DNA of 64,000 bases, from IMG/VR virus record IMGVR_UViG_3300037424_001593, positions 12,964 through 76,963 of that record, one strand, 5' to 3'. Positions 1 to 64,000 of this stretch are shown piece after piece; within the stretch, counting starts at the first letter, position 1, and each line of letters opens with the position of its first letter. The translations under genes were made by a program, and so were the position numbers. Under the pieces are notes generated by a model. The model saw only the letters and a program-made list of their open reading frames with translations, ran no database searches and was not told the DNA's origin. The stretch comes from a virus (Duplodnaviria > Caudoviricetes).

Positions 1-218
1 ATCGGCGACGCGATCACATGCGTGAGACGTACGGGAAACTTCTCTGCGTTCGAAAACGTCGCGCCGTCGCCGTTATACACGGGCGGCGTCGAAACGTCAG
101 TGTCGAATGTCGAGAAATCGAGGAAGTCGTAGTAGAAGCGCGGCTCGATGAGCACGCCCTTACCGTGGTTCACCGCGGCGAACGCAACGAGCTCTGCAAA
201 CGTTTTGTGCTGCGACAT
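1..218 (-). CDS. Putative minor capsid/jelly-roll-like protein, paralog of 222..1412 (runs off window edge)
   Basis: Manual translation from ATG at 218: MSQHKTFAELVAFAAVNHGKGVLIEPRFYYDF...NAEKFPVRLTHVIA, matching EPR...NGEKYPIIFTHVI of the 396-aa neighbour. Confidence 0.7.
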   Translation of the reverse strand, partial: MSQHKTFAELVAFAAVNHGKGVLIEPRFYYDFLDFSTFDTDVSTPPVYNGDGATFSNAEKFPVRLTHVIASP

Positions 219-221
219 GGA

Positions 222-1412
222 TCAGGCCTCGACAGCGGCGTAACCGCAGAAGGAGATGTAGAAAAACGTATTGAGGTCGTCGTCTTCGCCTATGCCGAGC
301 GGAGCGTTGAGGACACCTTGCTGGAGTTGCACGTCAAACGCTTCACCGGGCGCAAGCGTAAGCGGTCGCGAAAGACGTGACGCAAACGCCGGTGTCATTG
401 TCGGGCTGACGATCGAAAGCGGTGCGCCGTCTCGCCACCAGTAGGCCTGCGTGCCCGCGTTGCGCGTGCGCACCTTGACGGGCGTGGTCATCGAGAGCGG
501 CCCCGCAGTAGCGCGCGACGTCTCGTCGATCGAACGCTCATCGAACGTGATTGCGAGACCACCCAGGTTAGTCGGCACGTTGTAACTTGCCTTCTGCCTC
601 AACATCTCGCGCGGCGAAAGCTGCTGTCCAGGCGGATAATTTTGCGCTTCCGCGCCGCCCGTGTATCCAGCGTAGAACGTGATTGTGGGCGGCAACTCAC
701 CGCCTGAGGTGAGAAACTGCGTGAGCGCGTCTGCATACGGCTGATAGCGCTGCGTTGCCGCTGCCACAGAGAGTTGTGCGATGCTCACTGCCTGCCGTGT
801 GTACGTCATCTGCGGCCAGTTCGCAGGCGTCCCGGGTGCAGTCGGTGTGTACAAGTTGATGTCTGCCGTCGGCGTGGCTGCCGTCGTATCGACAAGCGTT
901 GGTACGCGCGCGCCGAGCTGAATCTCGAGCATTGCATCCGCAGGAAGCACAGGCGGAAGCTCGAAGTCCCAGGCACAGCGATTCACCGTCGGGCGATACC
1001 ACGTCGGGTTTGCTGTAAGAAGCATCGGATTGGTTGCAAACGATGCCGGATCGAGAGGCTCCGCTGCCGGAACAGGCTCGAGCAACATCGGCGCGTAGTG
1101 CTTGCTGTAGCGCGGCCCTCCGGCAGTTGCGATGGAGAGCCCGATACTCGCGCCTGCACGCTGCACGGTCGTCGTGAGCCCACCTTCGGTCACCCACTGC
1201 ATGATTACGTGGGTGAAGATGATGGGATACTTTTCGCCGTTGTAGAGCGTGTTGGGATCAATCGGCGTAGACACGCTATACAGGTTCGAGCTTGTCCGCG
1301 ACAACGTCGCTGACCACAACGCGCGCGGCTCGTAGTAAAACCCCGGCTGCGGCTTGAGGAGCTCGTTCGCGGGCAGGGCGAGCAGGTTTTGCTGTCGTGC
1401 GTTGAGCTTCAT
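222..1412 (-). CDS. Putative capsid-related (large jelly-roll-like) protein, 396 aa
   Basis: Beta-strand-like alternation; C-terminal L.RPLTL.PGE.F.VQL...ISFCGY echoes the L..P..I...E.F.V...L.G ending of the three upstream paralogs. Confidence 0.55.
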   Translation of the reverse strand: MKLNARQQNLLALPANELLKPQPGFYYEPRALWSATLSRTSSNLYSVSTPIDPNTLYNGEKYPIIFTHVIMQWVTEGGLTTTVQRAGASIGLSIATAGGPRYSKHYAPMLLEPVPAAEPLDPASFATNPMLLTANPTWYRPTVNRCAWDFELPPVLPADAMLEIQLGARVPTLVDTTAATPTADINLYTPTAPGTPANWPQMTYTRQAVSIAQLSVAAATQRYQPYADALTQFLTSGGELPPTITFYAGYTGGAEAQNYPPGQQLSPREMLRQKASYNVPTNLGGLAITFDERSIDETSRATAGPLSMTTPVKVRTRNAGTQAYWWRDGAPLSIVSPTMTPAFASRLSRPLTLAPGEAFDVQLQQGVLNAPLGIGEDDDLNTFFYISFCGYAAVEA

Positions 1413-1443
1413 CTCGGAACCTTACCGTAGAGCGGAGAAACAA

Positions 1444-1478
1444 GAAACCCCTCGAACACCGCATGCTCGAGGGGCTTC
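1444..1478 (-). terminator. Intrinsic terminator-like hairpin after the three small capsid paralogs
   Basis: CCCCTCGA/TCGAGGGG stem; minus strand continues TTTCTTGTTTCT. Confidence 0.55.
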
Positions 1479-1514
1479 ATCGGTGCTCGAGCCGAGCTCG
1501 ACCTCACGAAGAGA

Positions 1515-2195
1515 TCAGGCCACCGGACGACGCTTCATGCCGTCGAGCCACCAGCGAAGACGGATCGCCTGATTCAGGTCGATCATCGTGTTGTACGTCT
1601 TGCACTGCAGGTAGAGGTTGCGGTCACTCTCGATGTAGATCGGGAGATTCAGCATCCACTGGTTGTTCGCACTGACGCGACCACCTGTGCCGACGTCGTA
1701 CGCTGAGGCGCTGTCGACGACCTCCGCATACGAGGTGCCGTGGACCACGACGCCGACCGACTGCGGGATCCCGCTGAAGGGCTGGCGAAGCTGGGGCTTG
1801 CTCTGGTTCGCGCCCACGTAGAGCTCGACGACGACGTCGCGCTCGAGCACGAGCAGATTGTGCCGCGAGACCATCGGGATGTCGGCGGGGGAGCCGATGT
1901 CCGCAGCCTGCTCCGGCGCGGCGGTGAGGCCGAACGCTTCGTAGGTGACGCCGTACACGACGAAGGCTTCGTCGTAGTTCGTGCGTGCCTTCGTGAGCCA
2001 GTTCGTATCGTTGTCCGTCGAGTTGCGGGGCGCGAGACCCTGCGACGAGACCGGATTACCCGACACGTACTGGAATGCACGGAGGTTGAGCTTGACGCCC
2101 GCCGCGAACTCCATGACGGAGTACTGGGGGTAGTGCAGCCACTCGTCGAGCTGGATGGTGCTGCCGTCGTAGAGTCGAAGATCGCGGATTGCCAT
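1515..2195 (-). CDS. Putative single jelly-roll major capsid protein paralog 3 (226 aa)
   Basis: Shares LRLYDG..DEW..PQYS, DTN, L..PI.I and C-terminal RLR..LDG.KRRPVA pattern with 2214..2933 and 2956..3699. Confidence 0.6.
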   Translation of the reverse strand: MAIRDLRLYDGSTIQLDEWLHYPQYSVMEFAAGVKLNLRAFQYVSGNPVSSQGLAPRNSTDNDTNWLTKARTNYDEAFVVYGVTYEAFGLTAAPEQAADIGSPADIPMVSRHNLLVLERDVVVELYVGANQSKPQLRQPFSGIPQSVGVVVHGTSYAEVVDSASAYDVGTGGRVSANNQWMLNLPIYIESDRNLYLQCKTYNTMIDLNQAIRLRWWLDGMKRRPVA

Positions 2196-2213
2196 GGTGG
2201 TGTCTTCCTCGAA

Positions 2214-2933
2214 TCAGGCGACGGGGCGCTTGTGATCGCCGAGAAGGTGGATGCGCAAGCGAATGCGCGCGTCTGCCGCAGAAGAGCCAGTGAAGGCCAG
2301 CGCGGAGGGCGAATCGATCGCACCGGTCGGCGCGATGAAGCGCGCCCGGAACGTCTCACCACCCTGGATGAAGAGGGGCGACGCGAGCTGCCGCACGCCC
2401 TTGATGCTCGTCGAGCCGTTGTTGCCGACGATGTAGCCTGCCGCGCCGGAGAATCCGACACCGCCCGCCGTGCCGCTCTCCGCGCCCGAACCGGCTGCGA
2501 AAAACGAGACCGGAACGCGGAGGTATTCCTTCACGCCCGCGATGAGGAAGCTCATGATGAGCGAGTCCTGAATGCGGAGCATGTTGCGCAGACCGACATC
2601 GGGGAAGATCTCGTTGTCCGCACTCGTCATGAGCGGCGCCTCGCTCGGCGTGCCCACATTGATGCTGTAGAACTCGATGCGGATCGCTCGGATGAGCATC
2701 GCTTCGTTTTCCGGCAGCTGTCCACCCTGACCCTGCAGGTTGGTGTCGGCGTACGTCGCGTTGCGCTGCGCCGCGCCCGGGATGGCCTGGTTCAGGCCGT
2801 AGGAGAAGGCGTCGAGCGTCGTGAACGAGCCCGTGCCGAGCTCCACGGTCGAGTAGAGACCCTCCGCCGTGGTCCAGTCGGCCGGCGTCATCACGCGGCC
2901 ATCTGGATATCGAATCTTGAGTAGCTGACCCAT
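2214..2933 (-). CDS. Putative single jelly-roll major capsid protein paralog 2 (start at MGQLLKIRYPDG)
   Basis: RYPDG..DW..GLYS, DTN...GQLP.NE..LI, ends RLRIHLLGDHKRPVA. Confidence 0.6.
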   Translation of the reverse strand: MGQLLKIRYPDGRVMTPADWTTAEGLYSTVELGTGSFTTLDAFSYGLNQAIPGAAQRNATYADTNLQGQGGQLPENEAMLIRAIRIEFYSINVGTPSEAPLMTSADNEIFPDVGLRNMLRIQDSLIMSFLIAGVKEYLRVPVSFFAAGSGAESGTAGGVGFSGAAGYIVGNNGSTSIKGVRQLASPLFIQGGETFRARFIAPTGAIDSPSALAFTGSSAADARIRLRIHLLGDHKRPVA

Positions 2934-2955
2934 GGTTCGCTTCTTCCCTTCCCGA

Positions 2956-3699
2956 TCAGCTGACGGGCTTCTTGTAGAGGCCTTCGAGGCACACACGCAC
3001 TCGATAGAGGCGCTGCGCGTTCGCGGCCGGAGAACCCACAGCGTTTGCGGTGAGACCGATGTTCAGGGCCTCGCTCGTGGGATTACGGACCTGGATTTCG
3101 AACTTCTCCTGGCCGCCGATGTGGATCGGGACCGTGAGACAGCGCGAAGCCTCCGCCGAAGGGATGCCGCTCGCGCCCGTCGGGATCGCCGACTGCGCTG
3201 CGACCGTACCGGCTGCGCCGGCCTGAGAGAACACACCGAAGCCGGTCGGCCAGTAGGCGAACGGTGCACGGTGCTTGAGCTTCTGGCTGATCAGGATCTC
3301 GAACACGGTGGAGCGGAACAGACGTCCGAGCTGCCACGGTGAGGGGAGCGGATCGAAGGCCAGCGTCTCGACAGCGGTCGTCGCGTTGCCGGCCGAGCTC
3401 ATCACGAGCGCTGCGAACTCGGGCTTGACGGAGTAGATCAGGAACTCCTCCGTCGAGCTGAGGCCGTTCGGCGTCGAGATGTTCGTGTCGGCTTCGGTCG
3501 CCGTGCGCTTCGTCGTGATGTTCTGGGTCGAAGAGACCTGATCGCTCACGACGTAGTTGAAGAGTGGGATGATCTCGTCCGTCGCGCCATTCATGATGTC
3601 GCAGGTCGAGTACAGCGGCTGGTCGGTCCAGTCCACGAACGCGACTTGCTGGCCGTCAGGAAGGCGGAGCGTCGTGATCTGGTTGATGGGTGAGAACAT
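2956..3699 (-). CDS. Putative single jelly-roll major capsid protein paralog 1 (247 aa)
   Basis: RLPDG..DW..PLYS, DTN..EEFLI, ends RVRVCLEGLYKKPVS. Confidence 0.6.
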   Translation of the reverse strand: MFSPINQITTLRLPDGQQVAFVDWTDQPLYSTCDIMNGATDEIIPLFNYVVSDQVSSTQNITTKRTATEADTNISTPNGLSSTEEFLIYSVKPEFAALVMSSAGNATTAVETLAFDPLPSPWQLGRLFRSTVFEILISQKLKHRAPFAYWPTGFGVFSQAGAAGTVAAQSAIPTGASGIPSAEASRCLTVPIHIGGQEKFEIQVRNPTSEALNIGLTANAVGSPAANAQRLYRVRVCLEGLYKKPVS

Positions 3700-3719
3700 G
3701 GTGTGCGTTCGCCTTTCGA

Positions 3720-4346
3720 TCAGACGCGGAAGCCCGGCGTACCGAAAGCCTTCATGTTGAGCCCAGCGTCACCGAGACCCTGGAGCTGGATGTTGGTCCC
3801 GTAGTCCCCGCTGAGACCGCGCATGCCCGCGATGGAATCAGGGCGGTGACCCTGCGGCCAGTTCTCGAGCACCGTGGCACCGAGGCCGTTCATCTGCGGC
3901 ATGACCATCCCCATGCCGGACGCGCTGCCGTACTCAGGGACGATCGCGCCGAAGCCCGCCGTGCCCGTCGCAGCCGGGGCGATGGCGAGCGTGCCCTCGC
4001 GGACGTACGCGCCAGCACCTGCGAGCAGGGCCGTGGTCGTCGCAGCGATGGCTGCGCGGTGACCCTGCTTGAGGCCGTACGCCATGCTCGCACCGAGGAG
4101 CGCGCCCGCGGCCATGCCGATCGCGGGGGCGTGTCGGTTGAGCATCGCGCCGGTCTGCGTGCCGGGCGAGAGCTTGGGCACGACGAAGCGGCGCACGAGC
4201 CAGATGGCTCCTACGGCCGTTCCACCGCCGACGAGGATCGGAAGCGCCGTGCCCACGACCGTGTTGGAGTCGAAGAGGCCGTTGACGCCCCGACGAACCT
4301 CGATGATGTTTCCGAATCCGCGCCGTGAGCGCTTACGCTTTGCCAT
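3720..4346 (-). CDS. Virion membrane protein with basic N-terminus and several xG[LFM]G motifs
   Basis: MAKRKRSRRGFG; about three hydrophobic helices; MNGLG, LQGLG; preceded by late motif. Confidence 0.7.
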   Translation of the reverse strand: MAKRKRSRRGFGNIIEVRRGVNGLFDSNTVVGTALPILVGGGTAVGAIWLVRRFVVPKLSPGTQTGAMLNRHAPAIGMAAGALLGASMAYGLKQGHRAAIAATTTALLAGAGAYVREGTLAIAPAATGTAGFGAIVPEYGSASGMGMVMPQMNGLGATVLENWPQGHRPDSIAGMRGLSGDYGTNIQLQGLGDAGLNMKAFGTPGFRV

Positions 4347-4365
4347 GGTGTGGTGGTTCCTTTTT

Positions 4366-4376
4366 TCTTATACCCC
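4366..4376 (-). promoter_or_regulatory. Putative late promoter GGGGTATAAGA
   Basis: One of seven GNGGKATAAGA copies; 19 nt upstream of ATG 4346. Confidence 0.7.
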
Positions 4377-4409
4377 GAAGGTGTTTGAAGACCTTTGCGA
4401 GGCGAGGGA

Positions 4410-4676
4410 TCAGCGCTTGCGAGCCTTCTTCGCCGTCTTCTTGGCGCCGAAGAGCTTGATGGCATTGCGCTGGCCCTTCTTCGTCGAGAAGCAGCGCTTC
4501 TTGCCGCTCTTGAACTTCACGCAGTACTTCTTCGCGGCCTTGGTCGCCTTGCGCGCCTTCTTGGCGGGCTTGCGCTTCGTGCGCTTGCGACGACCCGCGA
4601 GACCCGCGAGAGAGTTGATGGAACGCCCCGCGGGGTCACCCGAAGCGCGCACTGCGGTGCATCCACAATCTGCCAT
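4410..4676 (-). CDS. Lys/Arg-rich histone-like putative core protein
   Basis: LAGLAG followed by RRKRTKRKPAKKARKATKAAKK. Confidence 0.65.
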   Translation of the reverse strand: MADCGCTAVRASGDPAGRSINSLAGLAGRRKRTKRKPAKKARKATKAAKKYCVKFKSGKKRCFSTKKGQRNAIKLFGAKKTAKKARKR

Positions 4677-4678
4677 GA

Positions 4679-5050
4679 TCATCCTCGTTTCCACACGAAG
4701 TATGCGCCTACCCCGATCAAGGCAACCGTGCCGAGAGCGAGGAGCACAACGTTCTTTGTCTGTTGGCTCTGCAGGTGCGCGTATCGCGCCCAGAGATCTG
4801 CGTAACTGCGCTGCGCGCCAACGAGCTCCGAAGCAACGAACCCTGGGTCGTTCTCGAAGTTGTCCACACGCGTGCCGAAGAGCTCGATGTCCTCGAGCAA
4901 GCGCGACACCTCGGGCGAGCTCGAGCGTGATGCGAGCTCCTGCGCGAGCAGGTGCAGTCGCGTCGTCTCGCTTGAGAGCGCGCTGATGTCGTTCGCGAGA
5001 TCATCCGCCGCAGAGCCGAAGCCTCGCCCAGGGAAGTACGGAACGATCAT
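4679..5050 (-). CDS. Small virion protein with C-terminal TM anchor (start MIVPYFPGRGFG)
   Basis: Helical body; ends LLALGTVALIGVGAYFVWKRG. Confidence 0.7.
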   Translation of the reverse strand: MIVPYFPGRGFGSAADDLANDISALSSETTRLHLLAQELASRSSSPEVSRLLEDIELFGTRVDNFENDPGFVASELVGAQRSYADLWARYAHLQSQQTKNVVLLALGTVALIGVGAYFVWKRG

Positions 5051-5889
5051 CCGCGCCCCCGCTTCGTCCAGCGCTTGAACACCCAGACGCCGAAGATCCC
5101 AGCAACCACGGTCGATCCGAGGATAAGCGGCACGCGATACGGCGAAGGCCGATGCACGGGCGCTGTCACGTCGATCGCTTCGCCCTGAATCACATCCTGA
5201 GGCGCCGCGGTGCTCGAGCCCGGCACCGTGACCGGATACCCGTTCGGCACCTGACTCGCGGCTTGGAGCGCGAGGAAGAACGCGTTGCTCACGCTCGTAC
5301 CTGTCGCCGTAGGCGCAGGACCCGTCGTGGTCGTCGTAGTTGTGGCTGTTGCGACGCTGTTTGTGCGCGAGCTCGTGTCTTCGACGCCCACGCTCTGCGC
5401 GTAGGAGTCGATGTTCCAGAGCGCTTCGCCGTACGTGGTGCCTTGCGCAGCGGCGAGAACACGCTGCCGCGCGCGCGCAGCCCAATCTGTGGGTGCGCCC
5501 GCGCTCACGCAGTTGACCTGTCCGCGCAGCGCCGTGATGTTGTTCGCGACCTTCGCAGGCGTGTCGTTCATCGCTGCGTTTGCGACCGTGAGCAGATCCT
5601 TACGACAACTGCTCGCGCTCGGCGTCGTGCCTGAGAGCCAGAGCATGTAGAACGCGGCGTTGGCGGACTTGCGCCCCCACACACCGTCTGCGCTGAGCAG
5701 CGGCGGCGGCACAGGCCCGTTCAACTGGATCACACGTGCAACGAAATCCGGAAGCGCGTTGTTGTACGCGCCCTGAAACGACGCAATGAGCGCCTTCTGC
5801 ACATGCGCAGGCGCACGATCACCCATGCCCAGCACGGCTGCCCATGCGGACTCAGTGAGCGTGAACACCTGCGATTGCGAGAACGACAT
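5047..5889 (-). CDS. C-terminally anchored virion protein with possible peptidoglycan-binding motif
   Basis: LSADGVWGRKSANA resembles the L..DG..G..T..A PG-binding signature; Thr-rich linker; TM plus KRWTKRGRG. Confidence 0.6.
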   Translation of the reverse strand: MSFSQSQVFTLTESAWAAVLGMGDRAPAHVQKALIASFQGAYNNALPDFVARVIQLNGPVPPPLLSADGVWGRKSANAAFYMLWLSGTTPSASSCRKDLLTVANAAMNDTPAKVANNITALRGQVNCVSAGAPTDWAARARQRVLAAAQGTTYGEALWNIDSYAQSVGVEDTSSRTNSVATATTTTTTTGPAPTATGTSVSNAFFLALQAASQVPNGYPVTVPGSSTAAPQDVIQGEAIDVTAPVHRPSPYRVPLILGSTVVAGIFGVWVFKRWTKRGRG

Positions 5890-6062
5890 CAGCTCTTCTT
5901 ACGGCGCTTCTTGGGGGGCTTCGAGACCGACGTAATGCGGCCCTTGCTGTCGCGGCACACCTTACGGCGCACCGTGCCGATCTTCTGGACCTTGCACTTG
6001 ACCGTCTTGCCGACGCGGGCCTTACGCTTGGTCGCCTTCTTGCGCTTCTTCTTGGTAGCCAT
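5889..6062 (-). CDS. 57-aa very basic protein (not in ORF track)
   Basis: MATKKKRKKATKRKARVGKTVKCKVQKIGTVRRKVCRDSKGRITSVSKPPKKRRKKS; stop overlaps start of next gene. Confidence 0.65.
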   Translation of the reverse strand: MATKKKRKKATKRKARVGKTVKCKVQKIGTVRRKVCRDSKGRITSVSKPPKKRRKKS

Positions 6063-6092
6063 GGTGTCCTTACATTTCCTTGACCCCGAGGG

Positions 6093-6452
6093 TCACTTGG
6101 GGCAGACGGGGCGACCCTTGTGGATGCGGCAGCCCTTCTTGAGAGCCTTCGCAAACGAGACGCGCTTCATGCCCTTCGGCACGCTGCGTGTCGGAAGACC
6201 TGCACCGGTTGCACCGGCCTCGGCTGCCTTTTTCGAGCAGACGTAGACGTTCTTCTCGCCCTTGACGCGCTTGCAGCCCTTGCGGAGCTTGCTGCCGACC
6301 TTCGCGATCGACTTGTGCACGCAGACCTGACCCTTGCGGGGCTTGCACTTCGCTTCGCGCTCGAGACGCTTGCTGGTCTGAATCCGCGCGTAGTACGGAT
6401 CGACGTCGATGTCGCCCATCCCTCGCCTGCGTCGCCGTGTTCGCTTTGCCAT
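6093..6452 (-). CDS. Basic Cys-containing putative core protein
   Basis: MAKRTRRRRRGMGD; internal repeat KLRKGCK/KALKKGCR; late motif upstream. Confidence 0.65.
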   Translation of the reverse strand: MAKRTRRRRRGMGDIDVDPYYARIQTSKRLEREAKCKPRKGQVCVHKSIAKVGSKLRKGCKRVKGEKNVYVCSKKAAEAGATGAGLPTRSVPKGMKRVSFAKALKKGCRIHKGRPVCPK

Positions 6453-6489
6453 CGTGAGCACCTGTGGTCGGTGTTGAACCGTTCTTTTT

Positions 6490-6500
6490 TCTTATACCCC
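6490..6500 (-). promoter_or_regulatory. Putative late promoter GGGGTATAAGA
   Basis: Exact motif copy 37 nt upstream of ATG 6452. Confidence 0.7.
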
Positions 6501-6507
6501 GGCCGGG

Positions 6508-8721
6508 TCAGCGTGTTCGCTTGGCGAACAGCGCAAGGCCGCCCGCGAGCAGCAGACCGCCGCCGATGAACATCCAGGGGATCGAGCTCGATCCAGGCAC
6601 CACACTCGGCATGGTCGCCGCCTGCGCGATCGCGTTCTGCAGATCGAGCGGCGTCGGCATCGGCGTAGGCGTGCTACCGCTCGCCGTAGGCATCGACGAG
6701 CTCGTTGAAGTCGTCGCAGCATCCCCGCTCGAGGTGATGATGGGCAGCGAGCTCGGGCTCGACGCAAGTGCATTCTGATTGAGCGCCACCGCCGTGATCA
6801 CAGGATTCGCAACGACACTGCCATCCGCCGCAGGCGCGAGATTCGGCTGCACCGTCACCGTAGTAACGGCTTGCTGCCCACCCATCGCGAGCTCACCTGT
6901 GATGTGTGAGAGCGCCGTGATGAGCGCGGCTGGAAGCGAGCCTCCGCGGTCGAACGTCGCACACGGCACGTCGCTCAGCGTGCGCAGCACGAGCGGCTGC
7001 ATCACATCCGCTTTGTTGCCTGCCTTCTTCTTGCGGCGCATGGCAACAAGCGACGTGATGCCTGTTGCAAGCGTCGTTGCCGCAAGCGTGACACCGAGTG
7101 CGATCGGGTTACTGCTCGCGACCGCAGTCACTGCGCCGCCCACCTGCAGAATCGTCTGCTGTGCAGCCTGCGCTTTCGCATCTACCTGCGCCTGAGCAGC
7201 ACCGACCTGATACTCTTTCGCCTCGTCGATACTGAGGTCGATCAAACCGCGTTCGGCCCAGTATGTGACGTGATTGCTGATGTACCAGAGCGTCGCGTTG
7301 ATCGTGTGGTCCGCGAGACTCGTCTCGAGGATGGAACGAATCCAGCCCTCTGCCATACGGGCTGCGCCGTAGATGGACGTGTACGTGTACCACTCGTAGT
7401 CGTCCTCGCGGACAACGCGCGCTTCCCAACGACGCCACACGAACGTCGTATCTTCGGGATTACTGTGCAGGCACTGTTGATACCAAAAATGCCACGCACC
7501 CGAACGCAAATCGTTTTTGATTTGCGTCGTTGTACGGTCGGTCGGCATCAAGTTCTGTGGGCGAACACGATCAGACTCATTGCCCAGCATGTCGTTTGCG
7601 GTCCGCGAATCGTATTGCGGCGCGAAGTCACCCGTGAGCCAGCCCGTCGGCCCATCTGCGTCGTAGAAACCCATCCACAGAGGGCCCACAAAGAGCTTCG
7701 TGACCGTGCGGTCGATGTGCTTGAGCCACGGATCCTTGGCGACTTCCTTGTCACCGTAGTCCACGGGTTGCGGCGCGCCGCGGAGCTCGTTGAGCACGCT
7801 CTGCATGAGCGGCGGGAGCGCGCGATCCGGCAGCAGCACACCCGGCTTGCCGTCCGCATCCGTCATCGTCGTCGTCGGGTTCGCGGGCAGCAAAAACTGC
7901 GGCTGCACATTCGTCGCGAAGTACGCGAGCGAGACCCAGCTATAGACGATCGTGAACCAGTCGGCGGTGAGCCGCGATGCGTACTCGCGCTCGACGCTGC
8001 CCATCGGCATCGAGAGCCCGCTGTACGCTGGCTTGACGACGAGAAGTTGCGCGAGCGCTTGCTGAGCTCGAGCGTAGATGTCCGCGCGGATGCCGACACG
8101 CGCCGTGTTCTCTGCACTGCACGGAAGAAGCGCCGACGGATACTGGATCATCGCCCAGGTCTGGATGTCGGCCTTGAACTGCTGTGCCCCGTCAGGGAAA
8201 AGCTGAGGCTTGACGAGCGTCGCGACGGTGTCGTTGAAGCTCGCCGTGTACGCATCGACGACACCGCGCGCCTGCACCGTCTGCGCGTCGTACGTGATCT
8301 TCGTCACGTCGCGCGTTTCGGTGGGCGCCACGATCGTCGTCATGAGCTGGTTCGCGTTCGAGATGTTCTGTTGCGCCTGTGCGCTGAACTTCGCCGCGAG
8401 ATCTGCATCGCCGCTCTTCTGCGCACTCGCAGCAAACGCTGCCGCCGCAGCAGCAATCTTCACCTGCTCTTCAGCCTTCTGCTGAATCAACGCTGCTGTA
8501 GGCGAGCCTGTTTGCGCAGTCGCTACGACCTGCGCACGCGGCGCGCTGTACGTGTTCATCGCCGTACCCGCAGCAATCGCCGCTTGCTGTTGTGCAATCG
8601 CTTCTTGCCGCGCCGCTTCTGCAGTCTTCTTCGCTGCCTCTTTCTTGCGCCGATCGCGCGGAAGACCGAGACCCGCACCAAGCCCGTTCGCACCCTTTGG
8701 TGGAACGATGCGCGCTTGCAC
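6508..8721 (-). CDS. Large membrane-anchored virion protein (about 737 aa; probable GTG start at 8721)
   Basis: N-terminal ANGLGAGLG, Ala/Gln helical region, internal hydrophobic hairpin, C-terminal TM plus KRTR; ORF-track extension to 9240 overlaps another gene. Confidence 0.65.
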   Translation of the reverse strand: MQARIVPPKGANGLGAGLGLPRDRRKKEAAKKTAEAARQEAIAQQQAAIAAGTAMNTYSAPRAQVVATAQTGSPTAALIQQKAEEQVKIAAAAAAFAASAQKSGDADLAAKFSAQAQQNISNANQLMTTIVAPTETRDVTKITYDAQTVQARGVVDAYTASFNDTVATLVKPQLFPDGAQQFKADIQTWAMIQYPSALLPCSAENTARVGIRADIYARAQQALAQLLVVKPAYSGLSMPMGSVEREYASRLTADWFTIVYSWVSLAYFATNVQPQFLLPANPTTTMTDADGKPGVLLPDRALPPLMQSVLNELRGAPQPVDYGDKEVAKDPWLKHIDRTVTKLFVGPLWMGFYDADGPTGWLTGDFAPQYDSRTANDMLGNESDRVRPQNLMPTDRTTTQIKNDLRSGAWHFWYQQCLHSNPEDTTFVWRRWEARVVREDDYEWYTYTSIYGAARMAEGWIRSILETSLADHTINATLWYISNHVTYWAERGLIDLSIDEAKEYQVGAAQAQVDAKAQAAQQTILQVGGAVTAVASSNPIALGVTLAATTLATGITSLVAMRRKKKAGNKADVMQPLVLRTLSDVPCATFDRGGSLPAALITALSHITGELAMGGQQAVTTVTVQPNLAPAADGSVVANPVITAVALNQNALASSPSSLPIITSSGDAATTSTSSSMPTASGSTPTPMPTPLDLQNAIAQAATMPSVVPGSSSIPWMFIGGGLLLAGGLALFAKRTR

Positions 8722-8753
8722 AAGGTGCGGCTGTGTTCCGCTGCGGAAGATCC

Positions 8754-9617
8754 TCACCGAAGCACCACGATCCCGAGCACCGCAGCGACCGCGACGCCCC
8801 CAGCAACGTACATCCACGTCTTCGACGGCTCCGCAGCTGCAGGCGCTGCAGGACCCGCAGACGGCATATCGCCCGGAGGCGTCGTCACCGATGCGCTGTT
8901 CGTCGTCGCGCCTACGCGCTGCGTCTGCTGAATCGACTGCGTGAGCCCCGACGCGACGTTGCGCCAATCCATCGCAGTCTGACTCGCGGTGCCGACAGTC
9001 CCTGTGCGCGCTTCGGTACGCGCGTCGCAGATGTTCGTGTACAGCGACGTGAGAATGTTCGTCGTCGCGCCCGCGATCTGCAGGTTCTGTCGCGTATCCA
9101 CAGTGAGACCCTGTGAACCGACGACACCACCGCTCGTGGTCGTGGTCTCGCTGCGGAAACCGCCGCTCCCGAGCGTAGTGAGAGTGCCCCCAATCGCCCC
9201 GAGGATGCCCTGCGCAGCTTGCGCGCCCGTAGATGTGCATGCGCGCCCGTCGCCGCCGAGACCACGAAAGCCCGAGCGTGAGAGCCCTGTGCGCGCACCA
9301 TGAGCTGCAGCGAGCGACGCAATGCTCGCACCAACACGCGACGGCGCATCGTCGGCGAAACCGCTCGAAGGACGATAGACGCGCGCGCTCGGATCGACAC
9401 GACCCTCGAAGAGCACGCCAGGTACGGTCTGCGGCGGAGGCGTCGGCACGTTCTGCCGGCGCAGATCAGTCATCCGCATGTGCGCGGCGTTCGCTACGTT
9501 GCGCACAGCCATCGGCATGCGCCCAGCCGCACCATTGTCTTCGAAGAACGCACGCGGGGGACCGGGACGCGATACCGTGATCGAGAGGTCCGGAGCTCGA
9601 GACTTCATGACATGCAT
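8754..9617 (-). CDS. Virion protein with C-terminal TM anchor
   Basis: FRGLGG motif; ends WMYVAGGVAVAAVLGIVVLR. Confidence 0.65.
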   Translation of the reverse strand: MHVMKSRAPDLSITVSRPGPPRAFFEDNGAAGRMPMAVRNVANAAHMRMTDLRRQNVPTPPPQTVPGVLFEGRVDPSARVYRPSSGFADDAPSRVGASIASLAAAHGARTGLSRSGFRGLGGDGRACTSTGAQAAQGILGAIGGTLTTLGSGGFRSETTTTSGGVVGSQGLTVDTRQNLQIAGATTNILTSLYTNICDARTEARTGTVGTASQTAMDWRNVASGLTQSIQQTQRVGATTNSASVTTPPGDMPSAGPAAPAAAEPSKTWMYVAGGVAVAAVLGIVVLR

Positions 9618-9621
9618 CAGG

Positions 9622-10014
9622 TCACCGTTTCGCGGGCTTGCCGAAGCCCTGATAGAACGCGACGCCCGTCGTGATGATCGGGAAGAACGCCGCAGAGAGT
9701 CCCCAAAGCGCGCCGTAGCCGACGCTCTTTCGGTTGCGCTTGTACCCGTGGTACGCGCTTGCACCGAGGCACACGAGCCCAAGCCCGAGGCGCGCATACC
9801 CGAGTGGCGTAATCGTCATCTCGCCGAGCCCGCTGAAGCCCGCCATGCGGCTCGCGACCGCAGCCGGCGTGTGCTGATTCCACGCCTCGGTCGGTTGATC
9901 CGGCTGACCGATAGCACCCCACACAGGCGCGACGTTGTTCTGTGGGAGGCGCGGGCTCACGATCGGACGCGGGCGCCAATCCCATTGCACATCTGGCTGC
10001 AGACTGTTGTTCAT
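9622..10014 (-). CDS. Small multi-TM virion membrane protein
   Basis: FSGLGE then two hydrophobic segments flanking AYHGYKRNRK. Confidence 0.7.
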   Translation of the reverse strand: MNNSLQPDVQWDWRPRPIVSPRLPQNNVAPVWGAIGQPDQPTEAWNQHTPAAVASRMAGFSGLGEMTITPLGYARLGLGLVCLGASAYHGYKRNRKSVGYGALWGLSAAFFPIITTGVAFYQGFGKPAKR

Positions 10015-10020
10015 GACCCC

Positions 10021-10638
10021 TCAGCGCCCGTGAAAGTAGCGACGTTGCGCGTCTTGCATCTGCGCGACCTCACGCATCGCACGCCCGGAATCGACAGCCT
10101 TGTAGCTCGCGGCTTCCTGCTCCATGCGGCGCACAGCCGTACCGTACGCCTCGAGAGGCGCGCTGATGGGCTGCCGAAGCGGGCGGACACGCGGGGTCGC
10201 GACCTGCTCGGGCGGATAGTCCACAGCGGGCTGGCTCATCGCATTCGAGCCACCCTTCACTGCAGCCATTTCATACGTCTGTTGCACGCCGCCCGGAACG
10301 TTGGTCTGCCGGATCTCGCGGAGCCCCGAGCCGCTCTGGCGCATCGCCGAGGCGTAACCCATGGCTGACGCTGTCGCGGGGGTGCGTTCACCGCGTGCGA
10401 TGCCGCCTGGACCACGCTTGTGCATCTCGAGCGCCATCCCTTGAGGAAGGATCATCGCAGGCTGAAAATCCTGCGTCGTCGCGTTTGAACGAAACTGCTC
10501 GACGGCACCCGCGAACCGACGCGGATCACGCGTCGTGAGCGAGGTGCGGAGCAGGTCCACCGGCAACCGCTGGATCGCTTGCGGAGGGGTGAAAGCGCTA
10601 CCGAAGTGACCGCGGGGGTTGAAAACCGGATAGGGCAT
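10021..10638 (-). CDS. Hypothetical late protein (start MPYPVFNPRGHFG)
   Basis: ATG 8 nt downstream of late motif. Confidence 0.6.
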   Translation of the reverse strand: MPYPVFNPRGHFGSAFTPPQAIQRLPVDLLRTSLTTRDPRRFAGAVEQFRSNATTQDFQPAMILPQGMALEMHKRGPGGIARGERTPATASAMGYASAMRQSGSGLREIRQTNVPGGVQQTYEMAAVKGGSNAMSQPAVDYPPEQVATPRVRPLRQPISAPLEAYGTAVRRMEQEAASYKAVDSGRAMREVAQMQDAQRRYFHGR

Positions 10639-10646
10639 CGCCTCTA

Positions 10647-10657
10647 TCTTATACCCC
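10647..10657 (-). promoter_or_regulatory. Putative late promoter GGGGTATAAGA
   Basis: Exact motif copy. Confidence 0.7.
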
Positions 10658-10778
10658 GGCGAGAAAATGCCTTGCGGCCGGGGCTGCGCCCCGGTTACCG
10701 TTCGGGTGTTCGATCTTCGGATCGTGCACACCCAACTGGAACAGGGCGAGGAGGGCAAACCCACCCCGCCTTTTCCTT

Positions 10779-11412
10779 TTAGAACGACCCTGACCTTAGC
10801 CGTTGTGCGATCGCTGCGTCGCGCTTCCCCGTTCGCCGCTTGTTCCGGTGCACCTCTAAAACCGCCTCTATAACCTCGCGACCACGGCGCTCGTACGCTC
10901 GCTGCACGCGGGCAACAATCGCAGAGTGCTCCTCGTCGGTAACCTCATGCCAAATCCGCTCGAGCGTTGCCCGCCCAGCAAGGATCTCATTGACGAGGTG
11001 CAGCACACGCTGGGTCACACGTCCTCCTTCGTAGCCTCACCGGCTGTGAGCTCCGCCGCCCGCTCCTCGCACAAATGCACGCGTGCTGCGCGAAGGTCCC
11101 GCAGACACGCCTTTGCAGTGTGCTCAGCATCGAGCTCCAGATCGAAGAGCTCTTTGGTCGTGCCGCAGATGATACATTTCGCTTCGCTCATGCTTCTCTC
11201 CAGTCGAGCTGCTCGACAGCGTTCAAAAACGCCATCCAGGCGTCGAGCTCGTCGTAGCCTTCCACAACGAGCTCTGTGTCGATGATCGCAATCTCGCAGA
11301 GGATGCCATCTTTCGGTCCGTGACGAAACTGCACGTCGAACCCGGGCACCATCATGCGGCGCACCTCGACAGCGACTTCCTCGAGCGACTCCATGCTCCG
11401 GATGCTCTCCAT
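10779..11412 (-). CDS. Three small overlapping hypothetical ORFs (10779..11018, 11015..11191, 11188..11412)
   Basis: 4-nt stop/start overlaps; middle ORF has CxxC. Confidence 0.55.
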
Positions 11413-11567
11413 TCGCGCGTAAGAAGTCAACGGATCTAGACCCCTGAAAAGGCAAAGGCCCCAGGGAGATTGCTCTCTCGTGGGGTCCTCTGTGGGTTCG
11501 TCCTAAGACGCATACCGCTTTGGTGGATCCCAAGGCTACCCCAGCGGGGCGCAGCCCCGCAAGAGCC

Positions 11568-11607
11568 AAAAAGACAAAGCCCTCGCACGGTTTAGACGTG
11601 CGAGGGC
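11568..11607 (-). terminator. Intrinsic terminator
   Basis: Perfect 11-bp stem GCCCTCGCACG/CGTGCGAGGGC followed on minus strand by TTTGTCTTTTT. Confidence 0.75.
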
Positions 11608-11639
11608 GTAGTGCTTTTTGTGGTTTGAACAGAGCGGAC

Positions 11640-11891
11640 TTACTCGAACGTCGCTCGACTGCGGAAAGCGTAGTACCGCGGTCTTGTTTCCTTATAGGAC
11701 AGGCGGGCGAGCTCCCGCGTAGCGTCGCGCATGCTGCATCGTCTGTGCAGACCCTGCGCCGTTTCTCTGACGACCCTTTGTCTCGCTTCTTCGAGAGGCG
11801 CTTCCGCAGTGCGCCACTTCCAGCAGAGCCAGAAGCAGCACACCAGGAAGAGGAGCCAGAGCACACGTTGAGCATCGAGCAGACTGCTCAA
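11640..11891 (-). CDS. Small membrane protein
   Basis: N-terminal hydrophobic LWLLFLVCCFWLCW. Confidence 0.45.
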   Translation of the reverse strand: MSSLLDAQRVLWLLFLVCCFWLCWKWRTAEAPLEEARQRVVRETAQGLHRRCSMRDATRELARLSYKETRPRYYAFRSRATFE

Positions 11892-11903
11892 CGTGTCAAG
11901 GCA

Positions 11904-13046
11904 TCACGGGCGCAGCGCCATGTCGAGCGGATGCGGCTCGATCTGAAGCATCGTGAAGTCGATGTTCCACGCCGTGGTCACGCCCGTGTTCACAACGGTA
12001 ACGCCGACCGTGTCGAGTGCCGTAGCCGCCCATGAGCTCGCATACGGTCCGCTCGAGACCATGTCCACCGAAACGGACTCGGTGACGCCTGCGACAGGGC
12101 CACTGCCGTCGAAATGCACGCTGACGACAGGTGTCGCGCCTGCGACAGGCGACGTGAACACCCAGGTGATCTCGAACGTTGCGCCACCGGTGCGCGCATC
12201 GAGCACGCCGACAGCATTCGCGGCGAATCCAGGCGTGAAGAGCCCGGGGACACCCGCACCACCTTCGTCCGGGTCGAGGTTGGTGAACGCAGCCTGGTTG
12301 CTGTCGTTCTGTGCAGCGATGCCGAGGATGCGCGTGCCCGCAGCATTGCTAATGCACAGGCCGAGCAGGTTGCGTCCTGCGTTCGTGACGTCCGAGAACG
12401 TCGCGAGGCAGCGCGCGCGGATCACGAATCGATTCGTCGTCGGTATCGTGAAGTCGTTGATGGCGAAGAACACGCCGCCGACATCGAGCTCGGTCGATGC
12501 GAATCGAAGCGCACCACCGCTTACGCTGCGCGTGAGTCCCGCGATGTTCGCGCCGACGTCCATGTCGATCGCAGCGTCGAACTGCGTGACATCCGCGCCG
12601 TTCCAGCGCCACAGCACGTTTCCACCCGGCGCCCATTGCGCGCCGTCGTAGATGAGCGAATCACCGAGTGCAGGCGCAGCTGCGCTGACAGTAACACCTT
12701 GAATCGTCGTCGCATCACCACCGCCTGCACCGCTGTAGATGGCGGGGAGCGGCGTGATGGCGCTGAAGACCGTGGGATAGGCGATCCCGCGGCGAGCACA
12801 GGCGTCGATGAGCTCAGCGTCGGTATACGCGAGCGGACAGAGCACACCGTTGTGCCCGAGCGATTCCCACTGTTGGATGATCTGCGCGATCGTAACCGCG
12901 TCGGACGTGTTGATCGCGAGCTCGACAGGCTGATCTGTCGAGGTGAGACCGTAAATGTGCGCATACGGATCGACTGCACCGGGCTGAAGCGTGCCCGTGA
13001 ACGAGACAATCCATCCGCCACGCCATTCATACGCTGTTGTAGGCAT
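11904..13046 (-). CDS. Putative spike/receptor-binding protein (380 aa)
   Basis: About 100-aa N-terminus paralogous to 37711..38349; fibre-type motif IQGVTV...P..GDSLIYDGAQWAP; beta-rich distal domain. Confidence 0.6.
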   Translation of the reverse strand: MPTTAYEWRGGWIVSFTGTLQPGAVDPYAHIYGLTSTDQPVELAINTSDAVTIAQIIQQWESLGHNGVLCPLAYTDAELIDACARRGIAYPTVFSAITPLPAIYSGAGGGDATTIQGVTVSAAAPALGDSLIYDGAQWAPGGNVLWRWNGADVTQFDAAIDMDVGANIAGLTRSVSGGALRFASTELDVGGVFFAINDFTIPTTNRFVIRARCLATFSDVTNAGRNLLGLCISNAAGTRILGIAAQNDSNQAAFTNLDPDEGGAGVPGLFTPGFAANAVGVLDARTGGATFEITWVFTSPVAGATPVVSVHFDGSGPVAGVTESVSVDMVSSGPYASSWAATALDTVGVTVVNTGVTTAWNIDFTMLQIEPHPLDMALRP

Positions 13047-13085
13047 TTTTCTGCTTTTCCTTTTCTTCTTACGTTGCCGGCACCA

Positions 13086-13652
13086 TCACATCGCGAAGTC
13101 GCGGTACTGCTTCGACCCCGCGTACTCCCAACCGGGAGTAGAGCCTTTGACCGTCGGATCAAGCGCAACGAGTGGACCCCCGCGACGTCCACGCGAGACC
13201 ATCGTGTAAACGTGTTGCCAGACTTCATTGTCTGTGCTGATCACTCGCGCGAGCGTATTCGAGAAGCCAAGCGCCTTCAGTAAAGAGCACAGAACGATCG
13301 TGCTGTCGTCGCAATCGCCGAGGCCATAGAACAATGTTCTACGCACAGTGCAAAACAGATCGTAGTCGGGAGGATCGTGTTCGTACTCGACGTTGAGCAC
13401 GCAGAAATTCCACACCGTGTTGATCACGCAGGTATCATTCGTGATGTTCGTACACGGCGCACAGCGGTGAACTTTACCCCACGCAGTGACGCGGTCACGT
13501 CCTGTGAAGAGCCCTCGCGCGAGCTTGTGTGTTTCCGGATCTGCGAGTGATTTTTGGACCTGTCGGCGGATCAACCCGACGTGGTCGTCGAGGTTGTTGG
13601 TCTCCCAGATACGTGCACCGGGGTCGTTCAAATCGATGGCGCGCTTGGACAT
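13086..13652 (-). CDS. Transglutaminase-like cysteine protease/peptidase
   Basis: GDCDD (Cys), WQHVY (His), ALDPT (Asp) in the order of the transglutaminase-like superfamily triad. Confidence 0.8.
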   Translation of the reverse strand: MSKRAIDLNDPGARIWETNNLDDHVGLIRRQVQKSLADPETHKLARGLFTGRDRVTAWGKVHRCAPCTNITNDTCVINTVWNFCVLNVEYEHDPPDYDLFCTVRRTLFYGLGDCDDSTIVLCSLLKALGFSNTLARVISTDNEVWQHVYTMVSRGRRGGPLVALDPTVKGSTPGWEYAGSKQYRDFAM

Positions 13653-13660
13653 GTCTCATT

Positions 13661-13671
13661 TCTTATACCTC
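13661..13671 (-). promoter_or_regulatory. Putative late promoter GAGGTATAAGA
   Basis: 8 nt upstream of ATG 13652. Confidence 0.7.
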
Positions 13672-13805
13672 GGCAAATACGCGGCATACGCGCCGTGGAT
13701 GTCTTGACGGCCAGAGACATGAGGGACTAGCCTCGCGATCATGCGAGTGCCTGCACGTTGCGCAACGGGAGTATGCGCGCGAATCCTTGTCCTCGCGGAG
13801 CGTGC

Positions 13806-15122
13806 ATGAGTGAGTTCGTCCCGTACGCCGAAGGTCCGTTGAGCTGGATCCCCGGTGATGTCCAAGCTGCATTCCCGCAATCGGGACCAATCCACCGCTA
13901 CATGCACTGGGCCACGCAGTGCACAGATACGCCGCCGCTGTTTCACCTCGGTGCCATGCTCCCGACGTTCGCGACACGCCTTGCGTGGACAGGCGTGCGT
14001 TTGCACAACGACCACCCGTTGCGTCTTTGGTGTCTTCTCGTCGCGGGCGCTGGTTTCGGTAAGAGCACGCCGCTCAAAATGGCTCAGCGCTTCGTCGTCG
14101 ATCACCTCGAGCAGACGAAAGATACGCCCCACGAGCAACCGCTCGTTCGCTTCGAAGGCACGGCGCAGGGGCTCTTCTCGGTTTTGCAGGGCACATACAT
14201 TCCAGAGCTCGAGCAAGAGATCGCGCTCGTGCACACCGACGAGGCGGCACCGATCCTCACGCAACGCTATCAAGACAGCGCGGGGAAGTTCTTCTGCCAA
14301 CTCTACGACGGCGAGCGCATGGAACGGCAGGTACTGCACCTTCAGCGCGCAGTCGCGAAGGGGGAATCGAAGAAGCCGGTACTGCACCGCCCTACGATTT
14401 CCGCAGCTTTTGCGTGCACGCTCGACGAGTTCGAGACCACGGCGTCGAAAAACGTGGTCGGAAACGGACTTTTATCGCGTTTCCTCTCGTTTCACGCCAT
14501 GCCGACGAAGTTGATGTATCGACAACTCGCACATGAATCAGGACGTACAGCGGTTTTGGATGCGTGGAACGAGTGGTTTGGTGGGCTGCGCGGAACATTG
14601 CTTTTAGACCCTAAAACACAGCTTGTGAGCTCTGTCGGCGCAGAAAACATGCTTCAAACACGTGTTTTTGACCCGCTCGCTGCGCGTTTTGCCAAAAATC
14701 CGAGCGATGCGCTCTTCGCAATCGCACGTCGTGGCATGGCGCACATCAACATAGTCGCTGGCCTATATGCCTTGAATCGTTTGAGTTTCGAGATCTCTGC
14801 GACCGATATGCTCCAAGCCATCGAACTCTTCGAGCACACGCTCACGTTCAATCGTGAGCTTGTTCCGCGTATGGGTAAGGGTGAGGCATTCCAGCGCCAC
14901 GACGCCCTCTTGCAGGCTGCGAAGGCTGGTGGTGCTAGTGGGGTAGCCAAGAGCGACTTCTACCGCCTTCTGAAGGGTGTCTCGAAGCCGGAACTGGACA
15001 TGCTGCTGGACACCCTCGTTGACTCTGAAGAGCTTGTGCTGGAAACCGTTCGCGGTGGGCGGGGTAGACCCTCACAACGGTTCTATTTACCTGAACATCA
15101 ACCCAGTAAAACAGCCAACTGA
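13806..15122 (+). CDS. DUF3987/YfjI-like replicative helicase (no primase domain seen), C-terminal winged helix
   Basis: PPLFH..A.L motif, Walker A AGAGFGKS, Walker B VHTDEA, GLLSRF, C-terminal GRGRP...FY. Confidence 0.75.
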   Translation: MSEFVPYAEGPLSWIPGDVQAAFPQSGPIHRYMHWATQCTDTPPLFHLGAMLPTFATRLAWTGVRLHNDHPLRLWCLLVAGAGFGKSTPLKMAQRFVVDHLEQTKDTPHEQPLVRFEGTAQGLFSVLQGTYIPELEQEIALVHTDEAAPILTQRYQDSAGKFFCQLYDGERMERQVLHLQRAVAKGESKKPVLHRPTISAAFACTLDEFETTASKNVVGNGLLSRFLSFHAMPTKLMYRQLAHESGRTAVLDAWNEWFGGLRGTLLLDPKTQLVSSVGAENMLQTRVFDPLAARFAKNPSDALFAIARRGMAHINIVAGLYALNRLSFEISATDMLQAIELFEHTLTFNRELVPRMGKGEAFQRHDALLQAAKAGGASGVAKSDFYRLLKGVSKPELDMLLDTLVDSEELVLETVRGGRGRPSQRFYLPEHQPSKTAN

Positions 15123-15600
15123 CCCCCTTTAGTTCTTATGTACAAGGCCCAAAAACGGGCCTTTTTCTTTTTATTTCGCGTAGTTATTTACTTTCTTCTG
15201 GTTTTGGGGAGGGGGTGCCTCGTGGGGGTGTATACGTGCGCTCACCGTTCGGGGAGGGGGTGTTACACGCGCAAACACGGGTTCGCGGCTTGGGTCGAAT
15301 GTGGTGGGTTGTAATAAAAGAAAAAATAGAAATAACTCTCTACATATACATAGACTACCTTCCCTACGCGGCGATTCGTGTTTGACTTTTCCTCTAAAAA
15401 CAAGACCCAGTAAGGAAATAATGACGCTGTGGCGTGTATTTTTATGACATCAATGCAACCGTGTTTGTGTACTGGTACGTGTAAGTGTTTTGGGGGCGAA
15501 TGTACGCGCCGCGCCGCAGCGTGACTACAGGGGTCAAGGGGGTGATCGCGAGCCGTGCGCGGGCGCGTGTGCGAGCGCGCGTACGCGTGAGAGCATGTGC
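15123..15600. other. AT-rich non-coding region, candidate replication origin
   Basis: Strong AT enrichment relative to the genome, duplicated GGGGAGGGGGTG (15206, 15251), adjacent to helicase. Confidence 0.55.
15144..15172 (+). terminator. Intrinsic terminator after helicase
   Basis: AAGGCCC-AAAAAC-GGGCCTT followed by T run. Confidence 0.7.
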
Positions 15601-16056
15601 CATGCCAACGTGCTGCAACGTTGACAAAAGTGACAACCTTACCGGTCGCCGTTGTAAAGTTTTGCCGACAAGGTCAGCACTTGACGTATTACCTTTTGCT
15701 GCGGTACGGTCATACCGTCGCATGATGATCGTCTCCACTACGCGCGTGGGTGCCGGAGCCAGTCGTTCCCGTGAGGAGCGCGTGACATGTTCGTGCTGTG
15801 GTCGCTCTCGAGCGGGGCATACGAACGAGGTCGCTGCGCTGTTACCGTACATCCGCTCGAGCCTACGCACACGGGCTGCTAAAAATGCGGGCGCTCATGG
15901 GCGACCCGGCTCTGGCCGTCCGGTGTGCGGCGCACGTTCCGGCATCCTCTCGCGGCGTGGAGAAAATACGCAACATACGTCGTAGTTATACGGTGTACAC
16001 CTGGTCTGCGTATGGCACGTGGTCAGGTCAATCTCAGGTTTTTCGGGGTACCAACC

Positions 16057-16437
16057 ATGCTCTACGTGTACGTCTTGACCGCTCTGTCTCTGTTGTGTTT
16101 GGCGCTCATTGTGTGGCTTACGCACAAATCGACGAAGCGTGCACTACCTGTGGTGCGAAACCGCACGTGTGCGACGTGTGTGCATTTCGACAAAGAGCGC
16201 ATGCAGGCGGAGTTCGCGCGACAGCCGGCGTTCATGCAAGCTGCGCGCGTGCTCTCCCCTGCAGAGATGCTCTATCCAAAGGCGCTCGATGAAAACGGGA
16301 ATGCCACAGGGCAACTCGCTGCACCGAAGGAAGCGCTGCGCATGAAGTGGAATGATTTCGGCGTTTGTGATGAGCACGACGAAGGACGTTTCCACAGTGA
16401 TACATGCGATAAACACACTGCACGCGAGGCCGTGTGA
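16057..16437 (+). CDS. Membrane-anchored Cys-motif protein
   Basis: N-terminal TM; CATCVHF...FGVC...TC. Confidence 0.65.
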   Translation: MLYVYVLTALSLLCLALIVWLTHKSTKRALPVVRNRTCATCVHFDKERMQAEFARQPAFMQAARVLSPAEMLYPKALDENGNATGQLAAPKEALRMKWNDFGVCDEHDEGRFHSDTCDKHTAREAV

Positions 16438-16769
16438 TGGCGCTGAAGACCTACGACCATATCGACGATCGTGAAGAGGCGCCGAAGATCCACACGTCCT
16501 CGAGCGGCGCGGGTCTCCCGAAAGACATCCTCGCGGGCAAGGTCTGCGGCGACTGCAAGTACTTCTCCTTGCGCGAGGGTCAACGCCTGATGGAGGCGCA
16601 GCGTTTCATGAAGGTCCTCGTGCGCGAGCACGGCTGGAACCCGAAGCACCTCGGCGCTGTGCCTGAAGCGCTCGGAGACTGCGGCGCGTATCGTAGCGGC
16701 GGCGCGACCGACGACACGATGATCACGCCGCCGTTCGCGGTGGCCTGCACGCAATACAAGGGGAAGTGA
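16437..16769 (+). CDS. Cys-motif protein, paralog of 16057..16437
   Basis: CGDCKYF...LGDC...AC. Confidence 0.65.
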   Translation: MALKTYDHIDDREEAPKIHTSSSGAGLPKDILAGKVCGDCKYFSLREGQRLMEAQRFMKVLVREHGWNPKHLGAVPEALGDCGAYRSGGATDDTMITPPFAVACTQYKGK

Positions 16770-16774
16770 GGCCC

Positions 16775-17094
16775 ATGAAATGGCAATGGCTCAGCGTGGT
16801 CACGATGGCGCTCTCGCTCGGTGCAGATCGCTGCGGGCTTACGCGTACGACCGACTTCCTCGACAAGATCACCGGCGTGCTCGTATGGCTCGAGAGGCGC
16901 GCACGATGAATCTCCTCGAAGCCATCGGTGTTCTTCGGGACAACGCGGAGCTCATGCAACAGCACGCACGCCTCGCGCTCGAATCCAAAGCGTCAGAGCA
17001 GCGCGCAAAGCACCGCGAGCTCGCGAAGATTGCCGTGCACGAATGTGCGCGCATCACCGCAGAAATCACGAACGTGATCGGGGTGTGGCCGTGA
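16775..17094 (+). CDS. Two small hypothetical ORFs (16775..16909, 16906..17094)
   Basis: ATGA overlaps; second is helical/coiled. Confidence 0.5.
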
Positions 17095-17432
17095 ACGAGC
17101 TCGACATCAACGGCTGGATCCTCTGGATCATCCTGACCCTTGGGTCCACAGTGTTCGTCACACGGAGCATGTGGATGCGCTTGTTCCGCGTGACGGTACT
17201 CATCAAGCTACGCACACCCGCAGCGTACTGCGGGGGCTGCGTGGGTTTCTGGTTCGGTCTGGTAACCGCACGTTGGTTTCCGCTCGAATACACACCTTAC
17301 GATCTACCCTACGTAATCAGCGCCCTTGCGGGTATGCTTCTCGGCTATGCCTTCGGCGGCGCTACAGACTACGAAGGCGCGCTTGTGAGCGTTGAAAAGC
17401 TGCGCGAGCTCGATCAAGAAGCAGGCAAGTAG
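17091..17432 (+). CDS. Small membrane protein with CxxC-GFW motif (DUF1360-like)
   Basis: Three hydrophobic segments; YCGGCVGFWFG. Confidence 0.55.
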   Translation: MNELDINGWILWIILTLGSTVFVTRSMWMRLFRVTVLIKLRTPAAYCGGCVGFWFGLVTARWFPLEYTPYDLPYVISALAGMLLGYAFGGATDYEGALVSVEKLRELDQEAGK

Positions 17433-17433
17433 C

Positions 17434-19323
17434 ATGACGCGACGCAAGCGCGGCAAACGCGCACAGCCTTCAAACACGAAGCCCCAAAAGATAGAGCCCA
17501 TGTCACAACCACCGGAAGACGGCAGCCTCGGCGAGTCCACAGCGCCTACGCGCGTTCTTGGGAAAGGCGTCGTCATCGACGAGTTCCCACGCGAAAACAT
17601 CGAAGAGCTTCAACGCAGAGGCATCAAAAAAGTCGTGCTCACGATCCGCAGGCGATCGAACAAAGGCACGTTTCAGGCGCTCGGATATGGCTACGGCGGC
17701 GTGACCGTCGAAGTCGAGGAGCTCCTCAAGATCGATGATTGGATCGCGAAACGTTGCGGCGGTGGCACGTACGGCATCTGGGTACGCGACATCAACGATA
17801 CGACGCGCGAGCACGTGAATCCTTTCCACATCCACATCGAGGGTCCTGCACGTGCGCCCATCGATACGAGCACACCCGTCGCAACACCCGTACCGAGCTC
17901 TGGGGAGTCCACAATGTCGATGCAAGATCCGCGTTTTCAAGAGTACATGCGTCAAATGGCCAACGGTGTATTTGCCACGTACCCGATGGGCGCGCCGATC
18001 CCGGGCGGCATTCCTGCAGAGGTGTTCGCTGCTGAACAGCTTCGCAAGGCTGAGGTCGATCGCGCGAAGGCGGACGCCGATGCAGAAGCGGCACGTGAAC
18101 GCGCGCAAAAGCTCGAGCGCGAGCTCTCAAAGAGCGAGCAGCGCATCACCGAAGTGCGCCACGAGTTCGAGATGAAGATGATGGCGCAGCGCCTCGAGCT
18201 CATGCAGCACCAGCAGACGAATCAAAGCCAAAAGCCGATGCAGACGGCGGAGATGATCGCTGCACTCGCGCCCTTCGTGCCTGTGCTCGTCGCGATGGTG
18301 CAGGGGAGCAAGGAGAGCTCGAGTAAGGCGATCGAGCTCCAGATGAGCGGCATGCAGACGCTCATGAATGCGACGCTGCAGCAAGCGAATAAGCCGGCGC
18401 CCGATCCGCTCGAAGTGCTTACGAAGATCATGCCGCTCGTCGAGCAGCGCAAACAGGACCCGGCCGCACAGGTCGCGCTCCTTGACGCGCTGGCGCAGAA
18501 CCAGCTTCGCAGCGTGAGTATGATGGCTGGGCTCATGGAACAACTCGCAGCCGCGTCTGCGGGCCCCGATGCGCCGCCGATGTGGCAGCAGCTCGTGCAA
18601 CAGGTGATGGGGATGCTCGTCGCCATGGGTCAGGGCTACGTCGCGGACACGACGCCGCGTCTTCCCGCACCTCCGCCGCCGCCGCAGCAGCGTACAATCC
18701 AGGCGCAGCAGCAACAGCCCGCACAGCCTGTGCAACGTGCGCCGCGAACTGGAGCTCTCTCTTCGCTCGACAGCGTGCCGACGGACCCGACGCCTGCGCC
18801 CATCGCGCCCGCTCAGCCGCTTCCGGGTGCGGTCGAGATCCTGCCGCCGCACGTCGTCGCGATGCTTCCGCTCGAGTTCCGCTCTCCGGAGTGGCAGATC
18901 ATCCTGCGCGAGCTCCACATGGGCCGCGAAGTACACGAGCTCGGCGCCATCCTCGCGCGCCACATCGCGCATCTCGAGGACTTCGCGATGCTCCCCGCTG
19001 TGCTCACGGGCTACGCCGATGATCCGATCGTCACGTTCACCGAGCTCCTGCGTCCGCTCCCGGCGTTCAACGCGTCGCCGGAGAGCCGCGCGTACTGTGA
19101 GCGCGTCGTTGTCGCAACCGCTGAGGCGCTCGTCGAGCTTGGTCGTCTGCAAGACAACAGCGCGCCCGAAGAAGAGGACGAAGAAGAGGAAGAGGAAGAA
19201 GGCGAAGACGACGAGGGCGGCGAAGAGACGTTCGAAGACGAACCCGAAGACGCCAGCGAAGACGAGAGTGACGACGCAAGCGAAACCGTGGCCGTTGCCA
19301 GCACGAAAAACGGCGTGCACTGA
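17434..19323 (+). CDS. Large hypothetical protein with coiled coil, Q/M-rich amphipathic helices, Pro-rich linker and acidic tail
   Basis: Composition visible in translation; ends EEEDEEEEEEEGEDD... Confidence 0.75.
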   Translation: MTRRKRGKRAQPSNTKPQKIEPMSQPPEDGSLGESTAPTRVLGKGVVIDEFPRENIEELQRRGIKKVVLTIRRRSNKGTFQALGYGYGGVTVEVEELLKIDDWIAKRCGGGTYGIWVRDINDTTREHVNPFHIHIEGPARAPIDTSTPVATPVPSSGESTMSMQDPRFQEYMRQMANGVFATYPMGAPIPGGIPAEVFAAEQLRKAEVDRAKADADAEAARERAQKLERELSKSEQRITEVRHEFEMKMMAQRLELMQHQQTNQSQKPMQTAEMIAALAPFVPVLVAMVQGSKESSSKAIELQMSGMQTLMNATLQQANKPAPDPLEVLTKIMPLVEQRKQDPAAQVALLDALAQNQLRSVSMMAGLMEQLAAASAGPDAPPMWQQLVQQVMGMLVAMGQGYVADTTPRLPAPPPPPQQRTIQAQQQQPAQPVQRAPRTGALSSLDSVPTDPTPAPIAPAQPLPGAVEILPPHVVAMLPLEFRSPEWQIILRELHMGREVHELGAILARHIAHLEDFAMLPAVLTGYADDPIVTFTELLRPLPAFNASPESRAYCERVVVATAEALVELGRLQDNSAPEEEDEEEEEEEGEDDEGGEETFEDEPEDASEDESDDASETVAVASTKNGVH

Positions 19324-19332
19324 TGTAATAGC

Positions 19333-19374
19333 TTGACGGCATAGACTCGCAGCATGTATAGCTGCGAGTCTATG
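19333..19374 (+). promoter_or_regulatory. Sigma70-like promoter embedded in a perfect 14-bp inverted repeat
   Basis: TTGACG(19333)-N18-TATAGC(19357); CATAGACTCGCAGC/GCTGCGAGTCTATG. Confidence 0.65.
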
Positions 19375-21141
19375 TCTCGGTGGGTACGTACCGGACGCGG
19401 CTGGTGGCGTCTACAGCTCGATCGCTGCGAAGCGAAAGTCCTCGAGCCCCTCGCCGAAGTTCCGGGTATCACGGTTGCTGCACAGCGCGAGGTGCAGAAG
19501 ATCGCCCAGGGTGTGTCCGTCGTGGCGCACCGTACGGCGTTCTTCACCGAAGCGATGCAGACGTTCATCGAGGCGACGGGCATCGAGCCTGATACGCTCA
19601 ACGACGATGCTGTGCTCGAGGAGCTCTGGACGCCCAAACGCCCGCTCCGGACATACCAGGAGGAGGGCGCACGCTGGCTCGTCGCTGGGCGCGGGGGCAT
19701 CCTCGGCGACGCGATGGGCATCGGGAAGAGCTCCCAGGCCGTCGTCGCCGCCAAGACGCTCCAGGAGCACGCACACGGCGCGCCGGTGCTCATCGTAGGG
19801 CCGCAGTTCACACGGGATGTGTGGCGCCGGGAGCTCATCGCGCTCGGGGCGATGACCGAAGACGAAAGCGACGACGGTCGAACGTGGTTCGTATGCAAAG
19901 GTCGAAACCCGGAGCCCGGAACAGACGATGCGATGTTCGGTGCGCGTTTCGTCTTCTGTCACTACGACGTGCTCGAGGCATGGCGGCACATCCTGAGTCG
20001 CCCGCTCCGCATGCAGAAGTTCTGTTGCGCCATCGTAGACGAGCTCCACTGGATCCGAAATCCGCTCAGCAAACGGGGTGCTGCGACGCGCGCCGTAGTG
20101 ACTTTGATACCTCAGCGTATCGGGCTTACCGGCACCATCTTCGTGAACAAGGTCGATGACCTCTGGGCGCTTTTCACAACCATCTGCGGCGAGGGCTCTT
20201 TCGGCACACATTTCGCGTTCAAGAGTCGGTACACGCAGTATGACCGCGGAAAATACGGCTTCGTATCAAAAGGGACACGGTGCGAAGCAGAGCTTCAGGC
20301 GCGGCTCGAGGCCTGCTATTTACGCCGTACACTTGCTGACGTCGGCACGCAAATCCCGCCCTTGACGCGCACGCTCTGGACGTTTGACCCGGGCAACGCG
20401 CCCATGGAGGCCGAGCTCAAGAAGTACGTGGGCAAGGATCGCCGCGTCGCGCTCCAACACCTGCGCGAGCACTTCCGGCGCGGCGCGTTCGGCACGGAGA
20501 CCTTGAAGGTTCTGCACGCATGGCGACACTGGACGTCGCGACAGAAGCTCGAGCTCGTCGCAGAACGCGTCGCCTCGTCTTTTTCTGAGGGTGAGAGCGT
20601 CATCGTGTTCGCGTGGCAGCGCGCGACCGTAGAGCGCCTCGCCGAGCTCATCAGCAAGGCCATCGCGCGCACGGGCGAGGTCAAAAAGAACCAGCTCGAG
20701 ACGCTCAAGCGGATCTTCATCGTGCATGGCGGCTACTCACAGGACGCGCGCGATCAGACCGTGCAGCAGTTTCAGCGCTGCGAAGGGCCCGCGATACTCT
20801 GCTCGACGAACGAGGCGCTCAAGGAGGGCGTCACGCTCACAAAGGCGCGTCTTGGCATCCTCGTTGACCTCGAGTGGATCCCTGCAAGCATGCTGCAGCT
20901 CGAGGCGCGCTGGCATCGCCTCGGGCAGACGCTCCCGTGCGAGTCCATCTGGTGCGTCTGCACGGACAGCGCAGACGAAGTCATCACCGAGCACCTCATG
21001 GATAAAGCGCTCGCAGAAGCGGAAGCACTCAACAATACGACTGCCCAAGATGCATTTGCTCAAGTGGGTCTTGACATGACGACAGAAACGCGAGAAGAAA
21101 CTCTAGCGCAAAGGCTACTCGATAAGTGGGGTGGGCTGTGA
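19372..21141 (+). CDS. SNF2-family helicase/ATPase
   Basis: GDAMGIGKS, IVDELH, GLTGT, EARWHRLGQ. Confidence 0.85.
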   Translation: MSRWVRTGRGWWRLQLDRCEAKVLEPLAEVPGITVAAQREVQKIAQGVSVVAHRTAFFTEAMQTFIEATGIEPDTLNDDAVLEELWTPKRPLRTYQEEGARWLVAGRGGILGDAMGIGKSSQAVVAAKTLQEHAHGAPVLIVGPQFTRDVWRRELIALGAMTEDESDDGRTWFVCKGRNPEPGTDDAMFGARFVFCHYDVLEAWRHILSRPLRMQKFCCAIVDELHWIRNPLSKRGAATRAVVTLIPQRIGLTGTIFVNKVDDLWALFTTICGEGSFGTHFAFKSRYTQYDRGKYGFVSKGTRCEAELQARLEACYLRRTLADVGTQIPPLTRTLWTFDPGNAPMEAELKKYVGKDRRVALQHLREHFRRGAFGTETLKVLHAWRHWTSRQKLELVAERVASSFSEGESVIVFAWQRATVERLAELISKAIARTGEVKKNQLETLKRIFIVHGGYSQDARDQTVQQFQRCEGPAILCSTNEALKEGVTLTKARLGILVDLEWIPASMLQLEARWHRLGQTLPCESIWCVCTDSADEVITEHLMDKALAEAEALNNTTAQDAFAQVGLDMTTETREETLAQRLLDKWGGL

Positions 21142-21929
21142 GTAATGATGTGACGTGGTTCGACGAGCAGAGCGACTTTGCTGGCTTCACGTGGAAGCAG
21201 CTTTCGCGCGACACTTTCGAGGGCAGGCGTCCGGATCGTGCGAGGGGTGTTCTACGTGCGCTCGGGAACCACAAGTACAGCTTCGAGACCATCTACGAAG
21301 ACGGCGAGACAACGTGCACGCGTGCGAGCTCGCTCGAGCAGCTACTCGCTGCGTGGTTCACGCCGGTCGATCTCGCGCACCGGATAGCTGCGTGGGCGCT
21401 CGACGGTATAGCCCCGGATGTTCGACGAGAGCTCCGCGTGCTCGAGCCTTCCGCTGGAGAAGGTAACATCGCACGAGGCCTGCTCGCGGCTGGCGTGCTC
21501 GAGAAGAACCTCACCCTCGTCGAGATCAACCCGACGCGCGCAGCACGGCTCGAGCTCATGTTCCCGTTCGCGCGCGTCATCTGCGCAGACTTCTTGTCGT
21601 TTGTGAAGAGCTACAAAAACCTCGCATGGGATCTCAGCGTCGGGAATCCGCCATACGACGGCGGGCTCGATACCCGACATGTTAGCGCGCTCATGTCGCG
21701 TGTAGATGACGCGGTGCTCCTTTTGCCCTTGCAATCGCTTGCAGGTGGTGCGCGCTACGATGCTGTGTGGTCGCAACTCGTATTGCTCCGACTCGCTGTT
21801 CTCGTGACGCGGCCAAAGCACCCGAGTGGTGATCTCGAGAGTGCATCAAGCGGTAAACGCGACAGCATGGTCGTAGACGTAAGTACGCGCCCCACGGATG
21901 CGGATACGCGCTTGGAGTGGTGGATATGA
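21138..21929 (+). CDS. Orphan amino-DNA methyltransferase (N6A/N4C type) with extra N-terminal domain
   Basis: WFTP, VLEPSAGEG (SAM binding), VGNPPY (catalytic). Confidence 0.8.
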   Translation: MSNDVTWFDEQSDFAGFTWKQLSRDTFEGRRPDRARGVLRALGNHKYSFETIYEDGETTCTRASSLEQLLAAWFTPVDLAHRIAAWALDGIAPDVRRELRVLEPSAGEGNIARGLLAAGVLEKNLTLVEINPTRAARLELMFPFARVICADFLSFVKSYKNLAWDLSVGNPPYDGGLDTRHVSALMSRVDDAVLLLPLQSLAGGARYDAVWSQLVLLRLAVLVTRPKHPSGDLESASSGKRDSMVVDVSTRPTDADTRLEWWI

Positions 21930-22171
21930 CCCCGCGTACAAAGAAGATGCTCGAGCTCGTCGCATCGTTCGAGGAGTACGCCGAGGACTGCATCGCTGAG
22001 GCGTGCCACAAGCTCGACATGGCGCGGAGCATCATCACGTTCTCCGAAGAGTCGGAGCGTATGAAAACCTCGTCTACGCAGATCGCAGAAACGTCACTTC
22101 GTCTTGCCGTGCGGCGAAAGGCTGCGCTACAAGAGCTGCGCGAGTTCATTGTCGACTCCGCGAAAGGTTGA
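21926..22171 (+). CDS. Small helical hypothetical protein
   Basis: Overlapping start/stop, coherent ORF. Confidence 0.55.
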   Translation: MTPRTKKMLELVASFEEYAEDCIAEACHKLDMARSIITFSEESERMKTSSTQIAETSLRLAVRRKAALQELREFIVDSAKG

Positions 22172-22175
22172 TGTG

Positions 22176-22748
22176 ATGCGTTTCTCTAGAACCTATTTCT
22201 TTACGGCGTACGTCGCGGGACTCTTGTTCGCTGCGTTCCTGATGGACCTGTGCAACATTACGTCTGCGCAGGGTCAAGACCATCAAGCATGGCAAGCCGA
22301 CGTCGTATCGCTTGCGCGTCTGTGCGTGAACGAGGCAGGTTGGCCTTCGCCTGAAGGCAGCAACGACTGCGCGGCGATCGGCCGTTACGCACGCGCTCGA
22401 GCGGACAGCAACAACGAAACGGTTGCGGCGTACATCGCGCGCGTTCACTGGCGTCACACATCGCCTACACGACGCACGCGCGTCTGGGTGCGTGGGCTCA
22501 ACGCTGAGCTCACAGAGCCTACCGGTTGGCCCGCAGACCTCGACTGGGCCACATGGGGCCGTGTTCGATGGAATGCTGCGCTCGAAGATGCTGCGCAGAT
22601 CCTTCGGGGTCGGCGCACAGCGTGCACCGAGACGCCGCATACTTGGGGCGGCTACATAGATCGCGAGCGCATCGCGCGCATGCTCGCGAACGGCTACCGT
22701 CAGATCGACTGTGGGTCAACGCGCAACGTTTTCATGAGGAGAGGCTGA
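22176..22748 (+). CDS. SleB/Hydrolase_2-like cell-wall hydrolase with N-terminal anchor
   Basis: LARLCVNEAG...DCAAI resembles LA..I..EA..E of SleB-type enzymes; N-terminal hydrophobic stretch. Confidence 0.55.
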   Translation: MRFSRTYFFTAYVAGLLFAAFLMDLCNITSAQGQDHQAWQADVVSLARLCVNEAGWPSPEGSNDCAAIGRYARARADSNNETVAAYIARVHWRHTSPTRRTRVWVRGLNAELTEPTGWPADLDWATWGRVRWNAALEDAAQILRGRRTACTETPHTWGGYIDRERIARMLANGYRQIDCGSTRNVFMRRG

Positions 22749-23494
22749 TGGATATCATCAAACGCGTAGAGCAGCTCGTCGAGGAAGAGGAACAACTTCG
22801 CGCGCAGCTGGTTGCGCGCTACACGCACTCGGTCGAGCACGCGGATCTGCGGACGTTGCAGATGCTCTCTGCGCTCAACGTGGGGTACGATCCCGAGGCG
22901 CTGCCTCTGCCTGTGCGCCACAGCAAGGGCATCTCCGAGCACGTCGAGGAGATCCTCGCGTGGGCGACGACGAAGGGCTGGGACGACAAACTCTGCGAGA
23001 CAAAAGCGTCGGTCCTCCCTGCGGTCGCAGGGCACGCAGCAACGCATCCGGAGGTGCACTGCGAGCCGACCGGCGTAAACACGGATGCTGTGCTCGCGAA
23101 GCTCGCGCTCGTCGTGAGCGAAATCGCCGAGGGCATCGAGCATGTTCGGCTCGGGCAGTACACGGTCCGCGACGCAGAAATCGTCGTCCCGCCGATGCCC
23201 CCACAGTTCGTGCGCCTTGCGCGGCGCAATCTCACGTTGCGCTTGGACTCTATGTTGCACGGCGACGATGTCGATGACGTGCTCAAGTATTTCGACGCAT
23301 ATTATGACGACGACGGAAACGTCAAGCGGCCAGAACATCCGAAGCCGGACGGTCTCGTCGTCGAGATGGCGGATGCAATTATTCGTCTGTGTCACCTCGC
23401 AGGTGATCTCGGTCTTCCGCTCGAGGAGGCCGTCGAGATGAAGATGGCCTACAACCAAAAACGCTCTTACCGCCATGGCGGAAAGTTAGCCTAA
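22748..23494 (+). CDS. MazG-like nucleotide pyrophosphohydrolase
   Basis: LALVVSEIAEGIE ... EMADAIIRLCHLAG...EEAVEMKMAYNQKRSYRHGGK. Confidence 0.8.
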   Translation: MDIIKRVEQLVEEEEQLRAQLVARYTHSVEHADLRTLQMLSALNVGYDPEALPLPVRHSKGISEHVEEILAWATTKGWDDKLCETKASVLPAVAGHAATHPEVHCEPTGVNTDAVLAKLALVVSEIAEGIEHVRLGQYTVRDAEIVVPPMPPQFVRLARRNLTLRLDSMLHGDDVDDVLKYFDAYYDDDGNVKRPEHPKPDGLVVEMADAIIRLCHLAGDLGLPLEEAVEMKMAYNQKRSYRHGGKLA

Positions 23495-23772
23495 TGGCCA
23501 ACCTCCTCGCAGCGTCGCAGTCGTTCCGTCGTGAAGAAATCGACGCGATACGTGAGCTCTTTCGTCTCGCGCGACGTGGCGGGGACATCAAGCAGATCAT
23601 GCAGTCGCCGCACCTCGTGAACGTCGAGCGGAAGTTTCGCGGCATGCAGGATCGCATCTTCCAAAATATCCGCGTGCACGGCTTGCCTGACGAACCACGA
23701 CGCGGGTCGAAGCTCAAGCTCGTGCCTGCAGTGACGCCCACGTTCGAGATCCCGGAGGAAGACCCGAAATGA
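23494..23772 (+). CDS. Hypothetical protein
   Basis: Coupled start/stop overlaps. Confidence 0.55.
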   Translation: MANLLAASQSFRREEIDAIRELFRLARRGGDIKQIMQSPHLVNVERKFRGMQDRIFQNIRVHGLPDEPRRGSKLKLVPAVTPTFEIPEEDPK

Positions 23773-24635
23773 GCTACAGGGTACAGGTCATCGCCGATTC
23801 GATTGCGCACGGCGTGCGCCTCACGACGCTCGAGGTAGAGTTTCCGCGGTTCATTCTCGCAGAGCTCAACACGCACAGAATGCTCTCGCGCAATAGCGCG
23901 AGCTCGCGTGCGATCCCGACACACAAACGTGTGGAGGCAGTGCTCACGGAGCCATTCGTACCTGCGGTGTGGCTTGCGAACCAAGCAGGCATGCAGGCTG
24001 CAGAGCCTCTCGAACCTTGGGCGCAAGAGGAAGCTACCAAGGCGTGGCTTGAGATCCGCGACGCATGTGTGAAGGGTGCAAAGCGCCTCGCAGAGCTCAA
24101 CGTACACAAGCAGTGGGCGAACCGCCCGCTCGAGCTCCACGGCTGGCATACCGTCGTGATCACCGCCACGGATTGGCGCAACTTCTTTGCGCTGCGCGTG
24201 AGTGAACAAGCGCAGCCGGAGTTCGATGCGATCGCGCGATTGATGCTCGAAACAATGAAGCGCTCGCAGCCTGTCGAGCTACAGTATTACAACTGCGAGT
24301 GGCATCTTCCGTATGTTACTGCGGAAGAGCGAGCCGCGGGCGACGAGCACACTCTCGTGAAGCTTTCAACTGCACGCTGCGCGCGCGTCTCGTACCTGAC
24401 GCACGATGGTGTGCGGGACCCCGCAAAGGACATTGCACTTCACGACAGTTTGCTTCTGAACAGACACATGAGTCCATTCGAGCACCCCGCGCAATGCAGC
24501 GACGCAGAGCCAGCGGAGATGTACCTCAACGACTACTACGGCAACTTTCGGTGGCCGTGGAGACAGTATCGCAAGAGCATCACTGGCGAAGGCGGTGCAC
24601 CCACACCGTTCGACATCCCGGGAGTTGCGCGATGA
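23769..24635 (+). CDS. thyX: Flavin-dependent thymidylate synthase
   Basis: ELNTHRMLSRNSASSR (ThyX motif variant), NFFALR, HMSPFEH. Confidence 0.85.
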   Translation: MSYRVQVIADSIAHGVRLTTLEVEFPRFILAELNTHRMLSRNSASSRAIPTHKRVEAVLTEPFVPAVWLANQAGMQAAEPLEPWAQEEATKAWLEIRDACVKGAKRLAELNVHKQWANRPLELHGWHTVVITATDWRNFFALRVSEQAQPEFDAIARLMLETMKRSQPVELQYYNCEWHLPYVTAEERAAGDEHTLVKLSTARCARVSYLTHDGVRDPAKDIALHDSLLLNRHMSPFEHPAQCSDAEPAEMYLNDYYGNFRWPWRQYRKSITGEGGAPTPFDIPGVAR

Positions 24636-25066
24636 CCGAGCTCGTTAACCATCCGAAACACTACACGTCACATCCTAGCGGTATAGAACCGATAGCGCTT
24701 TGTCGGCATCTGCCATTTTCCATCGGCAACTGCGTCAAGTACCTGTTTCGTGCCCCGTACAAGGGAACACAGAAGCTCGACCTCGCAAAAAGTCTCTGGT
24801 ATTTGGACGACGCGTGGCAGTACGGCAAGGACATCGACCTTGCGCGCGGTCCGGTACGCGAGCTCCATGCACGCATCCTACAGATAGACGATGTACTCAG
24901 CCGGGTGCTCGCTGCATTGACGCGTGAAGCGCCGCTGCACCAGCTTCCACCCGTGCCGAACAGCAGCACAGATGTGGATGACTATTTCGCGCGCCACGAT
25001 GCGTACCTGCGACGCTGTTATCTCGACGCGCGTGCGCATATCGAAGCGGAGCTCCTCAGGCTGTGA
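24632..25066 (+). CDS. DUF3310-family phage protein
   Basis: VNHPKHY...IE.I...GNCVKY..R...KG...DLAK..WYL. Confidence 0.8.
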   Translation: MTELVNHPKHYTSHPSGIEPIALCRHLPFSIGNCVKYLFRAPYKGTQKLDLAKSLWYLDDAWQYGKDIDLARGPVRELHARILQIDDVLSRVLAALTREAPLHQLPPVPNSSTDVDDYFARHDAYLRRCYLDARAHIEAELLRL

Positions 25067-26049
25067 CGATCTCGTATGCCGTCAAAGCGCCGAAAGCGCT
25101 CGTCGATCGTCGCTACCTGCACGAAGTGCTCGGCATCGAGTCTGCGGGCAGCAAGCACGGGAGCACGCGCTGGAAGCGCATGCGGAAATGCGCGCGCGAG
25201 GAGCAGCTCTATACGCTCGGCGTCCGCAAGAAGGCGATCGCCGTCGAGGACCGAGACAGTCTCGACTTCGGCACGCTCTTCCACATGGGGCTCGAGGTCT
25301 ACTACAAGGCGATGCGCGCCGGAAAGACGATGCGCGAGGGCATCGACGCGTGCTGGTACGCGCTCGATGTCATCGCGGAGGAGCCGGGCTACGAAGAGCT
25401 CTTCGCGGACCTCGATCGATCCATCACAAGCTACTTCGAGTTCGCGGAAAACGACAACTGGGAGATCCTCTGCGTCGAGGACACGTTCTCGCGACAGCTC
25501 GTGTACACGCTCGAAGTTCGCGGCGTAAAGCACAAGATCGTCGAGCCCTACAGCGCGCGCCTCGATCTCGTGATTCGGGATCGTGCGACGACGGGCGTGC
25601 GCATCGTCGAGCACAAGACGACGAAGCGCATGACCGACGACTACCTCGTGGGCTACGAAGCGGATATCCAGACGCTCGGGCAGTGCTGGCTTCTCGAGCC
25701 TTCGCTCCCGCTCCTTGGGCGCTGGGACGGCATCAGCGTCAACATCACGACGCGGCCCTCTGCGCGAAAGCCTCCGACGCATCACCGCTCGAACATTCTC
25801 TTTTCGCCGTACCACATCGCCGAGTTCGAAAAGAGCATGGCTGCAGAGGCGATGCTGAACGAGCTCAGGCGGGATCTGCACTACCCGAAGTCGCTCGGCA
25901 ACTGCAACGGAGCCGTGAACTGGTTCAAGCAGTGCAGCTACTTCGATCTCTGCCATCGTGCTGCGTCGTTCAACATTTTGCCGAACATGGTCGATGATGA
26001 TCTGCCATACGGCTATACGATGCGTGCTGACATTCCTCTCGAAGAGTGA
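25063..26049 (+). CDS. PD-(D/E)xK Cas4/RecB-like exonuclease
   Basis: GTLFH..LE, RLDLV, IVEHKT, terminal C...C..C cluster. Confidence 0.8.
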   Translation: MTISYAVKAPKALVDRRYLHEVLGIESAGSKHGSTRWKRMRKCAREEQLYTLGVRKKAIAVEDRDSLDFGTLFHMGLEVYYKAMRAGKTMREGIDACWYALDVIAEEPGYEELFADLDRSITSYFEFAENDNWEILCVEDTFSRQLVYTLEVRGVKHKIVEPYSARLDLVIRDRATTGVRIVEHKTTKRMTDDYLVGYEADIQTLGQCWLLEPSLPLLGRWDGISVNITTRPSARKPPTHHRSNILFSPYHIAEFEKSMAAEAMLNELRRDLHYPKSLGNCNGAVNWFKQCSYFDLCHRAASFNILPNMVDDDLPYGYTMRADIPLEE

Positions 26050-26066
26050 TATCTAGGATCACCGCA

Positions 26067-26822
26067 ATGCTACACATCCAGAACACACGTGAAGTCATGC
26101 AGCCTTGGATTCACTGTCTCTTCTACGGGGACAGCGGATCAGGTAAGACGACGCTCGCTTCGACATTTCCCGACCCGCTGTTCGTCGTGCCTGCACGCGA
26201 GCGCAGCGAGCTCACACTCGCAGGCCAGGACATCCCGTTCGTGCGCGTAGGCATCGACGAGAACGAAAAGCCGCTTCCGCCGATGAAGCACATGCTCACT
26301 GTGCTTCGCGAAATCGAGAAGCGCCATGCAGCTATGGGCGCCGCGGTGATCGCGGGGGACGAAGCAGCAGCTGCGGCGCATTTTCCGTGGCAGACGCTCG
26401 TCTTCGAGTCGCTCTCGCACTACGTGAGCGACATCCAAATCGAAATCTCGGGTGGGCGTCAGATGGATCAACAGGGCTGGGGCAAGCTCTACGACCACAT
26501 GCGTGAGCTCCACATGCGTCTTCGCGCGCTGCAGTGCCATGTCGTCTTCACGTCGCTCGCGAAGGTGGACGGTGAAGGCACCGCAGCAACGGGCGGTCCG
26601 TCGCTCTCCGGGCAGACGGGAAAGCTCTTGCCGAGCGCGTGCGACATCGTCGGGTACTGCGTCGCGCTCGAGCGCAGCAACCAAGACACGAACTACCAGC
26701 TCTACCTGAAGCAGCATCGCGTTTTCCCTGCGCGCTCACGCTTCAAGACGATGCCGAAGTACTGGGAGAACCCGAGCTTCGCGCAGTTCGCGCCTTACAT
26801 CCCTGGTCTCACGCCTGGTTGA
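26067..26822 (+). CDS. AAA_24/Sak4-like RecA-fold recombinase
   Basis: LFYGDSGSGKTTLA, LVFESLS, GWGKL; sits between exonuclease and SSB. Confidence 0.8.
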   Translation: MLHIQNTREVMQPWIHCLFYGDSGSGKTTLASTFPDPLFVVPARERSELTLAGQDIPFVRVGIDENEKPLPPMKHMLTVLREIEKRHAAMGAAVIAGDEAAAAAHFPWQTLVFESLSHYVSDIQIEISGGRQMDQQGWGKLYDHMRELHMRLRALQCHVVFTSLAKVDGEGTAATGGPSLSGQTGKLLPSACDIVGYCVALERSNQDTNYQLYLKQHRVFPARSRFKTMPKYWENPSFAQFAPYIPGLTPG

Positions 26823-26876
26823 CAACAACTGGGGCAGTACGATAAACGATACGAACACACGAGAGGAATAGCGACA

Positions 26877-27416
26877 ATGACGATTCGATACGGCGGCGGA
26901 AGTGGTGATTTCCCGGTCTACGAGCCTGGCACGTACGACCTCGAGATCATGGAAGCCAACCAGAAGACGGCGAAGAGCGGTAATCCGCAGCTCGTCGTGA
27001 AGTTTCAGTTCGTCGGGGGCCGTTACGACGGCAAGACGATCACGGGCTTCTACTCGCTCATGGAGAGCGCGGGCTGGCGCGTGAATCTGCTCACCGATGC
27101 AGCGGGCATCGAGCGCTCGGAGGTCGCACGTACGGCCGACGACGTGCCGGTGTACGAGTTCGAGGAGGGTGATCTCCTCGGCTGCATCATCCGTGCGGAC
27201 ATCACGGTCAGCACGTACGAGGGCAAGGAGCGCAACAACATCAACAAGGAGCAGCCGGCGCCGAGCTCGGTCGATCAGGCGACCAAGCCGAAGACCGATG
27301 CAGCACCCGCAGCTCCGGCGAGCGCACCGGCTGCAGCAGCGCAGGCGGCACCCGAGGCAGCGCCCGCGCAGGCGGGTCGCTTCTCTCGTCCGGCTCGACG
27401 CGCGGCGGGGGCCTGA
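26877..27416 (+). CDS. DUF669-like single-stranded DNA-binding protein
   Basis: PGTYDLEI.......KSGNPQL..KF; Ala/Pro-rich tail. Confidence 0.75.
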   Translation: MTIRYGGGSGDFPVYEPGTYDLEIMEANQKTAKSGNPQLVVKFQFVGGRYDGKTITGFYSLMESAGWRVNLLTDAAGIERSEVARTADDVPVYEFEEGDLLGCIIRADITVSTYEGKERNNINKEQPAPSSVDQATKPKTDAAPAAPASAPAAAAQAAPEAAPAQAGRFSRPARRAAGA

Positions 27417-27889
27417 TGACCAACGGTCTGAACGGCCTCGGCGACGGCACGACCTCCCGCGAAGAGCAGATGGCGCTCCAACAAATCGCCATCGCCAACG
27501 CGGGGATCTTGCAGTTCGCCATCCCGCACGCGCCTCCGCAGGAGCTGGTCGGACGGCTCGTTCAGGCGTTCGTCACCCAGCCCGACCTCGCGGAAGAGGT
27601 GCTCTCCATCGTGGCGGACCCGGACGCGCGTGTGAGTCATCCGGTGTGGGGCGTGAAAATCGTCCGCACGTCGGACGAGTTCATGCTCGCGCACGTGCAC
27701 GCGCGCAAAGTGCTCGATCCGAACTCACCCACGTACGCTGCGGAGCTCGGCAATTGGCTTCTCATTCTCGCGTACGTCACGACGCCCGCATGCCGGGTTG
27801 CGTGGGGTCCGCTCGGCGTGCGCGTGGAGTTCTACCAAGCCAAAGACGACACACAGAAACCTGCGCTCCCTGAAGTCACGGGCGGTTGA
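27416..27889 (+). CDS. Hypothetical protein with N-terminal LNGLG motif
   Basis: MTNGLNGLGDG. Confidence 0.6.
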   Translation: MTNGLNGLGDGTTSREEQMALQQIAIANAGILQFAIPHAPPQELVGRLVQAFVTQPDLAEEVLSIVADPDARVSHPVWGVKIVRTSDEFMLAHVHARKVLDPNSPTYAAELGNWLLILAYVTTPACRVAWGPLGVRVEFYQAKDDTQKPALPEVTGG

Positions 27890-27898
27890 GGATCACAG

Positions 27899-28186
27899 AT
27901 GGCACAGAGCAAAACGACCAAGAAGCGCGTCGCCCGGACAACCGGTAGCGACCACCTCACGACCCTTCTGAAGAAGGGGTGTACCACGGAGCAGTACGCA
28001 GAGGCTGCGGGCGTCGAGATCTCGACAGCGCGTGTGCGTCTTCGCGCTGCGCTGCAGAACAAAGAGATCGTGCGGTACATGCCCACGCCCTCGAAGGACG
28101 AACAGAAGGCACGCTCGAGCGCAACGCTCTTGAGCTACGGCACGGCGACGCGAGTCCGCCGCAAGCCCCACTACAAGTTTGCCTGA
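27899..28186 (+). CDS. Small helix-turn-helix DNA-binding protein
   Basis: TTEQYAEAAGVEISTARVRL. Confidence 0.6.
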   Translation: MAQSKTTKKRVARTTGSDHLTTLLKKGCTTEQYAEAAGVEISTARVRLRAALQNKEIVRYMPTPSKDEQKARSSATLLSYGTATRVRRKPHYKFA

Positions 28187-28210
28187 GGGCGGACTTGCGT
28201 CTCGGACGCT

Positions 28211-28397
28211 CGTGCGTTCGAGTCTCACGATGATGCACGCAGACCCGGCACGTTTCTTCGTGGGCACGACGAAGCGTGTTCTCCCCCACTGCAGCGCATC
28301 TTCGTGAGACTCGAGAGCACGGCTGTAAGCCCAAAATCTTGGTTGCACCCAAGACTTTGCGGTGGGCCGCCCGTTGTCGCGTGCAAGCGCTGCGGGC
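28211..28397 (+). ncRNA. Candidate structured RNA upstream of DNA polymerase
   Basis: 26-bp stem 28211-28236/28296-28321, inner hairpin, two further hairpins with complementary loops TTGCAC/GTGCAA. Confidence 0.6.
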
Positions 28398-28422
28398 ACT
28401 CTCGACTTTTTAGGGGTGGACG

Positions 28423-31400
28423 ATGGCCGACGGTGAAGTGACGACGCTCGAGACATTCAGCCCGGAGCTCGCAGATTGCGAGGTCTGTTCGCTGCGCGAG
28501 GCGTGCGCCGCACGCAAGTTCGCCACGTCGTTCGTGGGCCCGAAGTACAAGCGCGGCGGACTCATGGTCGTCGGTGAGATGCCGACGCGTCGCGACATCC
28601 AGCAGGGCATCGCGTTCTCAGGACGCGAGGGCGAGCTCTTGCGCGGTATCCTCGGCGACGAGCTCGCGCACATCGATCCTGCCACCGTGTGGTTCACGAA
28701 CGCCTTGCTCACAGAGCAGCCGGGTCTTCGTGGCGCGAAGAACGACGCGAATAAGAAGGCTGCGCTCGCGCAGTACGCAAAGAACCTCTACGCGTGTCAG
28801 CCGCGGCTTGTTGCTGAGATCGAGTACGCGCAGCCTCGCGTCATCGTCACGCTCGGGCAGGGTGCGCTCGACGCGCTTACCTCGCGCGAAGAGCAGAAGG
28901 TGCGGCTCATCGACGTGCCGTGCGAGCACTGCGATCCCGTAGACCGCAAGATCGGGCCCTTCATGGTGTGCGCCGGGTCCGTGCACAGCGAGGACGAGAC
29001 CGTCGTCGGGTGCAAGCACCGCACGCCGCTCCCGGACGTCACCCTGTGGTTCGAGAAGCGCCGCGCGCATTTGTCTGCGCTGCTCGAGGCCTACGACGAG
29101 GGCGTCATCATGAACGACGCCCACCGTGAAGATCCGGAGCGCATGGCGCGACAGCACGCGCTCGATGCGCACGTCGCGCAGGCGAACGATCCCACAAAGT
29201 GCTGGCGTGCGTGGTGGCTCGAGCAGAACGCGGGCGTGTGCCCGACGTGCAAGAGCTCGATGCGGAAGATCCGCCCGAAGCGCATCGCGTGCGACGTTTG
29301 CGGGGGCAAGAAGAAGCGGCAGGAGATCGAGACGCTCTTCGTGCGGGAGTACACGCTCACGGGCCGTGAGGGCGCTGTCGGTGCGGTCATCGCTGCGCCG
29401 GGATTCGCCGACCTCGGTGTGAAGTACATCATCCCTACCTACGCGATGGACGCGCTCCTCGTACCTGCGCGTGATGGCGCAAAGGGCGGCAAGACGGGCG
29501 GCACGCTGCAGTTCGGGCAGTACGCGGCGCGCCCGTGCGTCGATCACTTCTCGAAGGCGAGACGGCTGCTCACGCGGGACGCTGTGTTCAACGTCGATGT
29601 GATCACGACCGAGGGCATGAGCTCGGAAGAAGCAGCCGAGCTCGTACGCGACTACACAGCGGAGCCGGGCACGTACACGGTCGATATCGAGACCGACAGC
29701 ATGGACGGCGCGTGGAAGGTCACGTGCATCACGTGCATCGGGATCAACCGCATCGACTGGGACGACGCGCTCGTTGTCGATACGCGCTGGATCGGTGGAC
29801 GCTGGCACGAAGGCGATCCGCTCTACGAGGCGCTCGGTGACTTCCTCGCAGACGAGGCAAAGAAGAAGGTGCTGCACAACGCGCCCTACGATCGCGTCGT
29901 CATGCTCCGCCTGTGGGGCTTCGTGACCGAAGGCGTCGAGGCCGACACGATGCTCGCGCACAACGCGTGCTACCCGGACGAGGAGCACAACCTCGGGTTC
30001 TGCGCGCACGAGCTCACCGACGCGCCGATGTGGAAGGGCGGCGGCGTCACGAAGCAGAAGTTCGACGAGCACAAGCTCTTGTCGGGCTACCGCACGTTCC
30101 CTGACCTCGCGCTCTACAACGCGCGCGACCTTCGTGCGACGAGCAAGGTGCGCGACGCGCTCCTTGGGTACAACGGCAAGGCGCACGGGCGCGTGGACTT
30201 CGAGAAGGTGCGCGAGGTCTTCAACACCGACATGCGAATGCAGGCGTACTGCATCGACATGGAGGTCAACGGGATGCCGCTCAACCGCAAGCACTTGCAG
30301 CTCGTGGACGAAGGGAAGTCCAAAGACGTTGCGCTGCTTCTGAGCGACATGCGGCAGTTCGTGGGTGAGTGCCCGCCCGAGATCCTCGGTAAGAACGAGC
30401 AGTGGCGCCCCACAGGCAAGATGCTCCAGTGGGCGCTCTACGACCCAACGGGTCCGCTCGGCTTGCCCGTGCTCAAATCGACAACCAAGGGCGGCTCCAC
30501 GGACAAAGACACGCTGCAGCAGCACATCAGCGTTCCGTTCGTCCGGACGCTCGTGCAGTACAACAAAGAGGAGTACGTGCTCGCGCACTACGTGCGAAGC
30601 AGCGAGCTCGAGACCGCAGAGGATGGGCGGCTGCATCCGCAGTGGAAGTGCCACGGCGCGCGCACAGGGCGCTTCACCTCGTACCCGAACATGCAGAACT
30701 GGCCGCGCTGGATGCGGCAGGCGTTCACAGCGCCCAAGGGCCGTAAGCTCGTCGGCGCGGACCAAAGCCAGCTCGAGATGCGCATCATGGCTGCGCTCAG
30801 CGGCGACGCGGAGATGATCCACCGCTGCGCGACGGCGAACGAGAAGGACAAGCTCAACCCGGAAGCTGATCCGCACAGTTACATGGCGAGCAAGACGTTC
30901 GGCGCCGCGTTCACGGATAAGAACATGGCCGATCCGCTCCACTACAAGGCGGCGCCCGGACAGCGCGCGTGTAAATGCGAGACGTGTCAGCGCTCGATGC
31001 TGCGCGAGATCGTCAAGCGCGTCGTGTACGGCCTGAACTACGGCGCAGGCGCGCAGACCGTGCTCGATGCGATCTATGACGCTGGCTACGACGGACCTGC
31101 GCTCGACGTGCGCGAGATCGAACGCGTCACCGCGGTCTACTTCCGCACGTTCCCGGGCGTGCCGATCTGGCGCAACAACACGTACAACGCAGCGCTGCGT
31201 GACCGCGAGATCCGAAGCCCGCTGCTCGGCAGACACCGCATCTTTCCGCTCGGCAGCGTCGATCCCTCGGTCGTGTACAACTACCCGATCCAGAGCGGCG
31301 GCGCGGACATCATGGCGCTCGGCCTCATGCGGCTGATGCCCGACCTCGCAGCCGTCGATCCGACCGCTGTGCTCATCGCGCAGATCCACGACGCCATCTA

Positions 31401-31548
31401 CTTCGAGTGCGACGAAGATCGCGCGCACGCTGTGGGCGAGCTCATCACCGAGCGCATGAGCGCTGAGCACGTGCTTGCACCTGGAGCGCCCGCGATGCCG
31501 TTCGTGATGAAGGCCAAGATCGGTGACGATCTATTCGTATTGAGCTGA
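28423..31548 (+). CDS. polA: Family A DNA polymerase with N-terminal UDG family-4-like domain and 3'-5' exonuclease
   Basis: CxxC..VVGEMP..F.G..G (UDG-like); DIETD/HNAPYD/YNARD (exo); DQSQLEMR, KRVVYGLNYG, QIHDA (pol motifs A, B, C). Confidence 0.9.
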   Translation: MADGEVTTLETFSPELADCEVCSLREACAARKFATSFVGPKYKRGGLMVVGEMPTRRDIQQGIAFSGREGELLRGILGDELAHIDPATVWFTNALLTEQPGLRGAKNDANKKAALAQYAKNLYACQPRLVAEIEYAQPRVIVTLGQGALDALTSREEQKVRLIDVPCEHCDPVDRKIGPFMVCAGSVHSEDETVVGCKHRTPLPDVTLWFEKRRAHLSALLEAYDEGVIMNDAHREDPERMARQHALDAHVAQANDPTKCWRAWWLEQNAGVCPTCKSSMRKIRPKRIACDVCGGKKKRQEIETLFVREYTLTGREGAVGAVIAAPGFADLGVKYIIPTYAMDALLVPARDGAKGGKTGGTLQFGQYAARPCVDHFSKARRLLTRDAVFNVDVITTEGMSSEEAAELVRDYTAEPGTYTVDIETDSMDGAWKVTCITCIGINRIDWDDALVVDTRWIGGRWHEGDPLYEALGDFLADEAKKKVLHNAPYDRVVMLRLWGFVTEGVEADTMLAHNACYPDEEHNLGFCAHELTDAPMWKGGGVTKQKFDEHKLLSGYRTFPDLALYNARDLRATSKVRDALLGYNGKAHGRVDFEKVREVFNTDMRMQAYCIDMEVNGMPLNRKHLQLVDEGKSKDVALLLSDMRQFVGECPPEILGKNEQWRPTGKMLQWALYDPTGPLGLPVLKSTTKGGSTDKDTLQQHISVPFVRTLVQYNKEEYVLAHYVRSSELETAEDGRLHPQWKCHGARTGRFTSYPNMQNWPRWMRQAFTAPKGRKLVGADQSQLEMRIMAALSGDAEMIHRCATANEKDKLNPEADPHSYMASKTFGAAFTDKNMADPLHYKAAPGQRACKCETCQRSMLREIVKRVVYGLNYGAGAQTVLDAIYDAGYDGPALDVREIERVTAVYFRTFPGVPIWRNNTYNAALRDREIRSPLLGRHRIFPLGSVDPSVVYNYPIQSGGADIMALGLMRLMPDLAAVDPTAVLIAQIHDAIYFECDEDRAHAVGELITERMSAEHVLAPGAPAMPFVMKAKIGDDLFVLS

Positions 31549-31561
31549 GGAGGAGAACACA

Positions 31562-32122
31562 GTGAGCATTCTAGACGAGACACAGCGACGCATCTACGTC
31601 GCCGCATCGAGCGCCACAAGCCAGCGGGCGCGCGTACGCGCGTTTCACGACGCCGTCGTCGAGCAAGGTTGGGTGCACTCGCACCCGTGGCTCGATCGGC
31701 TCGAGCAGGTCGAGGCCGCAGGGGAAAAGCCCACAGACGGTGTGATCGCGCGCTGCGCGTACGAGGACTACCTCGGCGTCATGTTCGCGCATGTGTTCGT
31801 GTTCCTGGTGCCGCCGGTGGGTTTCCGCACGAACGCAACGGCGGAGTTCGGGATGGCGCTCGGTCTAGGGGTGCCGAAGATCATGCTCGTCGGCGCGCCG
31901 GCTGATGTGGACGCGGAGTTTTTCTCGTACCTGCGGCTCTTGCCGGACGCAGCGTTTGCGAACATCATTACTGTGAGCACAGACGCCGAAGCGCTCTCTG
32001 TCTTGCAGTACGCGCGCGAGTCCTCGCTCAAGTTCGCGAGCATGATGGGCAAGCTGTTCAACACCCTCACGCCACGAGAGCAAGAGCTCGCCACGCGCCT
32101 CAACAAAGGAGAGAGCCGATGA
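31562..32122 (+). CDS. Nucleoside 2-deoxyribosyltransferase-like protein
   Basis: RIYVA ... D..GV..A..FVF ... AEFGMALG. Confidence 0.65.
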   Translation: MSILDETQRRIYVAASSATSQRARVRAFHDAVVEQGWVHSHPWLDRLEQVEAAGEKPTDGVIARCAYEDYLGVMFAHVFVFLVPPVGFRTNATAEFGMALGLGVPKIMLVGAPADVDAEFFSYLRLLPDAAFANIITVSTDAEALSVLQYARESSLKFASMMGKLFNTLTPREQELATRLNKGESR

Positions 32123-32472
32123 CCCCGTTTCAGCTAGACCCAGAAGATCGCAGCGACATGCTCAACAAAATGCGCGAAGAGCTCGCGTGGCTGCCTGAGA
32201 CGATGACACGCGAAGACGCAATCGAGCTCCTAATCCAGTATTCGACCGTCGTCTCCGCAATCACCGTGGGCATGGGCTTCCAAACGATGGCGCAGTGCGT
32301 GCTCGGGGCGAAGGCTGCAGATGTGCCCGCGGCAGACGCGCTCGCAGCGCTCGTAGGCACAAGCGAGGAGGTGCTGGCGGAGATCAAAACCGAGGTCGAG
32401 CGAGTAGCCGCGGATCACGTCGCATGGATCGCCGAGCGCAAAGCCGCGCTCGAAGCGGCGAAGGCGCTCTGA
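32119..32472 (+). CDS. Hypothetical helical protein
   Basis: RBS and overlaps. Confidence 0.55.
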   Translation: MTPFQLDPEDRSDMLNKMREELAWLPETMTREDAIELLIQYSTVVSAITVGMGFQTMAQCVLGAKAADVPAADALAALVGTSEEVLAEIKTEVERVAADHVAWIAERKAALEAAKAL

Positions 32473-33392
32473 TGTCCACAGTGAAGTACTTCGCGTTCGA
32501 TCTCGAGACGAGCGGCCTCGATCCGGAGCGTGGCGCTGAGATCCTCAGCTTCGCGTTCATCCTCCTCGGCGACAAGCTCGAGGTGCTCGAGGAGGGCGAG
32601 GCGTTCATCCTCCCGACGCGTCCCGTCGCGTCGGAAGCTGCGAAGGTGAACGGCTACACGCGCGAGCTCTGGGAGGAACGCGGCGCGATGCCGCTCGCAG
32701 AGTTCAAGGACGTGCTCGTAGGGCTGTTGCGCGAGTACAAGTGCAAGCGCGTGAAGCCGCTCGGACACAACGTTGCGTTCGACCTCGGGTTCTTGCACTA
32801 CGAAGGCCGCAAGGACCCAGGCTTTGGGCTCGTGCTGCGTGACGCGCTCAACTTCAAGAGTACGTGCACGCTCAACCTCGCGTCCGAGATCGACGAAGCG
32901 TGGCAGGTCACCGCGCCCTCGTACAAGCTCGGCGAGCTCACGCGGCGCTATGGTATCACGCTCGACAACGCGCACGATGCGCTCGCGGACATCCGCGCGA
33001 CTGTGGCCCTACATCGTGCGCTGCTACAACAGATCAAACGCGGAGAAGCGCCGCCTGCACCACCCCCGGCGTCGTTCCTCGAGCTCCGTGGCGGCGCGTG
33101 GTGCTATCGCGTCGGGCGACACAAGGGCAAGACGCTCGAGGAGGCCGGGTACAGTTACGCGACATGGGCGTACAACGAAGTCGATCTGCCGAGCGATGAG
33201 CGTCGAGCTCTCGGCGCGCAGATCCAACGCTTCAAGGATGCGAAGACGAACGCGTCTGTGCGTGTCGGCGGCAAGCCCTTCGCATGCCCGTGCGGCTGCG
33301 CGGTCTTCACGAAGTCGGGGCCGCAGTACGAGTGCAATAGCTGCCGAGCGCTCTACCACGGGACGCCGGACGCCGGTCGATCGACCCCTTGA
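32472..33392 (+). CDS. DnaQ-like DEDDh exonuclease with C-terminal GRHKG domain and Zn ribbon
   Basis: FDLETSG, GHNVAFD, HDALAD; VGRHKGKTL...Y..W; CPCGC...CNSC. Confidence 0.8.
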   Translation: MSTVKYFAFDLETSGLDPERGAEILSFAFILLGDKLEVLEEGEAFILPTRPVASEAAKVNGYTRELWEERGAMPLAEFKDVLVGLLREYKCKRVKPLGHNVAFDLGFLHYEGRKDPGFGLVLRDALNFKSTCTLNLASEIDEAWQVTAPSYKLGELTRRYGITLDNAHDALADIRATVALHRALLQQIKRGEAPPAPPPASFLELRGGAWCYRVGRHKGKTLEEAGYSYATWAYNEVDLPSDERRALGAQIQRFKDAKTNASVRVGGKPFACPCGCAVFTKSGPQYECNSCRALYHGTPDAGRSTP

Positions 33393-33560
33393 AAGACGAA
33401 GGGCGGGAGTAGATTGCTCTACCGTCCGCCTCCCCGCTGCTCGTGATTTTCCGAAGAAAACGCAAGACTTGCTGGAGACCCCATAGTGGCCCAAGCGGGC
33501 GCAGCCCGCAAGCCCCTTTCCTTACGTGCATCGTACGTGCTACACGTGGTGTCAGCGCTG

Positions 33561-33848
33561 ATGCCTCGACTGAGTTTCCACGCAACGCCCGCGTTAGCAC
33601 GCGAGATCAAGAAACGAGTCCACCCGCCTGACACCAACATGTCAGACGTGATACGTGGCTTGATCGAAGCCGGGCTTGGGCAGAGTCCAGACGAGATCGC
33701 CGCGACGCAGGTTGCGATGCGCGCACGGGGCACGCAGCAACTCATCGTCAACAAGCTCTACAAGGCGCTGCACAAGGCGATACACGAAGCCTCGGACGCG
33801 GTGCTGAGCGAGTTCGTGACGCTCGACGAGCCTGACGAGGAAGGATGA
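33561..33848 (+). CDS. Ribbon-helix-helix transcription regulator
   Basis: MPRLSFHATPALAREIKKR....NMSDVIRGLIEAGL. Confidence 0.65.
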   Translation: MPRLSFHATPALAREIKKRVHPPDTNMSDVIRGLIEAGLGQSPDEIAATQVAMRARGTQQLIVNKLYKALHKAIHEASDAVLSEFVTLDEPDEEG

Positions 33849-34555
33849 CGGCGCCCTCAGACGGCGACGCGCCCGCAAAGGGCGATGGGTACCGGCGAAA
33901 GTCGCATGCGGGGCGCTATCTGCGCGCGCAGTGCGGAGGGCTCACGCCAGCACAAGTCCGCGCGTGGCTCACGCAGTTCGATCCGGTCGTCAAGCTCGTC
34001 GTGCGAAATCTGCATCGTAAGAACCCACACGCAACGCTCGAGCTCGAGGACCTGCTCTCGGTAGGGCAGATGGCGGTGCTCGAGGCCTGTCAGACCTTCA
34101 AAGAGGGCGCAGGCGGAACGCTCCGCACGTGGGTCGGCAACGTGATCCGCTGGCGCGTCGCCGCTGCGATCGAAGAGGTAAGCGAGACCTGGGTCCTCAA
34201 CCTCGACAACTTTGGCCCTGCGTACGCAAGCAAGCAACACGCAAAATGGGCGCCAAGAGTGCGTAGATACGATGCACCGGATGCTGCTGCGGATGGGCAC
34301 GACGGTGCGGAACTGTACTACGTACAGGTGTCTCGGGACGGCGGGCGTCCCGATCCATTTGCACAACTTGAGGCACGGGAAGAGCTCGCTGATTTCATAG
34401 ACCGTATTGATCGCGGCTTCGATACGTCAGGGCAGGCCGCGGCGTTCTCCGCCGATCGGCTCGCGAGCGTGGAAGAAGCGTTGCTTCCACTGCAAGCGCC
34501 CTTTCCACCCAAAGTGGTGAAGCGCCCGCAGACTCGACTCAAACGCGTGGGGTAG
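33845..34555 (+). CDS. Phage sigma70-family factor (region 2 clear, region 4 not recognisable)
   Basis: ELEDLLSVGQMAVLEACQTF...G.TLRTWVGNVIRWRV matches region 2 consensus. Confidence 0.75.
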   Translation: MTAPSDGDAPAKGDGYRRKSHAGRYLRAQCGGLTPAQVRAWLTQFDPVVKLVVRNLHRKNPHATLELEDLLSVGQMAVLEACQTFKEGAGGTLRTWVGNVIRWRVAAAIEEVSETWVLNLDNFGPAYASKQHAKWAPRVRRYDAPDAAADGHDGAELYYVQVSRDGGRPDPFAQLEAREELADFIDRIDRGFDTSGQAAAFSADRLASVEEALLPLQAPFPPKVVKRPQTRLKRVG

Positions 34556-34584
34556 CGCACAGCCGAAGGGCCTGCTTACCCGGT

Positions 34585-34599
34585 CTCGTGGGATAAGAA
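34585..34599 (+). promoter_or_regulatory. Putative late promoter CTCGTGGGATAAGAA
   Basis: 15-bp identity with the copy at 51931..51945 (minus strand); 18 nt upstream of ATG 34617. Confidence 0.7.
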
Positions 34600-34616
34600 C
34601 AGAGGACGCTCCCACT

Positions 34617-35152
34617 ATGGCCGACACAAAAACGCTCCTCTACGCCACGTTCGCAGGTGCTGCGACCGGCGCCGTTGCTTGGTTCCTCCTGCGCCCAATC
34701 GTGGACAAGGGGATCGAGTCGTCGCTGCGCACCCAGCTCGAGCGACAAATCCCCGAACAGCTCAACCGCGAGCTCGACAGCAAACTTCGGCAGTACGGCT
34801 TCACGCCGGAGACCGGGCAGCAGATCGCGCGCCTTCTCGCGACGCTCGATCGCACAGGGATCCTCTGATGGCCCGCAAGCGCAAGCGCCGGGGGCTTCGC
34901 GGAGTTTTGCCTCCGGGGACGACGCTTCCGATCATCGTCGCGAGCCTCGCGAGCTTCGGCGTTTTTACGACGTTCCTGCTCGCGCGCGCCAAGGCGAAGG
35001 AAGGCGAGCTCGCGGCGCTCGGCGAGCAGCTCGCGCCGCAGATCGCGGAGGCCGCGGTCAGGCGGTACATCAACGAGCGCTTCGGCTTCACGCCCGAGCG
35101 TCTGCAGAGCATCACGAGCCGGGTCAACATGATCCAGTCCCTCACGCGGTGA
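34617..35152 (+). CDS. Two paralogous small membrane proteins (34617..34868, 34868..35152)
   Basis: N-terminal TM; both contain FLL...Q...GFTPE..Q.I. Confidence 0.7.
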
Positions 35153-35155
35153 CCC

Positions 35156-35443
35156 ATGGCGAATCAGGATGATACCGTCTACTGGACAAACGCCCTTGTG
35201 CACACGGGTCTGCGTGCGCTGATCTTGTGGCCGTTTGTGCGTTTCGTAGGGGGTGTCGAGGGCGCGCGTGGCATCGCGACGACCATGCTCGCTGCGGGTG
35301 CGTGCACGGGCGCGCAGATCATGTACGAGCGCACGACGCTCCCTCGGCTTCCGCTGCAGGGACCGCGTTTGATACCTACAGCGCAGCAGCCCACCGTCAT
35401 CCCGGGCGTCGTGATTGACGTACCTGAGGGTTCAAATGTATGA
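35156..35443 (+). CDS. Small membrane protein
   Basis: Two hydrophobic stretches. Confidence 0.55.
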   Translation: MANQDDTVYWTNALVHTGLRALILWPFVRFVGGVEGARGIATTMLAAGACTGAQIMYERTTLPRLPLQGPRLIPTAQQPTVIPGVVIDVPEGSNV

Positions 35444-36087
35444 CTCCGTTCCTGTTTTTGGTGGAACAAAGTAGCGGCATCAGCCTTTCGATAGGCGAGG
35501 CGATTGGGGGCGGCGGAGGGATCGCTGCGGTGAGTATCTTGCTTGGTACGTTGCTCAAGGCGTACACGGTCAAGAGCGCGGGTGAGACCAAGACAGATGT
35601 CGTCTCGATCCGCGAGGAAACCGGACGCATCAAGCACGCGCGCGAGCTCGACAAGGAAGAGCGAGATCGTGAGAGCACGGTGGCGGAGCGGCAACTCGAG
35701 CGCATGGCTCAGGAACTGCACCGCGAGCGCACGTTGCGACTCAACGACACGACGGCGCTCGAGTTTCAGTACCAACAGCTCGGCGCGCTCACCGCCGAGA
35801 ACTCTATCTACAAAGAGGAGAAGGAAGCCTTGCTTGCCGAACGCCAGGTGACTCTCGAGCGGCTTTCGCGCGTCGAAAAGCAGCTGGAAGAGTGCCACGA
35901 CGGTCACGCCGCGATGAGTCACAATCTGCGGATGACGAACGAGTACATCAAGGAGCTCATCACCTGGGTGCAGTCCTCGTTCGAGCCTTCGAGCGCGCGC
36001 ACCACGCTCAAGCCGCCACCTGAAAAACCTCGTTTTACGCCTCCCTTTGACACCCCAGCTGTGGGTATAGAGAAGAAGTCCACCTGA
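35440..36087 (+). CDS. TM plus coiled-coil protein, possible holin/inner-spanin-like lysis factor
   Basis: N-terminal GGGGIAAVSILLG TM, long heptad region, in lysis cluster. Confidence 0.5.
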   Translation: MTPFLFLVEQSSGISLSIGEAIGGGGGIAAVSILLGTLLKAYTVKSAGETKTDVVSIREETGRIKHARELDKEERDRESTVAERQLERMAQELHRERTLRLNDTTALEFQYQQLGALTAENSIYKEEKEALLAERQVTLERLSRVEKQLEECHDGHAAMSHNLRMTNEYIKELITWVQSSFEPSSARTTLKPPPEKPRFTPPFDTPAVGIEKKST

Positions 36088-36109
36088 CACAGCAAACGAG
36101 GTACCCCTG

Positions 36110-36514
36110 ATGCGTTTTTTCCTGTTCCTATTTCTCACCGGGTGCGCGATGACGCCGCTCGAGCAGCACATCCGCTCCGCGCGTGACGTAGATCGGCTCA
36201 ACGACACCGTCGTCGAGTCGCTCACGGCATACTGCAGCGCAGCCCAAACCGTGGCGCTTTGCGCGGAGTATATCGTGGCGCCACAACGGGCTGTCGCGAG
36301 CGCGCTCGACGCCTGGGTCGAAGAGCTCGACCGAGCAAGGGCTGCGGGACGCTGGGAAGATCCGCAAGACGGCGTCGCAGCCGCAAACGTTGGCGTCGCG
36401 TACGACGCGCTCGCCGCTGTGTGTCGGGAGCAGCACATCGAAGACCTTCCACCGCTGCCGTCGTCGTACTGCGAGCACACGGGCGCGCAGTCCTGTCCCA
36501 CACAAGAGGAGTGA
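36110..36514 (+). CDS. Lipoprotein in lysis module (possible outer spanin-like)
   Basis: MRFFLFLFLTGC lipobox. Confidence 0.6.
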   Translation: MRFFLFLFLTGCAMTPLEQHIRSARDVDRLNDTVVESLTAYCSAAQTVALCAEYIVAPQRAVASALDAWVEELDRARAAGRWEDPQDGVAAANVGVAYDALAAVCREQHIEDLPPLPSSYCEHTGAQSCPTQEE

Positions 36515-36519
36515 TCGTC

Positions 36520-36765
36520 ATGGCGCACAACCAAAAAGAAGCAGTACGCGAGCTCCTCGGACACGCGGAAGCCGCGGTCGAGCACTTCGCCCCTGCGCTC
36601 GGGTCCTACGCCGTAGCCGCGCTCCCTCTGGTCCGCAAAGGCCTCAAGGCTTTGATCAAGCTCATCGAGGACAGGGGTCACGAAGATGCGGAGCGCATCC
36701 TCGACGAGCTCCTCGAGAAGGGCGCGGCTCGCCTCGAGCTCCCGGGGAGCGACGAAGCCGAATGA
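36520..36765 (+). CDS. Small hypothetical protein
   Basis: RBS GAGGAG, overlap with endolysin start. Confidence 0.55.
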   Translation: MAHNQKEAVRELLGHAEAAVEHFAPALGSYAVAALPLVRKGLKALIKLIEDRGHEDAERILDELLEKGAARLELPGSDEAE

Positions 36766-37454
36766 CCTTCGCGTACGACGACCGCCTGCGCACGGACATG
36801 AGCCACGCGCTCCCGATCCGGCCCGTCAAAGGGTATGCGATCAAGGGTGGTCGTGTCGTACTGCGGGACCCGACAAAGATCATCGGCATTACGCTGCACC
36901 AGACAGCTTGCGAGTTCGGGCTTGCAGCGTACCAGATCAAGGCGGCGCGTGGGGACCGCAGGCTCGCGCAAGCACGGCGCGCGCTCGCGGTACCTGCACA
37001 CGTCGTCTCTTTCGAAGAGCAGTTCGTGACGCCGTGTCCGCTCCTCGCGCTTGCGTACCACGGACACGGGCTCAACAACTTCACGTACGGCGAGGAAATC
37101 GAGGGTCTCTACTTCGGCGTCGCCGGTGACCTGAAGACGCTCTGGACGGGCAAGCTCGACAGAGCTACGGAGTGGACGCCGAAGCGCAGAGACACCGCGC
37201 GCGCGGCACTCTATTACATCTACACGAACGGGCGACGTTTAGGTTCTCCGCTCGAGTATCTCTTTGCGCATCGCCAATCGACAGCGAAACCCTCGGACCC
37301 AGGCCAACAGGTTTGGGAAGACATCGCAATCGATTTTGGCGAGAAGGAGCTCGGCCTCAAGCCGAAGCTCGAGTACACGCTCGTCGATCGCCACGGCCGC
37401 AAGGGCCGACCCATTCCGCGGGAATGGGATCCGCGTTCCCCTGTGAAATACTGA
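36762..37454 (+). CDS. Endolysin, N-acetylmuramoyl-L-alanine amidase (Amidase_2-like)
   Basis: ITLHQTA, AHVV, YHGHGLN..TYGEEIEG, AHRQ...KPSDPG. Confidence 0.8.
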   Translation: MTFAYDDRLRTDMSHALPIRPVKGYAIKGGRVVLRDPTKIIGITLHQTACEFGLAAYQIKAARGDRRLAQARRALAVPAHVVSFEEQFVTPCPLLALAYHGHGLNNFTYGEEIEGLYFGVAGDLKTLWTGKLDRATEWTPKRRDTARAALYYIYTNGRRLGSPLEYLFAHRQSTAKPSDPGQQVWEDIAIDFGEKELGLKPKLEYTLVDRHGRKGRPIPREWDPRSPVKY

Positions 37455-37466
37455 AGGGTCTACAAC

Positions 37467-37706
37467 ATGCGAACGGTTACCCTCGACGGTCTCGGCGGCG
37501 TGATGCCTGTAGCGAGCAACGCGCGAAACACGCAACTCTACGGTTTTGGTGCGGCAGACGATGCGTCGCTTCCGGAGGGGATGATGGTTTACGACGCGCG
37601 TGCGATGCGTAGGAATCACATCATCATCGGTGTGGCTGGGCTCGTTGTGGGCGGAGCGCTAGGCGCCACGTTCATGCACATGTCGATGAAGCGAAAGCGA
37701 AGGTAG
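37467..37706 (+). CDS. Small virion membrane protein
   Basis: LDGLG, LYGFG; C-terminal TM plus KRKRR. Confidence 0.7.
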   Translation: MRTVTLDGLGGVMPVASNARNTQLYGFGAADDASLPEGMMVYDARAMRRNHIIIGVAGLVVGGALGATFMHMSMKRKRR

Positions 37707-37710
37707 AAAA

Positions 37711-38349
37711 ATGGCAACGACAGCATTTGCATGGCGAGGCGGCTGGATCCTTCAGGCCTCGGACGCGATCACACCGACGAGCGTAGTGGCGACGATTCTG
37801 CGCGTCTACGGCAAAGACGCTGAGAGTGAGCCTGTGCTGCTCACTGCGCTTTCAGGCGGCACGACGTCGGTCGCTGAGACGATCCAGCAGTGGGAAAGCT
37901 TTTCGGGCGGTATGCTCTTCCCGCTCGCGATTACGACGCAAGAGCTCACTGACGCGTGTCTGCAGCGCGGGATCACGTATCCGACCACCTTCACGTCGCT
38001 CACACCGCTCGCACCGCTCGACGCGAACGGGAACGCGGTCCTGAGCGGCGTCTCGATGTTCGCCACCGTCGTATACAGCGCGGGTGCGACGCCCACCGTG
38101 GTCGGCGCGCGCAACGTCACCAGCGTCGTGCGCGACGGCGTAAACACCGGACAGTGCACCATCACGTTCACGACGCCGCCGACGGGTTCATACACGCTGA
38201 TCGTGAGCGCGACGGTCTTCGGCGCGAACGCAGCCATGGTATCGTATACGACGCCGACGGCGGCTACGCTGCGTGTCGATACGTACAACATCGTAGGGGC
38301 GAGTGTCGCAGAGGCCGTTTCCGTGCAGGTGTGGATCGTCCCAGGCTGA
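37711..38349 (+). CDS. Putative spike/receptor-binding protein paralog (212 aa)
   Basis: N-terminus aligns with 11904..13046; distal NVTSV....TG..TITF..P....Y fibre-tip-like domain. Confidence 0.6.
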   Translation: MATTAFAWRGGWILQASDAITPTSVVATILRVYGKDAESEPVLLTALSGGTTSVAETIQQWESFSGGMLFPLAITTQELTDACLQRGITYPTTFTSLTPLAPLDANGNAVLSGVSMFATVVYSAGATPTVVGARNVTSVVRDGVNTGQCTITFTTPPTGSYTLIVSATVFGANAAMVSYTTPTAATLRVDTYNIVGASVAEAVSVQVWIVPG

Positions 38350-38374
38350 CGCCGCAGCACGAAAGTACGCTGTG

Positions 38375-38415
38375 CAAGGACGAAAGCCGTCAAGGCTTTC
38401 GTCCTTGTCATTTTT
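38375..38415 (+). terminator. Intrinsic terminator of the 34.6-38.3 kb late operon
   Basis: Perfect 14-bp stem CAAGGACGAAAGCC/GGCTTTCGTCCTTG then TCATTTTT. Confidence 0.8.
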
Positions 38416-38498
38416 ATCGCGTGCACTCTTCCTTTCTGTTGAAGCTCCTGTTATGTACCGTCGTCAGAGCATCACATCAGCTCAGGGCAGGAGCGACA

Positions 38499-41415
38499 AT
38501 GGATTTCGACTACGACGAGGAGGCTCTCGACGAGCCCGAGAGCATCATGTTCAAGACGAACGAGGGGCACGAGCTCGAGCTCTTCGCGACCGGGGACGTG
38601 ATCTTCTACATCGGGCGCGACAGGCATCGCGGGCTCATCTGGACCGGGCGACAGCTCATCGAATACGCGCCCGAAAAGATCGGGCCGCTCGATACGCTCT
38701 TTCTCGAACAAGCCGCGACGCAACTCCTCGCCGTGCGCGAGGAGAGCGGCGGAGAGGACGGCGTGGTGTGGTTCGAGGAGGTTACCGAGTACATCGGTGA
38801 CGCCGTGTACCGCTACTGCTACGAAGGGGGTTTGCGTGACGCGCTCCATGCGACGAGCGCGCAGAAGCTCGCGCGGCATTGGCGTGCGCCGACCGACACG
38901 GAGCTTCTGCAGCTCGTCTCACACGTCCTCACGGACGACACCGGGCGTGTGTGGTCGCAGGAGCCGAGCGTGCTCGTGATCGTGAAGGAAGCGGCCACGC
39001 GGGGCGAGGCGGATGGCATGGCGATCGGCATGCGCAAGCGGATGAAAGCGGGCAACGCATGAGGCGTTCATCCAAGAAAGTCGCGGAAGACACTGAGCGC
39101 GTCTACCAGGCACTCCTCCGCACCACGCCCTTGCACGCCGTGGATGTCCGTGCGCGTGCATGTTTACCCTGGAGACATGTGATCGCAGCGCTGCAGCGTT
39201 TGCGCGTCGCCGGGCGGGCGGAATACGCGACGGTGCGTCGAGGCAAGCGCGTGATACGCGGTTGGCGCAAGTTCACGGTGCATCTCTGATGGCTCAGCGT
39301 CCGCTCAGCGCCGATATCGAATACGCGGATCTACGTGATCTCGACGTCGAGTCTGTCCGCCGCGGGTGGGCGCGCGCAGCGCACGCTCTCGAGGCCGAGC
39401 TCGAAGAAGCGCACGAGCGTAACCAACGGCTTACGCAAGAGCTCGATCGCGAGCGTACGCTTCGTCTCGCTGCGCAGCACGAGGCGAGCACGGATCACAA
39501 GGCGGAGCTCGGCGACGAGCCGCACGCTTACACGCGATGTGAAGACCCCACGCAAGCGAGCGATCCGCCGCGCGGAATATTCAGCCGGCTCTTTAGCCGG
39601 ATCCCTCCGGAAGCGCTTGAGCCACGCGAGGGCGGCGGTCGCATTCCGCTTACGGATGATTGTGAAGCCTGCGACGGGTCCGGGCTGCAGGCATATCACC
39701 CTACGCGCAGTACGTATCCGGATACATGGTGCACGGTGTGCGGAGGCTCTGGCAAACAGAGCATACAACTCGATCCCCCGCTGCGCCGCGATCCGATGCA
39801 CGCTGCGATGGACGAGCTTGCAACACTGCTCGAGTGCGATCGCGCTCACGTCGTAGAGCTCGTGCGCGAATACGTCGAGGTGCAGAAGCGCGTTTTTAAA
39901 TGCGTCACACGCGAGCAAGAGCGCGCTGATCGTGCCGAGGTTGCGTGTGGTGTGCTCCTCACGAAGATACGGAGCGCACGTGACTATGCCGCGAACGCTC
40001 CGCGTGATTTGATCAGTCGGCGCGAGGTGGAAATCATCCTCGCGATTCTCAAGCTGGAGGCATGATGGACTGCGACGACATGCGCGATCGATATGGTTTC
40101 ATCGCGGCGAACTGCGACGAAGAAGACGCGGCGTTTCTCTTCGAACACCTGCGCCATGTAGACGCTGAGTTCGAAGCCCTCCGCGCTGAGGTCGCTACGC
40201 TTCGGGCGGAGCGTGACGATCTGCAAGTGCGTCTTGATGTGGCAATCGGCGGGCGACAAGTGTGGTTCGAGTGGGCGTCGCTTGCATGGGCGGAATGCGA
40301 CGCGCGGCCCGCCATCACGTCTGAGGATGCGGCGAAGTGGCTCACACAGCGCATGGATGAAGACGGCCCAAGCGATGGGTGGAACCGCGTCGTTCTCGCC
40401 CTCCGCTCCCACGCTGCCAAGGCGGTGCCGCGATGACCACGGAACGAGAAATCGAAGACGCGACGCGCGAAAAGGAGCTGTTGTTCATCGCGCAGCACAA
40501 CGCGCACGGCCCCGACTACTGGGTGTGGTCACGCCTGTACCACCGAAGCCTTGAACGACTCGCGGAACTACGCAGGCCGCGTGACCTGCGGCGGCGCATG
40601 TACCGCACTGACATGGCGGTGAAGACGTGAGCTTCTGGACCTGGCACGAATACGCCCCGCACGTTCATCGCGACCACCACTGCTGCGTGGTCCCTGGGTA
40701 CATCGATCGGTCGCCCACGCGCCCGTACCGCGATGATACGGTACGCAACGTGGACGCGGTGAATCGTTGGCGCGCGGCGCGCGGGATCCCGCTTGTCATA
40801 AAACGCGCGGGAGAAGTGCCATGAACCGCTGCAAGCGATGCTACGCGGACGCCTGGGAGATGCAGGCTGTTCGAACACCAAACGGCACTCGTATCATGGC
40901 TGTTTGTCGTGAGTGCCAAAAACGAGATCGCGAAGCCCTGATGAAGAAGCTGCGCGATGCGGGGCTCATCCCATGAGGATTTTGCGAGGTGAAGACGTGA
41001 ACGAACACGAGAGACAAGCTGTAGGTCTGTACGCAATCCTTGCGCGTGATGCCTGCGACTTCATCGACATGGTGCAAGAGGCGCCTACCGAGGCACTGCG
41101 TGTGCTTCTCGAGATGCTCGCCACACCGAACCCGAAGCACGATGACGACACGCGCAGGCTAAACGCGTTCGGTGTTGCTGTCACCGAACGACACCTCGCG
41201 CGCCGAGCTACAGAGGAGCGTGCGTCGTGACACGTGCCGAGTTCCTCGCCGCGCTCCCATGGATGCTTTCAACGTTCACGTCGTTGTTGCTCGCCTTCAC
41301 CTTTTACAAGCAAGCGCGTACAGCGTGCGATCAGTTCGACGAGCTCCGTGCCCTCATGGAGCAGCGCCTCGCAACCGATGAAGGGGAAGACGATGTCGAA
41401 GACTCCGCCTCCTGA
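38499..41415 (+). CDS. Cluster of small hypothetical ORFs including a winged HTH (39059..39289) and a CxxCxGxG Zn-finger protein (39289..40065)
   Basis: Tightly coupled ATGA/GTGA overlaps; CEACDGSG...CTVCGGSG. Confidence 0.6.
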
Positions 41416-41683
41416 ACACCCGTGGCTCTTCCACGAGAACGACTACGTCGTGCACGTGAAGACAGCAGGCACCTACTTCGTACTCCTCTGCGGGTACCAA
41501 GAAGGCGATCACACGCCTGTGTACGCGTACCGCAAGATCAAGCGGGAGGAACCGACCAAGTGGTATTTTGTGGGCGGTGGCGAAACGGAACCTCTCGAGA
41601 CGTGGGATCTCGATGGTCCGATTTGGGTGCGTCCTGCGAGCGAGTTCGAGGACGGGCGCTTTCGTCCGCTAGTCACGAAGTGA
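41393..41683 (+). CDS. DUF1653-like protein
   Basis: Y.H.K...Y.V ... VY.Y ... WVRP.SEF..GRF. Confidence 0.6.
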   Translation: MSKTPPPEHPWLFHENDYVVHVKTAGTYFVLLCGYQEGDHTPVYAYRKIKREEPTKWYFVGGGETEPLETWDLDGPIWVRPASEFEDGRFRPLVTK

Positions 41684-41929
41684 TCGCGGGCTCGAGCGCT
41701 TCGTCGGCGCACCTTCCGGCGCATCGCGGTCCGCTGCAGCCTGCCTGCGCATCCGCTTCTGCGCCTCTGCGCTCGCGTCCATGAGCGCAGCGGCGAAAAG
41801 CGAGCTCGCAGTCGCAAGCGCGGCGAAACCTTCGCCTGACGCCTTGTCGAGGGCGATTAGCACAATGATACCGATCAGGCAGATGAATAGGCCGACGGCA
41901 ATCAGGATGAGTCGGAGCGAGTGAGGCAT
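41669..41929 (-). CDS. Small two-TM protein
   Basis: Two hydrophobic helices and basic tail. Confidence 0.55.
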   Translation of the reverse strand: MPHSLRLILIAVGLFICLIGIIVLIALDKASGEGFAALATASSLFAAALMDASAEAQKRMRRQAAADRDAPEGAPTKRSSPRSLRD

Positions 41930-41953
41930 TTCAGCACAACTGTACCAAGCCAG

Positions 41954-41964
41954 GCGGTATAAGA
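41954..41964 (+). promoter_or_regulatory. Putative late promoter GCGGTATAAGA
   Basis: 18 nt upstream of ATG 41983. Confidence 0.7.
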
Positions 41965-41982
41965 TCAAGGGAGCGTGCAACC

Positions 41983-42786
41983 ATGGCAGCCGTTACTACA
42001 ACCGAAGATGCGATCCGCGCCGCCACCGGGACAGTCGCTACAGGCACCTCGAGCGGGGGCGGGCTCACGGTCGGCAACGCGTCGGTCGGTGAGCTCCCGA
42101 GCGTCACCATCCTCGCGCCCGGCTTCTCGTACGCCATCACCGGGCAGGACTACCTCACGATGGCGCGCTCCATCGACAGGGAGAGCCCCGCAGATTGTGC
42201 CGCCATCCTGTGGACGTACGTGCAGCGCTACGTGGCGCTCCGGGGGCCCGCAGGACCCTACCCGACGCTCAGTCGGATGGTGATCGCGTTCTCGCAGCCG
42301 ATCAATCCTTTGTGGTTTCCGGACGGCCCGAAGTGTCGTCCGGGCGGTCCGTATTACGGACAGCGCGAGTGCGCGAACGCGGAGATGCGCCCGATCTACG
42401 CGTCGCGTCCCTGGGGCGAGATCCGCTCGAGCGTGCGCGACGGGATCCTTCGCTGGGCGCAGGGGCGCGTTGCGAACAGCGTTCCGCGCAGTATCAACTT
42501 CGCTTCGTCCGAGCTCATCCGCAGGCAACTCGCAGCCGGGAACACCGCGCAGCGCGAGATCGTGTACGACGGCGAGAACACCTTCGTCTCCGAGCCCGTG
42601 TCGCGCGCGTGGCCGTCCGATTCGTACGTGCGCATCCAGGCGAACGGGCGCATCGTCTCGGCCCAGGACGGGCTCAGCGGGGGCGAGCTCACAGCGATCC
42701 TGCTCGGGGGCGCGCTCGTGCTCGGTGCAGGTTACGCAGCGTTCAAGAACGGGCTCGTCTCAAAGGTCACGCGGAAGTTTCGATGA
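41983..42786 (+). CDS. Membrane-anchored SleB-like muralytic virion protein
   Basis: MARSIDRESPADCAAILW parallels 22176..22748; C-terminal TM. Confidence 0.55.
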   Translation: MAAVTTTEDAIRAATGTVATGTSSGGGLTVGNASVGELPSVTILAPGFSYAITGQDYLTMARSIDRESPADCAAILWTYVQRYVALRGPAGPYPTLSRMVIAFSQPINPLWFPDGPKCRPGGPYYGQRECANAEMRPIYASRPWGEIRSSVRDGILRWAQGRVANSVPRSINFASSELIRRQLAAGNTAQREIVYDGENTFVSEPVSRAWPSDSYVRIQANGRIVSAQDGLSGGELTAILLGGALVLGAGYAAFKNGLVSKVTRKFR

Positions 42787-43169
42787 GGCTCGCTTTCGCG
42801 GTCGCCGCATGTCTTGCGCTCGCGCCTTGCGGCTTCCAATGCCCTGAACGCACGGACGCGTACGCAGATGAAGTTGCGGCCGTGCGTCGCGTCTGGGTCG
42901 CGCCGCTACCTCCAGATACGTGCGGATCCCCGCACGTGTCGCTACGCACGCTGCCGTGCGGCGAAGGTTGTCTGTACGCGTACCACTACATGACAGACAT
43001 CGTCGTGCGCGATGATCTCGACGAAAGCACTACGCGCGCGGCGGTTCGCCACGAGACGGTGCACTGGCTTGCGTGGTGTACGGGCTATCAACCGAGCGGC
43101 GACGCGGGACACTCGATGCCCGAGCTCTGGGGCGCGGGTGGAGTGCTCGAGCGATCCGAAAGCCCGTAG
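42783..43169 (+). CDS. Secreted/lipoprotein with HExxH zinc-peptidase motif
   Basis: Signal-like N-terminus; RHETVHWL. Confidence 0.55.
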   Translation: MRLAFAVAACLALAPCGFQCPERTDAYADEVAAVRRVWVAPLPPDTCGSPHVSLRTLPCGEGCLYAYHYMTDIVVRDDLDESTTRAAVRHETVHWLAWCTGYQPSGDAGHSMPELWGAGGVLERSESP

Positions 43170-43303
43170 ATGAGCTCGAGCTCGCTGAGCGCGTCTGTTG
43201 CGGGCCCAAGGAGAATGATGCCTCGACCGCTGCGCATCAGCGCTTTGAGCCGCCACAGCGGCTTCTTGCGGCGTTCGTTCCGTGCACGTTTCTTGTGGTT
43301 CAT
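43088..43303 (-). CDS. Small protein with Arg-rich N-terminus
   Basis: MNHKKRARNERRK, shared with 44136..44429. Confidence 0.55.
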   Translation of the reverse strand: MNHKKRARNERRKKPLWRLKALMRSGRGIILLGPATDALSELELIYGLSDRSSTPPAPQSSGIECPASPLG

Positions 43304-43536
43304 TGAAGCGCTCTTGACGGCGGCTGCGCCGCTGGGTTAGGGTTGGGATCTACGCAAAAGAGCCGTTCGATCCGAACGACCACGCAGGGCGGAGGGGAGC
43401 AATCCTCACCGCTCTTCGTCTTTCTTGACGACGGGCCGGCACCGTCGGCAGTAGAAAACGCCGTGCGACGTAGAACCATCCGTATGCTCAGCGACGCGAT
43501 GGCACTCCACACATTTTCTTCTGCGTGGCAGGGGCA

Positions 43537-44121
43537 TCATCTGCTCGGCCACCCGATCGCCCGCGCAATCTTGAAGAAGAGCTCGCCCTGATGCCGAGCA
43601 TCTTCCACTGCGATGTGCGTGTGCGGCGGCAGATCCACACGCAACGCGTTGAGCGGCTCGTGCCGCCCCGAGTTCTGAAATCCGAGCCCGCCGCACGCGA
43701 ACGAGTCGAGGTCGATCACCTTGAGCCCGCGCTTCGACGTGAAGTGGAAGGGATTCTCGAGCCCTGTAGCGCGGAATGCCCAGTCGATCCACGGGTAGTC
43801 GAAGATCGCGGGGTCTGCAAGAAACACAGGCGCGTCGCACGGCAAGCACAGGCTCTTGATGAAGCGCTCGAAGAGTTGCATCGACGCGTGCAGGTCAAGC
43901 TGATCGCGCTCGAGCGCACGTGCGGCTGAAGGCTGCGTAGCCCACCACTTTGAGGTGTCCGCGTCGCACGTGTATAGCGACGATTGCGCGATGTTGAGCT
44001 CGATCGCGTCGAGCTCGAACCCGTGTACGTCGTACGCCGCAGCGCCGATGCTGAGGAGGTGGTGGATGCCGGGACGTGGGCCTGCGGTCTCGACGTCCAC
44101 GGAGAAGATGATGTCGCTCAT
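43537..44121 (-). CDS. DEDDh 3'-5' exonuclease (Rv2179c/DUF5051-like)
   Basis: VDVETAG, FDYPWI, HIAVEDARHQ. Confidence 0.75.
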   Translation of the reverse strand: MSDIIFSVDVETAGPRPGIHHLLSIGAAAYDVHGFELDAIELNIAQSSLYTCDADTSKWWATQPSAARALERDQLDLHASMQLFERFIKSLCLPCDAPVFLADPAIFDYPWIDWAFRATGLENPFHFTSKRGLKVIDLDSFACGGLGFQNSGRHEPLNALRVDLPPHTHIAVEDARHQGELFFKIARAIGWPSR

Positions 44122-44135
44122 GTGCTCTAGCCTTT

Positions 44136-44429
44136 CTAGTATGGATCGTGAAGCATGCGCGTGAGGAGCGCGCCAAACGCCTCGGTCGCTTGTCGTCCTT
44201 GCGCGTGCAACGCGTTTCGTGTTCGTGCTTCTCTGCGTGCATCACTCCAGTGGCGCGAGCGTCTGCGTGGATTGCGTAAGTCCGGGTAGAGAGCATCGAA
44301 GAACACGCGGTTGCCGTCCGCGCTCTCCCACATCGTCCCGTACGGCGTGCGCATGATGGGGGTGCCGAAAACCTCGCGCCAGTGTTGTGTCTTGCGTCGT
44401 TCGTTTCGCGCTCGCTTCTTGTGGTTCAC
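44136..44429 (-). CDS. Small protein with Arg-rich N-terminus
   Basis: GTG start, (M)NHKKRARNERRK. Confidence 0.55.
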   Translation of the reverse strand: MNHKKRARNERRKTQHWREVFGTPIMRTPYGTMWESADGNRVFFDALYPDLRNPRRRSRHWSDARREARTRNALHAQGRQATEAFGALLTRMLHDPY

Positions 44430-47079
44430 GTCTTGACCCAGAGCGCGTTGTTGAACTGCTCGTACTGCACTTCGTCGCATTCGATTACGCGGAAGCCTGT
44501 ACCGGACGAGTAGCTGTGTTTGCTCGGGTGTTGATGCGTGAGATACGTAACGAGCAAACAACCCTCGTCGCGGCGCTCCACGCGGACGACGTCCACAACG
44601 CGAACATACAAGCACTGTCCGTACGGTCTGTGCTCTGCCTCGATACGCGCGGCGTCTTCGCGGGTCATTTTGTGCCGCGGAATGTCCGCACCATACCCGC
44701 GTTCCGTGCCGAGGTAGATCAGTGGCCCCTGTCGCAGGGGCACATCCGCATCGAACGTGCATCGCGACCACCGCGCGGGCTCATCTTCGGGTTTACGCAC
44801 GTACGCGTCGATTCCTTCTTTTGCCATCGTCTCCTCCGTTCGTGTGTTGTTGGGTCCCGTTGGTCCTGGAAGCGCTGGGTGTCGTGGTTCACACCTGCGT
44901 AGCGCGTGCTTAAACGTGAGCGCCTCGATCGCCTCCGCAGGAAAGTCGAGCGGCAGGGACTCGCACACAAGCGTCTCGCCAGACAGCACGGTGAGCTTCG
45001 GTCGCAGCTCGAAGTCCAGCGCGAGTCGGGCCATGAGCGCGGCGCTCAAACCTTCGGGGTCTACGATGAGGATCGGCTTGTCCACTACAGGCCTCGTTTC
45101 TTTGCTTGCTTCGCAATCTCATCGAGGAAGGACTCAACGTTGCGCTTCCTGCGCGCTTCTATCGCATCCAGTATTTGCTGCGCGGCGTCGTGTGTGGTTT
45201 CACGCGCGGGGATCGCACGGTCGGCAGCGAGGCACCGATGGCACATCGCGCGACTTAGCCCTGCGTAGTGTGGACACGCCTTACTCATTCTCGCCTGCCT
45301 TCCATTCCCCACGCCACCTCAGCGATGTGCTCGAGCTCGTCTTCGATGTCGGCTTGCGCAGCGAACAGGATGATCTCGACATCCGTCTTCCACGCGTACT
45401 TCGTGACGCCCGCACGCGCTGAGAGTTGCGCGCTGCGCATAAGACTCTCGCGCACCAGGCGCGTCACCTCGTCGTTCTTCCTCATACCTTAGAGCGTACA
45501 CTTTGCGCCGGCGTTTCGAGGCGTTCGACCTGCGCACGTGCGTCGTTCTCCGGAGCAATACGCACTTTCGTCGCGGGTGGTGGTTCACCTACTGCGTTGT
45601 ATTCTCGCAAAATCGCGAGCACCGCGTCACGCTCGAGCTCACTGCGTTTTTGTTCGGCAACCTCTACTTTGTGGAGTAGATCGAAGGCTTCACTGTGGGT
45701 GTACGCGACGCGGAAACTCGTGAAGAGTAACAGTGCGAGCAACGCAAACTGCGTCACTCCGTGTGCGTGTGCGTTGTCGGCGTCGAACCACATAGCTAGG
45801 CCGATCCAGCTCGCTGCAACGCTTGCGACGCGCAGAAGCGACATACGAAAACGACTCTGCACTTGGCGCAGCGTCATCCCGACACCTCTTGCTGGGCTGC
45901 CAAATACTGCGCGAGAAGCGCGGCATATCGCGCCGCTTGTTCTTCGAACGCATCTCGCGCGGGCGCGGTTGCTCGTTCGTACTGGCGCGAGGGAAGAAAT
46001 CCGTGCTGCAGTTTCGCTTCTGTGAAGACTTGAAGCGCGCGTTCACGCGCAAGCAACGCGTTCAAGAGCTCGCGCTCGAGAGCGGTGCATGTGTGCGTGC
46101 CATACGTGCGCGCGCGCAACTCGTCGGGCGTGGGACGGTATTCAGACATCACCCCATCACCTTCTGCCCGCGCTTCGGCTCTTGCCACGGCTTCGCGATA
46201 TTGCGCTTTACCGGACGATGCGCTGTGCCGCCAGGATGCGTGACGACGGCGCCGTTCCGCTTCGCGCTCTGCTCGCGCTCCATCTGGCGATACGCCTGCT
46301 TGAGCTGCCGACGTGAAGGATTCACGATCACAGCCTTCTCTTCAGGCGTGAGGTCGCTGGCCGTGCCGGACGTAGCGCCCGTAGGGATCGTAGGTGCGCT
46401 GATACTTTTCACGTGCTCTTCTCCGTTTTAGCGCGGATGCGAGACGCTTCCGCGAACATGTGATCGAGATCAAGACGCTGCGCCTGTGAGGACCAGTACC
46501 CGGGCGAGACGCAGGTCCACACCTGCCCGAGCGGGGACATCGCGTAGTCGCAGTCTGGCGTGCTCCAGAACACCCAGCCGCGCACGGTGATCGGGACGCG
46601 GCCACGTGCGTCGAGCTCACTCTGCTCGAGCTTGAGGCGCTGGTATTCCGCGTCGAGCACGGCGCGTTCCGCGCCCTGACGCCGACGCTCGAGGATGCGC
46701 AGCACGATGCCGAGGACGAGCAGCACGAGCGCGACGAATGAGATGCCTGCGCTCACGGCTCGGCCTTCGCTTTGAGGGCGCGCACAGCGTCGATGAGCTC
46801 CGCGCGTGCCCAGTAGAGTGTGTTGTCCTCGGCGCCGGTGGGGTGCGTGATGCTTGCGTGCGCGGTCGTCGCGCGTTCGAACGTCAGAGCGCTCTGGAGC
46901 ACAGCGAAGATCTCGGGCGTCACGCGTCCGAAGCCTGTGCCGTCGCAGTTCTCGCAGCGCTCTACGCGCGTGTCGTGCTCTCCACCGCAGACGATGTCGC
47001 TGAAGACCTGCCCCTCGCCGCCACATGACGCGCAGAGCCCTATAGCGAGCGGTGCGATGTAACCGATCGACATCTTCAC
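44426..47079 (-). CDS. Leftward operon of about eight small hypothetical ORFs (some TM, one CxxCxGxG)
   Basis: Chain of 1-4 nt overlaps from 47079 to 44426. Confidence 0.55.
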
Positions 47080-47179
47080 GTGCCCTTTCGCGGCATAAAG
47101 CTGGAGCGGGGTAGGATTGGGTACCTCCTCCGCCTTCGCCCGGTATTCGTAATGCTACGAATGCCTTCCTTGAGCCCCA

Positions 47180-47209
47180 AAGGTAGGGCCGCAGGCCCGC
47201 CGCTGTCAA
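47180..47209 (-). promoter_or_regulatory. Sigma70-like leftward promoter
   Basis: TTGACA-N18-TACCTT at a divergence point; spacer contains GGCCTGCGGCC. Confidence 0.55.
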
Positions 47210-47307
47210 CTACCGATCAGATAAAAGTGCATGGCTGACGAAAGTGTATGGACACAACGCTGACTGCAGTGGTAAAGATCGGCGCATGCTGGTCGAGGAG
47301 AGCAATC

Positions 47308-50014
47308 ATGGGCGTGAAGGCTCGCAAGCGCGCACGTCGGCGGGATCGACGACTCGCCAAGCAGCGCCCCGGACGCCTCCCCAAGAAGGCGGGGATTGTG
47401 GGGCACGGAACAGCGCTTACGGTGAGCCACGAACAAGGTCCCGCGCATCCGACGACGCCCGAAGAGATCCGCAACATGCTTCTGCGACGTGTGCGGCGAT
47501 GAAAGTGGGGTTTTGTGCTGGTTGAGAAACTCTTCACCGACCTGAAAGTCGGCGACACCGTGTGGATGCACCGCGCGCCATCGCACGATGGTTGCCCCTC
47601 GCTTTTTCGTGGTGAGGTCTCAAGACGCGCACGCGGATACATCCACGTAGGCAGCAAAAAAGTCGCGCTGCGGATCACCAACACCGTCTGGGAAAACGAC
47701 ACGTGCCGATTCGTGTACGGCGAATACAGCACCTCGGTGCTCGTCTACGCGTCGAAAGACGCTGCCGTACTCGGCTTGTGGGCGCTCACGGAGCGCGCAC
47801 GGATCGCATCGTGTGTAGGGCTGACGACGCGTGTGTCGCACGCGCAGCTTCTGCAAATCGCAGAGTACATCGGCTTCGCACCACTTCCGGAGGAGTGACA
47901 TGTTCTTGAAGATGCCCACAGCGTATGACAACGCGCGTGTACGTGTAGACGCCTACTGGCCGAACGCAGACCACGAAATCCGGGTCCTTTTTCAGCAGGG
48001 AAATACGATCTACTTGGCGTTCCCCACGATGGAGGATCGCGATGCGTTCCTCGAGCGAATGGACAACTGCGCGATGAACGCGCTCACGGTACCACCTGAC
48101 TCGGTGGCGGGTGGAATCACCTACGAAGGCGACGACTGATGTTCAGCACCGCGTGCATCGCATTCGGCACCTTCGTATGGGGCATCTTCCTCGGGCGCTA
48201 CAGCGTCCAGCGCAAGACGCGCATGCCCGTTTTCAGCGTCGAAGGTTCGGTTGTCACCGCTGTCTGGCGCGGTACGACGTACTTCGCCATAACACATACG
48301 CCCGATGAGCTTGTGCCGTGGTATCAGTGGGCCCGTCTCGACAACCGCTATGCGTGGATTGAGCAACGCGGGCACCTCGAACGGATGCATCGCTTACACC
48401 TCGCGCGTGAAGCGGACACGCGCAAGCTTCTCGCGGAGTACACGGCATGAGCCACGACGTGGATCTTTACGCCTGCGCGCTCAACTTCATCAAGGGCGTC
48501 ACGCGCTTTCGTCTCATGAAGGCGCAGCACGCGCAGCACACATCGTACGCCTGGAATCGTGCAGGGGCGCACCCTGCGTTCCCGTGCAGTTGGCAGAGAC
48601 GCGCAGCCGAGCTCTCACTCGAGGCGCGTGTAGCAACGCAGGAATGGCTCGAGGCGGATCGTATCTACCAACGCATGAAGAACAAGCCCGACTTCTCGAA
48701 CCTCGACATCAACGCGGCCCTCGCAATCGGAGCAAAGAAATGACCGGACTCGAACCTGTGGTGGACTTCCTCGAGCGCCACGTTCAAAGCTTGCGCGCCG
48801 TCGCAGTAGCACACCAGAAAGATGCGGGTGCGTGTTCTGATCTGGACGATCTACCCGAACCCCTTGCGGTCATCCTTCAACGCGCACGTGCACGAAGGTT
48901 CGTAGTGCTACGGGAACGCTTTGACGCGTGGGCTGAAGCGGATGCTGTTTTGCGCAACGCGAAAGACGTGCACAAGCGCTGCGTGCCGCGTCCGCGCTGG
49001 CAACCTTTCCCGTGTGCCGTCTGCGGTGGTGGCGCCTGGGAGGACTACGTTGTGTACGACGCCGTGTGGACCGCGGCGGGGCTTTCGCGTGAGAAAGGCG
49101 TGTTTGCTTGTATCTCCTGTGTCGCTGATCGACTTGGTCGTCCGCTGACGAAGGCAGATTTCCCACCCGTCCCAGCCAACAACGCTGTGCTGTACGGCCT
49201 CGCGCACAGCAAGAGCATCCCTCTCCGCGGGCGTGTGTGATGGCTTGGAACGGCGGTAAAAACTGGGTTCGTAAGCAGCCCACGCTCGGCATGCTCGAGC
49301 TCCTCAGCACGCTCGCAACGTGTGGCTCGCAAGCTCGCATGTGCGAGCTCCGCAAGCGCACAGGGCGCAAAGGAGACTCGCTCCGCGGCACACTTCGAAC
49401 GCTCAAGCGGATGGGTCTCGTCGCAGAGAGCAAAGTCCGCGAGCAGAGTCAGTATCGACCGGTGTTCGTGGTGACGGAGAAAGGACGGGTGTACGTGTGA
49501 GCTACGATGACGATGACGACAACTGGGACGAAGACGTGCCTGAAGACGTGCATGTGCGCATCCACGAGAAGGTGCAGATCCATATCGACACGGCGGCCAA
49601 CATGGTAACGCTGCAAGTCGGCTACAGCATGGAGGCTATCCAGGCGCGCTTGTCGGTAGCCGAAGCGTTGCAGTTGATCCGCGGACTCGAAGCGGCCGTC
49701 CGCATCGCGCGTCGTGCGGAGCCTGCGTCGTAAGGGAACAGATGCCAAAATACCAGCTCAAGGATGATTCGCTGCCCGCGATCTTCGCGCGTGACGAAGA
49801 CTGGGTGCTTCGCCCGGTAAACAGCGCCACGCGCGCGGCAAACGATCGACGCATCCTGTGTCGCGCGCTCAAAGCAGCGCTCCGGGACGTCGAGCAGCGC
49901 AAGGCAGAGCTCGAGAAGATGCTCAGCGGCGCTGCGGAGCTTGGGCGTGGCTTACGCGAATCCGAGCGCTGCAAGCAAGAGCTCAAGAAAGCTCGGCCCG
50001 CGAACAAGCCGTAG
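47308..50014 (+). CDS. Rightward operon of about nine small hypothetical ORFs (including winged HTH 49240..49500)
   Basis: Coupled overlaps; CxxC...CxxC protein at 48740..49240. Confidence 0.55.
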
Positions 50015-50506
50015 CGCGCGCTTCGTGATCACAGCGGCCCACGCGTCGTAGGCCTCGGGTGTGAAGTGCACGCCGTCTTCGCGCTGCCCCGTGCGTGTGA
50101 CGCCGCGCGAATCGAGCCACTCGACGCGGCCGCCGAGGAGCATGCCGTACTTCTCCGCGGTGTCCTCGTGCCGAGCTCGAGCGTCGTCTGCGCCATCCGC
50201 GCGCGCTGTCGCGGGACCCACCCAGAGCGAACGCCGCGGCTCGATGATCCCGAGTGCGTTCTGGATCGCGGTGCGCACGTCGTCGATGGGTGACGCGCGC
50301 CAGTCGTCGTTGCCGCCGATCTCGAACACAACGTGCGTGGCGCCGGCGGCCGCGCGAGAGAGCTCGCCTGTGCTCAGGTACCAGCCGAGCGACTTGCCCG
50401 CGTTCGCGACGACGGTGCTCTCTACGCCCTCGAGCGCGAGCTGCGTCTTGATGCGCGGCCCGAGCGCCTGCATGTGGCTGTCACCGATGAGCGCGACGAG
50501 CGTCAT
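49952..50506 (-). CDS. SGNH/GDSL hydrolase
   Basis: LIGDSH, IGGND, DGVH. Confidence 0.85.
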   Translation of the reverse strand: MTLVALIGDSHMQALGPRIKTQLALEGVESTVVANAGKSLGWYLSTGELSRAAAGATHVVFEIGGNDDWRASPIDDVRTAIQNALGIIEPRRSLWVGPATARADGADDARARHEDTAEKYGMLLGGRVEWLDSRGVTRTGQREDGVHFTPEAYDAWAAVITKRALRLVRGPSFLELLLAALGFA

Positions 50507-50708
50507 GCTTGAAGTCTACGTTCGTCCACAAGGTTCGGCCACGCGCGCCAGCACAGGTCACGCGCGGCATCCTGCTCTACAGGCGTCATCGCCTCGAACA
50601 CGACGTCCGCTTGCTCGAGCAGCGCGCGATCGAGCTCTGCGCGGTGTTCCGGATGACGCCGGAGCGAGCAAAGCGTATCGACGATCGTCGTGAACTGCGC
50701 AAGCCTCA

Positions 50709-51172
50709 TCACCGCGGGACCTTCCGGCGCGCTTTCTTGCACGCCTTGCGCGCGACGGAGTAGGCGATTGCGAGACACTGCGCGCGGCTCTTGTCGGTGC
50801 GGCACAAGCACTCGCGCACGTTCTGCGTGAACGCTTTTTTCGTGCAGCGCTTCGTCATCCGCTTGCGGACTTTCGCGCAGCGCTTTTTCTTGCGCGCGAC
50901 GCCTTCTACACCGCACGAGCAGGCCATCACTTCCTCCTGCGACGACGTGTGACGCCTGAGACACCGCGATCACGTTTGGACGCAGTGCACTTCATCCCAC
51001 CACTCGCGTAGTGATAGCACATGCAGTTGTAGCCGAGATTTTTGATGCGGTTGCGAAGGGCGTCGGCGGTGACGCGAAGCTCCTTGGCGGCCGCCTTGCG
51101 CGTCTCGTGCTTTGCTTCGAGAAGCAGCGTTGTTACGACCTTGCAGACTTCGTTGGCCTCACGCTTGTTCAT
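50709..51172 (-). CDS. Two small basic proteins (50709..50927, 50927..51172)
   Basis: Lys/Arg/Cys-rich; KAF.QNVRE...AQCLAIAYS. Confidence 0.55.
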
Positions 51173-51912
51173 CGCTTCTTCCTCTTCTTCCCCGCGCCGG
51201 AGAGATCTTTGTGCGCGCCGCACTGCAGCGCGTAGATGGGTTCGCTGACCATGATTTCTTCGCTGCCACGCTTCTCGAAGCGCTTGTACGCGCCCGCTGC
51301 GACAGCGCGACCCTTCTCATGCTGCTTCTTCCAGAACGCGTTCGAGGCGCTGTCCGGGAGGCGCAGGTACGAGACGAGCGGCTCGCCCGCTTCGCACGCG
51401 TCTTTTGCGGCACGTTCGTAGAGCTTCGTGCCGTAGCCCTTGCGCTTGTTCCGCCCGTACGTCTCGATCGAATCCACGGTGCGAATGAACGGGAGCGACG
51501 TCAACGCCTTCGCGCATTTGCGTGAGTGGCCTTCGCGGCATGCGTCCTTCGTGGGCTTCTCGCGCGTGACGTACATCTCGCTGACGACGTCTTCTTCCTC
51601 GCCGTCCGTGCATGTCATCCAGTAGTAGGTCTGGTTGCCGACCGGCATCGCGTGCACTTCGCACTGCTCGAGTGCGCCGAAGCCCCGCCCCTTGCGCCGA
51701 CGCATGCCGTTCAGCGTTGGGAGATCCGCGTGCTCGTCCTCGCCGTAGTCGAGCGTCGGGAGGTCACGCGTGTGTTCGTCCTCTATACGTGGCGCTTGAT
51801 CGCGCGCGAGCGACGACACGCAACGGTAGTGCGCAGGGACGAGCACGCGCCGTCGTCCGTCGCACGCTACGGGCTTCGGGCCTTCTAGGGCGGGGGATCG
51901 ACGCTTCGGCAT
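51169..51912 (-). CDS. GNAT-family acetyltransferase with N-terminal extension
   Basis: VDSIET...KRKGYGTKLYERA (motif A); GRGFG in leader. Confidence 0.65.
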   Translation of the reverse strand: MPKRRSPALEGPKPVACDGRRRVLVPAHYRCVSSLARDQAPRIEDEHTRDLPTLDYGEDEHADLPTLNGMRRRKGRGFGALEQCEVHAMPVGNQTYYWMTCTDGEEEDVVSEMYVTREKPTKDACREGHSRKCAKALTSLPFIRTVDSIETYGRNKRKGYGTKLYERAAKDACEAGEPLVSYLRLPDSASNAFWKKQHEKGRAVAAGAYKRFEKRGSEEIMVSEPIYALQCGAHKDLSGAGKKRKKR

Positions 51913-51914
51913 AG

Positions 51915-52091
51915 GAGGTAGCTACCTCTCTTCTTATCCCACGAGGGGTAGCTACCTCCCCCGTTGCTACCAGGTAGCTACTCCAGGGCGGCAGGGTAGC
52001 TACCTAATATGTAGGTCTTTATCCCACATATGTATTACCTATAATAGGTCATACCTTTTCTTCTGTCAGTAAAGAATATATTTACTGACGG
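51915..52091. promoter_or_regulatory. Palindrome-rich control region between divergent late (left) and early-type (right) genes
   Basis: GGTAGCTACC x3 plus 2 degenerate, late motif at 51932, ACCTAT-A-ATAGGT, GTCAGTAAA-N7-TTTACTGAC. Confidence 0.7.
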
Positions 52092-52265
52092 CACGTCTCA
52101 CTAGGGTACGAACGAAAGGGACACGAGACACAGCACACGCGGGGGCGAGCCTCGCGATCACGCGACTCCGGCAACGGCGGACCCGAATGCGTCGGTTCGA
52201 TCACGTGCCCCGTGCAGCCACTCTGCACGGACGCTAGCGGTTCATTGACATTCTAAGGAAACAAA

Positions 52266-55200
52266 CGATCGCGAAATGCGTGTCGTGCGCGAGCTTCGGT
52301 TCGCGCATCACGCGGAGGTCACGATCATGATGAAACCTGAGTACACGAACGAACCGTTCGTTTGGTACGACGAGCATGGCGACTGCGTAAGCATCCCCGC
52401 GGACGTGGCGAACACGCTCCCAGAGGGCACCGAGTACTTCGCGTACGAAACCGGAAAGTGGTTCGCTCGCTTGTCGGCCCGCGGGTACCTCGACTCGACT
52501 GATTGGTCGGGCCCGTTCGACACGATCGAGAAAGCGAAAGCGCACATCGTGCGCGTGTTCGAGGTGGACGCCGAAACCGGCGACGAGCTTCCCAACGACT
52601 GATCGCAGACTGCGGCCCTTCCACGACACCGTGTCGTGCATCGGGCGGAGGATACGATCCATGGTCAAGTATTTCATCGTCTACGATGGAGCCGTTTACG
52701 GCTCACGAGACACGCTCACCGACGCAATCTGCGAAGCAGCGCGGGAGGCGCAGACCAACCCGCGCAGGCGTTCGGTGAAGGTCGAAACCCAAACATGGGA
52801 CGGTGAGCGCTGGGTGCTCAACAGCACGGAAGACCTGCTCAAAGCCAGCTGCACGCGCGGCGCAAACTACAACCACGTCGCCTTTCGGTGATCGCAGACT
52901 GCGGACACCGCACGCGTCTCTCGTGCGATGCGCGGAGGATACGATCCACATGCCGAGGAGGAAAAAGAAAACAGTCACGACCGTGATTCACGTGGTTCTA
53001 GGCTTCGACACACGTGCGGTGTGCGGCGTAGCAATGCGCACTCCAAGCGGGACACCGCTCAAAGACTGCGGGGCCGCAGTGGCATCGCGGCAAGCGGCGC
53101 GCGACATGTTGCGGTTCATGGCCGATAGGGGCCACGACTACGCCATATGCACTACCTGTGAAGCAAAGAGTTGATCGCAGACTGCGGACTGCACACGAGA
53201 CATCGTGTGTAGCGCGGAGGATACGATCCATGAGTGATACGCTAACCGTCAAAGTCGAGATCGACGTGCAGCTCATTTGCGGCATGCTCGACTCGGGGAT
53301 CGAACAAGGGATCCGCTACTGGGCGCGCGACGTCCGCCCCGCAGGCTCGTCTGAGCAGTCGCTCGACGCGTGCCCCGCAAACTGCACGCTGCAAGCGTGG
53401 TACGCAGTCACAGGGCACGAGACGCGCGAGCACACGACGCTGATCGAGCACGGTGGCGAAGGCCTCGCAGTCGAGCACGTGCTCACGCACGAGAAGATCA
53501 TGCAAGGCCTCGCGCGCTTCGTGAAGCGCTATCCGCGGCGCTTCGGACAAGCGCTCTCGGGTCGATGGGACGCGGAGGACGGGGACGTCCTGATCCAACT
53601 CTCGCTCTTCGGCGACACGCTCAAATACGGCTGATCGCGCACTGCGGCGCGCACACGAAGATCGTGTGCGAGGCGGAGGATACGATCATGGCAGACACAT
53701 TCGTGCGGTTCTGCGGTTCACTGCGGATCACGCTCAAGTACAACGACAAGCCCGAAATGTGCCGCTTACAATCCGGGCCGTTTAGCGCAGCTGTGTATTC
53801 GCCTGCGACATACGATGTCCGGATCTTCGATCGCGACAACGGCGCAACGTGGGAAGGCAACGTCCGCCTTCCTGCGGCGTGGTCGAAAGCGACCGACTGT
53901 CGTGAAGCAATCACGGCGACTGCGCGTGCGGCGATCGGCTTCGCAGGTAGCGAAGGGTTCAACGTCGAGGGCGCCGAGCACGGCGAGGACGACTACGTCA
54001 TCACGGGTAAGGCCTTGTACGCGCCCGTTCCGTTTTGATCGCGCACTGCGGTTTCGTGTCGAGCACGCTCGACGCGTAAGCGGAGGACCCGATCATGGAC
54101 GACGATGAAAAATGCTGCTGTTGTGCGGCGTGCCACGACGGCCCACGGGACGCGTATTGCTGCCCCGGGTGGTTCGTGAACGCGGAGACGAACGAGATCG
54201 AGCGTTGCGACGAATGCGCGCTCTTCGCGACAGACGACGATGCGATCGCGCACTGCCGTAAGTGGAGCTTGATCCGAGAGGAGGATACGATCGATGCGAT
54301 ACCGTGTGGCAATCCTTACGGCGCCTAAAGAGGGCGCACCCAACTTCAACGATGCGATGCGTCGCGCGTTCACGCTATCTGGGCAAGGTCTGCTCACGCT
54401 GGAACGTGCGCACCACGACAACCACTTCGAAACGTTTGACGCGGCAGCGAAGTTTGCTGCTGTGATCAACGCGCACGATCCCGACGCGCAAACGAGGCTC
54501 CTCGTTTGGGGTGTCTACACGAACGAAGCGATCGGAACGACGCCTGACGGTTCCACGGCGTGGGGCCCTGCGAGGCTCGCATGAACCGGTATCGCATCGA
54601 GTACACGGACGCGGACGACCCTGGGTGCCCCATCTTCACCACGCACGTGCGCGCCGTGGACAAGCTCCACGCGGAGGAGCGCTTCTTCGATAGCGACGAT
54701 CAAGCCTGGAAAATCGTCTCTATCGCTCGCGTGGATGAACGAAACAAGTAAATAAACTGCTGCGACAAACGTCAGTAAATACAGGAAGGGTGGCAAGCAT
54801 GACGAACGAGAACGAAGAAGCGGTGAGTTACTCCGCGTATTGGAGAAGCGTGGAGCAGTCCGCGATCGAAATCGTCGCGGACGTCAAGAAGGGCGTGTGC
54901 ACCGACGTCTACGATCGCATCCACGAAGAGTGCGACGGATCGTTCTGGGTCATCTACACGCACGCCGCGATGGCGACGCTTCGCCACTCGCCGAACGACG
55001 ACGCCATCTTCGAGGACGGCAACGGGATCGAGGGCGCAACGTCGATGTCAGACGTCTACACGCGCGCCGCGTTCTGGGCGCTCCAAGCCGACATCACGGA
55101 GAAGGTGACGGAGCTTCAGGCGGAGCTAGAGGAAGCGACGGCGGAGGAAGAGTGATCGCGACCTGCGGCCAGTGCTCGATATCTCGAGCCCTGAGCGGAG

Positions 55201-55959
55201 GACACGATGAATAGGATTTTTCTCGCAGCGCTTCTTGCGCTCACCGGATGTGCGTCGGCCGAACGCATCTTCGTCGGCGAAGAGCTTGTGCCTTATGCGC
55301 AGGCCTCGGCAGCGTGCGACGCGTACGGGGCGTCTCTCGTGACGCTCGAAGACGCGAGCCCGCAAGATATCTTCGACGCGTGGCTTGCATCGCCCGTAGA
55401 TGCCGACGGCGTGTGGATCGGCGAGACGCTCGTGGGCGTCACGGGCGCGCTTTACGGCTATGCGATGATCCGCGGCGGAGGGCTCGTGCCCGTCGCCACG
55501 AACGACACCACGCACCTCGGCTTGCCGGTGTGCGTAACGCCTGAGTGATAGATACGGACTGCCCCCGGAGACCATGAGCATGAACATCACCCACAACGGC
55601 GTCGCCACTCTCGGCCACCTGTGCGACAGCAACACCACGGCGCGCCTCCGAGCCGCGACGATCGAGGAACACGACGAGTCTATCTACGCAGGCGCAGAGG
55701 GACACATTCTTGCTGTCTCGTATCGTGTTGCCCCCGAGGGCTGCACCGACGCGGATCGCTTCGATCGCGCAGGCAAGGGCAAATGGTTCGCGACGGAGCA
55801 AGAGGCGATTGATGCTGCATCGTTGCTCGATGCCATGTGCCCTATCGAGGATGGCGAATGGAGCGTCTACCGCGTCGAGCACCGCGCCTACGTAGAGGAC
55901 TAATCCTGCCCTGCGGCTCGTGCTCGACTTCGGTGGAGCGTGAAGCGGAGGACACGATG
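52266..55959 (+). repeat. Intergenic hairpin repeat family, 8 clear copies plus 1 degenerate
   Basis: (T)GATCGC(A/G)NA(C)TGCG-variable palindrome-GCGGAGG(A/T)(T/C)(A/C)CGAT(C) at 52266, 52600, 52889, 53172, 53632, 54036, 55153, 55901 (weak left arm); degenerate 54243. Confidence 0.9.
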
Positions 55960-56394
55960 CCCGAGTTCACACACGGTCCGGAGACGGACTTCAACTGCGA
56001 CTACTGCTTCGAGACGAAGAACAAGCACGTGCCCGCGCGTGTGCGGATCCTGTCATCGGATATTCCTGACGACGGGAACCCGCCGACCGACGACCGCGAG
56101 TACACGTACGCGTGTACGGACTGCGCGATCGTGCACGGACACGTCATCGCGGTAAAGGCGCACGGCGTCTACAGCGTGAACGACGTCTCGTGGTTCGAGA
56201 CTGCCGCAGGGCGTTTCACCGTGGGTGACATCGTCCGCGTACGCTCGATCGCGCGCCTCGGTACGGGCGCTGTGCTCATCCGTAAGATTCACGTCGAGCT
56301 CAGCGGCGCCGTCAACGTGACGGTGTGGCCTCTCGGCGAGCACGAGAACGCCTACGCGATCGTCAGCGGTCGCTTCATTCGAAAGGACGCGTGA
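52327..56394 (+). CDS. Array of about 12 small unrelated ORFs (52327, 52661, 52950, 53230, 53688, 54095, 54294, 54581, 54799, 55207, 55574, 55957 starts)
   Basis: Most starts lie 0-3 nt after the repeat right arm containing GGAGG. Confidence 0.75.
55207..55548 (+). CDS. Lipoprotein with C-type-lectin-like pattern
   Basis: LALTGC lipobox; YAQASAACDAYGASLV...VWIG...CV. Confidence 0.5.
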   Translation: MNRIFLAALLALTGCASAERIFVGEELVPYAQASAACDAYGASLVTLEDASPQDIFDAWLASPVDADGVWIGETLVGVTGALYGYAMIRGGGLVPVATNDTTHLGLPVCVTPE

Positions 56395-56397
56395 CCT

Positions 56398-56877
56398 GTG
56401 GACGACTTCGAACGGCTCTTGAACCGTGAGATGAACGACGCGGAGCATGAAGCGGCGGCGGACGCTGCGCTTCAGGTCGAGGAAGACTACGCGCTCAACC
56501 TCGGCGGCTATCCCGTCTTCTCATGCGAGTACGCGACCGCGTACGTGACCACGCTCGAGAGCTCCGGGCGGATCTCCGCGGGCAAGTACGCCACCGTCGG
56601 GCAGTGCGTCGCGTTCGCGCTCGCCCACTCAGCGCTCTTTCTCGAACGCCTTCGCGCGGACGGACCCGTGCGCGCGTGCACCTCGCTCAAGGAGCTCAAC
56701 GACACGCTCACGGCGTGCGCGCTCGTCCCCCATCGCGTGCACACGAAAAGCTTCCAAGGCACGCGGCTTACCGTCGTGTCCTTGCGCCGCGGAGAGCGCG
56801 TTGAGGAAGGCGTCGGCGCAGAGCTTAGCGACGCGTTCGCGATGGCTATTCGCGCGTTCGAGAGGCCGGCAGCATGA
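56398..56877 (+). CDS. Hypothetical protein
   Basis: Coherent ORF between array and recombinase. Confidence 0.5.
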   Translation: MDDFERLLNREMNDAEHEAAADAALQVEEDYALNLGGYPVFSCEYATAYVTTLESSGRISAGKYATVGQCVAFALAHSALFLERLRADGPVRACTSLKELNDTLTACALVPHRVHTKSFQGTRLTVVSLRRGERVEEGVGAELSDAFAMAIRAFERPAA

Positions 56878-57051
56878 GCGACATCGACGTCTACACAAGC
56901 CGCACACGCCTTCGGAGCTTCGCGCTCTGGGCTGATCGGCGTGCGGCCGAGCTTGTTCGCGGCGCCGGGAAACCGAGCATCGCGACCCCCGAAGAGCTGC
57001 GCGCGTTCGCGGCCGAGTGTCGATCACGCGCTGCTGCGTTAGGCTAGTGCC

Positions 57052-57942
57052 ATGGAGCTCAACCCGGTCCAGCTCAAGTTTCGCGACACGCTCATCAAGG
57101 CGGGTTATCAGCCGAGCACGGCGCTCAGCTACGTGAAGGCGCTCGATCGCGCGTCGCGGGGTCTCGCCGAGAGCCCGATGGTGACGCCCGCCGCCTGCAA
57201 GCTCTGGCTTGCGTGGGCCGAGCATCCCCTCGAGCACAACTACACGCTCGCAGCGACGAACGTGCTCGCGGCGAACGACGAGGGACTCGACGGCATCAAG
57301 CGCCGGAAGAAGGGCGCGCGGAAGAACGTCGCGCGCTCCATCCCCGACGGGCAGTGGATCGAGCTCGTGGACGCGTTCGCGCGCGGCGTCGAGGTTGAGG
57401 ACGCCGTCCTCTACGTGCTCGCGACGACGGGCCTGCGCATCAGCGACGTGCTCGGGGTGACCCGCGAAGCGCTCGTGCGCGGCAAGCGAAGCGGCGTCGT
57501 CGAGGTCTACGTGAAGGGTGGCAAGCTGCGCCGTCTTCCGTGGGCGGGCGCAGAGGAGGCGTGGAGCGCGCTTCTGGGTCGCCTCGACGCGTCTGCCACC
57601 GTTGCCGACGCGGTGACGGGCCTTCCGGAGAGCATCGCGGACGCGAACCACGCGGCCTATCAGCGCGTGCGCCGCAGGCTCCAGAGCTACAACGTCGCCG
57701 TCGCATCGAACGAGATCCGGCACGGGCAGCTCGGAGGGCTCGGAGCCGCTGCGCCCCTCGAGCGGATGTACCCGCATCGCCTTCGCCGTACGGTCGCCGT
57801 ACAAGCCCTGCGCGCGACCAACGACCTGATGGCGGTCAAGGAACTCCTCGGACACGAGGCGCTCTCGACGACTTCGACGTATCTTGATGAGGCCCGCCCG
57901 GACGTCGTGGCGGCGCTGCAGCGCAAGATTCGTGAAAAGTAA
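57052..57942 (+). CDS. Tyrosine recombinase (Xer-like size, no arm-binding domain seen)
   Basis: TGLRISD (R), VKGGK (K), HRLR (HxxR), LLGH (H), STYL (Y). Confidence 0.9.
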   Translation: MELNPVQLKFRDTLIKAGYQPSTALSYVKALDRASRGLAESPMVTPAACKLWLAWAEHPLEHNYTLAATNVLAANDEGLDGIKRRKKGARKNVARSIPDGQWIELVDAFARGVEVEDAVLYVLATTGLRISDVLGVTREALVRGKRSGVVEVYVKGGKLRRLPWAGAEEAWSALLGRLDASATVADAVTGLPESIADANHAAYQRVRRRLQSYNVAVASNEIRHGQLGGLGAAAPLERMYPHRLRRTVAVQALRATNDLMAVKELLGHEALSTTSTYLDEARPDVVAALQRKIREK

Positions 57943-58008
57943 ACGCGAAGATAAAAGTCGTGAACAAACAAGCACGACGACACGTCTCACAAACAGGTGG
58001 GTAAGACA

Positions 58009-58527
58009 ATGAAGAACAAGGCACTCAGCATTTTCCTACTGCTCAGCCTCGGTGGCTGCGCGGACAACGTCATCACCGTCGTCCCGGACACGGACGCGGC
58101 CTGCGGAACAACCGAGGACGCAAGCATGGAGCCCGTGACGCAGTGGCGCTGTGTCGGCACGATCCGCAACAGCCAGGGCGACGTGACCGGCTACGTGGAT
58201 AACACGGTGCCCGAGTACACCACGGTGGACGGCTTGCAAACCGTGCAAGCTGTGGATCTCGAGCTCGAGATCTCCGGGTGCAAGCTCGCGTTCCCGGTCG
58301 ATGACCATCTCGTGCGCGCATCTGGCCGCTTCGACGCGGAAGCACCAACGTGGACCGTGCTCGACAGCGAGGACGCAGATTGCGGGGACTTTCTCGGGTC
58401 CTTCACGAACCGAAGCCCGCGCGTCTGGCGTCCAACGCCGCTCGTGGACTCGCGCCTCTTCCTCGTCGAGGACTTCCGCTTCTCGGGCAGCGAGGCCGAC
58501 ATCATCTGCGCCCCGATCGGGGGTTGA
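58009..58527 (+). CDS. Lipoprotein
   Basis: MKNKALSIFLLLSLGGC lipobox. Confidence 0.7.
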   Translation: MKNKALSIFLLLSLGGCADNVITVVPDTDAACGTTEDASMEPVTQWRCVGTIRNSQGDVTGYVDNTVPEYTTVDGLQTVQAVDLELEISGCKLAFPVDDHLVRASGRFDAEAPTWTVLDSEDADCGDFLGSFTNRSPRVWRPTPLVDSRLFLVEDFRFSGSEADIICAPIGG

Positions 58528-58553
58528 CGCCGGCCTGCGGCCTTGCGTAGGAT
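58524..58553 (+). promoter_or_regulatory. Sigma70-like promoter feeding the long non-coding region
   Basis: TTGACG-N18-TAGGAT; spacer contains GGCCTGCGGCC as at 47187. Confidence 0.6.
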
Positions 58554-58555
58554 AG

Positions 58556-59068
58556 AGGTGTTCGGTCGTCTCACTCGCGATTGTAACTCCTCCCACCTGC
58601 AAGCGGCGGCACCTGACTTCGGTTACGTGACGCCCTTGCTCTTTCTGGAGGTCGCTCGTCCTCGAGAAAGTCCCCACGAACAACCGGACCCTAAGGACGT
58701 CGCTACGCGTCATGTCGGGTCGGGTCTAGTAGCGTAGATGTTCGTTGGGGCTTTCGCGGTGACGAGCCGTGTAGCCCGGTAGGTGTACCATGTAACCCCG
58801 TCGGCCCCCTGATGTACGTGAATGTTTAGATTTGTGCGTCGAGCCTGAAGAAGGCATTTGAGAACCTCCTCTACGAGGTGCGTCATGAAGAACTGAACTG
58901 CGGGTCGTGGCTCCCGGACCTATACGGGGCAACGTTGAAGCCTTGACGCATGCTGCGCGACGTTTTCTTTCCCTGAGGAATGAGCCTCGGAGAGGGGAGC
59001 CCACCAGGCGCCGCGCAGCAGCCGTCTCGACTTCAAACCCCAAGGCCTACCGGCCTACCCACAACACC
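58556..59068 (+). ncRNA. Candidate large (about 500 nt) structured ncRNA or leader
   Basis: Multiple nested long-range helices; no credible ORF. Confidence 0.6.
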
Positions 59069-59078
59069 CGAGGATACG

Positions 59079-59536
59079 ATGCACAGCACGAGGTACACCT
59101 TCGACGAAATCGCGATGAAGGGTCGCAGGGTTTGGAAGGACCCGACGACTGGCAAGCGCCGCACGCAGGTCGTGAAGTTCTTCCAAACCGTGAACCCGTT
59201 CAACAAGAACGCTGCGGGGTTCCCGAAGACGCGCGCCGAGATCTACAAGGAGCTCGGCGCAGAGTTTCACGCTTGGGTCGCTGCGGCGCCCGAAGGTGAG
59301 AAGCGCGAGCAGTGGGCATGACCCCGCAACAAGGCAGATTCTACGCCGAGCTCCACGAGCACGTCGCAGCGTGTCGGCGCGCAGCCGATCGCAACGATGC
59401 CGAGCTCACGAGCAACCTTCGCGTTGTAGCCTTCGAGGCTGCGCTTCGTGGCATCGCGCGAGGGCGCAAGGACGCGCGCACGATCGCGAAGATCGTCATC
59501 GACCTCGCGAGCATCGCGACACCGGGGTGGCCGTGA
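59079..59536 (+). CDS. Two small hypothetical ORFs (59079..59321, 59318..59536)
   Basis: RBS GAGGATACGATG; ATGA overlap. Confidence 0.6.
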
Positions 59537-60186
59537 ACCAAGCGTATCCGCTCGCGTGGCCTGACGGTTGGAAGCGCACCGAAGACTTCCGCCGTCAGGA
59601 CTCGAAGTTCAAGGTCACGCTCGCCGCTGCGTGCAGCGACCTCGTGAGCACGCTCCGCAAGCTCGGCGCGGTGGGCACCATCGTCGTCTCGACGAACATC
59701 CCCGCAGGGCGCCTGAACAGCGACGCTGCGCTCTACCCGAAGGCGAGCGCGGAGAAGAAGGTCGAGGACCCCGGCGTAGCGGTCTACTGGACTGTGCGCG
59801 AGGGCACGCACCGAACGCTCACCGCGAAGGTGATGGCGTGCGACTCGTGGCGCACGGTCCGCGAGAACATCCGCGCCCTTTGGCTGGCGCTCGAAGCCCT
59901 TCTGACAATCAGGCGGATCAAGGCGAGCGCTGTGTTCGAGCGCGCGTACAGCGCGTTCAACGTACTGCCCCCCACCGAGGAGGAGCAAGCGCCTCCACCC
60001 GTGAAGCGCTCGTGGCGTGAGGTGCTTGGCTTCACGCTCAAGGTCGCGACGCTGCACGACGTCAAGCTCGCGTATCGCAAGCTGTGCTTCATGCACCACC
60101 CGGATCTCGAGGGCGGGAACAACGCGAAGCAGGTCGAGCTCAACGAGGCATGGGAAGAAGCGAAGAAGGAGCTCGAGGACCAATGA
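59533..60186 (+). CDS. Phage J-domain (DnaJ C-terminal HPD) protein
   Basis: WREVLG...DVKLAYRKL...HHPD.EGG...ELNEAW. Confidence 0.85.
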   Translation: MNQAYPLAWPDGWKRTEDFRRQDSKFKVTLAAACSDLVSTLRKLGAVGTIVVSTNIPAGRLNSDAALYPKASAEKKVEDPGVAVYWTVREGTHRTLTAKVMACDSWRTVRENIRALWLALEALLTIRRIKASAVFERAYSAFNVLPPTEEEQAPPPVKRSWREVLGFTLKVATLHDVKLAYRKLCFMHHPDLEGGNNAKQVELNEAWEEAKKELEDQ

Positions 60187-63100
60187 CGTTGTCGGAGAAG
60201 CTCGGCATCCGTCGCCGCAGTGTCGGCGAATGGATCCTCGTCGCGATCGGCATGTCCTACTGCGTCACGTTGCTTGTCGAGTGCTACCAGGGTGGTTGCT
60301 CTGCTGCACCGCGCATCGACACGTGCGAGCGCGCTGTGCACCACGACGCTCGCGCTGTCGGCTACCAATGCTGCCGTGAGACCTGCGGCGACGCGGGCGT
60401 GAGCGGCTATCTCGTTACCACTGACTCGCACACATGCGTGTGCGGAAATGGATCAAAACCATGAGCACCAGCGCAGACAGTTTGCTCGCCTTGAAGGAAC
60501 GCATTTTCCACTTGGAGAACCGAACACCCACGATACAAGCGCTCGAGGCGCGTATAGCGAAGCTCGAGGCGGCGCTCGCGGAGAAGACTGCACTGAACAA
60601 CGGAACCATAGACGACCGTGCCTGGACAGCGCACGAAGCCTGGTTCAGGGCGCTCAAGGTTGGCGATCCCATCGAGGTGCTTCGCAGCAACGACGTGTGG
60701 CAACTCGCGGTCGTGGACCATGTCCCGCGGCATGGATCAACCGAGATCCACCAAGCGTCGTGGATGGCCGGTCTTGGCCTGCAACTCTCACGCAGGTTCA
60801 CGCTCTACGACTGTCGCAAGCCGCAAGAGGTTGTACCTACGCCGTGGAAGCCAGGTGACCTCGCGACGTACGAGTACTACGGCGCGGGTCGCGACGCTGT
60901 CGTGATAGACGTCACTGCCGACGGCATCTACTGCGCGGTGGACGAATACGCGTCCGGCGAGAACACACTCGACCCCCACTACGCGTGCTTCTTCGTAGAT
61001 GCAAAGCATCTACGCGCGAGGTCAGCATGACGTGCTCCGTGCATGGTGTAGGGTCTGCGATTCTCGGGGGCGGATGCCTTGGCTGTGAGGCGGACGCGCG
61101 CGCAAAGCGCAAGCTTCTCACGGACGCGTTCTTCGATGAAGTCGAGGCGCTCCTCGAGCTCGAATACGACGTGTGGCGCGCGGCCGTGAATACCATGACC
61201 GTGCGTGAGTTCCTCGAGCGCGTCGAGCGCAGAAGGGACAGCAGGCTATGACCGGCTCGCGCCTCACCCTCGTCGGGCCCGATCACGCGCCCGTGAAGCA
61301 CACGTTGCTCGCGCATCTCGAGCGCAGCGATGCGCCGGAGCCGCACTGCGGAGCTGCAGGACGCTTCGTGATGATCGTCGCGAACGAAGAGGAGACCGAG
61401 TACCAGGTGTGCCTCGTGTGCCGTGCGCTGAAAGAAAAGCGCGCGCAGGTCGTGCCCTTTAAGTACCGCGAGCTCGTCGATACGTTCGACCGGCCCGAAG
61501 CAACGTGCGCTCGATACGTTCCGTTCGCGCTGCAGATCCAAGAACCGGAGGACGAGACGTGATGAACTACATCGCTGCAGCTGCGCTTCGCGTTGGCCAC
61601 GTGATCATCACGTTGCCTCCGCCCGCGAGGCATTCCCACCTCATCCGCGCGTGCGCGCACGTTGGGTACGAGGAGTTCGATCGGAACGCGTACGAGCAAG
61701 GCTTCGTCACGAACGACGGCACGTTCGTCACGCGCGCCGAGGCGATGCAAATCGCGCGTGCGCAAGGGCAGCTCATCCCGCGCAGGGGTGGCTATTTGGA
61801 GGGCGCAATCAGCGATAGCGCAGAACTCTATTCGGAGGACTTGTGGTAATGCGAAACATCGACCTTCCAGAAGTCAACGCAGGCGATCACTCGACGCTGC
61901 TCTTCCACCTGTTCGAGCGCGGTTTCAAGATGAACAGCGACGGAGAGTTCGAAGCGCCACTGATGCACCCCATGCTGCACCGGCATTGGTGGGACGCGTT
62001 CATCCTATGCGCGCACTACCACGGACACAAAGACCTCACACGCGTCTGCGCTGCCGTGCAGTACAAGGTACCGTTCGACGCCGTCACGGACGAGCAACGC
62101 GAGTGGGCAAAGCGGCAGCTCTTTGGGACGTTCTACGGACGCCCGTTCACGCTGAGCTACATGATCAGCGAGCTCGTGCAGACGTACGTCGAGGCGACGC
62201 TTCTGCTCGCGCGTGTCGCTCGAGCGGGAGGCGAAGACGAATGACCTGGAAATCGATGGATTCGGCGCCCACAGACGGTACGCGTGTTCTCGTGCGGTAC
62301 GAGAAGTGTGCCGGCTACTTCGACGTCGCCGAGTGTTACGCCGAAGATTACACGAACCGCGGCGCGACAACATGGCGCATGCGTGGGTGCAGCACGCGTG
62401 TAGTGCCAACCCACTGGCAACCTCTATCATCCACCGACCTCTCCGCTCCGTCCCCCATCGTAGAGGCGGAGATACGCGGGATGCGCGCGGGGTTCGCGAT
62501 TGCTCGCAGCGGGGCATGGGCCGACGTGGAACATCATCTTGACACCGCCATTCACGCGCTTCGTGAAGGAGGCGGGCGGTGACCGCGGGGCAAGTCGTGC
62601 AGGCGCTCTGCGTGCGCGTGCAGGCGCAGATGGAAGCCTTCGACACCGAGGGTTACCACACTACGCACCCTGACTTCGTCGGGCACGTGTACGACGCATG
62701 CTGCGCCGCGTACGTCTACGGCGGCGTGTACCTGCACGCGAACGTGCATCGACCGTATTTGTTCGCGTTTGCGACGCTACTGCAGATGGGTGCGGTGCAC
62801 ACGCGCGAGCTCAGCATTTCGGATCTCAGCGTCCGCGAAGGTGCGGAGCGCTGGGAAGTAAAACACGGTGTGCGTTTGCGCATCAAGAAGGCGAAAGAGG
62901 AATAGAGACCATGACGACTGTAGCGACGACCGAGAAACGAAAGCGCCACCGCATCACGTTCTGCGAGCCCGTGACGACGAAGCACGCACGCGACGTGTAT
63001 CGCCGTGAGGTGATCAACGGCGCGGCGAGTGTGTCGTTCCGGACGTGGCTTCGCGCCGCGAATCCGGAAGTGCATCCCGCGAGCTCGGCGCACAAGCTCA

Positions 63101-64000
63101 AGCGCATTTTGCGGGGACGCTAATGGGCAACGTATCTCTCGGGCGGCACAGCGTGCTGCTGCGGCTCGACGAAATCGAGCTACACGCCCACGAAGAGCCA
63201 GGCTCACGTACAGTCGTCGAGCTCTGCCAAGCAGCGCGCGATCTCGTGCAGGAAGTCACGGCGCTGCAGGATCGCGTGGACGCGCTCGAGCTTGCGCGCG
63301 AAGAGCTCGAAGAGACGTTGTCTCGCACGTGCGAGATGCCGGACGATGACTGTCAGTGCGCGGGCTGTCTCGCGCTTGCGGAATACGCCGCGAAGGAGAA
63401 CGCGAAGTCATGACCGGACGCGCAACACTCGCCGCATGCACGGTGACGAGGAACGCGCCTGCAACATCATCCGCGCGTGGGGTGTACCAGTCGATTGACA
63501 CAGCCGCGCCTACGGCGCTAGGCTTGGAGCTCGTTGGTTCTTCGTGGATCATCGAGCCCAACCCGCAAGGCGCCGAGGGACCGCAAGGTACCCCGGCCTT
63601 TGCCTTTTCAAGGGCTCGAACCGCGACAAGGAGAAACCGACATGACCGACACGCGCAGACGCATGCAGCACAACGACGAGCCGATCAACCCGGACATGGG
63701 TGAAGGTCGCCACCAAGATTCGCTTCGTCGCCTTCGCGCGCGCATCGCCGATGGCCTTGAGCTCCGCATGGGCGACGACGACACGATCGGCAACAGGTCT
63801 ACGTCGTGCACGTGGGGCTTGTGCTCGATCGATCCTGAACAGTGGCCCGAGCACGACGACCACATCTGGCCCGAAGACCACAGGAAGCGTTTGCGCATTG
63901 CGCCGCGCACCGCGGACGATCAAACGTGTCCACACGACCAACGCGCTACAGGCCAACATTTCGGGTGCTTCTACCGCTGTGCGATGTTCCAGGCGAAGAC
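60183..64000 (+). CDS. Run of small hypothetical phage ORFs (including DUF551-like 62241..62582), last one truncated
   Basis: Continuous coupled overlaps; MTWKSMDSAPTDGTRVL. Confidence 0.55.

Follow-up and report, generated by a model that had tools for sequence, protein, structure and literature searches.

What kind of particle does a virus build when five adjacent genes encode putative jelly-roll proteins and no recognisable head or tail gene accompanies them? The window, a stretch of 64 kb of DNA, is part of a virus record of 76,963 bp (77 kb) that is complete, carrying a 127-bp terminal repeat, and the original prediction read the five genes at the left end of the window as tandem capsid-like paralogs. 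With a probability of roughly 0.68, these genes make up an outer-shell module conserved across a group of bacterial viruses that is so far undescribed, whose members are large (about 64-88 kb) and are not tailed phages; no published description of such a group or shell module was found. The module and its flanking signals are laid out as follows.

1..218, minus strand: g16, putative large shell protein of 355 aa, of which the first 72 codons lie in the window (genome 12114-13181; ORF, AF2 model)
222..1412, minus strand: g17, putative large shell protein of 396 aa, a paralog of g16 (hhalign, homologs)
1444..1478, minus strand: GC-rich 16-bp hairpin with a U-rich tail, between g18 and g17 (terminator scan)
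1515..2195, minus strand: g18, small single-jelly-roll protein of orthogroup C, 226 aa (alignment, three-clade tree)
2214..2933, minus strand: g19, small single-jelly-roll protein of orthogroup B, 239 aa from the MGQLL start, in an ORF that stays open to 2996 (alignment, three-clade tree)
2956..3699, minus strand: g20, small single-jelly-roll protein of orthogroup A, 247 aa (AF2 model, PDB matches)
3720..4346, minus strand: g21, Gly/Ala-rich protein of 208 aa with one hydrophobic helix (hydropathy, synteny)
4366..4376, minus strand: late-promoter-like motif GGGGTATAAGA, 20 nt upstream of g21 (motif count)

The three small proteins are 27-29% identical to one another, and the 36 invariant columns of their alignment take in PDG, DW, YS, DTN and a C-terminal R.R..L.G...PV, bearing out the PDG, DW, DTN and C-terminal motifs that had been read from these ORFs. 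That this goes beyond chance is shown by a g18-g20 profile search, which at E<=1e-3 picked out 273 representatives of clusters from 1.84 billion, and by the five-gene order recurring in eight other loci. A tree of the small family (148 rows) resolves into three clades of 59, 51 and 38, the anchor clades having supports of 91, 79 and 92. Since each clade has one gene per locus, all three genes have been retained; the small proteins are the product of an ancient triplication, kept as three orthogroups.

From this family, g20 was the protein modelled with AlphaFold, and the resulting AF2 model (pLDDT 92.2, pTM 0.88) is confident and has the fold of a single jelly roll. In the PDB, the six best matches of g20 all come from the coats of viruses that are tailless and membrane-lined: SPV1 VP4 (6oj0_A) comes first, with Z 7.4-7.9, an rmsd of 3.5 and 137 of 178 residues aligned, and ranks 2-6 are taken by P23-77 VP17 (Z 6.4 and 6.0), HHIV-2 (6.2), SH1 (6.2) and HCIV-1 (6.1), scores which, like those of g16 given below, are all below or near 8 and according to the tool may mean a common arrangement only. 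A second structure search, independent of Foldseek, left the top four unchanged. As such, the suspected likeness to the coats of P23-77, SH1 and HCIV-1 was well placed, these being among the best matches together with HHIV-2 and SPV1. Jelly rolls occur also in lectins, PHM, cement proteins and fibre proteins, and weaker matches of g20 include the KHP40 cement protein (Z 5.1), Pam1 (Z 5.1) and a fibre of phage 7-7-1 (Z 5.4-5.5). A profile of 102 sequences, compared with all PDB sequences, returned nothing but an scFv (E 0.22), and no significant sequence similarity was found between the shell proteins and any solved or named capsid protein.

The order of g21, the three small and the two large genes is kept in seven IMG/VR viral contigs of 30-87 kb, and also in one chromosome of the Gemmatimonadota, where the copy comprises only about 13 kb with host genes on both sides. 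Within the late module these genes are the best conserved, at 35-57% identity. The transcription unit is opened by g21, which is conserved beside the shell genes in six loci (L003-L007 and L011), and the motif GGGGTATAAGA upstream of it occurs seven times in the window, where 0.03 occurrences would be expected. Furthermore, downstream of the third small gene there is a hairpin in 8/8 loci (the window and seven related ones), with differing sequences; the one at 1444..1478 is a probable intrinsic terminator or attenuator.

As for the large family, g16 and g17 prove at profile level to be homologs from end to end (hhalign prob 99.2, E 2.5e-19, 280 columns), and g16 has 41 homologs. The motif EPR/N.EK.P...THVI noted earlier in the two larger ORFs recurs here as EPR...NGE.(F/Y)P(V/I)..TH (BLASTP E 0.002). 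The segment 1..218 had been taken for a larger paralog in itself; it is indeed homologous to g17, but represents merely the start of a gene that reaches 849 bases past the left edge of the window. No significant sequence relation links the small with the large family in profile hhalign (prob <7%). The notion of five tandem paralogs therefore holds within the three small and within the two large proteins, whereas the five together form two families that, going by the models, have the jelly-roll fold class alone in common. Here g16 represents the large family: its AF2 model (pLDDT 86.8, pTM 0.87) shows a capsid-type jelly-roll core, with matches spanning residues 22-355, and an inserted beta domain at about residues 130-276 that matches the P domain of birnavirus VP2. 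The two beta domains are nested, the core being built from both chain ends with the insert between them. Capsid jelly rolls matched by g16 are those of EhV-201 (Z 8.2), PBCV-1 (Z 8.0), Faustovirus (Z 7.8), PR772 P3 (Z 7.0), the SPV1 penton protein VP10 (Z 6.8) and HCIV-1 (Z 6.5), as well as birnavirus VP2 (Foldseek E 6e-7).

Could the large proteins, then, be the true major capsid proteins? In a PRD1-type (Bamfordvirae-like) virus, g16 and g17 would form trimers in the manner of double-jelly-roll (DJR) proteins, leaving penton, spike-base or minor shell roles to the small ones. We regard this as improbable. The best matches of g16 do include the jelly-roll domains of the DJR coats of EhV-201, PBCV-1, Faustovirus and PR772 P3, aligning its insert with its shell part faintly suggests that it was duplicated internally (hhalign E 4.6e-4, prob 33%), and PRD1 P3/P2 clusters are reached through the ESM Atlas, at scores of only 0.76-0.77. 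However, the beta domains of g16 are nested and not in tandem as in DJR proteins, and to any of these just one barrel aligns (Z 7-8.2, about 110-135 residues). Moreover, the conserved hairpin upstream of the large genes suggests a lower output than that of the small genes, and an A32-type ATPase is absent.

This last point belongs to a broader absence. In a six-frame HMM search of three complete genomes (the 77-kb record and two complete relatives), Terminase_6N, TerL_ATPase, Phage_portal, Phage_capsid, Pox_A32 and FtsK_SpoIIIE were all without a match, while control genomes were positive; in these three genomes the search thus detects none of the Caudoviricetes hallmarks (large terminase subunit, portal and HK97-fold major capsid protein). 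Likewise, neither Pfam and PHROGs, applied to every sizeable ORF, nor NCBIfam brought up any family of terminases, portals, HK97 capsids or tails, and PHROGs head, packaging and tail families are absent from the genome except for weak tailspike matches. The lack of portal, terminase and HK97 capsid genes that had been remarked upon in 64 kb hence extends to the whole genome, including the 13 kb left of the window, whereas the FtsK/HerA/A32 packaging ATPase expected to lie there is absent from the entire genome. Proteins with a Walker A motif are solely replication or recombination enzymes (a DUF3987 helicase, AAA_24 and SNF2). Double-stranded DNA icosahedral viruses this large are unusual in lacking a packaging ATPase. 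The PolA, ThyX and sigma factor attributed to the virus are all present, albeit with a weak match for sigma-70 region 2, and helicases are encoded as well.

These searches also bear on whether the virus might simply be a tailed phage (Caudoviricetes), with terminase, portal, HK97 capsid and tail proteins diverged past HMM detection, and with the five jelly rolls acting as decoration or cement, fibre or receptor-binding proteins. Cement and fibre jelly rolls are indeed among the weaker matches of g20 (Z 5.1-5.5), and a pectate-lyase-like protein has weak tailspike PHROG matches, which would fit a podovirus too. Relatives in ESM Atlas clusters are labelled Uroviricota, probably by automatic taxonomy; a late protein of 910 aa could in principle be a tape measure; and an HMM-divergent HK97 or portal fold may sit among the late proteins of 910, 380, 352 and 272 aa or in g17. 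Nevertheless, we find a tailed phage unlikely: the large terminase subunit is one of the phage proteins that are easiest to detect, and neither TerL nor portal nor HK97 capsid appears in six frames of the three complete genomes, the P-loop proteins are confined to replication, and coat proteins rather than cement proteins are the best matches of g20. The combination of jelly-roll shell genes with no detectable head, portal, tail or packaging-motor gene therefore probably marks an undescribed group of large tailless phages.

Further late genes that bear on the particle lie upstream of the shell module.

4410..4694, minus strand: g22, protamine-like basic protein of 94 aa with 33 K/R and 3 D/E (composition)
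5889-6062 and 6093-6461, minus strand: two more very basic small proteins, of 57 aa (27 K/R) and 122 aa (37 K/R) (composition)
13086..13652, minus strand: g31, transglutaminase-like protein of Cys-protease fold, 188 aa, at the head of the virion module (Pfam Transglut_core E 1.4e-5)

Besides these, the late module encodes an M23 peptidase with a C-terminal anchor, as well as lectin-like and pectate-lyase-like spike candidates. Many of its proteins have hydrophobic helices according to hydropathy, and several downstream of the shell genes have a single one, as the initial remark on single-TM proteins had it. That the five proteins form no virion shell, and are secreted or surface carbohydrate-binding beta-sandwich proteins of a mobile element, is very improbable: PHM, lectin, glycosidase beta-sandwich and discoidin domains do match at Z 5-8 and the chromosomal copy is confined between host genes, but viral coats rank top among the matches, none of the five proteins has a signal peptide or hydrophobic helix, and in complete viral genomes the block is part of the late operon, preceded by the late-promoter motif and with membrane, basic and lytic virion-type genes as neighbours.

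So what would a large tailless phage build from these genes? Most likely, g18-g20 would be the major capsid proteins and would assemble together into pseudo-hexameric capsomers, by analogy with the single-jelly-roll coats of SPV1, P23-77 and SH1. The large proteins would most likely be less abundant parts of the shell, either tower-bearing capsomer subunits or vertex (penton) proteins, and the conserved hairpin between the small and large genes may set the ratio of their products. The remainder of the late module would fit a tailless particle with an internal membrane, and it is from gene content that we infer both "tailless" and "membrane-containing" for the 77-kb virus. Since the genome is without a detectable packaging ATPase, its DNA is probably condensed by basic proteins into a core, for which g22 is, by composition, a candidate, and membrane and shell would then assemble round this core, as in SPV1.

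SPV1 has no packaging ATPase (PMC8812541), just as none is detectable in the 77-kb virus, and possesses a nucleoprotein core (PMC8812541, PMC8459092). Its DNA is bound by a basic nucleoprotein, inside a membrane and under a single-jelly-roll shell, and the three protamine-like proteins would be the analogous components here. However, SPV1 is a 20-kb virus of an archaeal (Sulfolobales) hyperthermophile without its own polymerase or replication enzymes, while the present virus has 77 kb with PolA, ThyX and helicases, and bacterial-type features (sigma-70 region 2, PolA, and a relative in a Gemmatimonadota chromosome). SPV1 has one hexon and one penton protein against three plus two, and despite VP4 being the best PDB match (Z 7.4-7.9, a range that may reflect a common arrangement only), no sequence similarity between the two viruses is detectable.

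In the Helvetiavirae/Singelaviria (P23-77, SH1, HHIV-2, HCIV-1), genomes of 16-31 kb encode two coat proteins, adjoined by a conserved FtsK/HerA-type packaging ATPase (PMC12714852). The Helvetiavirae comprise the families Sphaerolipoviridae, Simuloviridae and Matshushitaviridae, whose barrels stand vertically in pseudo-hexameric capsomers over an internal membrane. The model of g20 has their single-jelly-roll fold, small and large (tower-bearing) shell proteins are likewise encoded side by side, and a tailless particle with a membrane is probable here, judging from gene content. In contrast, the 77-kb virus has three plus two shell proteins rather than two, and no sequence homology to VP16/VP17 or VP4/VP7; it is not typical of the P23-77/SH1 group because the packaging ATPase is absent from its genome. 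The original prediction of a single-jelly-roll lineage of more than 64 kb with an expanded capsomer set thus stands as to the modelled jelly-roll folds and the size, but not as to a single family, nor with a packaging ATPase. Neither circumstance named as counting against it, folds other than jelly rolls or HK97 capsid, terminase and portal genes elsewhere on the contig, was borne out by the models and searches. At the sequence level, membership in any described family was not found, and in build the virus is closer to SPV1 and SSIP-1 than to the P23-77/SH1 group.

More tentatively, and with somewhat less than even odds, these viruses of 64-88 kb could typify a new lineage of high rank among bacterial viruses, with a membrane-lined icosahedral shell of five jelly-roll proteins at T well above 49 and motor-free packaging round a protamine-condensed core, distantly linked to SSIP-1 and SPV1. 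If true, bacteria are hosts to jelly-roll viruses that exceed all described ones severalfold in size, and encapsidation without an ATPase is more than an archaeal curiosity.

Like the 77-kb virus, SSIP-1 is a virus of bacteria whose genome is large by the standards of its class. Three of its structural proteins, gp45-47, are adjacent and measure 210-256 aa, and the viral predicted structures that best match the g20 model (Foldseek prob 1.00, E 2e-3, TM 0.34-0.47) belong to two proteins of 211 and 256 aa, which are the lengths of gp46 and gp47; by length only, these two, I1ZBH9 and I1ZBI0, would correspond to gp46 and gp47. No significant hhalign or profile-to-sequence similarity was found between the shell proteins and gp45-47, but when the 268 ORFs of SSIP-1 are ranked with a g17-family HMM, gp46, gp45 and gp47 take the first three places, a suggestive order with non-significant E values of 0.045-0.27. 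The AAA_25 ATPase of the SSIP-1 virion, gp40, has no counterpart in the 77-kb genome, and beyond the gene considered next, the two viruses have no further genes in common, bar a methyltransferase-like stretch. The structural protein gp34 of SSIP-1 matches g31 (BLASTP E 1e-11) and both match Transglut_core, g31 thereby having the character of the transglutaminase-like virion protein found in SSIP-1-like phages.

We interpret the gene block at the left end of the window as a module for a jelly-roll shell. The viruses concerned would be an undescribed group, bacterial, large and tailless, whose DNA is enclosed without a recognisable motor, a reading to which we give a probability of roughly two in three. 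Three small open reading frames within this block are true paralogs:

1515-2195, minus strand, small shell gene g18 (226 aa)
2214-2933, minus strand, small shell gene g19 (239 aa)
2956-3699, minus strand, small shell gene g20 (247 aa)

Their products are 27-29% identical and align with 36 invariant columns, among which are the shared motifs already picked out in the original prediction. The first 218 bases of the window are the start of a gene for a 355-aa large shell protein (g16), which crosses the left window edge. With the second large protein, g17 (396 aa), it has an N-terminal EPR...NGE.FPV motif in common (BLASTP E 0.002), and profiles built from the orthologs of each match over their full length (hhalign probability 99.2, E 2.5e-19, 280 columns). 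Profiles of the small and the large family show no significant similarity to each other in hhalign, and the set therefore consists of three plus two proteins; of the five paralogs that had been proposed, the kinship within each size class stands, but not the single five-member family. The profile of the three small proteins retrieved 273 cluster representatives (50% identity clusters) at E<=1e-3 among 1.84 billion proteins. The 247-aa protein had zero tblastn matches in 50,697 phage records, a 102-sequence profile of the small family found no relevant match among PDB sequences, and Pfam, PHROGs and NCBIfam assigned no family to the five shell proteins or their neighbours. An in-frame fusion of two small genes, considered for the related contigs L003 and L008, was rejected, as translation revealed a stop codon between them.

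The AlphaFold2 model of the 247-aa protein, based on an alignment of 102 sequences, is all-beta and confident (pLDDT 92.2, pTM 0.88). Foldseek of this model against the PDB gave no significant match, with the coat chains of SPV1, SH1 and HHIV-2 heading the list. A VIA search of 48,161 chains, which does not depend on Foldseek, was led by SPV1 (Z 7.4), HHIV-2 (Z 6.0), HCIV-1 (Z 6.0) and P23-77 VP17 (Z 5.8), and in a second-look alignment SPV1 was again best (6oj0_A, Z 7.9, rmsd 3.5, 137 aligned), followed at ranks 2-6 by P23-77 VP17, HHIV-2, SH1, HCIV-1 and once more VP17 (Z 6.4-6.0), ahead of every non-coat protein; all these values lie in the tool's 'middling' range, so that the jelly-roll fold class is established and homology is not. 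It is notable that the six best matches of the predicted structure are all single jelly-roll (SJR) coats of membrane-lined tailless viruses, as the original prediction of a jelly roll had anticipated. A joint complex prediction for the three small proteins scored 0.02, which has no bearing either way on their binding.

The prediction also holds for the large protein g16. In the model of g16, built from 41 homologs (pLDDT 86.8, pTM 0.87), some 110-135 residues drawn from both chain ends (22-355) align to capsid jelly rolls, namely those of EhV-201 (Z 8.2), PBCV-1 (Z 8.0), Faustovirus (Z 7.8) and PR772 P3 (Z 7.0), and further to SPV1 VP10 (Z 6.8), the HCIV-1 large coat (Z 6.5) and polyomavirus VP1 (about Z 6). 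The stretch of residues ~130-276 has a match of its own, the projection domain of birnavirus VP2, and VP2 is also the best Foldseek match of g16 (E 6e-7). The protein thus consists of a shell jelly roll into which an upper beta domain is inserted, and the 99% profile match between the two proteins suggests the same fold for g17. A PRD1-like scheme in which these large proteins form the major coat is one of the two main rival readings, and we consider it unlikely.

Support for a shell module also comes from its conservation. The order of a Gly/Ala-rich 208-aa protein (g21, 3720-4346, minus strand), the three small and the two large proteins is identical in all seven related IMG/VR contigs (30-87 kb; tblastn with all genome proteins), with identities of 35-57% for the small and 26-43% for the large proteins. 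These loci were found with narrower alignments, a single-protein query having retrieved none. In a tree of 148 small-family members, three groups of 59, 51 and 38 rows each contain exactly one gene per locus (anchor-clade support 91, 79 and 92); this makes the triplication an old one in which every copy has been kept, as would be expected of non-interchangeable subunits. The motif GNGGKATAAGA occurs seven times, against 0.03 expected:

4366, minus strand, motif copy
6490, minus strand, motif copy
10647, minus strand, motif copy
13661, minus strand, motif copy
34588, plus strand, motif copy
41954, plus strand, motif copy
51932, minus strand, motif copy

The first four of these belong to the virion module and each lie just 5' of a gene start, one of them 20 nt upstream of g21, the first gene of the shell transcription unit, which suggests a virus-specific late promoter. 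Within the unit, a hairpin follows the third small gene, and its position is kept in 7 of 7 other loci tested:

1444-1478, minus strand, 16-bp GC-rich hairpin with a U-rich tail, between the third small and the first large gene
L003:12194-12275, hairpin in related contig
L005:12159-12260, hairpin in related contig
L006:12149-12237, hairpin in related contig
L007:12229-12318, hairpin in related contig
L008:12210-12330, hairpin in related contig
L009:2305-2433, hairpin in related contig
L011:8744-8823, hairpin in the Gemmatimonadota chromosome

The sequences of these hairpins differ, while long, GC-rich stems (13-20 bp) recur and a U-rich tail is usual. As a terminator or attenuator, such a hairpin would skew abundance towards the small proteins and away from the large.

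The window covers bases 12,964-76,963 of a viral record of 76,963 bp. This record is rated complete and carries a 127-bp direct terminal repeat, which answers the question of completeness raised at the outset. All sizeable ORFs of the genome were scanned against Pfam, PHROGs and NCBIfam without a match to any terminase, portal, HK97 capsid, tail tube or sheath, tape measure or baseplate family, which extends to the complete genome what had been noticed in the window. HMMs of Terminase_6N, TerL_ATPase, Phage_portal, Phage_capsid, Pox_A32 and FtsK_SpoIIIE, searched in six frames, had no match in this genome or in two further relatives that are complete (69.5 and 80.6 kb), while control genomes scored positive. 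Large genomes among bacterial viruses are thought to be exclusive to tailed phages. The other main rival reading, a highly divergent tailed phage, we regard as improbable. An FtsK/HerA/A32-type packaging ATPase had been expected left of the window. Canonical Walker A motifs are confined to three proteins (DUF3987, AAA_24 and SNF2 helicase), so that no packaging ATPase is recognisable there or elsewhere in the genome. Two candidates were rejected: a 643-aa protein (17392-19323) as terminase, being low-complexity and coiled-coil with an acidic tail and no PHROG match, and the DUF3987 P-loop protein (13758-15122) as packaging ATPase, its family being a helicase module that as a rule forms part of fusions with Prim-Pol primases, and also with RepB primases.

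Among known viruses, SPV1 lacks a packaging ATPase and combines an SJR hexon (VP4) and penton (VP10) with a nucleoprotein core and an internal membrane (PMC8459092, PMC8812541). It is the nearest match in fold and logic, but differs in being archaeal, 20 kb in size and without sequence similarity. SSIP-1, at 43.8 kb the largest tailless membrane phage described, has been placed among those vertical single-barrel viruses that have two coat proteins (PMC4958249, PMC5332951, PMC6356626). In a library of predicted viral structures, the best two matches of the 247-aa model, at probability 1.00, were I1ZBH9 and I1ZBI0 (211 and 256 aa), which from their lengths and consecutive accessions would be SSIP-1 gp46 and gp47. 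Three structural proteins of SSIP-1, gp45-47, lie next to one another; the small-family profile showed no significant similarity to them in hhalign, and with an HMM of the g17 family they ranked as the top three of 268 SSIP-1 ORFs at non-significant E values (0.045-0.27). Both viruses have a transglutaminase-like virion protein (gp34 and window 13086-13652, E 1e-11), but the virion AAA_25 ATPase gp40 of SSIP-1 has no counterpart here. A methyltransferase-like protein (21126-21929, plus strand) resembles SSIP-1 29206-29451, inside the 2,319-aa structural protein gp43 (tblastn E 3e-7). Helvetiavirae have the same fold as the shell proteins here, but their genomes measure 16-31 kb and encode two coat proteins with a packaging ATPase beside them; their defining ATPase and sequence homology were both absent when tested in this virus.

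The jelly-roll-shelled viruses of bacteria and archaea described so far are small, and those with two SJR proteins have much smaller genomes (SH1 about 31 kb). Double jelly-roll phages stay below 20 kb (PMC8812541). Literature searches found no published description of viruses like the present ones. The original observation was largely right and its interpretation survived the tests it proposed, apart from the five being one family. If our reading is true, a widespread 64-88 kb jelly-roll clade, with its own PolA, ThyX and sigma factor (as predicted), five shell proteins and no packaging ATPase, would change the picture that large means tailed and widen the prokaryotic size range of this architecture. 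Through it the SJR lineage (realm Singelaviria) would gain a bacterial branch close to its SPV1/SSIP-1 base, and the motor-free enclosure of 77 kb of DNA would have a system for its study. Moreover, it draws attention to a kind of genome to which automatic pipelines give the label of tailed phage by default.

The late virion-type genes are all on the minus strand (genome 1,478-26,615; window up to 13,652), followed by the replication and early genes on the plus strand. The left arm codes for an M23 peptidase that bears a hydrophobic helix at its C-terminus, one concanavalin-like and one pectate-lyase-like protein, and additional hydrophobic-helix proteins. Basic proteins also lie in the virion module:

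between the shell genes and a 910-aa protein (6508-9240), three protamine-like proteins, of 94 aa (33 Lys+Arg), 57 aa (27 Lys+Arg) and 122 aa (37 Lys+Arg)

A 380-aa acidic protein in the same module (11904-13046, minus strand) has no family match and no counterpart in related loci, where a short gap is found instead; it may be a variable gene of host-recognition type.

Near-identical DNA is present in sediment metagenomes from two studies, and small-family members come from sediment and possibly soil metagenomes. A Gemmatimonadota metagenome-assembled genome also carries the shell-gene block in its chromosome (CP070815.1 1175012-1195938). There, a metallo-beta-lactamase-fold gene on one side and an ABC-transporter ATPase on the other leave it only ~13 kb, with no other genes of this virus within 40 kb. 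From this context it is no full prophage but either what remains of one or a related element of much smaller size. A tyrosine recombinase/integrase in the window (57052-57942, plus strand; Phage_integrase E 4e-12) and a relative's record classed as provirus make it likely that the group is temperate. The viral PolA (28423-31548, plus strand, 1,041 aa) has an N-terminal domain of the uracil-DNA-glycosylase superfamily, followed by 3'-5' exonuclease and polymerase. On the same Gemmatimonadota chromosome, ~1 Mb from the shell-gene island, a 1,503-aa open frame (G001:C1:2236668-2240819; L012, L014) has UDG, exonuclease and PolA segments resembling this polymerase.

Follow-up and report, generated by a model that had tools for sequence, protein, structure and literature searches.

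Does a tailless bacterial virus with an internal membrane cut its virion proteins at a short glycine-containing signal, as adenoviruses do, and if so, with which enzyme? The question is raised by a stretch of 64,000 nt of viral DNA (hereafter the window), part of a complete 77-kb genome, in which a tripeptide of the type Gly-[Leu/Phe/Met]-Gly recurs in proteins of the virion type encoded together with a cysteine enzyme. The preliminary description of this DNA had read the combination as a convergent system of virion maturation or sorting, relying on a protease fold other than that of adenovirus.

The virus and its late operon

The elements that define the virus and the expression of its late genes are the following.

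1515..3699, minus strand: three tandem single jelly-roll capsid paralogs (226, 239 and 247 aa)
13086..13652, minus strand: 188-aa transglutaminase-fold, LapG-like cysteine enzyme (Cys114/His147/Asp165)
13661..13671, minus strand: late-promoter-like motif GAGGTATAAGA, 8 nt upstream of the enzyme ATG
4366-4376, 6490-6500 and 10647-10657: further copies of the late motif, ahead of virion genes

The virus is an uncultured tailless phage; it has an internal membrane, and its capsid proteins are single jelly rolls. The AF2 model of the 247-aa paralog (pLDDT 83.9) finds its best structural match in the MCP of SPV1 (Z 8.0, rmsd 3.1, 138 aligned residues), also ranked first by Foldseek, followed by HHIV-2 (Z 6.5), HCIV-1 (Z 6.0) and VP17 of P23-77 (Z 5.8); the fold is thus the single jelly-roll MCP fold of the SH1/P23-77/SPV1-type viruses, the Z values being middling. 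As regards a packaging ATPase of the FtsK/HerA type encoded next to the capsid proteins, a motif scan detected no Walker A motif in the late-block proteins, the only three of the genome lying in proteins of the replication module.

The gene of the enzyme opens the late virion operon and lies behind a sequence corresponding to the late motif GNGGKATAAGA, of which seven matches are present compared to 0.03 expected; that this gene has a late motif of its own, as had been noticed at the outset, is therefore confirmed. The gene occupies the same position in each of the eight genomes examined. Enzyme and tagged virion proteins are, in short, co-regulated and co-conserved.

A selected tag in the late proteins

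The late proteins bearing the tag, and their neighbors, are listed below.

3720..4346, minus strand: 208-aa virion membrane protein with a polybasic leader, then RGFGNIIEV and a TM helix (residues 29-52); tag sites on the minus strand at nt 4311-4319, 3948-3956, 3909-3917, 3879-3887 and 3771-3779
4410..4676, minus strand: 88-aa very basic protein (net charge +30) with SLAGLAG directly before RRKRTKRK
4679..5050, minus strand: 123-aa tail-anchored membrane protein with N-terminal GRGFGSA (residue 10; tag site nt 5015-5023) and a TM helix at 98-121
5047..5889, minus strand: 280-aa tail-anchored protein with VLGMGD at residue 21
5889..6062, minus strand: 57-aa polybasic protein (net charge +26), no tag
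6093..6452, minus strand: basic protein starting MAKRTRRRRRGMGD, its start being the ATG at 6452; tag site nt 6414-6422
6508..8757, minus strand: 749-aa virion protein in which ANGLGAGLG (nt 8665-8685) precedes a basic tract
8754..9617, minus strand: 287-aa tail-anchored protein with FRGLGG at residue 119
9622..10014, minus strand: 130-aa membrane protein with FSGLGE before its TM helix and a C-terminal QGFGK with basic tail; tag sites nt 9823-9831 and 9640-9648
10021..10638, minus strand: 205-aa basic protein with the N-terminal variant PRGHFGSA
37467..37706, plus strand: 79-aa tail-anchored protein of a second late island with LDGLG (nt 37488-37496), LYGFG (nt 37542-37550), a C-terminal TM helix and a KRKRR tail

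All the motif instances reported initially are present in the sequence, RRGMG of the protein at 6093..6452 provided that its start is the ATG at 6452. Of these, LNGLG at 27416 falls within the replication module and is unsupported, and the product of 51169..51912, which does contain GRGFG, had been labeled a GNAT but has no Pfam match at E<=0.01. The 88-aa protein resembles a core or DNA-condensing protein; its LAGLAG does not conform to G-x-G in the strict sense.

The 37 late proteins contain 25 G-[LFM]-G, compared to 9.4 expected, a number reached in none of 500 whole-protein shuffles, whereas the same procedure yields 13 against 9.9 in the other 105 proteins, so that the enrichment in late versus other proteins, proposed from the start as a check, is borne out. 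The excess persists when the late block is shuffled in blocks of 8 (11.6 expected; 0/200) or 15 residues (10.8 expected; 0/200) and when only the non-TM segments of the late proteins are considered (23 vs 8.2). At the DNA level the 25 matches of the coding frame, spread across 19 different 9-mers, compare with one to four in each of the other five frames; the excess is thus confined to the coding frame, which indicates that a genuine tag is under selection in the proteins themselves.

In its usual form the tag reads hydrophobic-x-Gly-[Leu/Phe/Met]-Gly-[Asn/Ser/Ala]-hydrophobic, with flanking preferences that reach over ~8 residues. It sits outside the TM helices, often where a polybasic leader or tail joins the rest of the protein, and its carriers are 11 of the 14 TM-containing late proteins vs ~5 of the 23 others. 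The bias toward the N-terminus is modest: a location within the first 10–15 residues, originally described as frequent, applies to about five proteins and is not a general rule. Likewise, the alleged absence of the motif from the capsid paralogs is not complete: the 247-aa one (2956-3699), alone among the three, has a conserved GFG, at residue 153, that is kept in six of seven orthologues and opens a low-confidence loop of the model.

Could the tag be a functionless by-product of the Gly-, Ala- and Leu-rich composition of membrane proteins in a high-GC virus? A mild excess (12 vs 6.8) is indeed seen in P23-77, which has no such enzyme, and G-[AVI]-G is also somewhat enriched in the relatives (152 vs 114). 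On the other hand, PRD1 shows no tag excess (3 vs 4.8), rearranging the three residues as [LFM]GG/GG[LFM] gives no excess (19 vs 23 expected) and the tag is kept at orthologous sites in the large majority of 30 family representatives. The block shuffles, the removal of TM segments and this conservation largely refute the compositional explanation, whose probability we consider minimal.

Conservation of the tag among relatives

The excess of G-[LFM]-G is seen again in six of seven syntenic relatives, and the tag is found at orthologous positions in proteins that are only 25–45% identical. The 208-aa membrane protein has RRGFG at residue 10, MNGLG at residue 154 and LQGLG at residue 190, and GFGAIVPEY and NGLGATVLE form its C-terminal repeats; it carries 5–8 tag copies altogether. 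Its N-terminal tag is kept in 6/7 orthologues. Of 30 representatives of its clusters, ~26 have a polybasic leader, 9–35 residues long, that ends in G-[FML]-G-[NS]-[IV]; the same leader–tag junction emerges in the relatives L004 and L005 after start correction.

The corresponding sites of other proteins behave alike to different extents. The L003 orthologue of the 88-aa basic protein has NLGGLGRV at the corresponding place; orthologues of the protein at 6093..6452 have RRGIGE or LRGLGD behind basic leaders (site kept in 2/2), and those of the 749-aa protein carry GTQGLGRL, RLRGLGSE and GVSGLGRL. In the 130-aa protein site 62 is kept in four of six orthologues, and QG-[FYVI]-[GA]-[KER] with a basic tail closes every one of them. 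Conservation of PRGHFGSA in the 205-aa protein is only loose, and the VLGMGD site of the 280-aa protein is not conserved among orthologues. Finally, the orthologues of the 123-aa protein display RLRGFGNI, SMRGIGDV, ALMGLGAL or the degenerate RLGALS and HLGAIS; as some sequences thus lack the first Gly, it may be hydrophobic-Gly-small-hydrophobic that forms the invariant core.

The residues that follow the tag (e.g., GAIVPEY, GNIISVRK) are conserved as strongly as the tag itself, and GAIVPEY, GATVLE and GNIISV are strand-like.

The cysteine enzyme

The product of 13086..13652 is a member of the transglutaminase-like superfamily (papain-like fold), as indicated by its match to Pfam PF01841 (25.8 bits vs a cut-off of 23, E 1.4e-5), by the order of the triad and by the fold. 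The Cys-His-Asp triad recognized from the start proved invariant (Cys114/His147/Asp165) across 13 homologous sequences and aligns with the Cys, His and Asp of LapG. In a PDB profile search LapG (4u65_E) is the sole match at E<0.01 (E 1.2e-4), with ~19% identity and its active-site GDCDD aligned to GDCEDY. The AF2 model (pLDDT 88.6) has LapG, 3kd4 and 3isr as best matches by both Foldseek and VIA; the structural Z values are 12.3 for the putative protease 3kd4, 10.1 for LapG and 9.6 for 3isr, and nearly all of the 19 PDB representatives at Z>=8 belong to the transglutaminase-like superfamily. Its nearest solved relatives are proteases; the enzyme is presumably a protease and not another thiol enzyme. 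It is soluble and has neither signal peptide nor hydrophobic N-terminal or TM segment; it thus falls outside the periplasmic BTLCP family (DUF920, MEROPS C93), although it is LapG-like.

Of the 44 top related clusters, ~10 have an intein whose insertion point is precisely the catalytic Cys, which argues that catalysis matters. The enzyme's own YGLG, which adjoins its catalytic Cys, is not conserved, the relatives having GVGDC or GGGDC.

Among 50,697 phage records the sole homologue of the enzyme is gp34 of SSIP-1 (profile E 5e-17), a cultured, tailless, membrane-containing phage in which gp34 is annotated as a structural/virion protein; besides gp34, no SSIP-1 protein matches this genome. Unlike the enzyme described here, gp34 is 304 aa long and has a C-terminal TM helix. 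Tags occur near the N-terminus of the SSIP-1 virion proteins gp37 (VNRGLG) and gp53 (DPGMGS).

By structure alone the assignment to the proteases is contested, in that LapG does no better than true transglutaminases (Z 9.6) or the isopeptidases of pseudomurein (Z 9.3), which are on a par with it. Were the enzyme a true transglutaminase, Gln-Lys isopeptide cross-links would harden the particle and the tag would mark or flank donor sites, a view to which Factor XIII, TG2 and TG3 (Z 8.9–9.6), the many Lys-rich proteins nearby and the rather common Gln/Asn just before the tag (LQGLG, YQGFG, TQGLG) lend some color. Yet sequence and profile searches find LapG and not transglutaminases, Gln is by no means the rule at position -1, where Arg and Ser are more frequent, and the enzyme is a small single domain devoid of the accessory domains of known cross-linking enzymes; we regard this as quite improbable.

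An unlikely, if somewhat less remote, case is that of a virion-associated or lysis peptidase resembling the pseudomurein endoisopeptidases, which would act on peptidoglycan or lipoprotein links of the host when the virus enters or leaves the cell, and have nothing to do with the tag. PeiW and PeiP match the model with Z 9.3, the Pei of phage psiM2 is among its BFVD matches, gp34 of SSIP-1 combines virion location and TM helix, and in the relative L006 the enzyme gene is followed by one for a TM protein of 72 aa and one for an M23 peptidase, an arrangement reminiscent of a lysis cassette. Against this stand the lack of signal peptide or TM segment in this clade, the presence in the genome of both an Amidase_2 and an M23 peptidase, the Z of only about 4 obtained with NlpC/P60 wall hydrolases and the fact that LapG, the nearest match in sequence, cuts proteins.

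Cleavage or docking

The reading that we favor, with a probability of about 0.4, is that a LapG-like protease recognizes the virion tag and cuts there, following an adenovirus-like logic on a different fold. The enzyme would recognize the small-hydrophobic-small tag on many unrelated virion proteins, membrane-anchored or polybasic and core-like, and cutting, during or after particle assembly, would trim leaders and free basic peptides or domains; the tag would thus be the substrate of the enzyme. The ~8-residue reach of the flanking preferences, being the size of a protease subsite footprint, counts for cleavage. On the other hand, the conservation of the residues beyond the tag is more than a cut site needs, cutting at all the copies in the 208-aa protein would shred it, and in SSIP-1 the excess outside TM segments is not significant (9 vs 5.2, p 0.08) and is similar to that of P23-77 (8 vs 4.8), the enzyme-less control. 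Tag and enzyme do occur together in the relatives, in which such a check had been proposed, but this co-occurrence is non-discriminating because no relative lacks either.

A different agent has also been considered for the cut, namely a host protease or the membrane-anchored M23 metallopeptidase of the virus, a family known for attacking Gly-Gly and Gly-X bonds (lysostaphin, LasA, beta-lytic protease). The M23 domain protein (L001:2513-3712, E 1.6e-14) is itself tagged, is likewise encoded in the late operon and carries a TM helix at its C-terminus, and in L006 the M23 peptidase adjoins the cysteine enzyme; its PHROG matches, however, are mostly endolysins and peptidases, and we give this alternative hardly any credit.

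The tag could instead be an uncleaved docking or sorting signal, the enzyme having an unrelated job. A turn-plus-strand peptide, in which an alternating hydrophobic strand comes after Gly-hydrophobic-Gly, would attach to a capsid jelly roll or an assembly factor, thereby recruiting membrane and core proteins into the virion or tying the membrane to the shell. The strongly conserved, strand-like residues after the tag, its tandem copies in one protein, its predilection for TM-containing late proteins and the conserved GFG of one capsid paralog fit such a role, the first two at least as well as they fit cleavage, and on the whole the data are accommodated about as well as by cleavage. Docking leaves unaccounted for the constant place of an apparently essential cysteine enzyme at the head of the operon and the frequent location of the tag exactly at the border of a polybasic leader of variable length, and the binding partner is hypothetical; we hold docking to be somewhat less probable than cleavage.

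Relation to known systems

The adenovirus protease AVP (adenain, MEROPS C5) cuts at (M/I/L)XGG↓X and (M/I/L)XGX↓G, as the preliminary description had pointed out, and two sites that it cuts, IVGL↓G and QRGF↓G (PMC4246237), match the tag literally. Both systems display a short Gly-containing consensus on many core or membrane-active virion precursors, basic core proteins included, and both enzymes are produced late. AVP, however, has the adenain fold with the order His-Glu-Cys, whereas the phage enzyme is transglutaminase/papain-like with the order Cys-His-Asp, and the complete genome contains no match to adenain/Ulp1 (Peptidase_C5 PF00770, C48 PF02902) at E<=10, so that the predicted difference in fold stands; neither S78 nor ClpP proteases were found. 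Unlike adenovirus, the phage has a bacterial host and single jelly-roll capsid proteins, and it is by inference that cleavage is attributed to it.

In T4, capsid-targeting sequences are removed by the prohead protease gp21, a serine protease acting at L/I-x-E sites, and there too short N-terminal leaders with a conserved junction are found on unrelated internal proteins. T4, however, is tailed and of HK97 fold, whereas in the present phage membrane proteins make up most of the carriers, and the tag is in many cases internal or repeated. PeiW and PeiP, from phages of methanogens, are also virus-encoded Cys-His-Asp enzymes of transglutaminase fold, but they cut isopeptide bonds of the cell wall, carry wall-binding repeats and show no sequence-level match to the enzyme.

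LapG, a protease with site specificity, cuts its substrate LapA between two small residues, Ala108↓Ala109, and so detaches an N-terminal module (PMC3032545). It is periplasmic, calcium-dependent, controlled by LapD/c-di-GMP and dedicated to one substrate class, whereas the phage enzyme has no signal peptide and its many candidate substrates bear Gly-hydrophobic-Gly instead of Ala-Ala.

The interpretation as virion maturation is thus partly supported, the connection between tag and enzyme, and the cleavage itself, being the parts that we infer. The phenomenon itself is real and, if the favored reading is true, it would represent a form of virion maturation or sorting in which an adenovirus-like logic is implemented on another fold.

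Genome context and particle type

The 76,963-bp record carries direct terminal repeats and is rated complete, the window representing its bases 12964-76963. Independent codon-model gene calls reproduced the gene coordinates of the preliminary description, and the late block extends for ~25 kb leftward from window position 13652 past the window start, comprising 37 genes of which almost none has a Pfam or PHROGs match, the exceptions being a pectate-lyase-like spike, an M23 peptidase and the cysteine enzyme. The ~40 larger proteins scanned included neither a portal nor a terminase nor an HK97 capsid. The late-block features considered here are (window coordinates):

13086-13652 (-), LapG-like cysteine enzyme of 188 amino acids
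1515-3699, three tandem capsid paralogs, of which the 247-aa member (2956-3699) was modelled
3720-4346, 208-aa membrane protein
9622-10014, 130-aa protein
4410-4676, small protein, highly basic
5889-6062, small protein, highly basic
6093-6452, small protein, highly basic

The 247-aa paralog, folded with 36 homologues, yielded a model (pLDDT 83.9) that most closely resembles the capsid proteins of SPV1 (Z 8.0), HHIV-2, HCIV-1 and P23-77, all of them single jelly rolls; this predicted fold indicates that the genome belongs to a large tailless virus whose particle contains a membrane. The capsid paralog has ~50 metagenomic relatives. For a 396-aa capsid-like protein, the ESM Atlas pointed only weakly to PRD1 P2/P3 (scores 0.76-0.78), and these leads were set aside. 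A transmembrane (TM) helix is present in 14 of the 37 late proteins. Tailless, membrane-containing viruses are expected to encode a genome-packaging ATPase; none of the late-block proteins has a Walker A motif, which occurs only in three replication-module proteins, namely the DUF3987 helicase, an AAA_24 protein and a 179-aa DUF669-family protein (26877-27416).

The three small basic proteins range in net charge from +23 to +30. They resemble DNA condensers of the histone or adenovirus-core type, an unusual feature in a phage, and in two of the three a tag or near-tag marks the edge of the basic tract.

A conserved peptide tag in the late proteins

The tag is a G-[LFM]-G motif, and all the instances listed in the preliminary description are indeed present in the sequence. 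The comparison of late and non-late proteins called for there revealed 25 occurrences in the late block vs 9.4 expected (reached in 0/500 within-protein shuffles), as compared with 13 vs 9.9 in the 105 other proteins. An alternative of lesser weight is that the pattern reflects composition, and membrane or Gly-rich segments could inflate the count, for which reason 8- and 15-residue block shuffles were used; the excess persisted (25 vs 11.6 and 10.8, respectively; 0/200) and remained when TM segments were excluded (23 vs 8.2), while the permuted orders [LFM]GG and GG[LFM] are not enriched (19 vs 23 expected). At the DNA level, the 25 matches lie in the coding frame, with 1-4 in each other frame, and are encoded by 19 different 9-mers, which indicates selection on the peptide and rules out a DNA-level repeat as the source of the pattern.

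Among the controls, PRD1 has no excess of the tag (3 vs 4.8 expected) and P23-77 has a mild one (12 vs 6.8) that fades outside the TM helices. The enrichment in the phage SSIP-1 was discarded as independent support, being weak after TM removal.

The tag is found on 11 of the 14 late TM proteins vs ~5 of the 23 other late proteins, and many of the tagged TM proteins are tail-anchored and end in a short basic stretch. The flanks favor a hydrophobic residue at -2, Arg, Ser or Gln at -1, Asn or Ala at +3, and Ile, Leu or Val at +4. The side of the membrane on which the tag resides is ambiguous by the positive-inside rule, 10 tags falling on the basic side, 21 on the opposite side and 18 being undecided.

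Some further layouts resemble the tag. In the 130-aa family (9622-10014 and orthologues) a TM helix is always followed by QG-[FYVI]-[GA]-[KER] and a short basic tail at the very end, the mirror image of an N-terminal basic leader plus tag. In the second late island, a 94-aa protein (34868-35152) begins with MARKRKRRGLRGVL, a near-variant of leader plus tag missed by the strict pattern, and continues with a TM helix. The product of 51169-51912, formerly labeled a GNAT, has no Pfam match at E ≤ 0.01; it contains RKGRGFGAL and a basic C-terminal tail and is preceded by a late-promoter motif (51932-51942); it may be another tagged virion protein. Within the capsid paralogs, GFG is nearly invariant in the 247-aa member only (2956-3699, residues 153-181), where it opens a variable loop of ~25 residues modelled with low confidence (pLDDT <50); the capsid protein might itself be processed or docked at this site.

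Conservation in relatives

Megablast of a 10-kb region against phage records gave no match, and back-translated scans of viral contigs with the 396-aa capsid-like protein and the enzyme yielded no relatives; these were obtained by protein-cluster search. Seven syntenic loci (38-62% identity) were compared, six of which have a two- to three-fold excess of the tag; in the pooled relatives its occurrences amount to 118 vs 66 in block shuffles, and to 100 vs 47 outside TM segments. Despite protein identities of 25-45%, the tag occupies orthologous positions:

208-aa membrane protein, N-terminus and two C-terminal repeats
130-aa and 352-aa proteins, site preceding the TM helix
protein starting at 6452, junction after the basic leader

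The 208-aa family was examined in 30 cluster representatives. In ~26 of these, G-[FML]-G-[NS]-[IV] comes after a polybasic leader of 9-35 residues, and three have a Gly-Thr-Gly variant or start inside the tag; in all 30 a highly conserved segment follows. Two orthologues (L004:9334-9978 and L005:9301-9993, in two of the syntenic relatives) seemed to be exceptions, their publicly annotated starts falling on an internal Met within or just past the tag. The true ORF starts are located 30-33 codons upstream and restore the polybasic leader, the corrected N-termini having RIGMGSV (L004) and TRGLGNM (L005) behind long basic leaders; the short forms are therefore mis-called and were ruled out as natural "pre-cut" products. 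A conserved, functional peptide tag is carried by unrelated membrane and core proteins of the virion.

The LapG-like cysteine enzyme

The transglutaminase-like nature attributed to the enzyme from the sequence is borne out by a Transglut_core match above the cut-off, and the proposed C-H-D triad by the invariance of Cys114 (in GDCDD), His147 and Asp165 in 13 homologues. LapG is the sole match (E 1.2e-4) in a profile search of all PDB sequences, with the catalytic motifs aligned, and the AF2 model (pLDDT 88.6) has as its top structural matches two putative proteases and LapG (3kd4 Z 12.3, LapG 10.1, 3isr 9.6). LapG has been proven to cleave LapA site-specifically, between Ala108 and Ala109, in a Cys-dependent manner (PMC3032545). 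Next in the structural comparison, within one Z unit, come true transglutaminases and pseudomurein isopeptidases, with NlpC/P60 wall hydrolases at only ~4; a cross-linking transglutaminase and a cell-wall or entry peptidase are the lesser alternatives for the activity of the enzyme. No homologue of adenain, Ulp1, S78 or ClpP is encoded in the genome. Another lesser alternative is that the cutting is done by the M23 peptidase of the late operon (L001:2513-3712, genome coordinates), which has a C-terminal TM helix and its own tag; in one syntenic relative the cysteine enzyme is followed by a 72-aa TM protein and then by a shorter M23 protein (L006:653-1255).

The enzyme is conserved and co-regulated with the virion genes. 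The sequence GAGGTATAAGA, 8 nt upstream of its gene, is one of seven copies of the late motif (0.03 expected), the remaining ones standing ahead of virion genes, and the enzyme gene opens the late block and diverges from that of the DUF3987 primase-helicase, both in the window and in the two relatives whose junction was recovered. The co-occurrence of tag and enzyme across relatives does hold, the enzyme being found in 8/8 genomes, but carries little weight since both partners are present in every genome. Among 50,697 phage records the only match of the enzyme is gp34 (profile E 5e-17) of SSIP-1, a cultured tailless, membrane-containing phage, where it is annotated as a structural protein; 1.8 billion cluster representatives contain 44 close enzyme clusters. 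In ~10 of these 44 the proteins are 366-550 aa long, or 505-550 aa by the narrower reckoning, owing to an intein (Hint/Intein_splicing and LAGLIDADG domains) that ends next to the catalytic Cys of the GDCDD motif, this Cys acting as its +1 residue:

L004:1-1530 and P0066, P0071, P0076, P0077, P0084, P0089, P0094, P0097, P0101, P0093, intein-bearing homologues

Inteins typically lodge in the catalytic sites of indispensable proteins, and the position of this one points to a real and important catalysis.

In two membrane-anchored homologues the tag lies between the anchor and the catalytic domain, as RARGMGEP in SSIP-1 gp34 (L009 21296-22210) and as GVNGLGKM in L015:1791-2510; these two cases hint at a possible self-release. 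The neighbours of a distant homologue (8-kb contig L014) have no tags, the stretch being too short to interpret.

Proposed mechanism

From the conservation of the tag and of the co-regulated enzyme we infer, with a probability of roughly 40%, that maturation involves cleavage at the tag by this enzyme. The tag often marks the boundary between a conserved body and a polybasic leader whose length varies, an arrangement expected of a leader that is removed, and its likeness to adenovirus sites holds, since it fits the (M/I/L)XGX|G class to which the real protease sites IVGL|G and QRGF|G belong (PMC4246237). Against cutting are the residues past the tag, as conserved as the tag itself, and the presence of 5-8 copies in one protein. 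A predicted complex of the enzyme with residues 1-36 of the 208-aa protein scored 0.08, which counts neither for nor against cutting. The strand-like conserved sequence past the tag, as well as its link with membrane proteins, would be accounted for if the tag were an uncleaved docking or sorting signal, an explanation that leaves the enzyme unexplained and that we consider somewhat less probable than cutting.

If cleavage does occur, the LapG-like protease of transglutaminase fold would cut a dozen or more membrane and core proteins at their Gly-hydrophobic-Gly tag, thereby freeing polybasic peptides that would condense the DNA and switching the membrane proteins into their mature state. That prokaryotic tailless single-jelly-roll membrane viruses possess a maturation code of their own, consisting of a LapG-like protease, a tag on at least 12 proteins, DNA-condensing peptides and a membrane-protein switch, is a more tentative proposal.

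Relation to known systems and implications

The system would work like adenovirus maturation and the leader removal of T4 but is a member of neither, the fold, host and capsid type being different; likewise, the enzyme resembles LapG yet has no signal peptide, the defining feature of the periplasmic BTLCP family. The literature search found no paper on a maturation protease or shared tag in such phages and, to our knowledge, PRD1, PM2, P23-77, SH1, SSIP-1 and similar tailless membrane phages have so far yielded neither a maturation protease nor a common signal for processing or sorting.

A common tag and a conserved, apparently essential cysteine enzyme offer a testable model of how these particles select and finish their internal proteins. 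Were cutting to prove true, a new specificity would be added to the LapG-type protease family, with a possible use as sequence-specific proteases, and the system would have converged on the logic of adenovirus maturation, its enzyme being the first known maturation protease of such phages.

Follow-up and report, generated by a model that had tools for sequence, protein, structure and literature searches.

A strongly structured, non-coding gap before polA in the replication operon of an uncultured phage, probably a cis-acting RNA

Introduction

Little is known about how uncultured phages balance their DNA polymerase against recombination and SSB proteins. The phage analysed here raises this question at one particular place: the genes of its replication module are co-directional and spaced by −4 to 54 nt, with the sole exception of a 236-nt gap (28187-28422) between g95 and the polymerase gene polA. 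An initial annotation had described a long helix and two hairpins with complementary loops in this gap and had read them as a cis-regulatory, ribozyme-like or oligomerising RNA. Here, we ask whether the gap is structured beyond expectation, whether it belongs to anything known, and what it might do directly in front of a polymerase gene. A very stable RNA element at the g95-polA junction would offer a testable handle on post-transcriptional control in a clade that has no cultured member.

Results and Discussion

The gap interrupts an otherwise compact replication module

The virus record is complete (76,963 bp with direct terminal repeats, 62% G+C); the window, i.e. the 64-kb stretch of DNA that was analysed, is a part of it, and positions refer to the window unless another locus is named. 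The sequencing runs that hold the phage are two sediment DNA runs, the contigs of which are identical to the window. The assembly of a sediment run contained a 76,866-nt contig wrapping around the stretch, which is consistent with the terminal repeats. In a second sediment metagenome, which originates from a different study, the contigs were identical to the phage across positions 25000-32000, with zero sequence variants.

The replication module is encoded on the plus strand in the order DUF3310 protein, PD-(D/E)XK exonuclease, Sak4-like annealase, DUF669 SSB-like protein, g157, g95 and polA (Table 1). The first methionine of the polymerase is nearly invariant in the family alignment (A1). Within its N-terminal UDG-like domain (28423-29600), the same alignment displays the invariant cysteine pairs C167/C170, C273/C276 and C290/C293, which suggest a zinc-binding insertion that is conserved across the family.

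For g95, with a GC3 of 0.80, a word-index protein search returned the self-match only, while homologues were identified in two other phages, here termed L064 (41% identity, E 2e-14) and L021 (weak, 27%, E 5e-4; family alignment A4), and the L021 member matches MarR_2 at 1.3e-6. The AlphaFold2 model of g95 (pLDDT 69) has only weak, generic winged-helix neighbours in the PDB, namely ArsR/SmtB, MarR and TFE, with 0 neighbours at E≤0.001.

Table 1 Genes and predicted RNA features around the gap upstream of polA (window positions).
Feature	Position	Strand	Description
g157	27416-27889	+	Replication-module gene before g95
g95	27899-28186	+	Gene of a small winged-helix protein with a basic tail; immediately precedes the element
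H0	28147-28201	+	14-bp helix with the g95 stop codon (28184-28186) inside; arms 93% complementary (inverted repeat I2)
H1 domain	28211-28321	+	26-bp helix with 5-bp extension, asymmetric internal loop ACCCGG / UUCUCCCCCA, inner hairpin
C-rich strand	28279-28288	+	Unpaired TTCTCCCCCA, 3' side of the internal loop; sole exact copy in the window
Hairpin 2	28332-28359	+	AT-richer palindrome; loop UUGCAC (28343-28348)
Hairpin 3	28369-28397	+	Imperfect stem; loop GUGCAA (28381-28386), complementary to the hairpin 2 loop
Ribosome site	28407-28425	+	U5 run (28407-28411), Shine-Dalgarno AGGGGUGG (28412-28419) and polA ATG (28423); mostly unpaired in the predicted fold
polA	28423-31548	+	Fusion of UDG-like domain, 3'-5' exonuclease and family A DNA polymerase, 1,041 aa; Pfam and PHROG matches

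The gap is the strongest folding outlier of the genome

The structural description in the initial annotation held throughout. The arms 28211-28236 and 28296-28321 form an inverted repeat of 88% complementarity with two mismatches (G28216·A28316 and U28231·U28301) and one G-U pair (U28217-G28315), which ranks first among the 52 inverted repeats of the window. RNAfold lengthens this helix by 5 bp (CGCAG/CUGC-G), places the inner hairpin at 28249-28278 (13 bp, loop GGGC at 28262-28265), leaving an internal loop of 6 x 10 nt, and recovers hairpins 2 and 3 where they had first been located, with 25 nt between the end of hairpin 3 and the polA ATG. Within the 111 nt of the H1 domain, the tetramers CACG/CGTG appear about nine times, as counted by eye.

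The whole gap folds with −115 kcal/mol (z = −5.1), and 0 of 200 dinucleotide shuffles were as good. After correction for G+C content, the 240-nt segment 28118-28357 is the top folding outlier of the 1,919 segments that cover the 76,963-bp genome. Separate outliers follow at 51800-52160 (z −3.8), 1800-2040 (z −3.1) and 11400-11760 (z −3.0); the last of these contains, near 11.6 kb, a terminator-like hairpin that is bidirectional (11568-11618).

The plus (sense) strand of the whole gap is more stable than the minus strand by 3.6 kcal/mol and contains more G-U pairs, and a plus-strand advantage was likewise found for the corresponding gaps of L064 (−10.4 kcal/mol) and L021 (−25 kcal/mol) and for hairpins of two further relatives (L004, −5 kcal/mol; L008, −12 kcal/mol). 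The exception is hairpin 2, which is more stable on the minus strand (−17.0 vs −11.4 kcal/mol). Since the plus strand as a whole folds better and with more G-U pairs, an RNA or single-stranded structure is favoured over a symmetric DNA site.

This bears directly on the possibility that the inverted repeats act at the DNA level, as duplex sites bound by g95 that form an operator of a polA promoter or a site resembling an origin or a centromere. With its winged-helix fold and basic tail, g95 is of a DNA-binding type, its gene always lies beside a structured gap, the conserved arm sequence GTCTC…ATGA / TC.T…GAGRC could represent inverted protein sites, and hairpin 2 is a palindrome (TCTTGG-N6-CCAAGA) with operator-like spacing. 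However, duplex sites need neither the better folding of the sense strand nor its G-U pairs, which were seen in all three phages, and the arms of the long helix are 59 nt apart, unlike those of known winged-helix operators. Moreover, no recognisable promoter is present in the gap. As for a replication origin, the cumulative GC skew has its minimum at about 13-15 kb and does not turn at 28 kb, and the repeat analysis of the window revealed no iterons. A DNA-level function thus appears improbable to us.

No known RNA family, gene or canonical signal accounts for the gap

In agreement with the earlier assignment to no known family, not a single Rfam model reached its gathering threshold anywhere in the window. 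Even at E≤10, Rfam 15 returned noise only for positions 28100-28500, namely mir-5882 with 20 bits (threshold 95) and chrB-b with 11.7 bits (threshold 36.5). The initial reading is supported in part: its cis-acting version is the most economical one, as the element is structured, lies on the sense strand and is located 5' of polA, while the ribozyme-like part found no Rfam match at E≤10. ARAGORN identified 0 tRNA or tmRNA genes in the window and the tRNA family RF00005 did not match; as a positive control, a tRNA-Gln was detected in the equivalent slot of a relative (L076).

Coding readings were rejected as well. GC3 is about 0.6 in all frames of the gap, compared with about 0.8 for the genes on either side. 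The overlapping open reading frames, one of 187 aa on the minus strand and three small ones on the plus strand, have flat GC3 and no family matches. A mobile element was likewise discarded, the sequence being single-copy in the phage genome (self-match only), and patterns of the arms had 0 other copies in 185,579 species genomes or 2.9 million viral contigs. Correia-type miniature inverted-repeat elements have 26-bp terminal repeats and can fold as RNase III-sensitive hairpins, and our unit of about 110 nt is similarly bounded by 26-nt inverted repeats. In contrast to such elements, however, it is present once in the phage and its arms are absent from the genome and viral collections. From these results we conclude that the gap is a real, strongly structured, non-coding element without a known family.

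Neither sigma70-like promoters nor copies of the phage late-promoter motif were found in the gap, and read-through from upstream is therefore the simplest assumption for its transcription. A canonical intrinsic terminator, i.e. a G+C-rich hairpin with a U-rich tract within 0-3 nt, was rejected for lack of any plus-strand site in 28187-28422; clear canonical terminators of the phage are located elsewhere (11615+, 38411+ and 1442−).

A leaky attenuator would be a weaker variant of such a signal, in which hairpin 3 competes with a less stable hairpin at 28375-28406 that is followed by the U5 run, and the balance of the two sets the read-through into polA. The alternative hairpin (GUCG.GUGC…GCAC…CGAC, then UUUUU; −12.3 kcal/mol) and hairpin 3 (−19.2 kcal/mol) are indeed mutually exclusive, and terminator-like hairpins occur at the equivalent boundary in several relatives. 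However, the terminator form is weaker by about 7 kcal/mol and would be transcribed after its competitor, the consensus scan for terminators was negative in the gap, and the dominant 26-bp helix would be left unexplained. We regard attenuation as very unlikely.

The same searches speak to a stand-alone stable RNA that is cut from the operon transcript, be it a decoy, a rod of the 6S kind or a passenger resembling a tRNA. Like 6S RNA, the element has the fold of a rod, about 110-190 nt long and interrupted by an internal loop, and a T-arm-like GTTCGAGTC is found at 28216-28224 in the 5' arm; in addition, the tRNA-Gln of L076 occupies the same slot, and tRNA or tRNA-like genes are near in L017 and L019. 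On the other hand, nothing in Rfam (6S, Y RNA, tRNA or the rest) matched at E≤10 and ARAGORN found nothing. The element itself has neither a promoter nor a terminator, its small asymmetric internal loop is smaller than the 6S central bubble, and the 26-bp helix sequesters the T-arm-like bases. It seems hardly probable that the element is such a free RNA.

The loops of hairpins 2 and 3 are exactly complementary

The claim that hairpins 2 and 3 could kiss was borne out as far as complementarity is concerned: UUGCAC and GUGCAA are exact reverse complements (6/6), and both contain UGCA. The complementarity ends at the loop borders, where a G·G follows outside and a C·C inside, and neither hexamer was found in any other hairpin loop of the genome. 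We estimate the chance of such a match at 1/4096 for this particular pair and at about 0.02-0.05 if all noticeable hairpin pairs are allowed for. The conservation of the loops did not hold up, however, because no loop pair with at least 4 nt of complementarity is present in the elements of L064 and L021. As the only other sample holding the phage is identical, the putative kissing interaction is a single-sequence observation.

In established kissing complexes, such as TAR-TAR*, the HIV-1 dimerisation site, RNA I/II of ColE1 and the L2-L3 contact of the purine riboswitch, hairpin loops pair with each other. Our hairpins resemble them in their two fully complementary 6-nt loops with a palindromic UGCA core in each; unlike them, the putative contact shows no covariation and has no counterpart in the L064 and L021 elements.

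Long intercistronic hairpins recur in the replication operons of relatives

The comparison comprised about 140 loci (designated by L-numbers), which were taken from viral and metagenome collections and from contigs encoding the closest polymerases. The relatives are remote: the nearest polA product among 5.8 billion proteins is 54% identical, the best polymerase matches of cultured phages, according to phage records, are 23-26% identical, and DNA similarity to the gap was found neither in phage records nor in any fetched locus. The gene order is nevertheless conserved, with Sak4, DUF669, g157, often a g95-like gene, and then polA. In most relatives, including the closest, polA starts 3-30 nt after the preceding gene (e.g. 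a Dam methylase) or overlaps with it. Consequently, an element before polA is not a general requirement for polA expression.

We surveyed stems in 37 distinct relatives (280 kb), using a stem score of our own with a cutoff of ≥15. All of the 14 stems above the cutoff are situated upstream of polA, where the gaps of the replication module are, and five of them lie within 600 nt of polA, in our phage, L064 and L021. At the boundary after g157, terminator-like hairpins with short U tails were observed in L009, L006 and L069. A similar hairpin follows the DUF669 gene of L007. In L064, a 21-bp hairpin separates the SSB-like from the g157-like gene, and a sigma70-type promoter (TTGACG-17-TACTAT; L064:2180-2215) follows directly after the latter. 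In L076, the tRNA-Gln mentioned above (anticodon TTG; L076:2401-2477) directly precedes polA (start at 2498) and thus occupies the slot of our structured gap. A tRNA is located at 1504-1604 of L017, and an odd tRNA-like call was obtained at 2576-2645 of L019.

Two groups of hairpins after the g157-like gene are conserved among relatives. Those of L095 (1830-1881) and L093 (1834-1884), just after this gene, are long and homologous (z −5.1 and −5.8, respectively); conservation extends over the outer stem and the C-rich loop (CUUCACCCCCUUCAU and CUUGUCCCCUUCAG, respectively), whereas compensatory changes set the inner stems apart, and in L093 a U-rich tail follows the hairpin. L004 (1513-1582), L008 (2198-2273) and L072 (644-719) carry a conserved hairpin of about 30 bp with the common loop core CUGUCCU and stem core CCUCGAC…GUCGAGG. 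Long hairpins between cistrons thus recur in the replication operon of these phages.

Two divergent phages carry a structured gap between a g95-like gene and polA

Among the fetched loci, the order g95-like gene, long non-coding gap and polA is found in only two other phages. L064 (72-kb contig, polymerase 53% identical) has a gap of 372 nt with z = −4.1, and L021 (87-kb contig, polymerase 31% identical) one of 294 nt with z = −5.9. Each of these gaps comprises two long-range helices of 14-24 bp, and each helix encloses a sub-domain.

The first domain of L021 (L021:2687-2783) also resembles H1 in sequence. The global alignment scored 48 as opposed to 25.7±6.8 for shuffles and surpassed 997 of 1000 dinucleotide shuffles (p = 0.003), while L064 gave no comparable similarity. 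Common to H1 and L021 are a GUCUC…AUGA helix block and an unpaired UCUCCCCCA at an equivalent place (L021:2746-2754). If the alignment is anchored on the shared GTCTC, the two phages agree at 9 of the 12 central positions of the helix (GTCTCACGATGA in our phage, GTCTCGTAATGA in L021); in their outer half, the helices are aligned by position alone. Of 24 aligned pairs, 22 are paired in both phages, which includes eight identical pairs, one with a change on one side and 13 with changes on both sides, none of which is broken in L021. In both phages, the strand after the inner hairpin starts with TTCT, and CTCCCCCA occurs in it shortly ahead of the 3' arm.

Other observations weaken this correspondence. 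A covariance model built from our sequence alone scored L021 with 17.8 bits (E ~1.1 in 0.73 Mb), which is in the range of other long hairpins, and its best match apart from the self-match was L004:1506-1588 (23.9 bits). TCTCCCCCA, which is present in both H1 and L021, occurs in about 11 of the 140 loci, with one-mismatch matches in the window at chance level, and C-runs are common at this G+C content, so that the C-run alone is weak evidence. Furthermore, strict pattern scans of the viral and genome collections for a third member of the motif returned L021's own contig only, and the L021 polymerase has no close relative in IMG/VR. Common descent of H1 and the first domain of L021 is likely but unproven; if it applies, the motif would have been kept beside a winged-helix gene and polA despite a polymerase identity of about 31%.

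These data have to be weighed for a regulatory leader specific to polA, in which a fold compacted by the kissing loops would be bound by the polymerase or the winged-helix protein and thereby tune translation or stability of the polA mRNA. The element lies immediately 5' of polA, the 6/6 match is confined to loops whose hexamers are not found in other hairpin loops of the genome, the order of g95-like gene, structured gap and polA is shared by three divergent phages, and the features common with L021 include the 13 of 22 pairs that changed on both sides. An example of polymerase autoregulation is the translational operator of gene 43 in T4/RB69, a short hairpin of about 36 nt that overlaps the ribosome site; it shares with our element the position of a structured RNA immediately in front of a phage DNA polymerase gene. 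However, our element is far longer than the gene 43 operator, at about 250 nt; 25 nt separate its end from the ATG, the predicted fold keeps the Shine-Dalgarno free, and the polymerase downstream is of family A and not of family B. An anti-Shine-Dalgarno role of the C-rich strand was rejected, because its duplexes with the polA ribosome site were no better than shuffles in our phage, L021 and L064. The lack of complementary loops in L064 and L021, the absence of any leader in most relatives and the low covariance score of L021 also count against a polA-specific leader, which we consider unlikely though worth weighing.

A narrower version would make H1 the first representative of a new phage RNA motif, characterised by a long helix with the conserved GUCUC…AUGA block and by the unpaired UCUCCCCCA strand. 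The motif would be bound sequence-specifically by the winged-helix protein or the polymerase for feedback on the replication genes, and in our phage the two downstream hairpins would be compacted by the 6-bp kiss. We judge this to be rather doubtful. If the similarity to L021 does reflect common descent, it would point to a new class of cis-regulatory RNA tied to a winged-helix protein.

The gap may punctuate the operon transcript

The gap is structured and non-coding, lies directly 5' of polA and, within a co-directional operon, folds better as the sense strand. A cis-acting RNA explains these features most economically, and we conclude that the structure is probably a cis-acting RNA of the replication operon. 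More specifically, we tentatively favour an intercistronic mRNA element that would be processed by a double-strand-specific RNase, or would confer stability, and thereby set polA expression, although we put this well short of an even chance. Positions 28147-28397 would then represent the structured, untranslated junction of g95 and polA within one long sense-strand operon transcript. With its 26 bp and 5-bp extension, H1 contains the near-continuous double-stranded RNA of about 20 bp or more that marks RNase III sites structurally, and could serve as a substrate for an RNase III-type enzyme or as a barrier to exonucleases. A cut or stall at H1 would leave the upstream messages (exonuclease, Sak4, SSB-like protein, g157 and g95) ending in a protective stem, and the released polA message would begin with hairpins 2 and 3, followed by the free U-rich tract and Shine-Dalgarno. 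In this way, the level of the polymerase could be set apart from that of the stoichiometric recombination and SSB proteins and might, by analogy with the early RNase III sites of T7, be kept low relative to the annealase and the SSB protein. That the gap is transcribed, that the transcript is cut or stabilised there and that polA is affected are steps that we infer.

Several lines of evidence are in accordance with such punctuation of the transcript. As the Shine-Dalgarno and the start codon are largely unpaired, processing or stability fits better than occlusion of the ribosome site, and the other kinds of transcript punctuation at the boundary in relatives, i.e. terminator-like hairpins, a promoter and a tRNA, were counted in its favour. 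On the opposite side, the direct joining of polA to the preceding gene in most relatives implies that the family can do without punctuation at this particular place. The GUCUC…AUGA block and UCUCCCCCA shared with L021 suggest sequence-specific recognition, which a generic double-stranded RNA target does not need, and the minus-strand preference of hairpin 2 counts against an RNA element of this kind. Finally, transcript punctuation leaves the exact loop-loop complementarity without a role.

The closest parallels are the early RNase III sites of T7 and T3 (R0.3-R1.3), long, imperfect intergenic hairpins of a polycistronic transcript in which an internal loop divides a lower stem from an upper hairpin. 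These sites set cistrons apart and provide them with stabilising 3' stems; one of the sites is located directly before an enzyme gene. H1, a candidate site by its predicted fold, has the same layout, but is longer (31-bp lower stem, 13-bp upper hairpin), is followed by two further hairpins and has no sequence similarity to the T7/T3 sites. If the gap harbours an RNase III-type site only, it would be an ordinary though unusually strong example.

Apart from the gap, two further observations concern replication genes of the relatives. The Sak4-like AAA_24 gene of L064 (L064:1-878) carries an intein with an HNH domain. The polymerases of several relatives comprise 1,280-1,600 aa, and one of the relatives' polymerases (P0047) carries PF14528, which is absent from the others.

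Follow-up and report, generated by a model that had tools for sequence, protein, structure and literature searches.

The closest known elements to the repeat described here are the early RNase III sites of phage T7 (R0.3, R0.5, R1, R1.1 and R1.3), alongside the SAS and ESAS repeats of Cluster K mycobacteriophages. In T7, R0.3 precedes the first of the early genes. Cleavage of the T7 sites leaves a protective hairpin at the 3' end of the message and can activate translation of the gene that follows (PMC3867540). The ideal RNase III substrate has 22 bp, corresponding to two helical turns, and internal loops steer the enzyme to single-strand cuts, after which stabilising hairpins remain at 3' ends (PMC3867540). 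SAS designates a 13-bp motif, GGGATAGGAGCCC, which is found with no more than 2 mismatches at 3-8 bp before start codons, while ESAS designates inverted repeats of 17 bp, imperfect and interrupted by a spacer of 4-13 bp, which follow a consensus and are located directly upstream of the motif (PMC3203893); the function of both is still untested (PMC12699233). The PeSL (promoter-early stem-loop) cassettes of T4-type phages, in turn, combine a sigma-70 promoter with a terminator stem-loop (PMC2839356, PMC4122927).

The array considered here was found in a window of 64,000 nucleotides, corresponding to positions 12,964 to 76,963 of the IMG/VR virus record IMGVR_UViG_3300037424_001593. All coordinates below are those of the window.

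An array of hairpin units in a single operon

The repeat and its position can be observed directly. Nine units, eight of them intact and one decayed, span 52266-55963, all on the + strand and in sense orientation throughout a single operon. An earlier note on this DNA had listed eight copies and one degenerate copy, and all nine were located where it had placed them. Every unit ends in (T)GATCG on one side and CGATC on the other. Six copies have an exact left arm, whereas that of u7 has two mismatches and those of u1 and u9 are beyond two-mismatch matching; in the alignment the right arm, GCGGAGGAYMCGAT, is nearly invariant around GGAGG. A motif scan of the complete 76,963-bp genome detected no copy beyond the array. 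The right arm gave 15 matches at two or fewer mismatches against 2.4 expected, with every one of the 0-1-mismatch matches (n = 9) within the array. A tenth right-arm copy, the orphan GAGGATACGATG (59067..59081, + strand), has neither left arm nor hairpin and constitutes the RBS of gene 59079-59321. The covariance model proposed in the earlier note was built from all nine units and returned self-scores of 51-73 bits, the next-best match in the window scoring below 14 bits (opposite strand of the unit sites set aside). No Rfam family matched the units.

The first unit, u1 (52266..52330; 62.2 bits), lies within the leader 5' of the first gene and has no upstream ORF. The five units that follow extend from a TGA stop codon to the next ATG: u2 (52600..52663; 71.1 bits) from the stop of gene 52327-52602 to the ATG at 52661, u3 (52889..52950; 69.5 bits) to the ATG at 52950, u4 (53172..53232; 73.3 bits) to that at 53230, u5 (53632..53691; 72.9 bits) to that at 53688 and u6 (54036..54098; 72.4 bits) to that at 54095. 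The decayed u7 (54243..54296; 51.2 bits) has its apical stem deleted and its stop codon lost, and gene 54095-54328 reads through it to overlap gene 54294-54584. In u8 (55153..55213; 69.7 bits), which starts at the TGA stop of gene 54799-55155, the ATG at 55207 overlaps the final pairs of the basal helix, and u9 (55901..55963; 60.4 bits) reaches the ATG at 55957 from a TAA, the stop of gene 55574-55903. A stop codon opens the unit in seven of the nine copies (six TGA, one TAA), the exceptions being u1 and u7, and the AUG is found 0-5 nt past the basal helix, also in seven of nine. Arm variants are shared by position in the alignment (u2-u4, u5-u7, u8-u9), and this clustering of unit subtypes would imply local duplication or gene conversion.

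The units separate 12 small genes of 56-145 aa (52327..56394, + strand), with starts at 52327, 52661, 52950, 53230, 53688, 54095, 54294, 54581, 54799, 55207, 55574 and 55957; for nearly all 12 the encoded proteins have no known relatives. A divergent control region (51913..52265) heads the operon, and the array follows it among genes of one orientation. This region contains GGTAGCTACC palindromes, an AT-rich promoter zone and a 9-7-9 palindrome, GTCAGTAAA-GAATATA-TTTACTGAC, at 52065-52089. At operon junctions without a unit the genes either overlap by ATGA or lie 3-4 nt apart, except for 54752-54798 and 55549-55573, which carry RBSs of their own. Two unit-free genes follow the array (56398..57047, + strand), and the junctions around them are tightly coupled, with gaps of 3 and 4 nt and one ATGA overlap. 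Scanning for promoters and terminators revealed no promoter-like site and no terminator at any unit; no T-run comes after any of them and the hairpins lead straight into the ATG. We infer that the operon is transcribed as one early mRNA.

Fold, covariation and strand bias

Fold, covariation and strand bias are likewise read directly from the units. Each intact unit forms a hairpin of about 28 steps in which the internal loops are all symmetric (4x4, 1x1, 2x2) and single-base bulges are absent. Eight units fold as predicted, with z-scores of -2.2 to -5.2 in six of them; u1 has the most stable hairpin (-36 kcal/mol) and the decayed u7 a z-score of -0.1. The mutual pairing of the arms claimed in the earlier note is upheld by fold and covariation alike, since paired cells amounted to 86.7%, against 28-47% in slid controls, compensatory changes occurred at 9 base pairs and the observed covariation score was reached by 0 of 500 shuffles. 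Base pairing in the units is under selection, and the compensatory changes place this selection on the fold itself.

At its outer positions the stem co-varies, with no fixed half-site sequence. The upper stem (12 bp), whose inverted repeat measures 10-12 bp and encloses about 4 nt of spacer, holds a conserved core, C-N-C-G-A / U-C-G-N-G (alignment columns 23-27 and 36-40). The proposal that structure and not sequence is conserved stands as regards the fold and its compensatory changes, but the middle of the unit is not fully variable. In the basal helix, the bases that immediately follow the upstream stop pair with the downstream Shine-Dalgarno sequence and its spacer (U-GAUCG ... CUGCGG), each unit carrying the initiation module GCGGAGGA-YMCGAUC-AUG. 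The predicted RNA fold leaves no unpaired base in the spacer from the Shine-Dalgarno sequence to the AUG and engages three of the five bases of the Shine-Dalgarno sequence itself, from which masking of the downstream gene would follow.

Two of the eight loops, those of u1 and u9, are cUUCGg, as had been noticed before, which is a stable tetraloop specific to RNA. G-U pairs in the upper stem number about 7 on the + strand versus only 1-2 positions on the - strand (G-U versus A-C strand counts and step counts were made by hand from the unit alignment and folds). The summed fold energies of the two strands, -240 and -227 kcal/mol, are separated by a modest gap.

Hairpin families in related phages

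Three distant relatives (L244, L253 and L258) were found via the integrase, at 35-43% identity, and each has its own family of long irregular hairpins that separate small genes in the same operon, accompanied in two of the three by a conserved leader or SD-to-ATG sequence. Although they occupy corresponding places, these hairpins are unrelated to the units in sequence, and they mostly leave the Shine-Dalgarno sequence unmasked and the leader single-stranded. One L253 hairpin gave a weak match of 24.4 bits to the unit covariance model, sharing with the units the GAUCG/CGAUC base and the 28 steps. Because the three relatives carry different hairpin families at corresponding junctions, the sequence comparison points to a rule across the lineage, by which the fold would be kept and the sequence free to change. 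Strains of the L244 type (one related phage) differ in several gene calls and share one gene order across the array of that phage. L253 and L254 show 100% identity over 3 kb and are thus uninformative on variation.

No near-identical DNA was present in the phage collection, and protein searches, for which the flanking 247-aa protein, the DNA polymerase and two of the cargo proteins served as queries, recovered nothing nearer than this phage; for the DnaJ-like protein the best relative, at 69% identity, is on a contig of 662 nt. The exact two-arm pattern had 2 matches in IMG/VR, both due to chance and inside coding sequence. A looser two-arm pattern yielded at least 120 single matches each in metagenome and genome contigs, in high-GC DNA; it proved too loose, there being no arrays among the matches listed and none leading to a proper right arm and ATG.

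The units as probable mRNA processing elements

On balance, and with moderate confidence, the units can be viewed as intercistronic mRNA elements, probably RNase III-type sites that unmask the RBS, with a possible contribution of translational coupling, and not as recombination sites. Of the two readings offered in the earlier note, it is the RNA-processing or coupling module that fits the anatomy and the comparative data, while the integron-like one is unsupported. In the proposed mechanism, a standard translation-initiation module would be clamped in the hairpin by pairing with the post-stop bases, leaving the downstream gene masked. The host RNase III, which is double-strand-specific (the phage encodes no RNase III gene), would then cut at the small internal loop found beneath the upper stem of 12 bp. 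Such a cut would turn the hairpin into a protective 3' end of the upstream message and free a short leader with an exposed Shine-Dalgarno sequence; the lambda N leader works by comparable RNase III release. Both the cleavage and the unmasking are what we infer from this anatomy, in which the near-continuous helix of 28 steps exceeds the 22-bp ideal substrate. In addition, a ribosome terminating at the embedded stop would melt the basal helices, so that coupling could add to the effect at eight of the nine junctions. A trans-acting nuclease is favoured over pure coupling because u1 is found in the leader of the first gene, where there is no upstream translation. On the other side, the fold energies of the two strands differ little, and the conserved CNCGA/UCGNG core, unexplained by RNase III alone, hints at a sequence-specific partner. 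Masking itself may be a by-product of compaction, since the hairpins of the relatives mostly do not mask the Shine-Dalgarno sequence.

A pure translational coupler operating without cleavage is possible, if on the less likely side. The hairpin would join stop and start codons and mask the RBS, a ribosome terminating at UGA would melt the basal helices, and this ribosome or a new 30S would start the next gene. Such a role agrees with the overlap between the stop and the first base of the basal helix, with an AUG 0-5 nt past the end of that helix in seven of nine units, with the pairing of the Shine-Dalgarno sequence and spacer to post-stop bases, and with the tightness of the unit-free junctions (ATGA overlap or 3-4 nt) other than 54752-54798 and 55549-55573. 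However, u1 is the most stable hairpin despite having no upstream ORF, the selected 12-bp upper stem and the constant 28 steps exceed what a clamp requires, and the hairpins of the relatives keep the leader single-stranded. The near-invariance of the right arm around GGAGG and the retention of the CNCGA/UCGNG core could be accounted for by a sequence-specific phage factor, either an RNA repressor or endonuclease shutting off early genes or a DNA-binding protein with the CACGA...TCGTG inverted repeat as operator. There is a precedent in T4, where RegA and RegB shut off early genes and RegB reportedly cuts GGAG in early Shine-Dalgarno sequences. Such a factor is nevertheless unlikely, given that the stem co-varies at its outer positions without a fixed half-site, which fits a fold and not an operator, that the relatives carry unrelated hairpin sequences at corresponding places and that no candidate factor was found. 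Strong GC-rich hairpins placed right after stop codons might also be terminators or attenuators devoid of a U-tract, producing a transcription gradient along the operon, and termination without U-tracts has been proposed for high-GC bacteria, where it is contested. The absence of a T-run behind any unit, the silencing of distal genes (recombinase included) that nine terminators in series would cause and the double use of the 3' arm as RBS of the next gene make this extremely unlikely. Finally, it is quite improbable that the units are primarily PeSL-like scaffolds of homologous recombination for the gain, loss or swap of small genes, with a secondary role in expression: the flanked genes have no known relatives, the subtypes cluster by position in a manner implying local duplication or gene conversion, and PeSL shuffling and mini-circles are on record (PMC2839356, PMC4122927), but the units lack promoter and terminator, the compensatory changes indicate selection on the fold itself and the L244-type strains share one gene order.

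Setting the integron reading aside matters, since it drove the initial interest in the array. According to it, the units would fold as ssDNA and be recombined by the tyrosine recombinase encoded downstream (296 aa, PF00589; 57052..57942, + strand). The units do present a superficial attC layout, in which the outer and inner boxes are conserved, a spacer stays unpaired and the terminal stem is variable, and the enzyme, encoded in the same operon, has an intact catalytic set. Judged by its sequence matches, however, the recombinase is generically Xer-like and not an integron integrase, as it scored 20.7 and 19.9 bits against the integron-integrase models TIGR02249 and NF011946 (cut-offs 265 and 435), which match it only at the C-terminal catalytic motif, its best matches being Xer models, all well under their cut-offs. 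The array is not just upstream of this gene, as previously described, since its last unit ends 1.1 kb short of the recombinase, with three genes in the interval; both are on the same strand, in a layout that is not divergent and has no attI/Pc arrangement, and homologues of the recombinase occur in the related phages L248 and L250, which have no repeat array. The units contain no RYYYAAC/GTTRRRY core sites and, once folded, no extrahelical bases, with all loops symmetric. attC sites fold on the bottom strand, whereas the G-U bias observed here is to the sense strand, and a more conventional candidate core site would be the palindrome at 52065-52089. An integron-like cassette system served by this enzyme is accordingly very unlikely. 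A similarly low probability is assigned to units that double as RNA elements and as ssDNA recombination sites for the Xer-like recombinase, in a non-integron phage cassette platform; if true, the integron principle would have been invented twice, independently. The stretch was traced to two DNA sequencing runs and to no RNA run. Contigs from the two DNA runs showed no joint at any unit, in a coverage of the array too fragmentary to speak for or against excision, one run (X2) giving long exact pieces with zero differences to the window and the other short low-identity pieces only. The single listed joint, which links 56570 with 57137 (21-nt side), seems to stem from cross-matching sequences of other organisms.

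Comparison with known elements

The array and integron attC sites have in common the conserved paired ends, the unpaired spacer, the variable terminal stem-loop after small genes and a tyrosine recombinase close by. The phage array differs in having no IntI-type integrase, core-site consensus, extrahelical bases or attI/Pc, in the bias of its units to the sense strand and in the occurrence of array-free homologues of its recombinase. Like PeSL, the units are repeated intergenic stem-loops flanking small uncharacterised genes in a region that is early and variable, and both could act as substrates of homologous exchange; instead of a promoter and a terminator, the units carry a stop codon and an RBS.

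With the SAS/ESAS repeats the units share a conserved asymmetric motif that contains the Shine-Dalgarno sequence and is positioned just before the starts of non-structural genes, in one orientation, with an inverted repeat of variable spacer immediately upstream; in both cases the motif also exists repeat-free (in this phage at 59067). The motifs themselves are different, GCGGAGGAYMCGAUC in the phage versus GGGATAGGAGCCC in mycobacteriophages, and the one found here, GCGGAGGAYMCGAT(C), lies 0-5 nt before the ATG. Unlike the consensus-bound 17-bp repeat of ESAS, the 10-12 bp stem of the units varies in sequence with compensation, and through an additional outer helix the motif is itself paired with the region of the upstream stop. 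Moreover, the copies are grouped in one operon and not dispersed. The units may also shed light on the mycobacteriophage repeats.

The T7 early sites are also a set of related irregular hairpins with internal loops between co-transcribed early genes (the early transcript being presumed here), with one hairpin ahead of the first gene and helices beyond two turns. The T7-type architecture, an irregular hairpin of at least about two helical turns with an internal loop, is found in the units with the support of covariation. There is no sequence similarity between the two sets, and here nine copies occur in 3.7 kb, with the hairpin reaching exactly from stop to start codon and enclosing the Shine-Dalgarno sequence. 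If the RNase III-type reading is true, an uncultured sediment phage that has no close relative in the phage collections examined would share with T7 the strategy of having its early transcript cut into stable translatable pieces, each hairpin being fused, unlike in T7, to a standard RBS and the preceding stop codon. For the question of what an RNase III or coupling element requires, the array would also offer a ready mutational series, composed of nine natural variants, the decayed copy included, and a hairpin-less copy of the RBS.

Repeat units and their fold

The nine hairpin spacers (u1 to u9) of about 60 nt that lie between small presumed early genes on the + strand (52266-55963) are a real, well-defined element. 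Their conserved right arm, GCGGAGGAYMCGAT, gave nine matches with no more than one mismatch, all on the + strand (52312-55958), and 15 at up to two mismatches, against 2.4 expected. Six copies match the left arm, TGATCGCNNNCTGCGG, exactly, u7 departs from it at two positions, and u1 and u9 give no match at up to two mismatches. A covariance model made from these nine units gave them 51-73 bits, and nothing else in the window rose above 14 bits except the reverse strand of the unit sites. A motif scan of the whole genome revealed no copy outside the array, and no matching Rfam family was found. The eight copies and one degenerate copy described in the earlier note are thus confirmed by arm matches and model, as is their usual extent from the upstream stop codon to the next ATG, since seven of the nine start with a stop codon (TGA in six, TAA in one). 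The remaining two are u1, in the leader of the first gene, with no ORF upstream of it, and u7, which has lost the stop codon and apical stem, folds no better than shuffled sequence and is read through by gene 54095-54328, which overlaps the next gene.

The units were aligned with MAFFT, the alignment happening to be in structural register, and form three helices: a basal helix of 5 bp (GAUCG paired with CGAUC), a second helix in which CU.GC pairs with GC.AG, including a G-G mismatch, and an upper stem of 10-12 bp. Standard pairs fill 86.7% of all cells, whereas sliding the partners lowers this to 28-47%. In nine pairs both members have changed, and 500 shuffles all fell short of the observed covariation score. 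Because all internal loops are symmetric (4x4, 1x1 and 2x2), each unit amounts to a helix of 28 steps that is nearly continuous. The proposal that structure, not sequence, is conserved holds for the fold but not for a freely varying middle, as the upper stem keeps a C-N-C-G-A / U-C-G-N-G core. The right arm was rightly said to hold the ribosome-binding site: the Shine-Dalgarno GGAGG falls within this arm, on the 3' side of the second helix, where three of the five bases are paired. Since the basal helix includes the spacer preceding the AUG, the initiation region is masked in the folded state.

By hand count in the alignment, G-U pairs in the upper stems number about seven when the + strand is read, and only one or two positions would be G-U on the - strand. 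Together with the cUUCGg loops in two of the eight intact units, and with the sense orientation of all copies, which carry stop codon and ribosome-binding site, this bias favours a sense RNA. The summed fold energies of the two strands differ only modestly (-240 versus -227 kcal/mol), so the case rests on the whole pattern and not on energy. A role of some kind at the RNA level is likely.

Genomic setting and related phages

The window spans positions 12964-76963 of a viral record (76,963 bp, GC about 62%) that has direct terminal repeats and is rated complete. The genome carries genes for a UDG-PolA fusion, an SNF2 helicase and a single tyrosine recombinase. The phage was detected in two sediment metagenomes, and no close relative was found in the phage and IMG/VR collections searched.

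Distantly related phage contigs, reached through recombinase homologues, show a rule shared in fold and not in sequence. In L244 (55 kb), gaps of about 80 nt between small genes upstream of the recombinase each hold an irregular hairpin (roughly 25-33 steps, with 1x1 mismatches) directly after the stop codon, followed by a conserved single-stranded leader that ends at the ATG. The gaps of L253 (69 kb) contain one or two long hairpins, some UUCG-looped, followed by a conserved GAAGGAGA..CCGCACC-ATG motif (six to eight occurrences); one of these hairpins, with a GAUCG/CGAUC base and also 28 steps, weakly matches the covariance model (24.4 bits, E = 3e-4). L258 has its own tandem-hairpin pair at two junctions. 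Those flanking proteins that were compared between this phage and L244, from either side of the arrays, are not homologous. Among L244-type strain contigs from at least two studies, several gene calls differ and gene order across the array is unchanged.

Three related phages, L244 (4262-5473), L248 (8234-9379) and L258 (648-1883), have a gene of the DUF932 family (about 400 aa) ahead of the recombinase in their early operon, the Pfam match being weak in the first two; no counterpart was recognised in the array studied here. Two small predicted lipoproteins are encoded among the early genes (55207-55548 and 58010-58527), their signal peptides ending in a Cys lipobox; one lies inside the array and has a weak C-type-lectin-like match. 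These proteins may act in superinfection exclusion or modify the surface. AT-rich gaps at 54752-54798 and 57943-58009 break the otherwise tightly packed operon and may be internal promoters or transcription-unit ends.

The palindrome GGTAGCTACC occurs four to five times (51917-52005), probably as operator sites, in the divergent control region that separates gene 51169-51912 (- strand) from the early operon; an Rfam IhtA hit there is sub-threshold (29 bits, gathering score 76) and likely spurious. Downstream of the recombinase, a sigma-70-like promoter (TTGACG-N18-TAGGAT) precedes about 550 nt of non-coding sequence (58524-59081), either a separate RNA or a long structured leader, which terminates in an orphan unit right arm, GAGGATACGATG, serving as ribosome-binding site of an 80-aa gene (59079-59321). 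The ORF at 59296-60186 has a DnaJ-like C-terminus (phrog_9210, a large family with 2116 cluster representatives at E <= 0.001) and probably starts near 59533, as its homologues, of about 200 aa, align from residue 80 onward.

Recombination, processing or coupling

The recombinase (57052-57942, + strand) is a 296-aa PF00589 protein whose catalytic Arg, Lys, His, Arg and Tyr are among the residues invariant in an alignment with 18 homologues. It is weakly Xer-like against NCBIfam, and its identity as an integron integrase was rejected (20.7 bits, cut-off 265). It shares the strand of the array and starts 1.1 kb past the last unit, so that "just upstream" overstated their proximity. Homologues of 35-43% identity occur in several uncultured phages, and those of L248 (a short operon with ordinary hairpins) and L250 (the gene following a polymerase and a Dam methylase) lack a repeat array, meaning that recombinase and repeats do not travel together. 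With an Xer-like enzyme and array-less homologues, the suggestion of integron-like (attC) cassettes run by this recombinase is very unlikely. A perfect 9-7-9 palindrome heading the early operon (GTCAGTAAA-GAATATA-TTTACTGAC, 52065-52089) is a conventional candidate core site for the enzyme, or could be an operator/promoter; L253 (about 1607-1632) and L248 (about 7827-7850) have similarly laid-out palindromes at this position, centred on a GAATAT-like sequence or TGAATAA. A lone half-site recurs at 54771.

The other possibility raised earlier, an RNA-processing or translation-coupling module, fares better: anatomy and the sense-strand pattern favour an RNA role, whereas cleavage is what we infer. 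Processing by an RNase III-type activity, possibly with coupling added, is the best explanation, with a chance slightly above even. An ideal RNase III substrate has 22 bp, and where there are internal loops only one strand is cut, so that a stabilising hairpin stays at the 3' end (PMC3867540); in length, irregularity and placement the units would suit the enzyme. Cleavage at the 2x2 loop would let the upstream message keep the upper hairpin and would free a leader of 15-20 nt with the Shine-Dalgarno sequence exposed. Translational coupling alone, by which an arriving ribosome would open each unit, draws on the stop codon embedded in the basal helix and on the unit-free operon junctions, almost all of which are overlaps or gaps of 3-4 nt; however, at the first gene, which is masked by u1, there is no upstream ribosome to help, and this favours a trans-acting opener and makes coupling improbable as the sole mechanism, while leaving it plausible at the other junctions.

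Array evolution and known systems

Arm variants in the alignment group by position (u2-u4, u5-u7 and u8-u9), indicating that duplication or gene conversion acted locally, to extend the array or to make its copies more alike. The units are therefore possible substrates for PeSL-like homologous exchange (PMC2839356, PMC4122927).

By sequence, the units belong to neither of the known systems that they most resemble. The Cluster K SAS/ESAS repeats, whose function is still untested (PMC3203893, PMC12699233), are the closest in design, joining a standard ribosome-binding motif to an adjoining inverted repeat. In function and placement the closest are the RNase III signals of the T7 early region, five of which are the sites where T7 processes its early precursor of roughly 7 kb (PMC3867540).
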